From sequence record SRR31156797_7473: 41,937 bases of DNA; one strand, 5' to 3'. Below are positions 1 through 41,937 of the stretch, in pieces; position 1 is the first letter of the stretch; each line of letters opens with the position of its first letter. A program made the translations under genes and the position numbers. The notes beneath the pieces were generated by a model, which worked only from the letters and a program-made list of their open reading frames with translations, had not been told where the DNA came from and ran no database searches.

Positions 1-1320
1 ACTGATGAAGCCTGAGCCGTACCAGATGGGCGCGGGACCGGTTGCGTAAGGGGTTATGATACCCATGAGGCCAAGTGACGCGGCCAACATGAGAGCGAGC
101 TTTGCCAGCATGGGGGCAGGCATGAGCGGTGCGGCTGTCGCCATGAATAAGGGGAGCAGTGCTGTTGTGTGGGCTGTCGTGCTGGCAAAGAAATAGTGAA
201 GAACGAAGAAGAGCACCACGAGCATTAATACCACTGTTGAAGGTGACATGCCCTGAAGGTAGGCCGCGACCAGATTGCCGAGCCAATCCAGAATGCCTGT
301 TTTGCTTAGACCCGATGCCATGGCAACCAGTGTGGCGAACCAGACCAAGACGTTCCACGCGCTTTTATTGGTAATAACATCTTCCCATGAGAGGATACCG
401 GTCAGGACCATGAGCGTCAGGACAAATATGGCAGCCATGGTTGAATCCACGCCTATTTGTTTGCCGAATATCCAGAGAATCAGAGCCAGGATCGCGTATC
501 CGAGCATCATTAATTCTTTGAGGGAAATTTTGCCCATTTTTCGGAGTTCTGAAGTGGCCCATGCCGGGGCTTCAGGGGACTGTTTCTGGGTTGGTGGATA
601 AATTACATAGGCAAGCCATGGAGTCAGCAGGAAGAGCGGAATCATAGCTGGGAGCATGACTGATGCCCAATGCCCCCAACTGATCGTTACGCCAGATGTT
701 TGTTGGATCAGGTCGAGGGCCAACAGGTTTGGAGCCAGAGCCGTCAGGAACATGGAACTGGTCACACAGGTCGCGGCAATGCCGACCCATTTGAGATATG
801 CTCCGATTTTTCGTGGGTCGTGGTCTGGAGTAGAGTTGAACATAGGAGGGATATTGCTGACCACCGGGTAGATGGTGCCTGCGCTTCGGGCCGTGTTGGA
901 AGGCATGAAGGGGGACAGGATGCCGTCGGCAAAGGCGATGGCGTACCCCAGTCCCAAGGTGTTACGTCCAAGAAATTTGATGAGTATCAGACTGATTCGT
1001 TTGCCAAGACCGGTTTTCTGATAGCCAAGGGCGAACATGAACGCTGCGAAAATAAGCCAAATGACGCTGTTGGAAAAGCCGGACAAAGCCCATGTACGGC
1101 TGGCCGCTGGGCTAGGGTCTACCAGACCGAGCATAGCCGCTATTGTCACACCGGCCAGTCCGACCAAAGCGGCAGGGACTGGCTCAACAATGAGCCCGAC
1201 AACGACACCGGCAAAGACGGAGAAGAAATACCATGCTTCAGGGGTAAGCCCCTCGGGAGCAGGGAATAGAGTCATGATAATGGTCACGATGACGGGGGAG
1301 AATTGTACGAGTCGATACAT
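1..1320 (-). CDS. DASS family (CitT/TtdT-like) anion transporter, 3' end runs off the window
   Basis: Absent from the ORF track because it has no stop in the window. Manual translation from ATG at 1320 (AAAGGGA upstream) gives MYRLVQFSPVIVTIIMTLFPAPEGL..., with PFMPSNTARSAG, AWNVLVWFATLVAMA, LHYFFASTTAH and IITPYATGPAPIWYGSGFIS at the edge. These are typical DASS motifs in a very hydrophobic protein. Confidence 0.92.
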   Translation of the reverse strand, partial: MYRLVQFSPVIVTIIMTLFPAPEGLTPEAWYFFSVFAGVVVGLIVEPVPAALVGLAGVTIAAMLGLVDPSPAASRTWALSGFSNSVIWLIFAAFMFALGYQKTGLGKRISLILIKFLGRNTLGLGYAIAFADGILSPFMPSNTARSAGTIYPVVSNIPPMFNSTPDHDPRKIGAYLKWVGIAATCVTSSMFLTALAPNLLALDLIQQTSGVTISWGHWASVMLPAMIPLFLLTPWLAYVIYPPTQKQSPEAPAWATSELRKMGKISLKELMMLGYAILALILWIFGKQIGVDSTMAAIFVLTLMVLTGILSWEDVITNKSAWNVLVWFATLVAMASGLSKTGILDWLGNLVAAYLQGMSPSTVVLMLVVLFFVLHYFFASTTAHTTALLPLFMATAAPLMPAPMLAKLALMLAASLGLMGIITPYATGPAPIWYGSGFIS

Positions 1321-1427
1321 GTGAGTCCCTTTGGTGGAGTCGTAAACAGCGATCAAATTTATTGGATATTGCATGGTGTATACACACAATTGGAATATTT
1401 GGTCAATTCACAGCGCTTTTGAAAGGG

Positions 1428-1484
1428 AAAAATAAGAAAAGGCCTGGTCGTCAGAGGTCCCAGGTCAATTTTAAGGCCGACCTC
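1428..1484 (-). terminator. possible attenuator/terminator upstream of the DASS gene
   Basis: The minus strand reads GAGGTCGGCCTTAAAATTGACCTGGGACCTCTGACGACCAGGCCTTTTCTTATTTTT. Mutually exclusive pairings (GAGGTC/GACCTC versus CCTGG/CCAGG or GGCCT/AGGCC) precede a U-rich tract. The stems are short. Confidence 0.35.
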
Positions 1485-1516
1485 AATGTCGGATATGGAG
1501 AATATTCAGGATTGGA

Positions 1517-1627
1517 TTACGAAAAAAAAGAAAAACGGATGCCGTTGTTTTCTCTGTAGTCGATGCATCCGGTCCACGCACTGAGCGGGGAAAAGAGTGT
1601 GAGGAAAGAAAAGCGATGTATGGTCAT
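1517..1627 (-). CDS. candidate 36-aa Phe/Ser-rich leader peptide (MTIHRFSFLTLFSPLSAWTGCIDYRENNGIRFSFFS)
   Basis: ATG at 1627 to TAA at 1517-1519. It has 6 Phe and ends FSFFS. Alternative hairpins and a U-run follow, upstream of the DASS gene. No clear RBS. Confidence 0.35.
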   Translation of the reverse strand: MTIHRFSFLTLFSPLSAWTGCIDYRENNGIRFSFFS

Positions 1628-1652
1628 TTTATTACTTTGTGTTGAAGTTTTT

Positions 1653-1689
1653 TGTAGGTGTGGATAGCGCATTGCTGTCCACACCTACA
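1653..1689. repeat. 37-bp palindrome, GTAG-REP-like
   Basis: TGTAGGTGTGGATAGC-GCATT-GCTGTCCACACCTACA is a 16-bp stem with one mismatch. It has no 3' U-tract on either strand. Confidence 0.55.
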
Positions 1690-1701
1690 CAGTAATCTTT
1701 C

Positions 1702-2130
1702 TTATTCAGAGAGCAATGCCTGTGGCAGAGATTTTACAAAAGTTTCGATATCATCACGCACGCGACGGTATATTTTCAGAATTTCTTCCTCGTCGGAGAG
1801 TTCTTTTACCAGACTCGGCGGGTCGTCGAATCCTACATGTATGACTTTGGATTTGGCTGGGAAGTAGGGACAATTTTCGTGGGCATGTCCGCAAACGGTG
1901 ACGACGTAATCAAACTCAATGTCTTTGGGCAGATCTGCAATGAGTTTGGAAGTGTTGCCAGAGATATCGATATCGACCTCATCCATAACCTTGATCGCGT
2001 AGGGATTCATACCGTGGGTTTCGACACCGGCTGAATAGGCGTTTAACTGGTCACTTTTGAGGTGACGCGTCCACCCTTCGGCCATTTGGCTGCGGCAGGA
2101 GTTGCCAGTGCAAAGAAAGAGAATATTCAT
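1702..2130 (-). CDS. arsC: arsenate reductase, thioredoxin-coupled LMW-PTP family
   Basis: P-loop CTGNSCRSQMAEG, resolving cysteines in VTVCGHAHENCP, and FDDP plus YRRVRDDI. Confidence 0.9.
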   Translation of the reverse strand: MNILFLCTGNSCRSQMAEGWTRHLKSDQLNAYSAGVETHGMNPYAIKVMDEVDIDISGNTSKLIADLPKDIEFDYVVTVCGHAHENCPYFPAKSKVIHVGFDDPPSLVKELSDEEEILKIYRRVRDDIETFVKSLPQALLSE

Positions 2131-2181
2131 AAAGTGTTCCTGTATGTCTTTAGGCGTAAGCTTTGATTCTTTACCCTTGAA

Positions 2182-2211
2182 AGACTAGAACCTCTCTTTT
2201 AGATGCGTCAA
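2182..2211 (-). promoter_or_regulatory. putative sigma70 promoter of arsC
   Basis: TTGACG-N18-TAGTCT on the minus strand, about 50 nt upstream of the ATG. Confidence 0.45.
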
Positions 2212-2253
2212 TGAGCATTGTGTGTTTTTTTTGTGTTTTTATGCGATTTTGCA

Positions 2254-2310
2254 TTGATAAAATCTATCGGTAAAATTGATATGTATGATATTATCAATTG
2301 GTTCTCGATA
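2254..2310. promoter_or_regulatory. cluster of LysR-type boxes upstream of yedE
   Basis: TATC-N9-GATA (2265-2281, ATC-N9-GAT pattern), a perfect AATTGATA-N10-TATCAATT (2274-2299), and further GATA/TATC half-sites at 2256 and 2307. Confidence 0.5.
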
Positions 2311-2394
2311 AATAATTTCGATACTTTTTAGCGGGTTTATTTGATTGGTCTGTCGCGGGGGCGCGGTAGTTAACTTTGAGATTTGGAGGATGAT

Positions 2395-3477
2395 GTGAAG
2401 AATTTCTTTTCATCGCGGATGGGCATCATCTGCGTCGGGCTGGTCATCGGCCTGTTTGCTTCCCTGCTGCAATATTGGGGTAATCCCGGCAATATGGGTA
2501 TTTGTGTGGCCTGTTTTGAGCGAGATATTGCCGGGGCTATTGGCATGCATCGGGCCGGCGTGGTTCAGTATGTCCGGCCAGAGATTATCGGCTTCGTACT
2601 GGGTGCCATGATTGCGGCTTTTGCGGCTAAAGATTTTCGGCCTCGTGCCGGATCGGCTCCTGTAGTCCGTTTTGTTTTGGGTGCATTCGCCATGATAGGC
2701 GCGTTGGTCTTTTTGGGATGTCCTTGGCGTGCCGTACTTCGTTTGGCCGGTGGTGATCTGAATGCTGTTATCGGTCTGCTTGGTTTGGTTGTCGGTATCG
2801 GCATCGGTACTTTGTTTTTCAAGCAAGGATATTCGCTTGGACGCAGCCACAAGACATATACTTCGGTGGGATTGCTTATGCCATTGCTTATGGCAGGGCT
2901 TCTTGTGTTGGTTTTCCTGTATCCGCAGATGGCAGGCGAAGCCAAATCCGGTGTGTTGTTTTATAGTTTGAAAGGCCCAGGTGCCATGCATGCACCGTTG
3001 CTGGTCTCACTCGGCATTGGTCTTTTGGTCGGTGTGTTGGCCCAGCGGAGCCGGTTCTGCACCATGGGCGCAGTTCGCGACTTGCTTTTGTTTAAGCAAG
3101 TGCATCTGTTGTCCGGGTTTGTTGCCCTGTTGGTTGCCGCTTTTGTCATGAATCTTATCCTTGGTCAGTTCAATATGGGCTTTGAGGGACAGCCTGTGGC
3201 ACATACCCAGTCTTTGTGGAACTTCATGGGCATGGTCTTGGCCGGTTTGTGTTTTGCTTTGGCAGGTGGTTGTCCTGGTCGCCAGTTGTTCATGGCAGGT
3301 GAAGGCGATGGAGATGCTTCCGTGTTCGTGTTCGGTATGATCGTTGGGGCTGCATTTGCTCACAACTTTGGCTTGGCAAGTTCTCCAAAGGGTGTCGGAC
3401 CACATGGCATTGCCGCTGTGTTTATTGGTTTGGCGGTATGTTTGTTCATTGGTTTTACCATGCGCAAAAAGGCGTAA
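2395..3477 (+). CDS. yedE: YedE family putative selenium/sulfur transporter (YeeE/YedE)
   Basis: GNPGNMGICVACFERDIAGA, LGCPWR, QRSRFCTMG and GGCPGRQ motifs in a multi-TM protein. The GTG start at 2395 follows GGAGGA (the ORF track uses TTG 2383). Confidence 0.9.
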   Translation: MKNFFSSRMGIICVGLVIGLFASLLQYWGNPGNMGICVACFERDIAGAIGMHRAGVVQYVRPEIIGFVLGAMIAAFAAKDFRPRAGSAPVVRFVLGAFAMIGALVFLGCPWRAVLRLAGGDLNAVIGLLGLVVGIGIGTLFFKQGYSLGRSHKTYTSVGLLMPLLMAGLLVLVFLYPQMAGEAKSGVLFYSLKGPGAMHAPLLVSLGIGLLVGVLAQRSRFCTMGAVRDLLLFKQVHLLSGFVALLVAAFVMNLILGQFNMGFEGQPVAHTQSLWNFMGMVLAGLCFALAGGCPGRQLFMAGEGDGDASVFVFGMIVGAAFAHNFGLASSPKGVGPHGIAAVFIGLAVCLFIGFTMRKKA

Positions 3478-3487
3478 GGAGTTCGTC

Positions 3488-3706
3488 ATGAGTGAAGTAG
3501 TTGATGCACGAGGTCTGTCTTGCCCTCAACCTGTATTGGTTATGTTGAAAAAGACAGAGGCAATGGGGACTGGCAAAGTCGATATTTTGGTTGATACCGA
3601 AACTTCCATGGAAAATGTGTCCCGCGCTGCCGGGTCCAAAGGATGGAGTGTTAACGTGGTTTCCGAGTCTGACGAAGAATACCGCATTGAATTAGCCAAG
3701 GGGTAA
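3488..3706 (+). CDS. yedF: TusA/SirA/YedF-family sulfur (selenium) carrier
   Basis: VDARGLSCPQP motif, 72 aa, AAGGAG RBS before ATG 3488. Confidence 0.88.
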   Translation: MSEVVDARGLSCPQPVLVMLKKTEAMGTGKVDILVDTETSMENVSRAAGSKGWSVNVVSESDEEYRIELAKG

Positions 3707-3709
3707 CCT

Positions 3710-4261
3710 TTGAGTTTCCTTGAAACGATTCGACGAAAGCTATTTGGCAATAAGGGCGAGCAGCGCGCAGATCGTGGGCTGCTCGTCTTTGAGAATACCA
3801 GTGAAGTCATTCGTGCCGAGCGAATACTTCGGGCAGATGGGTGGGATATCAAAGTGATGGGGCCGCCCCCGGAGATTCAAACTGGGTGTGATCTGGTGAT
3901 TGAGTTTCCTCTTATCGAAGAATTGAATATCCGGCGCAGTCTGGAAGAAAACGCGTCTTCGCCACTGGATGTGGTGCCTGTAGTCGGGCCGTTGCTTGAT
4001 CCTGTTAATTTGTATCAGGTCAAGGATTTTGGTGATTATCTGATGGTTCGCGCTGCCAATATGAAATTGACAGTCGATAAAAAAACATTGGTCATCGTCA
4101 ATATTTCGGGTGGCGGATGTCCAGATGTGCCCTATCTGGCTGTGCAGATGATAGGAAAAACATTGGATGATGCGCCTATGCCACGAGAGATCGGTCACAC
4201 CTTGTGCGGATATGCGCTTGATCTTGCGTATCAGGAAGTGAGGCGCATATGCTCGCAATAG
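3710..4261 (+). CDS. DUF3343-domain protein with Cys-containing C-terminal extension
   Basis: LLVFENTSEVIRAERIL...MGPPPEIQTGCDLVI matches the DUF3343 pattern. The extra domain contains SGGGCPDVP and HTLCGY. Confidence 0.75.
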   Translation: MSFLETIRRKLFGNKGEQRADRGLLVFENTSEVIRAERILRADGWDIKVMGPPPEIQTGCDLVIEFPLIEELNIRRSLEENASSPLDVVPVVGPLLDPVNLYQVKDFGDYLMVRAANMKLTVDKKTLVIVNISGGGCPDVPYLAVQMIGKTLDDAPMPREIGHTLCGYALDLAYQEVRRICSQ

Positions 4262-5118
4262 TAGGAACCGTTCCAGATTTGGACGTTCCAGTTCTGGATG
4301 CACCGGTGGCGATTAAAGGCAATGAACTGTTGGTGAACGGCAGGACTATTTCTCCTGATCGAGGAACTCCGGCTCTTTTGGCCGCAGCAGTTGAGACGGC
4401 TTTGTTCTTGAACGAACCTATGCCTCACGCCTTTTTGGTCGGAGATCAAGGTAGGGGAGACGGGAGTCGTGAGTTGTATGCTCATTTGGCGACTGTTTTG
4501 CCGAGTCGTGACTATTCGACTATGGTTTTTCATTACCTTCAGCCGGACGTGGATTGGCACAACAAGGTGCTTTTGGCAATTCAGGAAATGGAGAATCCAC
4601 CCAAGCTCATTGCAGATGCCGGGTTTATGTATGCGGCCAAGATGAGCGGACAGGCTCAGGCCTATGATGTGTTCACGCCAGATGCTGGTGAGTTGGCTTT
4701 TTTGGCTGACGAAACTGCACCCCATCCTTTTTATACCCGTGGGTTTATCTTGCATGATGAAAATCATACCCCGGATTTGATAGCCCGTGCTTATGCGCAT
4801 GAGAACGCTGCCCAGACCCTCTTGGTTAAGGGGAGTGTTGATTACGTAGCTGATAATGGGGGAATCATCCATTCAGTATCGGAGCCTGTTGCTGAGTCGA
4901 TGGAAGCCATGGGCGGCACGGGTGATACTGTGACCGGGATGGTTTCGGCGCTTATTGAATCAGGTGTGCCGATTGCTGAAGCGGCTTTATACAGTATCAG
5001 GGCAAATCGGCTGGCTGGATTGATGACAAATCCCAATCCGGCAACGCGGGTTGGCGAGCTTCTTCCTTTTATGGCAGAAGCCTTGAGTTTGGCGGGAGTG
5101 ACGCAGTCGAGAGGGTGA
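4249..5118 (+). CDS. ribokinase-fold, YjeF-C/NAD(P)HX-dehydratase-like kinase
   Basis: IADAG, FTPDAGE, LLVKG and MGGTGD motifs. It overlaps the upstream gene by 13 nt. Confidence 0.75.
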   Translation: MLAIVGTVPDLDVPVLDAPVAIKGNELLVNGRTISPDRGTPALLAAAVETALFLNEPMPHAFLVGDQGRGDGSRELYAHLATVLPSRDYSTMVFHYLQPDVDWHNKVLLAIQEMENPPKLIADAGFMYAAKMSGQAQAYDVFTPDAGELAFLADETAPHPFYTRGFILHDENHTPDLIARAYAHENAAQTLLVKGSVDYVADNGGIIHSVSEPVAESMEAMGGTGDTVTGMVSALIESGVPIAEAALYSIRANRLAGLMTNPNPATRVGELLPFMAEALSLAGVTQSRG

Positions 5119-5151
5119 TATATTTCACTACCGATTGAATGTATTTAATGA

Positions 5152-5185
5152 GAAAGGCCGGTATCAGGGGCGATACCGGCCTTTC
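5152..5185. terminator. intrinsic terminator between convergent genes
   Basis: GAAAGGCCGGTATC-AGGGGC-GATACCGGCCTTTC, a perfect 14-bp stem. Confidence 0.85.
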
Positions 5186-5214
5186 CGTATTTGGGGGTGA
5201 GAGGTGGTACTTGA

Positions 5215-7302
5215 CTATTTTGAAACGGACACGAAGTGTTCCTGCATGGCGACGGCTCCGCCACCCTTGTCCCACTTCTTAATGCCCTTGGAGAGGAGCA
5301 GGTTGTCAGCAGCTCCCATACCCTTGGCGCGGGATTCACACGGCAGCTTGTGGTCGAAGCCGTGGATCATGAAGATACACTCAGGGTGAACAAAGTCTGT
5401 AACAAATGCTCTGATCTTGGATGAATAATCAACGTTTGAAACAGTGACATAGTCATCGTTTTCGATACCCAGTTCTTCGGCACGCTTGGTGTTAATCCAG
5501 AGAACGTTCTCAGGCATGCGTTCGAAGAGCAGTGCGTTGTTCACGGTGTGTCCCTGAGTGTGCAGGGCGCAACGACCAAAGGTGATGCGGAATTTGCCTT
5601 CCGGCGCACGCTCGGGGGATTCATAAGGTTTCAGGGACGGCAGACCGTCAGCTTCCAGCTTGGCGTCAATCATCTGAACCTTGCCGGATGGTGTCTTGAA
5701 AGACCCTTCCTTAACAGGTTTGAACAGAGGATCAGATGCCAGGGAAACAATGCCGGTGGCGTCGAAATCGGACAGGGATACGCCGGTTCCGTCCAACTGG
5801 AAGTTCCAGATGTCTTCAATGTTCTCGTAGACCAGTTCTTCCAGACCGAAACGTTTAGCCAGACCGGAGTATATTTCCCAGATGGCTTTGGTGTCGTAGA
5901 CTGGCTGGACAGCGCGTTTGCGGATCTGGAAAGCGGGCTTGGGACCGTTCTTGGTCATGATGGTGTCATCACGTTCCAGATAAGGCGAGATGGGCAGCAC
6001 TACGTCGGCATTCCATGCTGTGTCGGACCAGGAGAAGGTCGGGACGACCAGCAGTTCGATGTTGTCCCACAAGGTTTTGACGTGCGGGGCATCGGGGTAA
6101 GCCATGAGCGGATCATGCCTGTGACAGATATATGCCTTAACAGGATACGGCTCTTCCTCAACAGCGGCTTCATACGCGAGATGAACCAGACCGGGGCCAG
6201 CATCAAAGTGCTTGCGGCCTTCCATCCAACCAACACCGTCGGCACGTTTGCCTTCCGGCTTGGGATAGAGATTCATGAAGCTGTTCAGCCCCTTGGCTCC
6301 AACATCACCCGGCTTGTTCATGAACGGCAGGCCGCCCTTGGCACCGATAGCACCCATGAGGGAGTTGATGATGTATATTGTGCGGGACATATAGAAAGAG
6401 TCATTGTAACGGGCAGTCATCCAGCCGGGATGCCAGAGGATGGACGGCGCAGCTTCAGCCAACTGGTGACAGAAGTCACGGATGGCGTCGGCTTTGATGC
6501 CGGTTTCTTCTTCGGCCCATTCGGGGGTGTACTGTTGGACAAATTCCTTGAGCAGGTCAAAGTCTTCAACCCAATTGGCAACGAAGTCTTTGTCATACAA
6601 TTCCTCATTAATAATGACATTGATAACGGCGAGGTTGAAGCCGTAGTCAGTGCCGGGGCGGATCATGAAGAAGTTGTCGGACTTGGTAGCCGGGACGTTG
6701 GCACGAATGTCAATGACGGAGAGCTTACAGCCGTCGGCCATTGAATTGAGCAGGTTGTTGACCTCAGCCACGTTTACGGCTTCGAAAATGTTGCGTTGCT
6801 GCAGAATGACGTGCTTGGCATTTTTCAGGTCGTAGGAAACGCCTTTGCGACCGAAACCAAAGACGGACAGGGCTGCGTTCTGGACGTTTCGAGCGCATGC
6901 AGAGTCATGGTTATTGTAGTTGGCTGTGCCGATGCCACGCAGGAATGCGCGGTAGAAATCACGGAACGGTCCACCGCGATCGGAAAACAGAACGGAATCC
7001 TTACCGTATGTTTCCTGAATGCGTTTCAATTCGTCGGCAACATAGTCCAGGGCTTCGTCCCAAGACACTTGCTTCCATTTACCCTCACCCCGTTTGCCCG
7101 TACGAACCATGGGATATTGGGGACGTTCTTCATCATAGGTCAGGGCCGTTCCGGCAGCTCCACGAGGACACAGAGATCCCATGATGCCCGGTGCATCGGG
7201 ATTTCCCTGAATATACTCAGCTTTACCGTCGACCACTTCGACTTCAATAGGGCAGCGCACAGAGCACATGCCACAGATACTTTTCACATATTCCTTACTC
7301 AT
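5215..7302 (-). CDS. molybdopterin (Mo/W-bisPGD) oxidoreductase catalytic subunit, PhsA/PsrA thiosulfate/polysulfide-reductase-like, no Tat signal
   Basis: N-terminal CGMCSVRC...LCPRG FS0 motif, HDSAC metal-ligand Cys region, SDTAWNADVVLP, YLER, FKTPSGK and a C-terminal molydop-binding domain. GGAGGAG RBS. Confidence 0.88.
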   Translation of the reverse strand: MSKEYVKSICGMCSVRCPIEVEVVDGKAEYIQGNPDAPGIMGSLCPRGAAGTALTYDEERPQYPMVRTGKRGEGKWKQVSWDEALDYVADELKRIQETYGKDSVLFSDRGGPFRDFYRAFLRGIGTANYNNHDSACARNVQNAALSVFGFGRKGVSYDLKNAKHVILQQRNIFEAVNVAEVNNLLNSMADGCKLSVIDIRANVPATKSDNFFMIRPGTDYGFNLAVINVIINEELYDKDFVANWVEDFDLLKEFVQQYTPEWAEEETGIKADAIRDFCHQLAEAAPSILWHPGWMTARYNDSFYMSRTIYIINSLMGAIGAKGGLPFMNKPGDVGAKGLNSFMNLYPKPEGKRADGVGWMEGRKHFDAGPGLVHLAYEAAVEEEPYPVKAYICHRHDPLMAYPDAPHVKTLWDNIELLVVPTFSWSDTAWNADVVLPISPYLERDDTIMTKNGPKPAFQIRKRAVQPVYDTKAIWEIYSGLAKRFGLEELVYENIEDIWNFQLDGTGVSLSDFDATGIVSLASDPLFKPVKEGSFKTPSGKVQMIDAKLEADGLPSLKPYESPERAPEGKFRITFGRCALHTQGHTVNNALLFERMPENVLWINTKRAEELGIENDDYVTVSNVDYSSKIRAFVTDFVHPECIFMIHGFDHKLPCESRAKGMGAADNLLLSKGIKKWDKGGGAVAMQEHFVSVSK

Positions 7303-7400
7303 AATACTCCTCCTGATACAAACCGGATGGAACTTTGCGCTTTTTTATGTAGAATGGAACCTATCTTTGCCGGGGACGAATATGCAATAGATTACCATCG

Positions 7401-7416
7401 TGTGAAAAGTATCACA
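7401..7416. promoter_or_regulatory. TGTGA-N6-TCACA site (Rex or CRP/FNR-HcpR type)
   Basis: Perfect TGTGA-AAAGTA-TCACA in the divergent intergenic region. Confidence 0.6.
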
Positions 7417-7464
7417 ATATTTTTCTTCCTTTTTTAGTTTGAAATGCGTTATAATGTGCTTTGA

Positions 7465-7482
7465 TTGAGAAATGTGTCACAA
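7465..7482. promoter_or_regulatory. second Rex/CRP-FNR-type site
   Basis: TTGAGA-AATGTG-TCACAA, one mismatch to TTGTGA-N6-TCACAA. Confidence 0.5.
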
Positions 7483-7574
7483 GCGGGGAGAGCGTTGACC
7501 ATAAGCGCTTTTTTCTCCAAACCATAGGTTCTTAAAGGAACTGCGCGTCCAACTGAAGTTTTTCGAGGTGTAAA

Positions 7575-8024
7575 ATGGCCAGTTATAGAATTAAGTTTGA
7601 CAAAAAACGGTGTATTGCCTGCGACGCATGCTTGGTTCACTGCAAAGTGAAGAACAAGGTGCCCGTAGGGATTTCCCTTAACCGTCTTACCGTGGAAGGT
7701 CCCATTGCTGACAAAGATGGGAAGCCTACCGCTAAAATTAAGTATCAGAACTGTATGCATTGCAAGAATCCTGAATGTGTTGCCGCATGTCCCACCGGGG
7801 CCATGTACAAACGCGACGAGGATGGCCTTGTGTTAGTTGATCTGAACAAATGTGATGGCTGCAAAGCATGTGTTGAAGCATGTCCTTGGTCCGTCCCCGT
7901 GTTTAACGAGGAAAGCGGCAAGATCATGAAGTGTGACTATTGCGTGGATAGGGTGGATGCCGGTGGCACACCTGCCTGCGTGACCGGATGTACAGCTCAG
8001 GCTCTGACCTTCATCCGGAAATAG
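7575..8024 (+). CDS. four-cluster 4Fe-4S electron-transfer subunit (PhsB/PsrB/DmsB family)
   Basis: CIACDACLVHC, CMHCKNPECVAACP, CDGCKACVEACP and KCDYC...PACVTGC. Confidence 0.92.
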   Translation: MASYRIKFDKKRCIACDACLVHCKVKNKVPVGISLNRLTVEGPIADKDGKPTAKIKYQNCMHCKNPECVAACPTGAMYKRDEDGLVLVDLNKCDGCKACVEACPWSVPVFNEESGKIMKCDYCVDRVDAGGTPACVTGCTAQALTFIRK

Positions 8025-8106
8025 ATTGGTGTATTCTTTCCGGCGGGGTTGCCGGAGAGCGATATTTTGGGGTCTTTTAAACTTTATTCAAGAGGAGGAG
8101 GTAACA

Positions 8107-9234
8107 GTGTTACGTTCCAAAAAAGCAGTTCTGTTGCTGGCTCTGGTTGCTGTCATGTGTCTCGTGGCAGAACCTGCATGGGCCGATCGTCTGGCTGACG
8201 CAATTGCGGAAGCCAAACCCCAGGGTGAGCCTGGCTATCTGGGCATCCCCGGTGGTCCGCAGCTCAACATCATCATCGGTCTCGTGTGGGCCATCTGGGT
8301 TGGTTGGATTTTCTCTACCGTCGGCGCATTCGGTGGTATCATGGCCGGTGTTGGTCACATTACCATTTACGGTCTTGGCGACTACGCAAGTAGCTTCGGC
8401 AAGGGTACCCACATGAACAAGGTCGTCACTGACTCCATTCGTGTGTCCAACCAGTGGTTGGTTGGTTGCTCCGCAGCTTTGTCTTCTTTCAACTACTACA
8501 AAGCCGGTCGTCTGGTGCTGCCCTTGGGTATCGCTCTGGCAATCGGTTCTGTGGCCGGTTCCTGGTTGGTTCCCTGGCTCACAGCCGGTAAGATCAGCCT
8601 GAAATCCTACCTTGGTTACTTCGGCCTGTTCGTTCTGTTCCTGGGTTGCTATCTCACCTACGAGACTACTCCCAAGGGTCAGGCTGGTAAAAAGGCTGCC
8701 AAGGAAGCTGCAACAGCTTTCCAGAATTCCGTTAAGAAGCAGCAGGACGGCGGCGAAGTCGATATGGCTGAAATGGGCGTTAAGGTCCAGAAGTTCACGC
8801 CTACCGCTTGCGAATTCACCTTCTTCGGTGTTGAATTTACCTTCAATCCGCTGATCCCGGTTGTCGGTGGTTTCTTCATCGCAGCCATGGCTTCCTTCCT
8901 CGGTGTTGGCGGCGGCTTCCTGTTGGTGCCGTTCCTGACTTCCGTTGCAGGTCTGCCCATGTACCTGGTTGCCGGTACTTCCGCTCTTGCCGTCTTCATC
9001 GGTATGGTCAACTCCATCGCTTCCTACATGCTGCTCAAGCAGACTCCGGTTGCATGGGGCCTGATCGGTGCTGAGCTTGTCGGTATTGTCATCGGTTCCA
9101 TCATCGGACCTAAGACTTCCAAGTTCATCCCGGACAGAGTCCTGAAGTACATCTTCATCGTTCTGGCCGTGTACGTTGGTGTTCGCTACACCTCCAAGGG
9201 CTTCCTGGGCTACTCCCTGGTACCCCCCTTCTAA
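8107..9234 (+). CDS. TauE/SafE (TSUP) family sulfur-oxyanion transporter
   Basis: WVGWIFSTVGAFGG, SFLGVGGGFLLVPFL and AGTS motifs. GTG 8107 follows GAGGAGG (the ORF track starts at 8026). Confidence 0.88.
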   Translation: MLRSKKAVLLLALVAVMCLVAEPAWADRLADAIAEAKPQGEPGYLGIPGGPQLNIIIGLVWAIWVGWIFSTVGAFGGIMAGVGHITIYGLGDYASSFGKGTHMNKVVTDSIRVSNQWLVGCSAALSSFNYYKAGRLVLPLGIALAIGSVAGSWLVPWLTAGKISLKSYLGYFGLFVLFLGCYLTYETTPKGQAGKKAAKEAATAFQNSVKKQQDGGEVDMAEMGVKVQKFTPTACEFTFFGVEFTFNPLIPVVGGFFIAAMASFLGVGGGFLLVPFLTSVAGLPMYLVAGTSALAVFIGMVNSIASYMLLKQTPVAWGLIGAELVGIVIGSIIGPKTSKFIPDRVLKYIFIVLAVYVGVRYTSKGFLGYSLVPPF

Positions 9235-9259
9235 GTCGCGACCAATCAAAGATTCAATG

Positions 9260-9284
9260 GAGGCCGCCCATTTTGGGCGGCCTC
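9260..9284 (+). terminator. stem-loop after tauE (partial terminator or mRNA stabiliser)
   Basis: GAGGCCGCCCA-TTT-TGGGCGGCCTC followed by only a short TTC. Confidence 0.6.
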
Positions 9285-9306
9285 TTCAAACCAAACAGGA
9301 TAGACC

Positions 9307-9915
9307 ATGACCGGCCAAATGATTTACGAATTTCTTGATCCCTGGATGATCTGGGCATTCCGCACTAGTGATAATCCGTATGTGGGATTCGCCATAGGTC
9401 TTCTCTGGGTCTGCATCCTGACAACAGTCATAGGCGAGCTTTGCATGGCGGGTGTTTATTTTCTGAATAAACGTCATTTTGCCAAAATCAATCGTGACAT
9501 GGTTGATCATCACAATCTTTCTGTCAGGGCCTTGGGCGTCAAAGATAAGACCGCCTGGAAAGCCTGTAACTCCATTGCCAATGACGCTTTCGGTAAAAAT
9601 TTCTTTTCTCGTATGGCACTATTTGCCTCTTCCTTATGGGTAGTGCCTTTTGCTATCGGCTGGCTGTTCTATCGTTTTGGACAAGTTGATTTTGTCGTCC
9701 CATACATCGGTGCGGTCGGTCCTGCTTTTGTTTTTATTCCGATTTATATCGTCATCCGTCTTTTGTTCAGTCAAGCCAAACCATGGTTACCGTTTTTCCG
9801 CACCATTAAACAGAAGGTAAAGGAAAACGAAGCAACCGATGATATGATGACCTTTATGGATTTGGTACAAGACAAAGAACAACAGGGCGAGACGCCGATA
9901 CCGGAAAAATCCTGA
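9307..9915 (+). CDS. membrane protein of unknown function (about 3 TM)
   Basis: Hydrophobic segments and an AGGA RBS. It is co-oriented with tauE. Confidence 0.8.
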   Translation: MTGQMIYEFLDPWMIWAFRTSDNPYVGFAIGLLWVCILTTVIGELCMAGVYFLNKRHFAKINRDMVDHHNLSVRALGVKDKTAWKACNSIANDAFGKNFFSRMALFASSLWVVPFAIGWLFYRFGQVDFVVPYIGAVGPAFVFIPIYIVIRLLFSQAKPWLPFFRTIKQKVKENEATDDMMTFMDLVQDKEQQGETPIPEKS

Positions 9916-9928
9916 TTATCGATACCAC

Positions 9929-9956
9929 AAAAAAGCCGCCCTTATGGGGCGGCTTT
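9929..9956. terminator. bidirectional intrinsic terminator
   Basis: AAAAAAGCCGCCC-TTATG-GGGCGGCTTT between convergent genes. Confidence 0.85.
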
Positions 9957-9986
9957 GTTCTTTGAAATAGAAAATGGAACGAGGCA

Positions 9987-10499
9987 TTAGGGAGCCATTT
10001 CCTTCACAGCTTCCTTGAATCCTTCAAGGTCGGAAGGGCCGAGCAGGTAGAAACGATCGGCTGTTTGAAAACACATGACGTCCGGCCTGTTGGAAACGAT
10101 GACGGCTTCTTTGTCATCCTTCACCAGAACAACTCCTGATTTATAGCCGCCGAAGCTCATGTGCTTTTTGGCTTTGATGATCTTGAAAGCTTCGTCCGTA
10201 TTGAGGTTGGCCTCAAAGGTCTTTTCCACACTTGCCCAGGGAATGACTGCGGAGGCAAAAGGTGGTGCCGCCAGCAGGATGCCTTCATCTGCTACTGTAA
10301 TGGCTGCACGTTTTGGTGTGATGTAGAGCATGTACCAATAGAAAATTGACAGTGGGCCAGCCACGGCGACCAAACAGATGCCGGTCCAGGTCAGGCCAGA
10401 GTTGAAGCTCCAAGCAACGGCTGCGGCGATCGCTGTCACAACGATCAGAAAGAGCGCTAGAATCACTCTGTGCATGGGGACTTTGTATGTAGTGGCCAT
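9987..10499 (-). CDS. 2-TM membrane protein with bacterial PH-like domain
   Basis: Two N-terminal TMs, then VIPWASV...FGGYKSG...YLLGPSDLEGF, a bPH-like pattern. AAGGAG RBS. Confidence 0.7.
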   Translation of the reverse strand: MATTYKVPMHRVILALFLIVVTAIAAAVAWSFNSGLTWTGICLVAVAGPLSIFYWYMLYITPKRAAITVADEGILLAAPPFASAVIPWASVEKTFEANLNTDEAFKIIKAKKHMSFGGYKSGVVLVKDDKEAVIVSNRPDVMCFQTADRFYLLGPSDLEGFKEAVKEMAP

Positions 10500-10649
10500 A
10501 TATGTTCTCCTTGGTGGCGCAGTTGATTTGTGTTGATGTATTCATACTGGCAAAGAGGCCGGTTGCCAAGGGTTAAGACATGTTGGACTAGGGAAAGAAT
10601 TTCTGTATTGTTACGGGGCGTTCATTGAAGAACTGCTCATAGATCGTGC

Positions 10650-11615
10650 ATGAAAATGGATATGATGAAAACAGTATTTCTATATGGCTTTCGTGGCGTT
10701 TGGGGCGCGAGTTATCTCCTGATACTTGCAGTCATGGCCAGTGTCCTGACTGGTTGTTCTGATGAGGAAGCTGTTACAGTGGACTTGTCCAAGCGGGAGG
10801 CCTTGGTTGCTCCACGGCAGGTCGAGGCCATTACCTATGCTTATCTTCCCCAATATTCGCATACGATTTCATATCAAAGACATCGCCAACTTCTCGAATA
10901 TCTTCGTAAATCTACCGGATTACCGCTCAGGCAGATTTTCCCTGATACTTTCGATGAACATATCAAGATGGTGGAGCGAGGCGAGATTGATATTTCCTAT
11001 TCAAATCCGTTCGTTTACACGCGCCTGGCCAAAGTCGGCGCCACTGCCTTCGCCGGTATAGTTGAACCGTCAGGTCATCCTGATTTTCAAGGACAGATAA
11101 TTTGTCGAGCTGACAATTCTGATCTTAAAACCATTGAGGATTGTCGTGGAAAACGGTGGATTGCCGTGGACCCAGAGTCGGCCGGAGGTTATTTGTTTCC
11201 GCTTGGGCTGTTCTTCGACAATAATCTTAATGTGAGCGATTTCGAAACCGTTGACTTTGCTCCCGGTCCGGGTGGGAAACAGGAAAAAGTTGTTTTGGCT
11301 GTTCATGCTGGAGCTTTTGACATCGGAACAATTCGTAAAGGCACCCTCGATGTAGTTGCCGGAAAGATCAATCTCGACGATATCCGAGTGCTGGCTCAAA
11401 CCCGGTTGTATCCCGGTTGGGTTTATGCGGCCCGGAAAGGCCTTGACCCTGATGTGGTTCAAGCTATTTCTCATGCCATGTTTGCCTTGAATTATCGGCG
11501 CGAACCCGATCGTGAAATTCTGTCATCGGCTGGTATGCACGGTATTATTCCCGTGCAAGATTCAGACTATGATCCGGTCAGGGAATTGGTCGGTAAACTT
11601 GGTCTGGACCAATAG
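10650..11615 (+). CDS. PhnD/PtxB-like (phosphonate-bd) periplasmic binding lipoprotein
   Basis: Lipobox VLTGC, YAYLPQ, GEIDISYSNPFVY and VDPESAGGYLFP. There is no adjacent ABC permease or ATPase. The exact start is uncertain. Confidence 0.85.
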   Translation: MKMDMMKTVFLYGFRGVWGASYLLILAVMASVLTGCSDEEAVTVDLSKREALVAPRQVEAITYAYLPQYSHTISYQRHRQLLEYLRKSTGLPLRQIFPDTFDEHIKMVERGEIDISYSNPFVYTRLAKVGATAFAGIVEPSGHPDFQGQIICRADNSDLKTIEDCRGKRWIAVDPESAGGYLFPLGLFFDNNLNVSDFETVDFAPGPGGKQEKVVLAVHAGAFDIGTIRKGTLDVVAGKINLDDIRVLAQTRLYPGWVYAARKGLDPDVVQAISHAMFALNYRREPDREILSSAGMHGIIPVQDSDYDPVRELVGKLGLDQ

Positions 11616-11627
11616 GCGGATTGATAC

Positions 11628-13682
11628 ATGAGACTTTTCCCCAGACTTCGATTTCGTAACAAGCTCAATATGGGCATGTCGGCCATACTTATTGTAATGG
11701 CTCTTTTGTTGTTGCCCATGGTCGGGTACATGAGCGCTAATTCTTTGGTCGAAGAGAGCAAGATGCGTGGATCTTCGTTAGCCGGGAGCCTGGCTGTTCG
11801 GGCGATTGATCCTATTTTAGCTCGAGATTTTTTGCGGTTGAAGAACATGGTGGACGAACAAAGTCGGGTAGAAGACGTTGTTTACGCCTTTGTTCAGGAT
11901 AGAAGTGGTCATGTCATGGCCCATACATTCCAACGAAGATTTCCTGTTGATTTATTGACTGCCAATGGCTTGGGGGATGGCGGTAAGCTTCATATTCAGC
12001 TTTTGGAAGATGGATCACGACGGATGTATGATTTTGCGGCTCCGATAGAGGTGTCCGACGGACAGCTCGGGGTTGTGCGAATCGGTTTGTCCACGGCTCG
12101 TATAAATAGGTCCGTTCAACACCAGATTACTCTGATGGCCGGGCTGTTTGCCGGGGCTTTGATTATTGCTACGTCAATAGGAACCTATTTTGCCAGACGT
12201 GTTACTGTGCGTTTGGGGTTGCTTCGCGCTCATGCAGAAGAAATGCTGACCGGCAATTTGAATATTCAATCCTCTCCGGCTGGGGGTGTCCATTGCTGGG
12301 AGCGACGCAATTGTGAACTGACGGAATGTCCCGCCCACGGGGAAACACGGCGTCGATGTTGGTATATAGCGGGGACAATGTGTCCTGATTGCGATAATGA
12401 GAGCAATTTTCAATGTCGGTTACAATCATGTCGTGTGTGTTCTGTGTATCGGCAAAACGCTGGAGATGAGATTCAGGATCTGGCTGAGACATTTGACGTT
12501 ATGGCCGTTTCCCTTAAGACGCATATCAATGAATTGCGTTCGGCAGATCGGAGTTTGCGCGATCAGCAAAGACTTATGCGGACAATTTTGGACATGACGC
12601 CGGATCGGGTCTCTTTAATGGACGCCACCATGCGTTATCAAGCATGTAACAAGGGTTTTGCCGATTCCGTAGGGGTTTCAATTGCCGAAGTTGTGGGCAA
12701 AACGGACTTTGATCTTTTTTATGAGGGCGAAGCTGAGGAGCGCCATATGGCGGCCCGTGATATCCTTCAATCCGGCCGTCGGATTGACACTCAAATTCAG
12801 ATTAAGGGTGAAGGAAGCCAACGGTGGTTCCATGTCGTCTGTGTGCCGGTTTTGGATGCGGACGGACGCATTGACGGTCTGTTGCGCACTGATCGCGATA
12901 TTTCCGACATAAAAGGATATGAAAATCAGCTCATCCAAGCGCAGAAGATGGAATCACTCGGCTTGTTGGCTGGTGGCGTGGCCCATGAAATCAACACTCC
13001 TCTTGGTATTATCCTTGGATACTCTCAGTTGTTGCAAGAGGATGTTGAGGAAGGTGGTCAGATGTATGACGATCTGGTGATCATTGAGAAGCAGACCAAG
13101 GTTTGCAAGAAGATCGTTGCTGATTTGCTGGGATTTTCCCGCCAGACAGATTCCGCCAAGCGTGAGATGTGTTTCAATAATTCTGTTTTGGAAGCCGTCA
13201 GTTTGGTGCGACATACATTCAAGCTGGACAAGGTGGATATCCTCACTGAGATGGATGATCGGTATCCCATCATTTATGGTGATCCTGAAAAATTGAAACA
13301 GGTGTGGATCAACCTGCTGACAAACGCCCGCGATGCAATGGGCGCAGATGGTGGCACCATACTCATCAGAACAAAACTCGACACCCCTGCTGGGATTGTA
13401 TCCGTGTGGGTTGCTGACTGTGGTGTCGGAATTTCCAACGATAAATTGAAGAATATTTTTGACCCGTTTTATAGTACCAAAGCCGTGGGGCAGGGAACCG
13501 GATTGGGACTGTCTGTCTCGTTTGGTATTATCGAAGACCATGACGGCGAAATAGCGGCTACGAGTCCGTTGCCCGAAGGTTTTGGGTTCCCTGAATGTGA
13601 CGGTTATTGTGGACCGGGAACAGTTTTTGAAATCAACCTCCCTCTGGATCATCAGTCCAGAGACGGGAGCAATGAAGATTAG
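11628..13682 (+). CDS. membrane sensor histidine kinase (TM, periplasmic Cache-like, TM, HAMP with Cys-rich insertion, PAS, HisKA, HATPase)
   Basis: H-box GVAHEINTPL, N-box QVWINLLTNA, G1 DCGVG, F-box IFDPFYSTK and G2 GTGLGL. Confidence 0.93.
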   Translation: MRLFPRLRFRNKLNMGMSAILIVMALLLLPMVGYMSANSLVEESKMRGSSLAGSLAVRAIDPILARDFLRLKNMVDEQSRVEDVVYAFVQDRSGHVMAHTFQRRFPVDLLTANGLGDGGKLHIQLLEDGSRRMYDFAAPIEVSDGQLGVVRIGLSTARINRSVQHQITLMAGLFAGALIIATSIGTYFARRVTVRLGLLRAHAEEMLTGNLNIQSSPAGGVHCWERRNCELTECPAHGETRRRCWYIAGTMCPDCDNESNFQCRLQSCRVCSVYRQNAGDEIQDLAETFDVMAVSLKTHINELRSADRSLRDQQRLMRTILDMTPDRVSLMDATMRYQACNKGFADSVGVSIAEVVGKTDFDLFYEGEAEERHMAARDILQSGRRIDTQIQIKGEGSQRWFHVVCVPVLDADGRIDGLLRTDRDISDIKGYENQLIQAQKMESLGLLAGGVAHEINTPLGIILGYSQLLQEDVEEGGQMYDDLVIIEKQTKVCKKIVADLLGFSRQTDSAKREMCFNNSVLEAVSLVRHTFKLDKVDILTEMDDRYPIIYGDPEKLKQVWINLLTNARDAMGADGGTILIRTKLDTPAGIVSVWVADCGVGISNDKLKNIFDPFYSTKAVGQGTGLGLSVSFGIIEDHDGEIAATSPLPEGFGFPECDGYCGPGTVFEINLPLDHQSRDGSNED

Positions 13683-13690
13683 GAGCAGGC

Positions 13691-14050
13691 ATGGCAAATA
13701 TACTTGTATTGGACGACATCTCAGATGCCGGTGTGCTGGTCAAGCGTATTTTGGAACGGAAGGACCATACGGTTTTTAATTTTACTGAAGAGGAAGATGC
13801 GTTGAAGTTTGCGGAAGAAAATTCCGTGGATTTGGCTATTCTTGATATTAAACTCAAGAAAATGACCGGAGTGGAAGCCTTGGAAGAGTTGAAAAAGATC
13901 AACCCTGACATGAAGGCGATTATGCTCACGGGGTATCCTACATTGGAAACAGCCCGAGAGTCCTTACGGCTTGGGGCTCAGGAATATTGCGTCAAGCCTA
14001 TCAATAAGGAAGAGCTCGAAACCAAGGTTTCGGAAGTTCTAGGAGAATAA
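13691..14050 (+). CDS. single-domain response regulator (receiver only)
   Basis: ILVLDD, LAILDIKL, MLTGY and YCVKP motifs. 119 aa with no output domain. Confidence 0.93.
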   Translation: MANILVLDDISDAGVLVKRILERKDHTVFNFTEEEDALKFAEENSVDLAILDIKLKKMTGVEALEELKKINPDMKAIMLTGYPTLETARESLRLGAQEYCVKPINKEELETKVSEVLGE

Positions 14051-14051
14051 C

Positions 14052-16499
14052 GTGTACCTAAAACAACTCTTTAAGCATTGGAGCTATCAGGTTTTTGCTC
14101 CAGGCACACTTTTGCGGCGTAAATATGAAGCATTCAAGTCCCTGTTGGCGCAGGATGCTATCGCGTTGGAATTGATCGCTGACCTTGAAGAGATGTTTTA
14201 TGGAAAGCGTTTGGCTGACAGGCAACGTGCGGTTTGGATGACAAATCAGTTGTCCAATGCCGTGGGCACCATGGCTGGGCAGCTTATGGAAATGAATCCT
14301 ACACGATACATGGATTTGCCGGAATATTTTCGCAAAATTGATTTTTATGTGCGCATGGGAATGGAACTTGAGCAACCCGAAGTCGGGCCACCTTATATCC
14401 TTTCTTTGGACGAAGCGGGGGCATTCCCTGCTTTGACAGGAGGGAAGGCGGCGAATCTTGGCCGAGCCAAGGTTGAGGGTGGCGTTCCAGTTCCCCCTGG
14501 TTTCGTTGTTACGGCCAATGCCTTTAATTATTTTATAGATTTCAATGGTTTGAGCGATGAAATCGAAGGGCGTCTTCGACAGATGGAAGTCGGTAACCGT
14601 GACTTGTTGACACGATTAACCGCTGAAATGCAGGAATTGATTTTGGCTGCTGAAGTCCCGGAAGAAATCGCTCGTGGTATTCGATTCGGGGTGTCCGAAA
14701 TTATCGAGGGCGAAGATCTTATTGCGGTCCGTTCCAGTGCTCTTGCTGAAGACGGTGAAATTTCGTTTGCCGGTCAATATGCCTCGGAATTGAATGTTCC
14801 GCCAAATGATGTGCTGGAAGCATACAAACGAGTATTGGCGGGCAAGTATTGCCCTCGCGCAGTAGCCTATCGAATTTCCAATGGATTAACTGACAGCCAG
14901 ACGGCTATGGCGGTTTTGGTGTTGCCCATGGTGGATGCCGAGACTGCTGGAGTTGTTTATTCGCAGGACCCAGATTGTCGAGGCCGTGAGGCTATGGGGG
15001 TCTATGGAGTGGGCGGTCTCGGACATGGTCTGGTGGACGGGAGTATCTCGCCGGATAAGGCCGTTCTTACCCGTGAGGAAACACCTCGCATAGACAACGA
15101 GTGTACACCGGATACTGGGGGACTTCCGCCGGAAGAGACTCTGGTTGAATTGGGTCGGTACGCCATGCAGTTGGAAAAAGCACTTGGTTGTCCTCAGGAT
15201 ATCGAATGGGCCGAAGACGTGACCGGTAAATTGTTTATTCTGCAAAGTCGCCCCTTGCAGTTGGAACGGGAAGATGCTGCCTCGGATCACGAGCCGTTGC
15301 CTGTCAAACCGATTCTTGAAGGGATGGAACGAGCCTCCACTGGTGTCGGGTGCGGTGAAATTTATTATGCTTCATCCGGTGAACGTATTGCGGCGATACC
15401 TCAGGGAGCAGTCGTGGTGACACCGACCTTGCAACCTTCATTGTTGACCTTCATAGGTAATATGAATGGTGTTATTTCCGGGACAGGTAGCCGAGCCAGT
15501 CATTTCGCCTCAGTGGCTCGGGAATCAGGTGTACCTGTATTGGTCGGTGACTTGGGAACTTCTTTTGAGCCTGGACAGTTGGTCACGGTGGATGGGACCC
15601 ACGGTGCTGTGTATGACGGATGTGTTGAAGCGATCATGACCCGGTCGCGTAAAGCCAAGAAAATTTCCGAGCGAGTGGTTGCCCAGTATGCCAAAGTCGC
15701 GCCCATTGCGGTGAAACTTAATTTGGTTGATCCGCAGAGTGATAACTTTACGCCCATGGGCTGCAAGAGTCTGCATGACGTGGTCCGTTTCTGCCATGAG
15801 AAGTCCGTGAACGAGATGTTTTCCATTATGGACAAACGTGGGCGCGGTATGCATTCAGCCAGACGTTTGCAGACCAATTTGCCTCTTGTCATGTATATAC
15901 TTGACCTTGGTGGTGGGCTGTTTGGCAACGCTGGTGATGGGAAGACCGTATCGCCGCACGACATCAAATGCCGTCCCATGTGGGCCCTTTGGTATGGTTT
16001 GTCAGACGAACGCGTCGTATGGCCGAATAAGTTGACACATATGGACTGGGAAGAATTTGATAAGATCTCCGGCGGAATATTCAGTTTTGATTCCAAACTG
16101 TTGGCCAGTTATGGTCTTATTTCAGAAGATTATCTTCATCTCATGGTCCGGTTTGGTTATCACTTTTCGGTGGTCGATTCCGTGTGTGGCTCGGATGCTG
16201 GAGCCAACTACGTTAATTTCCGGTTCAAAGGCGGTGGTGCTGGGTTTGACCAACGCTTGTTGCGGCTGGAATTTATTCGTCAGGTCCTTGATTGTTATGG
16301 ATTCGTGACTGAAACTCGCGGTGACATGATCGATGCCCGATGTGCACGTTTGGACGAAAACGAGACTCAGCGTATGCTTGTACGGTTGGGCTATCTTATG
16401 GCGGTGACCCGACTCATGGATATGCGTATGAGTGATGAAGAACAGGTCCGTGAAGAAGTGAAAAAGTTCGTCAGGGATGCGGAGAGTCGTAATGGCTAA
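14052..16499 (+). CDS. PEP-synthase-like dikinase (ATP-grasp plus phospho-His swivel domain) with non-canonical C-terminal domain
   Basis: GGKAANLG, PVPPGFVVT, AVRSSA.AEDG..SFAGQY, DIEWA, LQSRP and SHFASVARE (His484). The C-terminal part lacks recognisable PpsA TIM-barrel motifs. Confidence 0.85.
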   Translation: MYLKQLFKHWSYQVFAPGTLLRRKYEAFKSLLAQDAIALELIADLEEMFYGKRLADRQRAVWMTNQLSNAVGTMAGQLMEMNPTRYMDLPEYFRKIDFYVRMGMELEQPEVGPPYILSLDEAGAFPALTGGKAANLGRAKVEGGVPVPPGFVVTANAFNYFIDFNGLSDEIEGRLRQMEVGNRDLLTRLTAEMQELILAAEVPEEIARGIRFGVSEIIEGEDLIAVRSSALAEDGEISFAGQYASELNVPPNDVLEAYKRVLAGKYCPRAVAYRISNGLTDSQTAMAVLVLPMVDAETAGVVYSQDPDCRGREAMGVYGVGGLGHGLVDGSISPDKAVLTREETPRIDNECTPDTGGLPPEETLVELGRYAMQLEKALGCPQDIEWAEDVTGKLFILQSRPLQLEREDAASDHEPLPVKPILEGMERASTGVGCGEIYYASSGERIAAIPQGAVVVTPTLQPSLLTFIGNMNGVISGTGSRASHFASVARESGVPVLVGDLGTSFEPGQLVTVDGTHGAVYDGCVEAIMTRSRKAKKISERVVAQYAKVAPIAVKLNLVDPQSDNFTPMGCKSLHDVVRFCHEKSVNEMFSIMDKRGRGMHSARRLQTNLPLVMYILDLGGGLFGNAGDGKTVSPHDIKCRPMWALWYGLSDERVVWPNKLTHMDWEEFDKISGGIFSFDSKLLASYGLISEDYLHLMVRFGYHFSVVDSVCGSDAGANYVNFRFKGGGAGFDQRLLRLEFIRQVLDCYGFVTETRGDMIDARCARLDENETQRMLVRLGYLMAVTRLMDMRMSDEEQVREEVKKFVRDAESRNG

Positions 16500-17559
16500 G
16501 GTGTGTAAATCCGCCTATCAAGTCACGTGGGTGACTGATCAACTTGGTGTAGGGCATGCACCTATGAGTCATCCGCAACTTGACGCTATCCATGCGCAAG
16601 GAGTTGATGCCATTCTCAATCTTTGTGGTGAATTTTGTGATTTGCATGACATTGAGAAAGATGCCGGATTTGAAGTCCATTATTTGCCGTTGGATGACGA
16701 GGAAGCTCCGAGTCTCATAGAGTTGGAAAAAACTTTGGAATGGCTGGATGAAGCCATTTATATTGGCAAGAAGGTTCTTATTCATTGTCGTCATGGGATT
16801 GGACGTACCGGGACTGTCCTCAATGCTTATTTATTGAGGCGCGGACTCGGTCACAAACTGGCCGGGAAGGCCCTCAAACGGCTCAAGAGTAAGCCTGCCA
16901 ACTTTGTTCAATGGCGTACCGTTCGCAAGTATGGCAAACAGTCTGGGCAACTGAATGTTCGTGAACCGTCTCTCGGGTTCAAACGGTTGGTGGATTTGTC
17001 TCCTTTTTTTAATGACTACGAAGAACTGGTTCAGCGTTTGGAAGAGAGTGGTAAGGCGACGAAAGGATTGGCTTGCGGGTTGGATCACGATCAATGTTGT
17101 ACGACGCCAGTCAGTTTGACGCTTGCAGAAGCGGTGCACATCAGCCATCGGATTAATTTGGAGTTGACGGGCGAAGAGCGTCTTGCCGTGATCGAGCGGG
17201 CTGTGAAAACGGCGCAGGCCGAACGGAGTGCGGCGCAGGATCTGGATGATGACGAGGGCGGGGATTACTGCCTGTCAGAAGTTGGTGCAGTCTGTCCGTT
17301 GCTTGAAGACGGAAAGTGTATGCTTTTTGAACATCGTCCGTTGCAGTGCCGTGCATTCGGTCTGGACCAGAGTGAACATGGGGAATTGTGGGCGAATTTG
17401 CTTACACCGGCACTCGACAAGATATCCTCCGAAATTTGGTTCGCGTATACCAGTTCCATGGTTCATAAGGAAATGCCGCATTTTGCTTTGCCGGATGTAG
17501 TGTCGGGTAAGTTTGTGGAAACTGTTTTTAAGTATATGATGGAGCAGGGGTTGGAATAG
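16492..17559 (+). CDS. CX5R (PTP/dual-specificity) phosphatase fused to YkgJ-type cysteine-cluster domain
   Basis: IHCRHGIGRTG active site. The C-terminus has CGLDHDQCC and CPLLEDGKCMLFEHRPLQCR. ATG 16492 follows GGAGAG and overlaps the upstream stop. Confidence 0.87.
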   Translation: MAKVCKSAYQVTWVTDQLGVGHAPMSHPQLDAIHAQGVDAILNLCGEFCDLHDIEKDAGFEVHYLPLDDEEAPSLIELEKTLEWLDEAIYIGKKVLIHCRHGIGRTGTVLNAYLLRRGLGHKLAGKALKRLKSKPANFVQWRTVRKYGKQSGQLNVREPSLGFKRLVDLSPFFNDYEELVQRLEESGKATKGLACGLDHDQCCTTPVSLTLAEAVHISHRINLELTGEERLAVIERAVKTAQAERSAAQDLDDDEGGDYCLSEVGAVCPLLEDGKCMLFEHRPLQCRAFGLDQSEHGELWANLLTPALDKISSEIWFAYTSSMVHKEMPHFALPDVVSGKFVETVFKYMMEQGLE

Positions 17560-17583
17560 CCTTTTAATTTTGAATGTAAAATG

Positions 17584-17618
17584 AAGGCCCTGCCGGAATA
17601 TCCGGCAGGGCCTTTTTT
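17584..17618 (+). terminator. intrinsic terminator
   Basis: AAGGCCCTGCCGGA-ATA-TCCGGCAGGGCCTT-TTTT. Confidence 0.88.
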
Positions 17619-17644
17619 GTTTGGTGCAATGTAAAAACAGAAGG

Positions 17645-19480
17645 TTACTTACGTTTTTTCGGCGTATTTCGTTGTCTTTTGGAAAAGGAATCGCTGTTGT
17701 TTCGGTGCTGTTTGCCATGATGCTTTTTGCCCTTGGGGGGCCTGCCCGTGTTGGGCATGAGGATGGCATGCTGGCGTAACCGTTCAGCATCGGTTTTGGC
17801 GACATGGATTGGGTTACCCTTCATGTCGGTTTCAGCATGGAACATGGCGGCCGCAGCCGTACCGGGCAGTGGAATAAAGCACTGCACCTGTTCAGGCTTC
17901 CAGCCTTGTGATTTGAGCCAATCGCCCAAAGCACGCATGTCATCCTCGGTGCAACCGGGAAAAGCGGACATGAGGTAGGGAATGACATATTGCTGTTTTC
18001 CTGCCTTGCGGGATTCGCGCCAGAAAAGATCCAGGAATTTTTCAAATTTATCAAAGCCGGGCTTACGCATGAGCTTGAGGACGTGGTCCACCTGATGCTC
18101 CGGCGCGACCTTGGCCTGCCCACCCACAAATTCACGAATCATGGTCGCCAGTGCGGGCATGTCGGTCAGGGCGAGGTCTATGCGCCAGCCCGAGGCTACT
18201 CGGACGTGTTTGACCGATTCGACATCATTCACAGACCTGAGCAGGTTAACGAAATCTTTTTGTGTTATTCGATAATGTTTGCATACATTCGGTGTCATGC
18301 AACTGGGACGTTTGCATTTGGATTGATCCGAGGCGCAATGCGCTCCCCACATGTTGGCGCTGGGGCCACCAACGTCGGAAATGGACCCGTTCCAACCCTT
18401 CACTTCGGTGATGGCTTTGACCTCGTTGATGATGGACTTTTTGCTCCGTGAACGGATGGTCCTGCCTTGATGCAGGGCCAAGGTACAGAATGAACAGCCG
18501 CCGGAGCAGCCTCGATGCGTGGTGACACTCGTCTGAATCATGTCCGCGGCAGGAATTCGTTGCGTGTACGAAGGGTGCGGCAGACGGGAAAAAGCAAGGC
18601 CTGCCAGTTCGTCCAGTCCGGCGGTGTCGAGCAGGGGACCGGGCGGCGTGAGCATCACTATCCGTCCTGTGGTTTCCTGTACGACCATGGCTTTGTTCTG
18701 ATGAACTTGTTGCTCCAAAAGTTCTGTAGCCTTGATGAGTTGCTGCGGGTCGGCCAGAATTGCCTCATGAGACGGCAGGGTGATGATGGGAATATTATCC
18801 GGTATATCCTTGGCGGAACCGGCCACAGCCAGTCCGGGGATACCTATCAGTTGCGGCCGAAGTGCTTTGATATTCACTTCACCGGATTCCTTAACAATAG
18901 TCTCAATGGTCTCGGCGAGAGTGACAATGGAATTTTCAGCCATGCCGTATGTGATAGCTGTGGCTTTGGAGTCCAACAGGATAGATTTGCGGACGGAATC
19001 AGACCAGAAATCATAGTGCGAAACTCGGCGCAGTGATGGTTCGATGCCACCAAGGATGACGGGCAGGCCGGGAAAGGCGCGCTGGACCACGTTCGTATAG
19101 ATCATGGAGGCTCTGTTGGGTCGCGCTCCGGCTTTGCCGCCGGGAGTATATGCGTCATCGGACCGCTTTTTGCGAAAGGCGGTGTAGTGGGCGAGCATGG
19201 AATCCAGTGAGCCGGAGGTGACCCCCGCGAAAAGCCGAGGGCGTCCCATACACATGATGTCGTCAGGTTTGTCCCATGCGGGTTGGGCAACGATTCCTGT
19301 ACGGAATCCATGATGCACCAGCCATCGGCCAAGAAGAGCCGCGCCAAAGGAAGGATGGTCTACATAGCCGTCGCCGGTAACCAGAAGTATATCCAGTTCA
19401 CGCCAGCCCAATGTCTCCATTTCCTTGCGGGTCATGGGGAGTACAGGGGGTTGGTCAAGGTGTTTTTTTTGTTCAAGCAT
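17645..19480 (-). CDS. ygiQ: YgiQ (UPF0313) family radical SAM protein
   Basis: VTGDGYVDHPSFG, HRGCSGGCSFC, SDVGGPSANM, KVAPEH and EQVQCFIP. The start is probably 19480 (ORF track 19501). Confidence 0.92.
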   Translation of the reverse strand: MLEQKKHLDQPPVLPMTRKEMETLGWRELDILLVTGDGYVDHPSFGAALLGRWLVHHGFRTGIVAQPAWDKPDDIMCMGRPRLFAGVTSGSLDSMLAHYTAFRKKRSDDAYTPGGKAGARPNRASMIYTNVVQRAFPGLPVILGGIEPSLRRVSHYDFWSDSVRKSILLDSKATAITYGMAENSIVTLAETIETIVKESGEVNIKALRPQLIGIPGLAVAGSAKDIPDNIPIITLPSHEAILADPQQLIKATELLEQQVHQNKAMVVQETTGRIVMLTPPGPLLDTAGLDELAGLAFSRLPHPSYTQRIPAADMIQTSVTTHRGCSGGCSFCTLALHQGRTIRSRSKKSIINEVKAITEVKGWNGSISDVGGPSANMWGAHCASDQSKCKRPSCMTPNVCKHYRITQKDFVNLLRSVNDVESVKHVRVASGWRIDLALTDMPALATMIREFVGGQAKVAPEHQVDHVLKLMRKPGFDKFEKFLDLFWRESRKAGKQQYVIPYLMSAFPGCTEDDMRALGDWLKSQGWKPEQVQCFIPLPGTAAAAMFHAETDMKGNPIHVAKTDAERLRQHAILMPNTGRPPKGKKHHGKQHRNNSDSFSKRQRNTPKKRK

Positions 19481-19631
19481 TATCCCCGCATGATGACCCA
19501 CACACCTTGTTAGGTCTACATCTTTTCATCTCCTTTCGTGCTTCTTGTGTGGAGTGAGGGTTTTCTTTCGTGAAAAAGTCGGGAGAAAACCCCAAACATA
19601 TCGGGATAGCTCGTATAATCTTAATTGCTCC

Positions 19632-19660
19632 TTGACAAAAATCCTCACAAAGGAAAGATT
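19632..19660 (+). promoter_or_regulatory. putative sigma70 promoter of the T1SS operon
   Basis: TTGACA-N17-AAGATT. Confidence 0.4.
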
Positions 19661-19742
19661 ATAAACCTATACTGTAAGAAATGTACGGCCCTGCCAGAGA
19701 CAGGGGCGATCTCTTTTTTTCACTTTATTCCAAGCGAAACTT

Positions 19743-22295
19743 ATGTCTGTTGATAAAAAATCAGCGTTAAAGAATGATTCCAAGCCTACCCGGACAGATA
19801 GGGAGGCATCGCCAAAGGCGCCGGAGGAAGGTATGTCTGCGACTTCCTCCAAGTCGGGAGTGTCTCCTTCTGCAGGGAAGCCCAAAGGCAAAACGACGAC
19901 AAAACCTTCCAAACTGGACACTAAGCCTGTAGGGGCAGCTTCTAAAAACGGGAAGAAGACCGTTGGGGCTAAAGGAGGCGCAGGTGCTCAGGCAGCTGGA
20001 GGACAACCACAGCAACCGCAGCAACCAAGCCAACCTGGGGCCGGTCAGCCCATGCCCGGTCAACCAGGACAACCCATGCCCGGTCAACCCGGTCAGCCTA
20101 TGCCCGGTGGCATGCCCATGCCCGGTCAACCTGCGCCGATTAAAGTTGAGACTGACGAGAGGTTATCGCCCAAGGACATCGACTTTCAGCCGCCACTTGT
20201 CATTTGTCTTTCCATTATAAGTAGACTGCTCGGCAAGCCTGTTTCCTCGGCCACTCTCAAAGCCGGTATTCCGCAACAGGAAGGTGTCATTACCGCCGCC
20301 TCCATTGTTCGTTCCGCAGATCGTATAGGTATCCGGGCCAAAACTGTGTACCGTGAGAAATTACGCAGTATTACTCGACTGATTCTCCCGTGTATCCTGT
20401 TGCTTCGGGGTGGCAACGCCTGTGTGCTCGTGGAAACGACTGATAAGGTTGCTCGAGTTGTGATTCCCGGTCACGGCATGGCTGAAACCGAAATGCCGCT
20501 TGAAAAGTTGGAAGAGGAATACACCGGTTACGCCATATTCTGTCACCGTAATTCCAAATTGGATAAGCGAGTATCAGGGTTGAAGCTTCTCAAAACCAAA
20601 CGATGGTTTTGGGGCGTTATTGGACGGTTTTGGCCAATATATAAGCATGTTGTCGGCGCGTCCATCATGACGAACATTATTATCGTGGCCTCGCCGCTTT
20701 TTGTGATGAATGTGTATGACCGTGTTATTCCGAACAATGCCATGGAAACGTTGTGGGCCTTGGCTATCGGTATTGCTATTGCGTATATATTTGATTTTCT
20801 ACTGAAAAACCTGCGCAGTTATTTTGTCGATGTAGCTGGACGTAATGCGGATGTTATTATCGGTAGTCGGATTATGAATCATCTCATGTCCGCCCGCCTT
20901 GATCATATGCCGGAATCCGCAGGAGCCGTAGCCAACAATATTCGTGAGTTTGAGTCTTTGCGCGAATTTTTCGGATCGTCATCGCTGGTTGCACTTATTG
21001 ACCTGCCATTCTTGTTTCTGTTTATTTTTGTTATTCATTTTATTGGTGGTCCTATCGCGTATCCCATCTTCATAGCGGTGCCGATAGTTATTTTGGTTGG
21101 ACTATTTCTTCAGATTCCTTTCCAGCGTATTATCGAGAGTCATTATAAGGAATCAACTCAGAAACACGCGCTTTTGTTTGAGATTGTGCAGGGGCTTGAA
21201 ACCATCAAGACAAGCATGGCTGAAGGCCGTATGCAGGCTCGATGGGAGAGCGTGGTGGGTATGTCCGCCATGTCCAACAGTCGTGCCAAGATCATGGCTA
21301 ATATCTCCATTTCTTTCTCGGTTTTTATAACCCAGATGGTTTCGGTGGCCGTCGTCATTATCGGTGTGTTCCTGATTTCGAAAGGGGAATTGACTGTGGG
21401 TGGATTGATCGCCTGCAATATCCTTTCTGGTCGGGCCATGGCACCGTTGAGCGCTGTTGCAGGTCTCCTGTCCCGTTTTCAGCAATCCAGAATGGCGTTG
21501 AACGCTTTGGACATGCTTATGGAAATGCCCAGTGAACGTCCTGATGAAAAGGAAACATTTCATTATGGATCCGTTGAGCCGTCCATAACCATGACCGGCG
21601 TTTCATTCAGTTATCCGGGGACGGACAAGGCTGTTTTGCATGAGGTAAATCTCAAGCTCTCTCCGGGCGAAAAGGTCGGTATTGTCGGTCGAACAGGAGC
21701 CGGAAAAACTACTCTCGGTAAATTGTGTGTAGGTTTGTATCAACCTGTTGAAGGATCGGTACAGGTTGGTGATATTGATCTGCGTCAGATGGACGTAGCC
21801 GACCTTCGCAGGAAGGTTGGGTATATCTCTCAGGATAGTCTGCTTTTCTATGGAACTTTGAAAGATAATATTGCCTTTGGTTTGCCTGAGGCTGATGATC
21901 AATCCATTAATTATGCGGCGGATGTTTCCGGCGTGAATGATTTCGTTCGAGATCATCCTGCGGGGTTTGGTATGATGGTTGGCGAGCGGGGAACATCCCT
22001 GTCCGGCGGTCAACGACAGGCCGTAACCATCGCCCGTGCTATTTTGCCTGACCCGGAAATTCTGATTATGGATGAACCGTCGAGTAATATGGATAATCAA
22101 TCGGAGTTTAGGCTCAAGGAACGACTTAGGTCGTTTGTCGAAGACAAGACGCTTATAGTTATCACCCATCGTCACTCCATGCTCGATCTCGTTGATCGGT
22201 TGGTTATTATGGACCGGGGAAAAATCGTTGTGGACGGGCCGAAACAGGCCGTATTAGATGGACTGAAGTCCGGCAAAATCAAGGTTTCCCTCTGA
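19743..22295 (+). CDS. type I secretion permease/ATPase (LapB/LssB-like) with long low-complexity N-terminal extension
   Basis: C39-like domain (LPCILL), MNVYDRV, Walker A GRTGAGKT, LSGGQ and LIMDEP. An alternative start is ATG 19833 after GGAGG. Confidence 0.93.
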   Translation: MSVDKKSALKNDSKPTRTDREASPKAPEEGMSATSSKSGVSPSAGKPKGKTTTKPSKLDTKPVGAASKNGKKTVGAKGGAGAQAAGGQPQQPQQPSQPGAGQPMPGQPGQPMPGQPGQPMPGGMPMPGQPAPIKVETDERLSPKDIDFQPPLVICLSIISRLLGKPVSSATLKAGIPQQEGVITAASIVRSADRIGIRAKTVYREKLRSITRLILPCILLLRGGNACVLVETTDKVARVVIPGHGMAETEMPLEKLEEEYTGYAIFCHRNSKLDKRVSGLKLLKTKRWFWGVIGRFWPIYKHVVGASIMTNIIIVASPLFVMNVYDRVIPNNAMETLWALAIGIAIAYIFDFLLKNLRSYFVDVAGRNADVIIGSRIMNHLMSARLDHMPESAGAVANNIREFESLREFFGSSSLVALIDLPFLFLFIFVIHFIGGPIAYPIFIAVPIVILVGLFLQIPFQRIIESHYKESTQKHALLFEIVQGLETIKTSMAEGRMQARWESVVGMSAMSNSRAKIMANISISFSVFITQMVSVAVVIIGVFLISKGELTVGGLIACNILSGRAMAPLSAVAGLLSRFQQSRMALNALDMLMEMPSERPDEKETFHYGSVEPSITMTGVSFSYPGTDKAVLHEVNLKLSPGEKVGIVGRTGAGKTTLGKLCVGLYQPVEGSVQVGDIDLRQMDVADLRRKVGYISQDSLLFYGTLKDNIAFGLPEADDQSINYAADVSGVNDFVRDHPAGFGMMVGERGTSLSGGQRQAVTIARAILPDPEILIMDEPSSNMDNQSEFRLKERLRSFVEDKTLIVITHRHSMLDLVDRLVIMDRGKIVVDGPKQAVLDGLKSGKIKVSL
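20043..20132 (+). repeat. in-frame 24-bp tandem repeat encoding (GQPMPGQP)n
   Basis: GGTCAGCCCATGCCCGGTCAACCA / GGACAACCCATGCCCGGTCAACCC / GGTCAGCCTATGCCCGGTGGCATG / CCCATGCCCGGTCAACCT. Confidence 0.85.
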
Positions 22296-22302
22296 GGTCG
22301 TC

Positions 22303-23631
22303 ATGAGCAAGCATAAAGATGAAAGAGAAGTACTCCTGTTCATGAGCGAAGTGGACCAGGCTATGTATGGTAAAGGACGTCGGTTCGCCTACATCATGTC
22401 TACGTCCATATTGTTATTGATCATTATATTTGTCGTCTGGGCAAAACTGGCCGTTCTCGATGAGGTCACTCGTGGTTTTGGTCGGGTTATTCCTTCTCAG
22501 CGCATTCAGGAAATTCAGAATCTGGAAGGTGGTATTCTGAGTGAGCTGTATGTGCATGAAGGACAGACCGTCGACAAGGGGGACATACTTTGTCGCCTGC
22601 ATAATGAGCAGGCCGCCAGCTATTATCGCGATGCATTTGGCAAGGCACTTGAGCATCGGGCAGCTATCGCCCGACTGGTTGCCGAGGTCGAAGACAGGGA
22701 CCCTGTTTTTGATGATGAACTGAAGAAAGAAGCTCCGCAGTTGGTGAATGATCAACTCAGAATTTCCAGGGCACAGCAGCAGCAGTTGAAGATTGAATTG
22801 AGCCTCCTGCAAGATCAATATGAACAGAAACAGCAGGAAGTGAATGAGATGGCCGGCCGCAAACGTCAACTTCAGCGTAGTTTGGATGTGGCGCTTAAAC
22901 AGCGTAATATTGCCAAGCCTCTTGTTGAAAAGCAGATTCATTCCGAGTTGGACTATCTGGCGTTGGAACAGCGGGTTGTCGAACTTCGGGGTGATGTTGA
23001 GGCATTGGCCTTGGGTATTCCCCGCGTTAAGCGTGCTGCCAAGGAAGCACTTGGCAGGATCGAGCAACGTAAGGCGGAATTTCGGAGTCAGGCATTGGAA
23101 GAAATCAATGAACGTCGGCTTGAATTGAATTCTATTACAGAGAATCTGAGTTCCGGTGGTGACCGTGTCACACGGACGGATGTTCGTTCTCCAGTCAAAG
23201 GTATTGTCAAACATATTATGTCCAATACGCTTGGTGGCGTTATCCGTCCGGGTGAATCCATCATGGAAGTTGTGCCGTTGGACGATACCTTGCTTGTTGA
23301 GGCCGAAATCAAGCCTTCGGATATCGCTTTTTTGCATCCAGGGCAGAAGGCACAGGTCAAGATTACCGCCTATGATTTCTCGATTTATGGAGGACTCGAA
23401 GGAACTGTCGAGAATATCAGTGCGGATACCATTGAAGATGAGAAAGGTGAAAATCATTATCTTGTCAAAGTGCGTACCAAGCAGAACGCCATTGTGTATC
23501 GGGGGCAACGATTGCCTATTATCCCGGGCATGACCGCTGGAGTGGATGTCCTGACCGGTAAAAAATCGGTGTTGGATTACCTTTTGAAACCGATTCTCAA
23601 AGCAAAGCAGAACGCACTTAGGGAGCGTTGA
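22303..23631 (+). CDS. HlyD-family T1SS periplasmic adaptor (LapC-like)
   Basis: IQNLEGGIL, VRSPVKGIV, KITAYDFSIYG, IIPGM and VLDYLLKP. Confidence 0.95.
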   Translation: MSKHKDEREVLLFMSEVDQAMYGKGRRFAYIMSTSILLLIIIFVVWAKLAVLDEVTRGFGRVIPSQRIQEIQNLEGGILSELYVHEGQTVDKGDILCRLHNEQAASYYRDAFGKALEHRAAIARLVAEVEDRDPVFDDELKKEAPQLVNDQLRISRAQQQQLKIELSLLQDQYEQKQQEVNEMAGRKRQLQRSLDVALKQRNIAKPLVEKQIHSELDYLALEQRVVELRGDVEALALGIPRVKRAAKEALGRIEQRKAEFRSQALEEINERRLELNSITENLSSGGDRVTRTDVRSPVKGIVKHIMSNTLGGVIRPGESIMEVVPLDDTLLVEAEIKPSDIAFLHPGQKAQVKITAYDFSIYGGLEGTVENISADTIEDEKGENHYLVKVRTKQNAIVYRGQRLPIIPGMTAGVDVLTGKKSVLDYLLKPILKAKQNALRER

Positions 23632-23662
23632 TTACCCCATGCGAGTTATTTTGGGGAGACAT

Positions 23663-24340
23663 ATGATGATAATGACCGCACTGTGTGCGGTCTTCATCGT
23701 TGTGGTCCTCGGAATGGGTTCCATGGCTTCGGCTGCGACACCTAAACCCAAGAAGCCTAAATTGCTGGGGACGATGGAATTCAAGGGTAAAATTCAAAAA
23801 TTGCCCAAGTGGTCTCGTGTGGTCACTAAAATGCAGGCTTGGAAAGGGTACTTTCAAGATTCAAAGACCGCCAACCATCCGTCAAAGTCAGGATGGTACG
23901 CACTTAAGTCTCAGATTAAGGGCAAACCCAACAAGGAAAAGCTTAAGGCTGTGACCAAGTTTTTTAATAAATGGCCGTATCGTTTGGACAAGGCCAACTG
24001 GGGCGTCAGCGAATACTGGGCAACTCCGTGGGAATTTTTAAGAAAATCAGGTGATTGTGAAGACTATTCGATTGCCAAATTTTATGCCCTTCAAGAAGTC
24101 GGATTTTCGCAGGATCAAATGCGCATCGTGGCGGTTAAGGATGCGATTCGTGGTATAGGGCATGCGGTCTTGGCGGTATACACCGATAACGATATTTTTA
24201 TTCTCGACAATCAGACCGTTATGGTTTTGTCGCATACGAAATATAAGCATTATATTCCGCAATACTCCGTGAACGAGAAGTTCAGGTGGATGCACGTGGC
24301 TCCCAAGAAGAAGTCCACGTATACGAAGACGAAAAAGTAA
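23663..24340 (+). CDS. lapG: LapG-like periplasmic transglutaminase-like cysteine protease (BTLCP)
   Basis: Signal peptide, WGVSEYWATP, GDCEDYSIAK, GHAVL and ILDN (Cys-His-Asp triad). The start is placed after GGGGAG (ORF track 23639). Confidence 0.9.
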   Translation: MMIMTALCAVFIVVVLGMGSMASAATPKPKKPKLLGTMEFKGKIQKLPKWSRVVTKMQAWKGYFQDSKTANHPSKSGWYALKSQIKGKPNKEKLKAVTKFFNKWPYRLDKANWGVSEYWATPWEFLRKSGDCEDYSIAKFYALQEVGFSQDQMRIVAVKDAIRGIGHAVLAVYTDNDIFILDNQTVMVLSHTKYKHYIPQYSVNEKFRWMHVAPKKKSTYTKTKK

Positions 24341-24344
24341 GGCA

Positions 24345-24364
24345 CGCCTTCCCGTAGGAAGGCG
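24345..24364 (+). other. intergenic hairpin without U-tract
   Basis: CGCCTTCC-CGTA-GGAAGGCG between lapG and the HD-GYP gene. Confidence 0.5.
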
Positions 24365-24392
24365 ACACCATAAACCAGATGGAGAATTGACT

Positions 24393-26495
24393 ATGGCTGA
24401 ACACAATGCACAAAACGCGTCAGAGGTCCCCAAGTCCATTGGGGGAGCCGGGCAAGGCGTCAAGATCGGCGTTGTCCTGGCTTTTGTTCTGGTCATTTCA
24501 GTAGGCATCCTGCTTCTTGCCAACAAGGCGGTCAAAGACAAGGAAGTTGGGGTACTGGAGAACCTGCAAAAACGGTTCGAAATTTTGACCCATGTCAGAG
24601 GAGAGGTTGTCAGTACATATCTTGGCAGTTTGTCACATCATGGCGATCGGCTTATCAAATCCGATTTGTTTCGGCTTTATGCTGCCGAAATTGAAGATTT
24701 TGATGGGGATCTTTCTGCTCTTTTCGGGACAATTTATTCCGAAGAGGATGTAGAGAGTGATGGTGCTGTTTTAGCTGAACAGTTGCCGATGATGGAAAAT
24801 ATGCTCAGGGAGTTTTCCACCTATGCAGGGTTTGTCAATGCACGAATCCTGAGCAAAAGTGGTGAGGCCTATATTGCCACAGACGGCCATTTACCGCCCA
24901 TGGATGAGATGCAGATTGCTGCTGCTCAGGCTGCCATTCTTGAAAATAGCCCTCAATATTCTCCGCTCAGGAAAACGGTGCGTGGTATAGAAATGGATGT
25001 GTACGTTCCAATCTATCCACCGGATGCCGTGGGTGGAACCGATGAGGGACCGCAAGAAGGGGCTGTTGGTGTCCTGATGATGACACGGCTTGTTTCTGGC
25101 AAGATTACCGAATTATTATCGAACTCTGCTCTGGCTGCAAAGGGTCAGAAAATGCGCTTGATGCAAAAGGACGGCGATAGAGACAAGGAAGTCACGCCTT
25201 GGAGTTCCGAAGGATTCAAAGAAGTTTCAACACAGATTGATTTTGGACCGGAAGGCAATATCCCCTTTGGTGTACGGATGAGCATTGGTGACAGTGAGCA
25301 GAAGGTTTATTCATTGGGTGTTCGAGTTCCTGGCCCCGAGTGGTGGCTGATTCAGGAAATCGATTATAATGATGCAGTGACTCCGATTCACGATTTTACA
25401 CGGACCGTGTACATTGTGGCTGGATTGGGTATTTTAACCGCATTTCTTATTGCTGGTTTGGCCTGGTGGATTTTAACCGGAGTACAAAGTCAACGTATAG
25501 CCAAAGAGTTCAAAGTCTTGGCGACACAGATTGATGATCAGAAACGGTTTATCGATTCTATCAATGCCAATATTGACGAGTTTATTACGCTCAAAGATGG
25601 GGTGGGGAGGTATACCTATGTTAATGATGCCTTTGCCGCTGCAGTTGGGCGGACACGGGATGAATTAATCGGTATGGATGCCGCTGCTGTTTTTGGTTTC
25701 GATACAGCCAAGCGTTTGGAATCTATTGATCAAATTGCCATGCGGGAAAATCGTAAAGAGACAATTAACGAACCGATTTTCTTGCGTTCGCAGCGTCATC
25801 AGTTTCAGATATCAAAATCTCCCTATTGTGACAGCAGTGGGTCGTGCGCCGGCTTGGTTGAAGTTTATCGAGACATCACCGAATTTGTGGCAGCGCAAGA
25901 GCAGAATAAGCGTCTGATCAAGAGTGCCATGGAAGCGTTGGGAAGCACTATTGAGGCAGCTGATCCGTACCTTGGTGGGCATACCAAACTCCTTGCCGGA
26001 TTGTCAGTGGAAGTGGCCAAATACATGCATATGTCTGAGATGGATGTAGCCGAGATAGAGACTGCGGCCAATTTGTCGCAGATAGGTAAGATGTTTGTGC
26101 CGAATGAAATCCTGACCAAACCAGGAAAACTTACCGACGAAGAAATGACGATCATGGAAGAGCATGTCGAACACGCCTATCGTATTCTTAAGGATATCGA
26201 CATTGAAGAAGGTGTGCTTTTGGCTATTTATCAGATGAATGAGCGTTTGGATGGTTCTGGTTATCCCAAGAAAATCAAGGGTGACGACACTATTATGCTT
26301 GCTCGAATTTTGTCTGTCTTGAATGTGTTCTGCGCCATGATTCGACCGAGGTCTTACCGTGGAGCAAAAGAGCCGGAACAGGCTTTGGACATCCTTTCCA
26401 GCGAGTCCATGAAGTTTGATAGCTCTGTGGTTCAGGCTCTTGCCGAGGTTGTTAAGACTCCGATTGGAGAAAAGTTATTAGCACCTAGGGACTAA
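24393..26495 (+). CDS. inner-membrane receptor: TM, periplasmic domain, TM, PAS, degenerate HD-GYP (LapD functional analogue)
   Basis: Two TMs flank a periplasmic region of about 300 aa, followed by a PAS domain. The HD-GYP fold has HD changed to SQ (NLSQIGK) and HHE changed to MNE, but retains DGSGYP and RSYR. Confidence 0.87.
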   Translation: MAEHNAQNASEVPKSIGGAGQGVKIGVVLAFVLVISVGILLLANKAVKDKEVGVLENLQKRFEILTHVRGEVVSTYLGSLSHHGDRLIKSDLFRLYAAEIEDFDGDLSALFGTIYSEEDVESDGAVLAEQLPMMENMLREFSTYAGFVNARILSKSGEAYIATDGHLPPMDEMQIAAAQAAILENSPQYSPLRKTVRGIEMDVYVPIYPPDAVGGTDEGPQEGAVGVLMMTRLVSGKITELLSNSALAAKGQKMRLMQKDGDRDKEVTPWSSEGFKEVSTQIDFGPEGNIPFGVRMSIGDSEQKVYSLGVRVPGPEWWLIQEIDYNDAVTPIHDFTRTVYIVAGLGILTAFLIAGLAWWILTGVQSQRIAKEFKVLATQIDDQKRFIDSINANIDEFITLKDGVGRYTYVNDAFAAAVGRTRDELIGMDAAAVFGFDTAKRLESIDQIAMRENRKETINEPIFLRSQRHQFQISKSPYCDSSGSCAGLVEVYRDITEFVAAQEQNKRLIKSAMEALGSTIEAADPYLGGHTKLLAGLSVEVAKYMHMSEMDVAEIETAANLSQIGKMFVPNEILTKPGKLTDEEMTIMEEHVEHAYRILKDIDIEEGVLLAIYQMNERLDGSGYPKKIKGDDTIMLARILSVLNVFCAMIRPRSYRGAKEPEQALDILSSESMKFDSSVVQALAEVVKTPIGEKLLAPRD

Positions 26496-26517
26496 AAGAA
26501 ATAAATCCATCTGGTTG

Positions 26518-26555
26518 AAAGGCCTCGGCGAGAGATCGCCGGGGCCTTTTTTTTT
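26518..26555 (+). terminator. intrinsic terminator of the T1SS operon
   Basis: AAAGGCCTCGGCGA-GAGA-TCGCCGGGGCCTTTTTTTTT. Confidence 0.9.
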
Positions 26556-26909
26556 GAGTTTTGTACAGGACAGTCTGCTTTATTTCATTGGATTGACATA
26601 CCATCTGCAGTTAATTGTTGTGATTGATGTTCAGGCTTTTTTATACCTTTGAAGGTACTTTGTAATCTTGTCTCCACAACTCCATTGGGAGCGAGAATGA
26701 ATTTTCTTGTCTCAAACAGTTTCTACTGAGGCGTTTTTGCGAGGGGGGGGGCTCGGGATGAGCGTTGAGCTGTATAGTAGCTGGAAGATTGAAAGAATCA
26801 GAGAGGATGCAAACTTGTCTGCCTAAATTTCGACGTTTCGAACGAGTGCTGATGTTATGATGTTATGAAGTTTGAAAGGCTAAGAGTCTTGGTAATATAT
26901 TGGCCACGC

Positions 26910-26941
26910 AAAAGGGGCACAGCCTGTCGGCTGCGCCCCTT
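26910..26941 (-). terminator. intrinsic terminator of tolC
   Basis: Minus strand AAGGGGCGCAGCC-GACA-GGCTGTGCCCCTTTT. Confidence 0.85.
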
Positions 26942-26963
26942 GAAGTTCTCGCGTGTAAGTCGC

Positions 26964-28301
26964 TTACTGTTCGGTAGCAGGAAGTTCTTCGTAGGTGTTG
27001 GAAGCTACTTCCAGGGTCTTCATGAGCTGGCCTTCGAGAGCCAGGAATTTATACAGGGTGAAGTTGCGGTTGCTGGTAGCTGTTTCAAGCTGCACCTTGT
27101 TGCTGAAGACTTCATTGGTCGCATCGAGCACGTCCAGAAGGGAGCGCTGACCGACATTGAACTGCATGAGGTACATGTCCAGGGACTCCAAGCTGTACTG
27201 AAGAGCTTCCTGGTATTTTTCGATCTGGCCTATGCTGGATTCGTATTCGGCCCAAGCAGAGGCAACCTGACGGATCAGGTCATCGGTGGTGTCCTGCAAA
27301 TTGGACTGTGCTTCACGAACACGGGCAGTAGCGGTACGAACATCGTTGTAGTCGCTGAGGCCGTTGAAGAGATTCCAGTTCGCACGGAGCATTGCCTTGT
27401 CGTCCTGAACCCAAGAGTCCGAACCGTCAAGGTCGTCAGTGTTGCGATGTGCGTAGTAAACATCAATTTCCGGGTACATGGTGGATTCGAGGACGCCTAC
27501 GGTACGTTCAGCCACTTCGATCTCAGCTTTGTAGACTGCAATCTTGGGGTTGTTATCCAGCGTAACGTCGAGAATCTGTTCAGCTGTGCCGGGGATATAT
27601 TCGGGGTTGTATTCGGGATCGCCGAGTTCCTTGGGAGTGACGCCAACTGTGCGGGCGTACTCTGCCTCGGAAGAGCGAAGTTCGCCGATGTAGGTGACGA
27701 GAGTGGTCTCTGCGCGGGCAACACGGCCCTTAGCCTGCATTTCATCGGCCTTGTTACCGGCTCCACCTTCGACACGTTCGGTGATGGAATCAAGCAACTG
27801 TTGGTGAGCGGTGATATTTTCACCGGCCAGAGCAACAAGCTTGCGGATGCGGACCACATCAACATGGGCGCGGATAGCGTCCAGAGCAACGGTTTCCACA
27901 TTATCGACCAAACGGCCTTCAGCCGAAGTCATACGAGCGCCTTCACGTTTGTAGTCGCTCCAACGATCAAAACCGTCGAAGATCGGCTGTGTGACGGTGG
28001 CGGTTACATCAGTGGGAGTGCGGGTATGTCTATCCACATTGGTGGCACGGGTAACAGCACTGCTGTATTCCTGCCAACCAGCTTCAGCTTGCAAGTCCAG
28101 AGACGGGAAGAAACGGCCCAGTGCAGACAGTTGCGCCTTGGATACGGCGTCTCTGTTATGCAGCATGGCCTTGATTTTCGGATGTTGTTTAACAGCCGCA
28201 ACGACACTGTCTTTCAGTGTCATTGTTCCATCCGCTTGGGCGAACGCCGGCACGGAAAGAAACAGGGAAAAAAGAAGAGTCGCGAGAACAAGTTTTTTCA
28301 T
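26964..28301 (-). CDS. TolC-family T1SS outer-membrane channel (LapE-like)
   Basis: Signal peptide MKKLVLATLLF...AFA, FFPSLDL, QPIFDG, WNLFNG and QFNVGQRSLLDVLDA. An alternative start is 28313. Confidence 0.93.
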   Translation of the reverse strand: MKKLVLATLLFSLFLSVPAFAQADGTMTLKDSVVAAVKQHPKIKAMLHNRDAVSKAQLSALGRFFPSLDLQAEAGWQEYSSAVTRATNVDRHTRTPTDVTATVTQPIFDGFDRWSDYKREGARMTSAEGRLVDNVETVALDAIRAHVDVVRIRKLVALAGENITAHQQLLDSITERVEGGAGNKADEMQAKGRVARAETTLVTYIGELRSSEAEYARTVGVTPKELGDPEYNPEYIPGTAEQILDVTLDNNPKIAVYKAEIEVAERTVGVLESTMYPEIDVYYAHRNTDDLDGSDSWVQDDKAMLRANWNLFNGLSDYNDVRTATARVREAQSNLQDTTDDLIRQVASAWAEYESSIGQIEKYQEALQYSLESLDMYLMQFNVGQRSLLDVLDATNEVFSNKVQLETATSNRNFTLYKFLALEGQLMKTLEVASNTYEELPATEQ

Positions 28302-28343
28302 GATAAACCCCATGTAATTGAATTTAAGCTACTTACTGATAGA

Positions 28344-28373
28344 CTTATAGCCATAATTATAAATATGTGTCAA
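28344..28373 (-). promoter_or_regulatory. putative sigma70 promoter of tolC
   Basis: TTGACA-N18-TATAAG on the minus strand. Confidence 0.5.
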
Positions 28374-28565
28374 GGCGTGTTGAGCAAAATGGCACAAGCT
28401 CTCTTGTGGGTGTTAAGTATCTGAAAATATGAGAAATATTGTTGTTTTTGCATGTCTATTTTGACCGGGAAAATCTCCCGTTTTAGCCTCGGCTTTGTGC
28501 TTCAAAAGGAATGTTTTTCACAAAATGTTCCAACATGCTTTTTTATTAGTGGAAATTGCGTATTC

Positions 28566-28604
28566 CATAAAAAAAACCGCGCTGAGCGGCGCGGTTTTTT
28601 TATG
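28566..28604. terminator. intrinsic terminator ending the adhesin/mini-adhesin transcript
   Basis: A8-CCGCGC-TGAGCG-GCGCGG-T7. Confidence 0.88.
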
Positions 28605-28631
28605 AAGCCTATAGAGGGTTAAAAAGGGTGG

Positions 28632-29417
28632 TTAATCAACATTCATACCGGAACTTATCAGGTGATTGATAAGGTCGTCTGTCGAAGTATCGGTGTCAAT
28701 GCCGTAATCATGCGTGGGCAGATCAGGCTGGGAAACACCGAGTAGCTTAACTACGATATCGTCGTTGACAGTATCGTTTTGGCCGATGATTACCTCTGTA
28801 AGGTCATGTTCAGTGTCCACGATAACATCCTTGACGGACATGCCTTCCGGCAGTTCCAAAGAGTCGCTGCCAACAGTGAAGTTAGAAACGATAATTTCGT
28901 TTTCTCCATGCTCCAATACTGAGGGATCAATGAAGAAACTGTCATGATCTGTACTTGTTTCGGCAACGTTATCGTCTACAAAGAGATTATCTTCTGCCAA
29001 GTCGACGAGCAGCTGTTCGCTCGGCGGTAAGTCTGCCAGTGAGGGCGTGTTATCCATCATCACAGCCCAACTACCGTCGATGTTTTGAGAGAGAGAGAAT
29101 GTTTCTTCTGTTCCGTTCGGATTAAAGTCCGCATTGTCAAAAAGTACATCAAGCAGGGAGTCGTTATTAGCCAACACCCAGCTTCCACCATCTTTGAGAA
29201 AATGGAGATCTCCTGTCAGGTCGACGGCATTTTCCGGTGCGTCGTGAATGAGGAAGAACCGGATGTCTGGATTGCCTTGAAAAACAGATACCAGTTGGCC
29301 TAGCATGGCCGTATCCATACAGTTGGCAAGTACAATTTCCGGCTCAACAGGCACGTTTCCCTCGAGGGAATACGTGCCAAGCATCGTCGTGTCGTTCATA
29401 TTCGTATCGTCAGTCAT
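28632..29417 (-). CDS. acidic 261-aa protein paralogous to two segments of the upstream adhesin; likely T1SS substrate
   Basis: Strong RBS AAGGAG. The N-half aligns by eye to adhesin 33448-33870 and the C-half to the adhesin C-terminal tail. No signal peptide. Confidence 0.8.
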   Translation of the reverse strand: MTDDTNMNDTTMLGTYSLEGNVPVEPEIVLANCMDTAMLGQLVSVFQGNPDIRFFLIHDAPENAVDLTGDLHFLKDGGSWVLANNDSLLDVLFDNADFNPNGTEETFSLSQNIDGSWAVMMDNTPSLADLPPSEQLLVDLAEDNLFVDDNVAETSTDHDSFFIDPSVLEHGENEIIVSNFTVGSDSLELPEGMSVKDVIVDTEHDLTEVIIGQNDTVNDDIVVKLLGVSQPDLPTHDYGIDTDTSTDDLINHLISSGMNVD

Positions 29418-29461
29418 ATTGATCTCCTTGGCAAGGAGAATTGTCCGTGTCTGGGTAAATG

Positions 29462-29490
29462 CCCGGACCCGGCCATTGGCCGAGTCCGGG
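29462..29490 (-). other. strong hairpin after the adhesin stop, with weak U-tract
   Basis: Minus strand CCCGGACTCGGCC-AAT-GGCCGGGTCCGGG followed by CATTT. Confidence 0.6.
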
Positions 29491-29502
29491 GTTGATGTAG
29501 AG

Positions 29503-32500
29503 TTAGAAGTTGTCAGGTGAATCGATAATCTGTTGGATTATGTCGTTCACGTTGTCGGTTGCAAGGTCGACATTTGCAGTGATGCCGTCATGGCTTGAGA
29601 CAACCCCGTTGAGCGTGATCACCAGATCATTGCTGCCCGAGACATCCTCAACAGTCAGAATGAGATCGGTGCTGCCGGAATCGGATGTGATTGCCAGATT
29701 GCCGCTGCCAAGAGCATTTAGGTCGAGTTGGTCACCAGCGTTGATGTCGAAGTCCGTAACTTCAACGTTTCCACCGATGTATGCGGGATCAATCGTGATC
29801 GTGTCCGCACCCTCGCCCAGAGTGACTGTGTCGTCACCGCCGCTGAGGTGAATGTCATCACTGCCTTCAAGGCCGAAGATGACGTTATTTCCAGTATCAT
29901 CGTACAGGGTGTCGTCGCCGGATGTTCCAACGATGACCGAGTTGTCGCCTGCTACTGTGATGGGGAATTCCAGTGTTGCGGTGCTGGTCATGCCATCGGT
30001 ATCAGCAATTTGATACTCAAAGGTTTCCACGCCGGGGCCGTTGATGTTGTTCACCAAAGCCGGATCCACGTTGTACTGGAAGGTGCCGTCTTCGTTTAGA
30101 GTCAGGTTTCCGTATTCGCCCTGGATAGTACCGCTGGTCGCAGAGCCATCACCAGTGTCGTCCAGTGAGACATAACCACCTGTTCCTGTTGCGCCGAGCA
30201 CGACGAGGTCAGTGTTGACTCCAGAGGTTTCAACATAATCAGCGTCTTCGGCATCGACGTCATTCAGCAACACGTTGCCGTTCATGCCGTTGGGTGTCAT
30301 GTACGCCGCAATCCAGGCGGTGCTTGTGACAGTCCTGCTGGCACTCAAGGATTCCAGATAGAAGGAGTCCTTCTTGTTGTGGTCAGCGCCGATACGAATG
30401 CTTGTAATGTTACCAGTGAATGTCTGTTGACTACCGGAGAAGCTATGCCAGGAACCTCCATTTATGGAGTATTCTGGTGTGTCTCCGTCTCCAGTACCGC
30501 CGAGCGTGATTGTTACAGAGGTTTGAGGGTCATCGAAGGAGATGATCATGTCTTCATCCCACTTGCCATCAATGTAGCTGTCGTCACCTCCATAACTGGA
30601 GATACCCAGATCATCGCCGTTGACCTTGACAACTTCGGGCCACCAAGAGGAATCTCCCCTGATGGTGAAGTCGGTTCCATGGTAATCTCCTCCAGAGAAG
30701 GAACCTGTGAAGTCCGTGTCATTAATAGTCACAGTGCTGGTCGAGGTCTGCCAGTAACCGGGAGTGAGTTCCATTCCAGCGAAGACATCATTGACTGCCA
30801 CAGGGGCGTCGTCTGCACCGTTGATCAGGAAGCTCACAGTGGCTTCATCGTAGCCGCCCTGCCCATCAGTCATCCGATAGGTGAAGGCTTCAGTTTCTGT
30901 ATCTCCGGTAGACAGTGCGTCGGCCGCAGGCTGATCCGGGGTGTATTCGTATGTGCCATCACTATTGATGGTCAGAGTTCCGTAAGTGCCTACCATGACC
31001 GCTGTGTCAGCGTCGTCAGCACCAGTGCCGACATCCGAGAGAGCAGTGAAGGCTCCGTGGCTGGATTCTTCACCGAGAGCCACAGAGACAACACTCAGGG
31101 TGTCGCCTGCATCTGCGTCGGTGTCGTTGTCGAGCACGTTGCCGGTAGCCGTTGTGCCTTCAGTGCTGGTTTCGGTCAGGATGGTCTGCAGCAGGCCGTT
31201 CAGATCGCTCGGATCGTCGAGGTCGATACCGTTACCGTTCTCGTTGATCTGATTGATGTACTGCATGTTGGAGGAACCCATTTCGATACCAACGCCAATG
31301 ACATTGGTATTGGAGTGCAGGGTAGCCAATTCATCCTGCCAGTTACCAGTATTGTTCGGCTTGCCGTCAGACATGAATATGACTTGCGTATCGATACCGT
31401 TGGCCTCGGCTGTTACCCAAGTGTTGGCTGCACTTAATGCATCCTGATAGTCGGTTGAGCCTTGGGCGTCGAATGTCGCAACAAAGTCGCGTGCATCTTG
31501 GTATTCGGTTGTCGCCGGGTTGTCGGTCAACGTGTAAGTACGAGTGACAGTGTTCCCGTCGAAGTCGATAAGGCCAACCTTGACCGAGCCACCGCTGATG
31601 TTGATCTGTTCTTGCAGTGTTTCCAGCATCTCGTTGAGAGCTGCCCTGGCTTCACCAATACGATTGTTGGTGGACATGGACCCTGATGTGTCCACAACCA
31701 ACAGGTAGTTAACAGGGTTAGACTCGAAGTTCGTGCCACCTTCGGTCACGACGTTGAAGTCATTTTCCGTACCGGGCTGGTCGTCGTACAAGTCGTCAAC
31801 TGCGACCGGATCGTCGTTAGTTGATGTGACGTTCAGGCTGACCTGAGCAGAGTCTGTTAACCCACCGTCTGTCACGGTGTAGTTAAAGTACGCCGGGCCA
31901 GTATAGTCTGCATTGGGTGTGAAGACCAATTCTCCACCAACCTCGGTAACGGTACCTACAGTGCCGCCGGTTCCGTCCGCATTGGCCGTGGCCACTGCGT
32001 CAAAGGAATCAATGGAGAGCGGATCTCCATCGGGGTCAGAGTCGTTTGCGAGGACATCAAGAGTCGTCGGAATGTCTTCCGGGACATTCTGCATGTCGTC
32101 GTCAGCCACGGGGGCTGCGTTCTCAATAGTCACGCTGACATTGAGCAGACCGTAATCGACTGCACCTTCAGTGTCGCTGACCTGATAGGTGAAGGTCTCG
32201 GAGACCTCACCGGTCTGGTCGGGATTCGGCGTGTAAGTGTACTCGCCGTTCGCACCGATTTCCAGAACACCGTAAGTGCCTTGGATGAAGGCGCCTTCGC
32301 CGTCATCGCCAGTATCGAAGGTTCCGGAATCAGGCGTGAAGTCAACACCGGTGTAATCCGGGAGGTTGTCCTGATCGCCTGTTGCGATACCGGTGACAGT
32401 CAGTTCTGTTGAACCTTCCAGTGCCGGTGTGGCAGGGTTGTCGCCTTCGGGGTAGTCTACATCTTCATAATCCCAATCGTTGGCAAGCACATTGCCTTCC

Positions 32501-35500
32501 ACGATGGGCATATCACCCGAGCTGGTGTCAGCCGGCGTGAGTTCAATACCGCCCTTGAGCGAGAAGCGATCAGATTCACCTTCGGGAGACAGTGTCAGAC
32601 TGTCGAAGGGAGTGCCGTCGTTTGTTGTTACTGCATAACTGTTGCCAGTGCCGGGTGTCACGATGAGGTATGTTGGCTGAGACGTGTCAGTTGTCAGCGT
32701 CGTGCTGCCACTTGTAGCCTCAAACAGGGGATCGCTACTGCCATGCGTCAGGATGTCGAATTCGACAGCTGTCTGGCTTTGGGCGAAGTTGATGGTCAGC
32801 GCTTCGTCTGGACCGCTGTTATCGACTGCCTTGTCGGCAAGGCTGTTGCCTTCACCATCTGTCTTGATACCCGTATGTGTGATGCCACCGGTTGCCCACT
32901 GGTACACGTTTCCGACATTTGCGGAGAATGTGTACAGAGGTCCGTCGGGAGTCTCTTCGCCGGGGACGTAATGGCCGGAGGCCGAACCCAAATCGTCAAC
33001 CGCGACAGGCGGATCGTTGACCGGGATGACCTGGACGAACGCGTGAGCTGTGTTACTGGCTGCACCCTGATCGTCGTAGACAGTGACTGAGAGGTCACGG
33101 AGGTTTTCGATAGTGCCCTCGGTATCAAGATCGTCACCCAGCGGATTTTGCGAGGTGTTCTCAAAGGTCAGAGTCTGGAGCAGGGCTTCCCAGTCAGCCT
33201 TGGGGGCGTCCCCAATAATCGTCATGGTTCCGGCATCGCCATCGTCCGGGCCAAAGGAGGCCCAACTTGGCAGGGTGATGCTCAGAACATCGCCGGGTTG
33301 CTCTTCGAAGCTGATTTCGACCTTGGACATGTTGTCGGAATCGATATCCGAGATGTCCACCGCACCGGTAACACCGACAGCGTCGCCGCCTTCGGTGAAG
33401 GTGACCGGACCGTGATCGGCACCGGCTGCGCCGTCGTGTTCTTCGGCGAGGACATCGTCGAAGTCGTCATCGTCTGCGCCTTCTACTTCGAGGAACTGGT
33501 CGTCAACACCGATTCTGCCAGCCAGAAGCTCGGCAGGATCGAAGGTATGTTCCGGGTCGTTGGGGTTAAGAGCCATATTATCGAAGCGGGCATCGAGCGT
33601 TGTCGTGCCGCCGTCGAAGGAAATGGCCCATTCTCCATTCGCTTCATCCCATACGAACTCAGGAGTTCCAGTGGGAGTTGCGCCGTAGCCAACAGAAACC
33701 AGGAAGTAGTTCGGAGTTGCGCCGTCACCGTAGGTGGTGAGCACATCGCCGATATCCAGATTCGGATCGTTAACGTTGACAAGGATGATTTCCGGGTTCA
33801 CCGGGTTTCCATCGGCCATCGTGTAGATACCGAGTATGTTGTTATAACCAGCTTCTTCGCCTTCGAAGGTCACTGTGCCTGCAGACAGGTCGAGGACCGG
33901 AGCATCGTTTGCACCGTTCACCGTGATGGTGACCGTTGCAACGTTGGAGTCGGCATCGCCGTCATTGGCAGTGTACTGGAAGGTGATATCCATGGTTTCT
34001 TCCACGCCGAGGTGATCGTAAGCCGGGTTGTCCTGATCGAACTGGACATCGCCGTTCGGCAGCAGGGTAACACCAGCCGGGAGATCGCCGACAGGGCTAA
34101 AGGAAACGATGGCATCGGGAGTCGTGCCGGGTACGGTTTCGCCAGTGTCAGGATCATAGTCATCGCCGCCGCCGGAAGCATTACCCACGTTGCCGAGGGT
34201 TACGATTGCGCCGTCATTCACTTCATATGCATCATATGCATCGTCGAGAGCGACAGGAGCGTCGTTGAGACCATTGACCTGAATGACCAAATTGGCGGAC
34301 TGGGCAACGGGGTCGTTGTCCACGGTATCGCCATCGGTCATGGTGTACTTGAAGGTTTCAGTCGGGTTCACGCCCTCGGGCAGTGTCTCGTCAGTCGCTG
34401 TATAGGTGTATTCACCGTTGGAACCGATTTCCAAAGTACCATGAACACCTGTGATGGTGATCGGGTCTGCGCCAGTGAAGTCGTATGTAGTGCCGTCGAA
34501 TTCAACCTGGGTGAGGGACATTTCGCCAGGCGTGTTGTCCGGGTCGAGGTCGTTGTCGAGCACGTTTGCGGAGACTTCCGCCATACCTGCAAAGGCACCG
34601 GTGTCGGGTTCGTATACGGATTCGCTGTCAGCAACCGCTGTCGGGTCCTGATTCACAGGAGCGTCGGGCAGGATGTTGACGGTGACCGTTGAGGAACCCG
34701 CAGGATCAACCAGTTCGCCGTCGGTTCCGGGAAGCCCGGAGTCGATGGGAATGTAGTCGAATGTATCAGTGTTGGTGAATTCGGCATCAATGTACCGGAG
34801 TTCCCAGTTGGCGCCGTCTTCGTCGCCATGTTCCACAGTGCTGAATTCGAGTCTGGTGAAGGAGTTTCCTTCGCCGAGCAGACTTTCATCCAGAATCAGA
34901 CTTTCAAACAAGTCGCCGCCGGCGTTGTTGATTTCACCACTGGCAACTACGTTACCTGCCGCATCAAATGCGGTCCAAGTGGCAAATGCCTGTTGGTCGC
35001 TTCCTGGATCGAAGTAACCACCGAGTCCATCAAAGCCGATTTCCGCGTAGGAAACTGCCGCGCCATTAAAGGATACGGTCAGAACGTCGTCTGTGGTGCC
35101 GTTAAGGCCCTGGCCTTGTTCATCAGCAATACCGAATCCGATGTGGTTTGCACCTTCATGGTACTGAGTGAGCTCTGCATTGTCGCCGTTGCGTGTCACG
35201 CTGGTAGTGACGGTTACACCGTCGATGACCAGATCGTAAGAGCCATCAGGCTGTTCAACGCCCCATTGACTCAGAGTTGCATCGCCAGCAATACGGGATC
35301 CGAGGAGGACGCCGTCGATGGCATCGCCGTCGGGGACATAACTCAACTGGTTCAGGTCGAACTGTGTGCCGTTGTCAACGTCAGCCTGAGTGACCGGAGT
35401 CTGACCCGGGCCGTAAACGAGCTGGCCGTTGTCTGGCAGATCGGTGATCATGACATCCAGTTCCTGACCTGTGTAGGACGGGTCTTCCGGATCGGATACA

Positions 35501-38500
35501 TGGTCTGCATCTTCGCCAGTCCCACCTTCGCTGCCATCAGCACCGAGGAAGGGTACCGGGCCGCCTTCCAAGCCGACGGTCATGGTGAAGTCTTCGCCAG
35601 TAGGCGGTTCGTTCAGGTTGCCGATGTTGACAGTGATGTCGACATCCTGGCCCACGCCGCCCTGTTCGTCCACGGGGACAACCGTGACAGTGTAGGAGGA
35701 ATTGGTTTCATAATCGAAGCCAGTTTCGCCGCCATGGGCTACCAATGTATTTCCGTCGAAGGAGAACAGGCTCGGATCAGCGGGATCGCCATTGGCATCC
35801 GTAATGCCGGTGATTTGGTAATGGACGGCATGGCCTTCGACATCCGAGGAGCCAAGTTGAGCAACGTTGGAGTCTCCGCCAGTGTTTTCGATAACCGAGA
35901 ACATCGGCAGGCCGCCTTCGTCGTAGGAGGCTACAGATACGTTGTCGATGGCAAATGCTTCAACATCTGTGGGGAAGATCTGATGCCCGAAGATGGTGAA
36001 CCATTCTGTTTCGATGTTTGCAGAGAGGTCCAGAGTCAGATCGCCACTGTCCGGAGCGGGCAGCGTGATTGAGACGTGATGGAGGAAACCGCCGCCGAGG
36101 CCCGGGTAAGTCGTGAGGTTAAAGCTCGTGCCTGCGGAGCCACCAGTGAATGTCTCTGATACAAATGCACTGAGAGGAATCTCAACGGTCTGTCCACCGA
36201 CTTCAATGATGAAGTGATCGGTGTCGTTGTTATTCAGGAAGTTGGGATCCCAGAACCCATGTTCCGCCATGTCGAATTCGATGGTGACGGTGTCTGCGTC
36301 ATGGTCGATCGCAAAGGTCTTGGCTGTTCCTTCACCTTCGCCGAACATGCCGAGGAAGGTGTTGCCGAACATTGTGCCAGTCTCATTGCTGTCCCAACCT
36401 GTTGTGACGCCGTCTTCAAAGTCTTCAACCGGAGCAGTGATGCTGGTGATGACCGGGGCGTCGTTGGAGCCTTCCACCGTCACTGTGATGGTGTGGCTAT
36501 CCGTGCCGTCGTAGGAAGTGACCTGGAAGGTCTCGGTGAATGATTCACCGTCGCCCATAGTCTGAACGACAGGCAGAGTGTTATCGATTTCATAGGTCCA
36601 TTCGCCCAGTTCGTTGATGGAGAATGTGCCTCCCTTGCTCGTTACTTCTGTATCGGGCTGGAAGGTGTCTTCAAGGTCGATCTGGACGGGGGTGCCAGCA
36701 AGGTTGGTGAATGTAGCCGGATCATGTGGATGATGGTCCGGGTCGTCCACGAACAACTGACCACCGGTTTCCAGAGTCTCGACCGCAGGTGTGACTACTA
36801 TGTTGCCGAACTCGTCGAGGACGGTTTCATCGCTGTCAGTGAAGTCGTCGGGATCAGCTGTGCCACTGCCCCATGTTGTGTCGTCATTGGGATCGACAGG
36901 TGCTTCAACCCATTCGGCTTCAGTTACGGTGCCTTGATCTGCACCAGGTTCTACGATGATGGTTGCCTGATCGTTGCTGCCGTGAATCTGGAAGGTCACC
37001 GTGGCAGTGTCGGTGTCAGGGTCGTTGTATGCGTTAGGATCGGTCGACAGAGAAGCGTCTCCATCGGTGATCATGTATGTGAATGTTTCCGTGGCGGAAT
37101 GGCCTTCTGCAAGGGCATTGGCCGCTTCGGTGTCAGCCACGTAGCGGAAGTTGCCTTCATCATCCATGTACAGGCGGCCATAGAGGCCCTGAACAAAGAC
37201 GCCATCAGCAAGGGTGTCGCCGACAGGTGAGAATCCGTCGCCGGGTGTCGGGGCCATGGCTGTATCCATGGCGACTTCACCTTGATCTGGGTCGCCGTCG
37301 TACTTGAGACCGATGACCCTGAGATCAGTCAGATCATTGGGGTTGTCTTCGGTGTCAGGAGCTCCGCCATCACCATAAGCAAACTGATCGGGATCCCAAT
37401 CGTTGGCCAGAACGTTTCCTTCTGCCACGTTTTCGGGCAGTTCGCTGGTTGGGACGCCAAGGAGGTCAGCCAGAAGGACACCAAGGGGGCCGTCAAAGAG
37501 ATGGCAGCCGCCATCGGTCACGTCACTCAGTTCGGTGACCTGGTAGATGCCGTCGTCTTCTGCGACAGGAGTGTCATTGGCCGCGATTACATGCAGAGTA
37601 AATGAAGTAGAGGCTACGCCATCCACGCTGTAGACGCCTTGACCGTCAATTTCTGCCGGGTCGACCGGGTCGGAATTGTCGTCTCTGACCGTGACGGTAA
37701 AGTCGCGATCAGCAGTGTTCGGAGTATCGTCTTCACTGTCGATTTCGAAAGTGAGGCGCTTCATGGCCTGTTCGAACTGATTGAAGCCGGGAGTTCTGCC
37801 GGTCGCAGCTTCCATGAAGATGGTGCCGGTATTGTTATCAATGGTAACAAGGACGCCCTTGAACTGGAAGACAGTAATGCCGTCAGAGTCGTCGCCGTCG
37901 ATGGTCTGAATGCGGGGATGAGGATTCCCGTTAGCCCGCAGGACGTCGAAGCTGAGGATATCGCCTTCATGGCGGACGTCCTGAGTCACGGTGACGGTCA
38001 ATTCAGCACCGATATTGTCTACGTCGGATATCTGGATACCATGTCCACCGAGAATGTCTGTAGCACCAGAGCCAACCGCGTGAGCGCCGTCTTCGACGAA
38101 TTCACCGTCAAAACGAGCGGGGCGGGTGATGGAGACTTCGGGATTGTCATTGTTGCCGTAGATGGTGATGTTCAGTTCGGCTTCATTGCTTTCCACGCCG
38201 TCGTCATAGGAGTTGCGAGCGGTGTAGTAGAATGTTTCGACGAGACTGTCGTCCACGTTCAGAGCATCAACATCCGGGTTTTCGTTGTTCAGGACGTAGT
38301 CATAGCTGCCGTCGGCTCTGATGGTCAGAGTTCCGTATTGGCCGTCAATGGTTACTTCCTGATCTCCGTCATTATAGACATCGGCTTCATTGGTAATAAC
38401 GAGGCCATTGGCTGTCAGTGTGGGCTGTCCTTCGTCGCCGTCAGGAATATCCGGTTCTTCTTCACCCTTGGTGTAGATGCGTGAGACGAATATTTCCGTA

Positions 38501-40953
38501 TCATCAACATCGGTGTCAGCCACGCCGCCGAAGGCATCGCCGTCGATGACGTTGCCGTGGATGGTGTCGGTCTGTTCTATCGGTTCCTGACCTTCGCTGA
38601 AGCGAGCCGTCAGGAATTCATTCATGTCAGTGAGACCAGCACCCCATTCGATGATGGAATTCGTGTCATTGTACGCCACTGGTGCATCGTTTGCGCCATT
38701 CACCGTAAAGGTGAGGTTGGCGTAGTCCATGGCACCGGAATCGTCCATGGTCGCATAAGTGAATTGATCTGTGCCGGGACGATCATAGTTGAGGCTTTCA
38801 AGGTCGGAGTTCTCGTTGTCATCGTCCAGAGTATAGACATACGAGCCGTCAGCGTTGACAGTCAGTGAACCGTAGTGCCCCTGAACTGTGAAGGAACTTT
38901 GTGCCGGTGAGACCTGCGGGAATTCGATAGTGCCACCCAAGTCGTCTTCGACGGTGGGCATGGCGTAATCAAGCTGATTGTCGCTTTCGAGGTAATGAGA
39001 GTAGAGACCCATGACAAAGAGATCGGTCTCTTCACCTGGTTCGTTGACCATGTCGTTGTCATCAACGTCAGAGTCGTTGAGCAGGACGTTGCCAGAAGCA
39101 CCGACTGCAACAGTATAATCGTGCAGTTCGCCGCTGACTTGACCATCACGCACTTCCCATGCGTAGACGCCGCTTTGGCCGACGTTTGAAGTGTCTTCAA
39201 CGTTGACAAAATCACCAGTGCCAGATCCCATGACCAAGCCAAAGTGAGAGCCATCGCCCGCTGTCCAACCAGCAGTAGGATCACTATCATCGTAGCCACT
39301 TTGCCAGGAAACATCATCGTAGCGGTATTCTATGCCGAAGTCGCCGTTGCCGAGGTCGTGTAATCGAATCTGGACGAAGTTACCAGTGTCCCCTTGGCTG
39401 ATGTCAGGGGTGGTAAATGAGCCTACGCCTTCCCATGTGATGGTGACGATGCCATTGTCCGAGTCCACATGGTAGTACATCTTCCCGCCTTCAAGGAAGC
39501 CTGTATTGCTGGGGCTGAGGCTGAAATCGTCGTACTGAATGGCAATGAGAGGGCCGTCTGTGTATGTGGCAATACCATCAGCTACGTATGATGTGTTTTC
39601 ATGGCCAAAAGAGATTAAGCCATTGGTGGAGATGTAAATGTCAGAGGCTGCATCGTAATTAGTGCCATAGAAGTTAAGTCCGTTTGTAAAGACAGCGGAC
39701 AGATCTACCTGAAGGGCTTCGTCGTCATAGCCGGCCAATATTTCTGTGCCATAGCCATCCACGCCGGGAGTCGGGTCAACAAGGTCGCTGCCGGGCTCAA
39801 GAACCATCTGTGAAGTAGAGCTTTCACTCCCTTCGCCGGAAGTTGGGTAGCCATCAGGATACTGATATGCCGTGGAGTCGCCATGCTCAATAGCTTGAAC
39901 ATTGGTGTCTGCTACCGCATAGGGAGCATCATTGCTGCCGTAGACCGTGATTGTCAGCTGAGCTGTGTTACTGACTGCGCTGAGTGAGTCGACGATGGTA
40001 TAGTCGAAAACTTCGTCGAAGGTTTGGCCTTCTTCGAGTTCATCTGCAAGGTCTTCATTTAATGTATATGTATAGTCGCCATTGGGTTCAATGAACAGCG
40101 TTCCATAACGACCTTCGACTGTTTGACCAGCCGGAGGGATGTCAACCGGACCGGGGTTCAGCCCAGCAGAGTCCACGCCATCATAATCAATGGAGTTCAT
40201 GAGCAGTGACTCAATGCCCTGCCCAGGATCGGGGTCAAGGTCATTTGCGATGACATTGCCGCCGACGGGGCCTTGAACCTGGGGAAGTTCGTTGGGGTAG
40301 TTGATATAGAATCCATCGCCTTGTGTGCCCAGAGCAAAGAAATCGCCCTCAGGCGTTTCGCCAGGAGCGCGAGGGCCGTCTTCTGAGTATTCTTCTTCTC
40401 CATATACTGGAGTGACATGTACGGCTGGATCAAAATCAGGATCACCAATTTCAGTGATTTCATTGAAGTCGTCATTGGCAATAGGAGGATTATTACCTTC
40501 GACTTCGGGAATCGCGGCCAGTGCGCGTGTGTCGTAAGCGTCGCCCTGTCCACCGAGCGCATCAATGCCGTCACCCAGTTGGCCAGCGTCATCTGAATAT
40601 GCACCAGCACCGGAGCCACCAGTGGCGCCATCGGCTGCGGTTTCCAGCTCAGTTTCTTCTCCGTCGCCCGTGTCTGCAAAGGCAAACAAATAAACATCGC
40701 CGGCGACCTGTTCGCCATCCATCATTTCGAAGGTAGGCAAGGTGCCAGCGTCTGCGAGCGCCTGGTAATTTTGGAGGATGACCGTTCCACCGCCCTCAAG
40801 AGCGATTTCAAGGTTGCCATTGTTGCCGGTAAAAACGGCTTCAGCTATGTCGAAGTCGAACTTCACCGGAGTATCAGGTGTCAATTGATACGTCTGGGTC
40901 TTTCCTGCACCAGGTAATGAAACCTGCAGCATTTGGGTCTTGGGATCAGCCAT
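29503..40953 (-). CDS. giant T1SS-secreted LapA-like biofilm adhesin (3816 aa): N-terminal retention region, VCBS/Ig/cadherin-like repeats, NIDO-like, DUF4114-like, VWA, RTX-like tail
   Basis: Many GxNDAPVAxDD / GNVLxND / GxYGTLxIxxNGxYTY units, VWA MIDAS DTSGS, C-terminal GTSGDDTL/GGDDTVTLGEGADTI and a highly acidic composition. AGGAGG RBS. Confidence 0.95.
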   Translation of the reverse strand: MADPKTQMLQVSLPGAGKTQTYQLTPDTPVKFDFDIAEAVFTGNNGNLEIALEGGGTVILQNYQALADAGTLPTFEMMDGEQVAGDVYLFAFADTGDGEETELETAADGATGGSGAGAYSDDAGQLGDGIDALGGQGDAYDTRALAAIPEVEGNNPPIANDDFNEITEIGDPDFDPAVHVTPVYGEEEYSEDGPRAPGETPEGDFFALGTQGDGFYINYPNELPQVQGPVGGNVIANDLDPDPGQGIESLLMNSIDYDGVDSAGLNPGPVDIPPAGQTVEGRYGTLFIEPNGDYTYTLNEDLADELEEGQTFDEVFDYTIVDSLSAVSNTAQLTITVYGSNDAPYAVADTNVQAIEHGDSTAYQYPDGYPTSGEGSESSTSQMVLEPGSDLVDPTPGVDGYGTEILAGYDDEALQVDLSAVFTNGLNFYGTNYDAASDIYISTNGLISFGHENTSYVADGIATYTDGPLIAIQYDDFSLSPSNTGFLEGGKMYYHVDSDNGIVTITWEGVGSFTTPDISQGDTGNFVQIRLHDLGNGDFGIEYRYDDVSWQSGYDDSDPTAGWTAGDGSHFGLVMGSGTGDFVNVEDTSNVGQSGVYAWEVRDGQVSGELHDYTVAVGASGNVLLNDSDVDDNDMVNEPGEETDLFVMGLYSHYLESDNQLDYAMPTVEDDLGGTIEFPQVSPAQSSFTVQGHYGSLTVNADGSYVYTLDDDNENSDLESLNYDRPGTDQFTYATMDDSGAMDYANLTFTVNGANDAPVAYNDTNSIIEWGAGLTDMNEFLTARFSEGQEPIEQTDTIHGNVIDGDAFGGVADTDVDDTEIFVSRIYTKGEEEPDIPDGDEGQPTLTANGLVITNEADVYNDGDQEVTIDGQYGTLTIRADGSYDYVLNNENPDVDALNVDDSLVETFYYTARNSYDDGVESNEAELNITIYGNNDNPEVSITRPARFDGEFVEDGAHAVGSGATDILGGHGIQISDVDNIGAELTVTVTQDVRHEGDILSFDVLRANGNPHPRIQTIDGDDSDGITVFQFKGVLVTIDNNTGTIFMEAATGRTPGFNQFEQAMKRLTFEIDSEDDTPNTADRDFTVTVRDDNSDPVDPAEIDGQGVYSVDGVASTSFTLHVIAANDTPVAEDDGIYQVTELSDVTDGGCHLFDGPLGVLLADLLGVPTSELPENVAEGNVLANDWDPDQFAYGDGGAPDTEDNPNDLTDLRVIGLKYDGDPDQGEVAMDTAMAPTPGDGFSPVGDTLADGVFVQGLYGRLYMDDEGNFRYVADTEAANALAEGHSATETFTYMITDGDASLSTDPNAYNDPDTDTATVTFQIHGSNDQATIIVEPGADQGTVTEAEWVEAPVDPNDDTTWGSGTADPDDFTDSDETVLDEFGNIVVTPAVETLETGGQLFVDDPDHHPHDPATFTNLAGTPVQIDLEDTFQPDTEVTSKGGTFSINELGEWTYEIDNTLPVVQTMGDGESFTETFQVTSYDGTDSHTITVTVEGSNDAPVITSITAPVEDFEDGVTTGWDSNETGTMFGNTFLGMFGEGEGTAKTFAIDHDADTVTIEFDMAEHGFWDPNFLNNNDTDHFIIEVGGQTVEIPLSAFVSETFTGGSAGTSFNLTTYPGLGGGFLHHVSITLPAPDSGDLTLDLSANIETEWFTIFGHQIFPTDVEAFAIDNVSVASYDEGGLPMFSVIENTGGDSNVAQLGSSDVEGHAVHYQITGITDANGDPADPSLFSFDGNTLVAHGGETGFDYETNSSYTVTVVPVDEQGGVGQDVDITVNIGNLNEPPTGEDFTMTVGLEGGPVPFLGADGSEGGTGEDADHVSDPEDPSYTGQELDVMITDLPDNGQLVYGPGQTPVTQADVDNGTQFDLNQLSYVPDGDAIDGVLLGSRIAGDATLSQWGVEQPDGSYDLVIDGVTVTTSVTRNGDNAELTQYHEGANHIGFGIADEQGQGLNGTTDDVLTVSFNGAAVSYAEIGFDGLGGYFDPGSDQQAFATWTAFDAAGNVVASGEINNAGGDLFESLILDESLLGEGNSFTRLEFSTVEHGDEDGANWELRYIDAEFTNTDTFDYIPIDSGLPGTDGELVDPAGSSTVTVNILPDAPVNQDPTAVADSESVYEPDTGAFAGMAEVSANVLDNDLDPDNTPGEMSLTQVEFDGTTYDFTGADPITITGVHGTLEIGSNGEYTYTATDETLPEGVNPTETFKYTMTDGDTVDNDPVAQSANLVIQVNGLNDAPVALDDAYDAYEVNDGAIVTLGNVGNASGGGDDYDPDTGETVPGTTPDAIVSFSPVGDLPAGVTLLPNGDVQFDQDNPAYDHLGVEETMDITFQYTANDGDADSNVATVTITVNGANDAPVLDLSAGTVTFEGEEAGYNNILGIYTMADGNPVNPEIILVNVNDPNLDIGDVLTTYGDGATPNYFLVSVGYGATPTGTPEFVWDEANGEWAISFDGGTTTLDARFDNMALNPNDPEHTFDPAELLAGRIGVDDQFLEVEGADDDDFDDVLAEEHDGAAGADHGPVTFTEGGDAVGVTGAVDISDIDSDNMSKVEISFEEQPGDVLSITLPSWASFGPDDGDAGTMTIIGDAPKADWEALLQTLTFENTSQNPLGDDLDTEGTIENLRDLSVTVYDDQGAASNTAHAFVQVIPVNDPPVAVDDLGSASGHYVPGEETPDGPLYTFSANVGNVYQWATGGITHTGIKTDGEGNSLADKAVDNSGPDEALTINFAQSQTAVEFDILTHGSSDPLFEATSGSTTLTTDTSQPTYLIVTPGTGNSYAVTTNDGTPFDSLTLSPEGESDRFSLKGGIELTPADTSSGDMPIVEGNVLANDWDYEDVDYPEGDNPATPALEGSTELTVTGIATGDQDNLPDYTGVDFTPDSGTFDTGDDGEGAFIQGTYGVLEIGANGEYTYTPNPDQTGEVSETFTYQVSDTEGAVDYGLLNVSVTIENAAPVADDDMQNVPEDIPTTLDVLANDSDPDGDPLSIDSFDAVATANADGTGGTVGTVTEVGGELVFTPNADYTGPAYFNYTVTDGGLTDSAQVSLNVTSTNDDPVAVDDLYDDQPGTENDFNVVTEGGTNFESNPVNYLLVVDTSGSMSTNNRIGEARAALNEMLETLQEQINISGGSVKVGLIDFDGNTVTRTYTLTDNPATTEYQDARDFVATFDAQGSTDYQDALSAANTWVTAEANGIDTQVIFMSDGKPNNTGNWQDELATLHSNTNVIGVGIEMGSSNMQYINQINENGNGIDLDDPSDLNGLLQTILTETSTEGTTATGNVLDNDTDADAGDTLSVVSVALGEESSHGAFTALSDVGTGADDADTAVMVGTYGTLTINSDGTYEYTPDQPAADALSTGDTETEAFTYRMTDGQGGYDEATVSFLINGADDAPVAVNDVFAGMELTPGYWQTSTSTVTINDTDFTGSFSGGDYHGTDFTIRGDSSWWPEVVKVNGDDLGISSYGGDDSYIDGKWDEDMIISFDDPQTSVTITLGGTGDGDTPEYSINGGSWHSFSGSQQTFTGNITSIRIGADHNKKDSFYLESLSASRTVTSTAWIAAYMTPNGMNGNVLLNDVDAEDADYVETSGVNTDLVVLGATGTGGYVSLDDTGDGSATSGTIQGEYGNLTLNEDGTFQYNVDPALVNNINGPGVETFEYQIADTDGMTSTATLEFPITVAGDNSVIVGTSGDDTLYDDTGNNVIFGLEGSDDIHLSGGDDTVTLGEGADTITIDPAYIGGNVEVTDFDINAGDQLDLNALGSGNLAITSDSGSTDLILTVEDVSGSNDLVITLNGVVSSHDGITANVDLATDNVNDIIQQIIDSPDNF

Positions 40954-41012
40954 AATGTCCTCCTAAAATAATTTGTATGAGCAGCAAAAAATTAAATCCT
41001 ACTGGTTACTTT

Positions 41013-41043
41013 ATTATATACTGATGAAACCGTTTATAGTCAA
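41013..41043 (-). promoter_or_regulatory. putative sigma70 promoter of the adhesin
   Basis: TTGACT followed by TATATA at 17 nt or a perfect TATAAT at 19 nt. Confidence 0.55.
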
Positions 41044-41170
41044 CGCAGGAAAGGTTCTATAAACCATGCATTTAGCGTGTGGAGAAGCGTGTGTGAACAT
41101 CGTGGATTTCCTTGGAGTGCCGGGAATGTTAAAAACACGATTATTTGATATTTTTCATATTTAAAAAATG

Positions 41171-41194
41171 TTTTCAACAGCTATATGTTGAAAA
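41171..41194. promoter_or_regulatory. perfect 9-6-9 inverted repeat, candidate operator
   Basis: TTTTCAACA-GCTATA-TGTTGAAAA in the AT-rich adhesin upstream region. Confidence 0.45.
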
Positions 41195-41538
41195 AAATAT
41201 TGTCTAGACTTGAGTTATCCCCGGTGCTGAGTGTGAAATAAGTTCCTGTTTTTGCGTTTAAAAATGTAGAAAAGGCGCAAAAAAAACTTTTTTAAAAAAA
41301 ATATCGAATACTATATTGTTGTGGCAGAAGCTTCGCAAAGCGTGCACAAGGCGTTTGTCTTTATAAATGGAGTTATTTAAATAGGTTGCCGTGAAAGGTG
41401 TGGAATAACAGTAGGTTCGTTGCGAGGAGCCTTTTAAAGCTGTTAAGCCAAAAGGTTACGCCGTGGAAAGAACGATAGAAACAAGATCTTAGCTGACGAT
41501 TTGTGGAGCAACTGGCGGGAAAAAAAGCAGTGAGAAAA

Positions 41539-41937
41539 TTATTTGTTTTTCATGGTCCAGACGCCATCCCAGTCGATAGGAGGCGTGTTTTTTAGCTCTC
41601 GGCATTGTGTCAGATAGCGGGCTGCCGGAGGATCTTCGGTGGCAATGGTTTCGAAGTGCGTAGCTGCTGTATCGAAATTGCCTGAATAAAATTGTTTCAG
41701 TCCCAGTGAAAACGTTGCCAACAGCTCCTGCTTGGAAGAATATTCTTGTGGGGTAAGAGGCTCGTAGACGGTCACAGCTTCTTTTTTGCCGACAACACGA
41801 AGGCTGGAGAGTTCCCGGATTGGTATTTCTCCATCCAATTGTTCCAGAGTTGCCTGTGAAATCATGGTGTACGTGTTGAATTGTTTATTGATGGATTCCA
41901 GGCGGGCGGCCAGATTTACCGAGTCGCCGAGCATGGT
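41539..41937 (-). CDS. class III adenylate/guanylate cyclase, C-terminal fragment (5' part outside window)
   Basis: TMLGDSVNLAARLES, RVVGK and a TPR-like tail ending PPIDWDGVW. Confidence 0.88.
   Translation of the reverse strand, partial: TMLGDSVNLAARLESINKQFNTYTMISQATLEQLDGEIPIRELSSLRVVGKKEAVTVYEPLTPQEYSSKQELLATFSLGLKQFYSGNFDTAATHFETIATEDPPAARYLTQCRELKNTPPIDWDGVWTMKNK

What the first reader, a model, noticed from the sequence alone, without database searches (positions are those of the whole stretch)
10650..17559. Candidate undescribed signalling system: oxyanion sensor, HK, lone receiver, dikinase and phosphatase with no transcriptional output
Seen: five co-oriented genes with gaps of 12, 8, 1 and -8 nt, closed by one terminator. 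They encode a PhnD-like lipoprotein, an HK, a receiver-only RR, an ATP-grasp/phospho-His dikinase and a CX5R phosphatase. None has a DNA-binding domain. Known: dikinase-fold enzymes are repurposed to phosphorylate non-pyruvate acceptors (rifampicin phosphotransferase, phenylphosphate synthase, glucan water dikinase). Inference: a His-Asp relay controls a writer/eraser pair that reversibly phosphorylates a protein or metabolite, plausibly the adjacent TauE/Mo-reductase module. This would give post-translational control of sulfur-oxyanion respiration. Homologous genes probably exist in other deltaproteobacteria, but I know of no mechanistic description.
Basis: partly seen in the sequence, partly recalled or inferred. 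Interest (0 to 1): 0.85.

Follow-up and report, generated by a model that had tools for sequence, protein, structure and literature searches.

The report
Sensor–receiver–dikinase–phosphatase operon ("nitrate cluster")
This conserved five-gene operon of sulfate-reducing bacteria, already known from mutant studies as part of the Desulfovibrio "nitrate cluster", links a periplasmic oxyanion sensor to a dikinase-like enzyme and a phosphatase rather than to a DNA-binding regulator, and how it works is still unsolved.

Summary
Five co-oriented genes lie at 10650-17559: a PhnD/PtxB-type lipoprotein, an sCache/HAMP/PAS histidine kinase, a receiver-only regulator, a dikinase-like enzyme and a Cys-phosphatase. 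The gaps are 12, 8, 1 and -8 nt, and one strong terminator closes the operon. No DNA-binding domain was found.

The cluster is not undescribed. In gene order, domains and gene sizes it matches DVU0251-DVU0245 / Dde_0598-0605, the "nitrate cluster" of Korte et al. 2014. Mutants in those genes are nitrate-resistant, and the authors proposed a leaky thiosulfate transporter. My searches found no mechanistic paper.

- The "dikinase" lacks the PEP/pyruvate TIM barrel. It carries family-specific N- and C-terminal domains that matched no solved structure clearly.
- The phosphatase sits directly behind such a dikinase in 21 of 25 genomes. The two are fused in two natural protein clusters.
- The dikinase family has several paralogs per genome. 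All 11 full-length paralogs examined lie within 5 kb of a histidine kinase and/or a lone receiver.
- The TauE-orf202 permease pairs mainly with a cytoplasmic PhsAB-like reductase. Its link to the dikinase is restricted to some lineages.

Most likely this is a thiosulfate-type two-component system whose output is a phospho-switch. The acceptor is unknown.

The parts
10650..11615 (+). Periplasmic PhnD/PtxB-family solute-binding lipoprotein (putative oxyanion sensor partner of the kinase)
   Evidence: PF12974 at 193 bits. Lipobox LTGC. Nearest solved relatives are PtxB (7e-14), HtxB, PhnD, ArrX (1e-9) and AioX (2e-4). A weak stretch matches the TtrS sensor.
11628..13682 (+). Membrane histidine kinase: TM1, periplasmic sCache_3_2, TM2, HAMP, PAS, HisKA, HATPase_c
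   Evidence: Pfam (the HAMP match is just below its cut-off). Hydrophobic segments at residues 15-33 and 167-185. Best NCBIfam hits are AtoS/ZraS-type kinases, all below cut-off.
13691..14050 (+). Single-domain response regulator (receiver only, 119 aa)
   Evidence: PF00072 only. D8, D9, D52, T80, Y99 and K102 are invariant in 40 orthologs, with mean column identity 75%. Reading D52 as the phospho-acceptor and the others as the usual receiver residues is from recall.
14052..16499 (+). Dikinase-family enzyme: family-specific N domain (1-~125), ATP-grasp (128-410), swivelling His domain (449-518, His484), family-specific C domain (~530-815). No PEP/pyruvate TIM barrel.
   Evidence: C domain model has pLDDT 80. 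No Foldseek hit at E<=1e-3. Best VIA Z is 7.0, on a ferredoxin/ACT-like sub-part only. No PDB sequence match for the N or C domain at E<0.04.
16492..17559 (+). Cys-based dual-specificity-type phosphatase (HC99X5R105, D69) with a C-terminal Cys-rich (CxxCxxCC-like) domain. An alternative start lies at 16477.
   Evidence: Nearest solved relatives are small archaeal-type PTPs (named so from recall), then DUSP23.
17583..17615 (.). Intrinsic terminator closing the operon (also reads as a hairpin on the - strand)
   Evidence: 15 pairs, 10 G-C, T-run.
8026..9234 (+). TauE/SafE (TSUP) family anion permease, long form with a signal-like N-terminus and a large central loop. The true start is uncertain.
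   Evidence: PF01925 at 90.7 bits. Translation. Highly conserved. Adjacent to orf202 in 39 of 40 phylum-wide loci.
9307..9915 (+). orf202: small membrane protein that always accompanies this TauE. No Pfam or NCBIfam family.
   Evidence: Three hydrophobic segments. Found in 56 of 301 genomes of the phylum.
9932..9956 (.). Bidirectional terminator after orf202. It separates the Fer4-TauE-orf202 unit from the signalling operon.
7575..8024 (+). 4Fe-4S dicluster protein (PhsB-like)
   Evidence: Fer4_11 at 96 bits. Co-occurs with the Mo subunit in 19 of 40 orf202 loci.
5215..7302 (-). Cytoplasmic molybdopterin oxidoreductase, PhsA-like. The Fe4S4 domain starts at residue 5, so there is no room for a Tat signal.
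   Evidence: Pfam. Best NCBIfam hit is PhsA at 503 bits, below the 694-bit cut-off. N-terminus.
9987..10499 (-). bPH_5 membrane protein between the two units. Kept in 12 of the 51 full-flank loci, mostly Pseudodesulfovibrio and other Desulfovibrionaceae by record title; probably not part of the system.

Best explanation
The five genes are the signalling half of the Desulfovibrio "nitrate cluster".

Proposed mechanism:
1. A periplasmic PhnD/PtxB-type lipoprotein binds a tetrahedral sulfur oxyanion, most likely thiosulfate, and reports to the sCache domain of the membrane histidine kinase.
2. The kinase phosphorylates the 119-aa single-domain receiver on Asp52.
3. The output is a cytoplasmic phospho-switch, not DNA binding. 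A dikinase-family enzyme takes phosphate from ATP onto its swivelling His484 and passes it to an acceptor held by its family-specific N+C module. The Cys99 phosphatase, which is translationally coupled and fused in some lineages, removes that phosphate.
4. In Desulfovibrionaceae the switch turns on the neighbouring TauE-orf202 anion permease, which feeds a cytoplasmic PhsAB-like thiosulfate reductase. The same permease also lets nitrate in.

Shown: gene content, catalytic residues, conservation, the adjacency and fusion of dikinase and phosphatase, the family-wide neighbourhood of dikinases with kinases and lone receivers, and the published mutant phenotypes.

Inferred: the ligand, that the phosphorylated receiver acts on the dikinase, the nature of the acceptor, and that control is post-translational.
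For: - Domains and catalytic residues are intact.
- There is no TIM barrel, and a canonical enzyme exists elsewhere in the nearest genome.
- SBP-HK-REC-dikinase-phosphatase is kept in 32 of 51 full-flank loci. TauE+orf202 lie in 29 of those 51.
- The phosphatase lies directly downstream of a dikinase C domain in 21 of 25 genomes that have it.
- Natural dikinase-phosphatase fusions exist in two clusters, with 12 and 4 member sequences.
- An orthologous receiver (E<=1e-55) is present in 11 of 15 further dikinase-phosphatase loci.
- All 11 full-length paralogs examined in 4 genomes have a histidine kinase and/or a lone receiver within 5 kb.
- Korte et al. 2014 (PMC4001038; abstract, Table 3 passage, Discussion) report the same gene order. 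TauE, SBP, REC and dikinase mutants are nitrate-resistant in both species. The D. vulgaris phosphatase mutant stays sensitive. G20 mutants are mildly sick on thiosulfate.
- PhnD-like sensor domains sense thiosulfate and tetrathionate in ThsS and TtrS (PMC5408782 passages).
- In Dissulfuribacter, TauE, its companion membrane protein, an adjacent "PEP synthase" and a cytoplasmic PhsAB-like enzyme all rise under thiosulfate disproportionation (PMC13490349 passages). Orthology of that "PEP synthase" to this dikinase was not checked.
Against: - No acceptor is known, and nothing here shows a protein target.
- From the permease side the link is weak. Of 40 phylum-wide orf202 loci, only 1 holds a dikinase, 2 a phosphatase and 7 the receiver, whereas 22 hold the PhsA-like reductase.
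- Only 9 of 25 genomes with the phosphatase have an orf202 match.
- In G20 the phosphatase mutant had positive fitness like the others, and D. vulgaris pooled and single-mutant data disagree for DVU0250.
- In D. vulgaris the kinase gene is a pseudogene, yet receiver and dikinase mutants still show the phenotype.
- Forms with only the N+C module (393 aa, no ATP-grasp, no His domain) sit beside the phosphatase and receiver in two loci. The phosphatase therefore does not always have a neighbouring writer.
- A sigma-54-type regulator lies beside the lone receiver in one locus.
- Orthology to the DVU/Dde proteins rests on gene order, domains and gene lengths. It was not tested by sequence (one search did not surface them).
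Confidence: 0.45

Rival explanations
1. The single-domain receiver is itself the effector, in the manner of CheY. When phosphorylated it binds the permease or reductase, or competes with a DNA-binding regulator. The dikinase and phosphatase only set its phosphorylation level. For example, the dikinase could be an ATP-driven, non-canonical phospho-His donor or relay for lone receivers.
For: - The receiver is the most conserved protein of the set, with 75% mean column identity against 51% for the dikinase and 58% for the phosphatase.
- Receiver orthologs sit in TauE/PhsAB-like loci without any dikinase in 6 of 40 phylum-wide loci (7 hold the receiver, 1 of them also a dikinase), some in one operon with the reductase.
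- Two genomes with such loci have only paralog-level dikinase matches.
- Paralogs lie next to arrays of one to three lone receivers.
- A CheX-type receiver phosphatase gene follows the phosphatase in one Desulfomicrobium locus.
Against: - Cys-based DSP phosphatases are not known to act on acyl phosphates (recalled knowledge).
- The C domain keeps invariant His, Arg and Asp residues and a Gly-rich loop, as expected of a catalytic or ligand site. A receiver that catalyses its own phosphorylation would not need these.
- The dikinase knockout has the same phenotype as the receiver knockout. This fits either order of action.
Confidence: 0.2
2. The dikinase and phosphatase make and break a small phosphorylated molecule rather than a phosphoprotein. 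This could be a metabolite, an activated oxyanion or a second messenger, with the two-component system controlling its level.
For: - All characterised dikinase-fold enzymes that I recall act on small molecules or glucans: pyruvate, rifampicin, phenol and starch.
- The C domain has an ACT/ferredoxin-like sub-part (VIA Z 5.3-7.0, weak) with a conserved FRFKGGG loop.
- The phosphatase's best Pfam match is to a DSP family named from polymorphic toxin systems. It also hits glucan and lipid phosphatases (LSF2, PTEN) at weaker E-values.
- Six representatives carry a C-terminal extension of about 215 aa. One of them, and one shorter fragment (P0259), give weak lectin-like matches below cut-off.
Against: - Having several paralogs per genome, each with its own kinase and receivers, fits signalling better than one metabolic step.
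- The phosphatase's nearest solved relatives are protein tyrosine phosphatases.
- No biosynthetic or other metabolic genes recur in the loci examined.
Confidence: 0.15
3. The real output is transcriptional. The kinase also phosphorylates a sigma-54-type regulator encoded elsewhere, and the lone receiver, dikinase and phosphatase form a side branch or a phosphate sink.
For: - Kinase and receiver score best against NtrB/NtrC-type families such as AtoS/ZraS and NtrX/ZraR/AtoC.
- In locus L151 a 507-aa REC-sigma54-HTH_8 regulator lies directly before the lone receiver.
- Another sigma-54 regulator lies near TauE in L022, although the kinase there is not orthologous.
Against: - No sigma-54 activator domain appeared among the ORFs of the 41.9-kb window that were scanned (not every ORF was scanned).
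- Matches to the -24/-12 consensus are no more frequent than chance, 23 against 24 expected, and none lies in the two promoter regions.
- A sink would not explain why dikinase mutants copy the receiver and TauE mutants.
Confidence: 0.12
4. It is an ordinary PEP synthase that merely happens to lie next to a two-component system and a phosphatase.
For: Database names such as "pyruvate, water dikinase" and "PEP/pyruvate-binding domain-containing protein". The two N-terminal domains match PpsA.
Against: - There is no PEP-utilizers_C match.
- Scores of 258 and 244 bits fall far below the PpsA cut-offs of 598 and 740.
- The C-domain model is not matched to any TIM-barrel enzyme.
- A canonical PPDK_N+PEP-utilizers_C frame exists elsewhere in the nearest genome.
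- Synteny is conserved and fusions exist.
Confidence: 0.02

Closest known systems
Desulfovibrio "nitrate cluster" DVU0251-DVU0245 / Dde_0597-0605 (Korte et al. 2014, PMC4001038)
   Same: It has the same order and annotation: TauE, small hypothetical protein, PtxB-like SBP, PAS/HAMP kinase, receiver-only regulator, PPDK_N plus mobile-domain protein, dual-specificity phosphatase. Gene sizes are similar: receiver 360 bp in both, phosphatase 1110 vs 1068-1083 bp, hypothetical 588 vs 609 bp.
   Different: The genus differs. This window has an extra bPH gene on the other strand and a PhsAB-like reductase upstream, and it lacks the DUF169 gene of G20. DVU0246 is annotated shorter (2235 bp vs 2448 bp). 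Sequence-level orthology was not tested. The paper gives phenotypes and a transport hypothesis but no mechanism.
PEP synthase / pyruvate phosphate dikinase
   Same: An ATP-grasp nucleotide domain followed by a swivelling phospho-His domain, in the same order.
   Different: There is no PEP/pyruvate TIM barrel. Instead the protein has a ~125-aa N domain and a ~285-aa C domain with no clear match in the PDB. The Thr two residues before the catalytic His, which I recall as the regulatory site of PPDK and PpsA, is Ala here (RASH).
Rifampicin phosphotransferase, PigC/RedH and phenylphosphate synthase (repurposed dikinase folds; recalled, plus NCBIfam hits)
   Same: They work alike in principle: ATP to His~P to a non-pyruvate acceptor. 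Weak NCBIfam hits are limited to the ATP-grasp part.
   Different: In RPH-type proteins the His domain is C-terminal. Here it is central. Scores are far below the cut-offs (168 vs 999 bits).
Glucan water dikinase with SEX4/LSF2 glucan phosphatases in plants (recalled)
   Same: A dikinase writer is paired with a DSP-fold eraser acting on one substrate. The phosphatase profile hits LSF2 at 1e-5.
   Different: No carbohydrate-binding module was found in the window's proteins. The domain order differs. Control here is by a two-component system. This is an analogy only.
SBP-dependent and PhnD-like oxyanion sensors: AioX/ArxX/ArrX with AioS/AioR, and TtrS and ThsS
   Same: A PhnD-family binding module senses an oxyanion for a histidine kinase that lies next to a molybdoenzyme for that oxyanion (PMC5408782 passages; PMC5908839 listing and start of abstract; PDB hits).
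   Different: Those systems end in DNA-binding regulators, whereas here the receiver has no output domain. In TtrS and ThsS the PhnD-like module is fused to the kinase. Here it is a separate lipoprotein and the kinase has its own sCache domain.
Single-domain response regulators such as CheY and DivK (recalled)
   Same: A receiver-only protein that must act through protein contacts.
   Different: No flagellar, chemotaxis or cell-cycle context. The partner is unknown.

Membership tests
Desulfovibrio nitrate cluster (Korte 2014) | Gene order TauE - small hypothetical - PtxB-like SBP - PAS/HAMP kinase - receiver only - PPDK_N/mobile-domain protein - DSP phosphatase | tested here: met
   Searches compared with Table 3 of PMC4001038.
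Desulfovibrio nitrate cluster (Korte 2014) | Sequence orthology to the DVU0245-0251 / Dde_0598-0605 proteins | tested here: inconclusive
   Neither protein search listed a D. vulgaris or G20 protein among its best 120.
Desulfovibrio nitrate cluster (Korte 2014) | Loss of function gives resistance to nitrate but not to nitrite | not testable with these tools
   A phenotype, known only from the paper.
PEP synthase / PPDK | ATP-grasp nucleotide-binding domain (PPDK_N) | tested here: met
   225 bits. GGK, RSSAxxED and Q398/R400 are invariant.
PEP synthase / PPDK | Swivelling domain with the catalytic His | tested here: met
   PF00391 at 51.7 bits. His484 is invariant.
PEP synthase / PPDK | C-terminal PEP/pyruvate-binding TIM barrel (PF02896) and the equivalog score | tested here: not met
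   No PF02896 match at E<=0.01. Scores of 258 and 244 bits against cut-offs of 598 and 740. The fold searches gave no clear match, which on its own is inconclusive.
Rifampicin phosphotransferase type | His domain at the C-terminus after a substrate-binding domain, and the equivalog score | tested here: not met
   The His domain is at 449-518 of 815. NF041857 scores 168 bits against a cut-off of 999.
Two-component system | Kinase with HisKA + HATPase_c; receiver with an acidic pocket, a phospho-Asp, and Thr, Tyr and Lys | tested here: met
   D8, D9, D52, T80, Y99 and K102 are invariant. Their roles are assigned from recall.
Two-component system | Phosphotransfer from this kinase to this receiver | not testable with these tools
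   Inferred from adjacency in 40 of the 63 loci with at least 3.6 kb upstream.
Classical transcriptional response regulator | DNA-binding output domain | tested here: not met
   No DNA-binding family in any of the five proteins at E<=0.01.
PhnD/PtxB/AioX-type periplasmic oxyanion-binding proteins | Phosphonate-bd fold with an export or lipoprotein signal | tested here: met
   193 bits. Lipobox. PDB relatives. The protein scores below the cut-offs of the PhnD and selenate-SBP equivalogs.
PhnD/PtxB/AioX-type periplasmic oxyanion-binding proteins | Identity of the ligand (thiosulfate?) | not testable with these tools
   Inferred from context and from ThsS/TtrS.
Cys-based PTP / dual-specificity phosphatase | HCX5R(S/T) P-loop and a general-acid Asp | tested here: met
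   H98, C99, R105, T106 and D69 are invariant in 32 orthologs. DSPc scores 47.8 bits against a cut-off of 33.5.
Glucan dikinase / glucan phosphatase pair | Carbohydrate-binding modules on the writer or the eraser | tested here: not met
   No CBM family in the window's dikinase or phosphatase. Only weak lectin-like matches, in two distant representatives.

The most novel reading that the evidence does not exclude
The PPDK_N-His-(N+C module) proteins are an unrecognised class of two-component output or relay enzymes in Desulfobacterota. They occur in 113 of 301 sampled genomes, with several paralogs per genome. All 11 paralogs examined lie within 5 kb of a sensor kinase and/or a lone receiver, and most have both. 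Under this reading the phosphorylated receiver gates an ATP-driven swivelling phospho-His enzyme, which writes phosphate onto a target. That target could be a transporter, an enzyme or a small messenger. One subfamily has a dedicated Cys-phosphatase eraser, which is sometimes fused to the dikinase. This would be a new branch of His-Asp signalling that gives fast, non-transcriptional control of anion transport and sulfur respiration.
Probability: 0.3. Interest if true: 0.85.

Novelty: new member of a known kind. Interest (0 to 1): 0.6.

Why it matters
Loss of this cluster is how Desulfovibrio becomes resistant to nitrate, the chemical used to control oil-field souring (Korte 2014). The cluster also sits with what look like the uptake and reduction genes for thiosulfate, a central intermediate of the sulfur cycle.

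Mechanistically it poses a clear open problem. A complete sensor-kinase-receiver chain ends in an ATP-grasp/phospho-His enzyme and a Cys-phosphatase instead of a transcription factor. The same enzyme family recurs beside many other kinase-receiver sets in the phylum.

D. vulgaris and G20 already have mutants and genetic tools, so the acceptor and the logic of the switch can be tested directly.

Tried and rejected
- Complex prediction of dikinase with receiver gave no verdict (score 0.00). It counts neither for nor against binding.
- Sequencing runs: no RNA holder was listed, so expression and co-transcription could not be looked at.
- Receiver-dikinase fusions: four loci with long open frames were checked. 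Two show no receiver domain in the extension. Two were uninformative because my ORF picking failed in high-GC DNA. No fusion was seen. The "longer" protein search was not run.
- Sigma-54 promoter pattern: 23 matches against 24 expected, none in the promoter regions.
- Fold of the C domain: Foldseek against the PDB found nothing at E<=1e-3. VIA wide gave a best Z of 7.0 on a 69-residue ferredoxin-like piece. The protein atlas returned only the protein's own family. PDB profile searches with the N and C domains gave nothing below E 0.04. This does not show that the fold is new.
- A second structure job, first for the N domain and then for the 393-aa N+C form, was not accepted by the tool. The fold of the N domain and of the whole module is untested.
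- Naming D. vulgaris or G20 orthologs by protein search failed.
- A TGA flagged inside the phosphatase match of two genomes lies outside the ORF in the one I cut out, G391; G531 was not checked. It gives no sign of selenocysteine.
- The idea that TauE-orf202 is always accompanied by a dikinase-family gene held in 4 of 4 genomes first checked. It failed phylum-wide, where only 1 of 40 loci fits.
- Literature: searches found no mechanistic account of this dikinase family or of the cluster beyond Korte 2014. The library lacks most subscription journals. I did not open the supplements of Korte 2014 (Tables S2, S4).
The window's own assembly is not held, so G001, which shares 63% of sampled words, stood in for it.


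Full report
**What is there.**
The window resembles Pseudodesulfovibrio: the best protein hits carry that name, and the nearest held genome shares 63% of sampled words. At 10650-17559 five + strand ORFs follow each other with gaps of 12, 8, 1 and -8 nt. A 15-pair hairpin with a T-run ends them at 17583-17615.

Pfam and NCBIfam give the following:
- A PhnD/PtxB-family binding protein with an LTGC lipobox.
- A membrane kinase with a periplasmic sCache domain between two hydrophobic segments, then HAMP (just below its cut-off), PAS, HisKA and HATPase.
- A 119-aa receiver with every canonical residue invariant in 40 orthologs.
- An 815-aa protein with PPDK_N (128-410) and the swivelling His domain (449-518, His484), and nothing recognisable before residue 128 or after 518.
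- A Cys-phosphatase with the HC99X5R105 motif and D69 invariant in 32 orthologs, plus a Cys-rich tail.

None of the five has a DNA-binding domain at E<=0.01.

**Surroundings.**
Upstream, a second unit ends at its own terminator at 9932-9956. It comprises a 4Fe-4S protein, a long TauE/TSUP permease and a 202-aa membrane protein with no family. Diverging from it is a molybdopterin oxidoreductase whose best family is thiosulfate reductase PhsA, below cut-off. Its Fe4S4 domain starts at residue 5, so it is cytoplasmic.

**It is already in print, at the genetic level.**
Korte et al. 2014 (PMC4001038; I read the abstract, the Table 3 and strain-table passages and the Discussion) describe the "nitrate cluster" DVU0251-DVU0245 / Dde_0597-0605. 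Its genes are TauE, a conserved hypothetical, a PtxB-like SBP, a PAS/HAMP kinase (a pseudogene in D. vulgaris), a receiver-only regulator, a PPDK_N/mobile-domain protein and a dual-specificity phosphatase.

This is the order found here, with matching gene sizes (the receiver is 360 bp in both). Transposon mutants in TauE, SBP, receiver and dikinase are strongly enriched under 100-150 mM nitrate in both species. The D. vulgaris phosphatase mutant remains sensitive (fitness -6.04, confirmed with single mutants), whereas the G20 phosphatase mutant scored +2.08. The authors propose that nitrate enters through a leaky thiosulfate transporter, and they mention that G20 mutants are mildly sick on thiosulfate.

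My searches by locus tag and by topic found no later mechanistic work. I could not align the window's proteins with the DVU/Dde proteins. Orthology therefore rests on synteny, domains and gene lengths.

**The "dikinase" is not a PEP synthase.**
- It lacks PEP-utilizers_C.
- It scores 258 and 244 bits against PpsA cut-offs of 598 and 740.
- In the PDB it matches PpsA, RPH and PPDK only over the ATP-grasp and His parts.

The C domain (530-815) folds with pLDDT 80. It has no Foldseek match at E<=1e-3. Its best VIA match is Z 7.0, on a ferredoxin/ACT-like piece around the conserved FRFKGGG loop, which is within the range the tool calls common. Profiles of the N and C domains hit nothing in the PDB below E 0.04. 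The nearest genome carries a canonical PPDK_N+PEP-utilizers_C frame elsewhere, and its three members of this family all lack the barrel.

**Conservation.**
Of 374 relatives in species genomes the best 80 were kept, giving 79 loci. Among the 51 with full flanks:
- 32 keep SBP-HK-REC-dikinase-phosphatase.
- 9 keep only dikinase-phosphatase (Maridesulfovibrio).
- 9 keep only TauE-orf202-dikinase (Desulfobulbales).
- 1 keeps none.
- 29 of the 51 have TauE+orf202 within the flanks.

The phosphatase follows the dikinase in 59 of 72 loci with enough downstream DNA. A kinase lies within 5 kb in 50 of 57 loci.

**Wider sampling.**
The C-domain profile finds the family in 253 of 301 genomes of the order and in 113 of 301 genomes of the phylum, or 70 of 199 genera. 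In the 1.84-billion-protein library it finds 1356 representatives at E<=1e-3.

The phosphatase is rarer, in 25 of 301 genomes. Its position in those 25 is as follows:
- In 21 it lies directly downstream of a dikinase C domain on the same strand.
- In 1 the gene order is shuffled (dikinase-SBP-HK-REC-phosphatase).
- 1 is at a contig start.
- 1 could not be read from the truncated list.
- 1 is a DSP-only gene beside orf202.

Two representatives are true dikinase-phosphatase fusions of 1252 and 1205 aa. They are backed by 12 and 4 member sequences, one of them seen on up to 21 contigs and named Syntrophobacteraceae. In 15 further dikinase-phosphatase loci the orthologous receiver (E<=1e-55) is present in 11. 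The constant core is therefore receiver + dikinase-family protein + phosphatase, usually together with the SBP and kinase.

**The family is tied to two-component systems.**
The nearest genome has two paralogs (857 and 862 aa). One follows a dCache kinase and three lone receivers. The other sits among kinases, lone receivers, an NhaB antiporter and a DASS transporter. In three more genomes from two other families, nine further full-length paralogs all have a kinase and/or a lone receiver within 5 kb. That makes 11 of 11. The two paralogs of a fifth genome, G589, were not examined.

**Truncated forms.**
- In Maridesulfovibrio and Desulfomicrobium the TauE-orf202(-SBP-HK) unit is followed by a degenerate paralog. 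It lacks the GGK and RSSALAED motifs and the whole His domain.
- In two other lineages a 393-aa protein made of only the N and C domains, with the C-domain motifs kept, sits beside the phosphatase and the receiver.

The N+C module is thus a unit in its own right, and the ATP-grasp-His cassette is an insertion into it.

**The permease side.**
orf202 occurs in 56 of 301 genomes of the phylum. In 40 of its loci that I fetched:
- TauE is adjacent in 39; the exception is cut by a contig end.
- A close PhsA-like subunit is present in 22, and in 19 together with the Fe-S subunit.
- The receiver ortholog is present in 7.
- The SBP is present in 4.
- The phosphatase is present in 2.
- A dikinase is present in 1.

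Only 9 of the 25 genomes with the phosphatase have an orf202 match. Some of the others carry a different TauE subfamily or a PhsA-like gene beside the dikinase; 6 of 15 loci have one or the other. The metabolic core is therefore TauE-orf202 with a cytoplasmic PhsAB-like enzyme, and the dikinase-phosphatase layer is an addition restricted to some lineages.

Independent proteomics in Dissulfuribacter thermophilus agrees with a thiosulfate role. TauE, the "transmembrane protein co-occurring with TauE", a "PEP synthase" with the neighbouring locus tag, and a Tat-less PhsAB-like enzyme are all more abundant during thiosulfate disproportionation (PMC13490349 passages). I could not check that this "PEP synthase" belongs to the family. 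The paper's text gives it a different locus tag from its table.

**Mechanism.**
I commit, at 0.45, to this chain. A thiosulfate-type oxyanion is sensed by the SBP and the sCache kinase. The lone receiver is phosphorylated. It acts on a phospho-switch written by the dikinase (ATP to His484~P to an acceptor on the N+C module) and erased by the Cys99 phosphatase. In Desulfovibrionaceae the switch activates the TauE-orf202 permease and PhsAB-like pathway.

For this chain:
- The D. vulgaris phenotypes have the same sign for sensor, receiver, writer and permease, and the opposite sign for the eraser.
- Writer and eraser are fused in some lineages.
- There is no DNA-binding domain.

Against it, or open:
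- The acceptor is unknown.
- The G20 eraser phenotype disagrees.
- The link to TauE is lineage-restricted.
- Erasers occur beside kinase-less N+C proteins.
- A sigma-54 regulator sits next to the lone receiver in one locus.

The main rivals are that the receiver is itself the effector and the dikinase and phosphatase only tune it (0.2), that the product is a small phosphorylated molecule (0.15), and that there is a transcriptional branch through a distant sigma-54 regulator (0.12). These are not mutually exclusive. An ordinary PEP synthase is practically excluded (0.02).

**Verdict.**
The cluster is a further member of a published but mechanistically unsolved gene cluster. What I did not find in print is the family-wide picture: a dikinase-fold enzyme family with its own N+C module, habitually wired to sensor kinases and lone receivers, with a dedicated and sometimes fused phosphatase. 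That picture is directly testable in D. vulgaris.

Noticed in passing
L097 3459-5501(-), L098, L099, L100 9649-11346(+): Degenerate short paralogs of the dikinase (565-680 aa) follow TauE-orf202(-SBP-HK) directly in Maridesulfovibrio and Desulfomicrobium genomes. They have lost the GGK and RSSALAED motifs and have no His domain. The full dikinase-phosphatase pair of these genomes lies elsewhere. They look like pseudo-enzymes.
   Followed up: partly
L151 9308-10489(-); L158 8414-9547(+): Proteins of about 393 aa consisting only of the family's N and C domains, with the ATP-grasp and His cassette precisely missing. They sit next to the phosphatase and the lone receiver. In L151 a 507-aa sigma-54-type regulator directly precedes the lone receiver.
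   Followed up: partly
P0177 (1252 aa), P0191 (1205 aa): Natural dikinase-DSP phosphatase fusion proteins. One cluster has 12 member sequences and one member is named Syntrophobacteraceae bacterium. The other cluster has 4 members.
   Followed up: yes
P0258, P0260, P0267, P0268, P0269, P0273 (1037-1061 aa): A subgroup of the family carries an extra C-terminal extension of about 215 aa. P0268, and a shorter fragment (P0259, 661 aa), give weak matches to lectin/ConA-like domains, below cut-off.
   Followed up: no
L085 and L086 (nearest genome G001): Two paralogous dikinase-family genes. One follows a dCache kinase and three tandem lone receivers and precedes a 468-aa protein with no family. The other lies among kinases, lone receivers, an NhaB antiporter and a DASS (Na/sulfate-type) transporter.
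   Followed up: partly
window 5215-7302(-) and 7575-8024(+): A PhsA-like molybdoenzyme without room for a Tat signal, and its Fe-S partner. This is the Tat-less "PhsAB-like" type that recent proteomics papers link to thiosulfate disproportionation. It is the commonest neighbour of TauE-orf202 across the phylum (22 of 40 loci).
   Followed up: partly
window 19743-26495(+) and 29503-40953(-): A type I secretion set: a C39-peptidase ABC exporter, a HlyD protein, a BTLCP transglutaminase-like protease and a PAS-HD_5 protein. Next to it is a 3816-aa cadherin/Big_9/VWA/RTX giant protein. It resembles a Lap-type adhesin system with a periplasmic protease; that reading is from recall.
   Followed up: no
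window 1-1389(-) and 2383-3477(+): Further anion and sulfur transport genes lie nearby: a DASS Na:sulfate-symporter-family gene cut by the window edge, and an ORF with a Sulf_transp (YeeE/YedE-like) domain.
   Followed up: no
window 17645-19501(-): A convergent radical SAM protein with the Radical_SAM_N domain (358 bits) and a faint DUF3362 match. It shares the terminator region with the operon and was not matched (tblastn) in any of the 79 related loci.
   Followed up: no
L018 11520-12032(+): In one Desulfomicrobium locus a CheX-type receiver phosphatase gene directly follows the DSP phosphatase gene.
   Followed up: no
PMC13490349, Table 2 versus text: The Dissulfuribacter paper lists the up-regulated "PEP synthase" as DITHS69_1988 in its table, next to the TauE pair 1989/1990. 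In the text it is DITHS69_1161 and is read as gluconeogenesis. It may instead be a member of this dikinase family.
   Followed up: no
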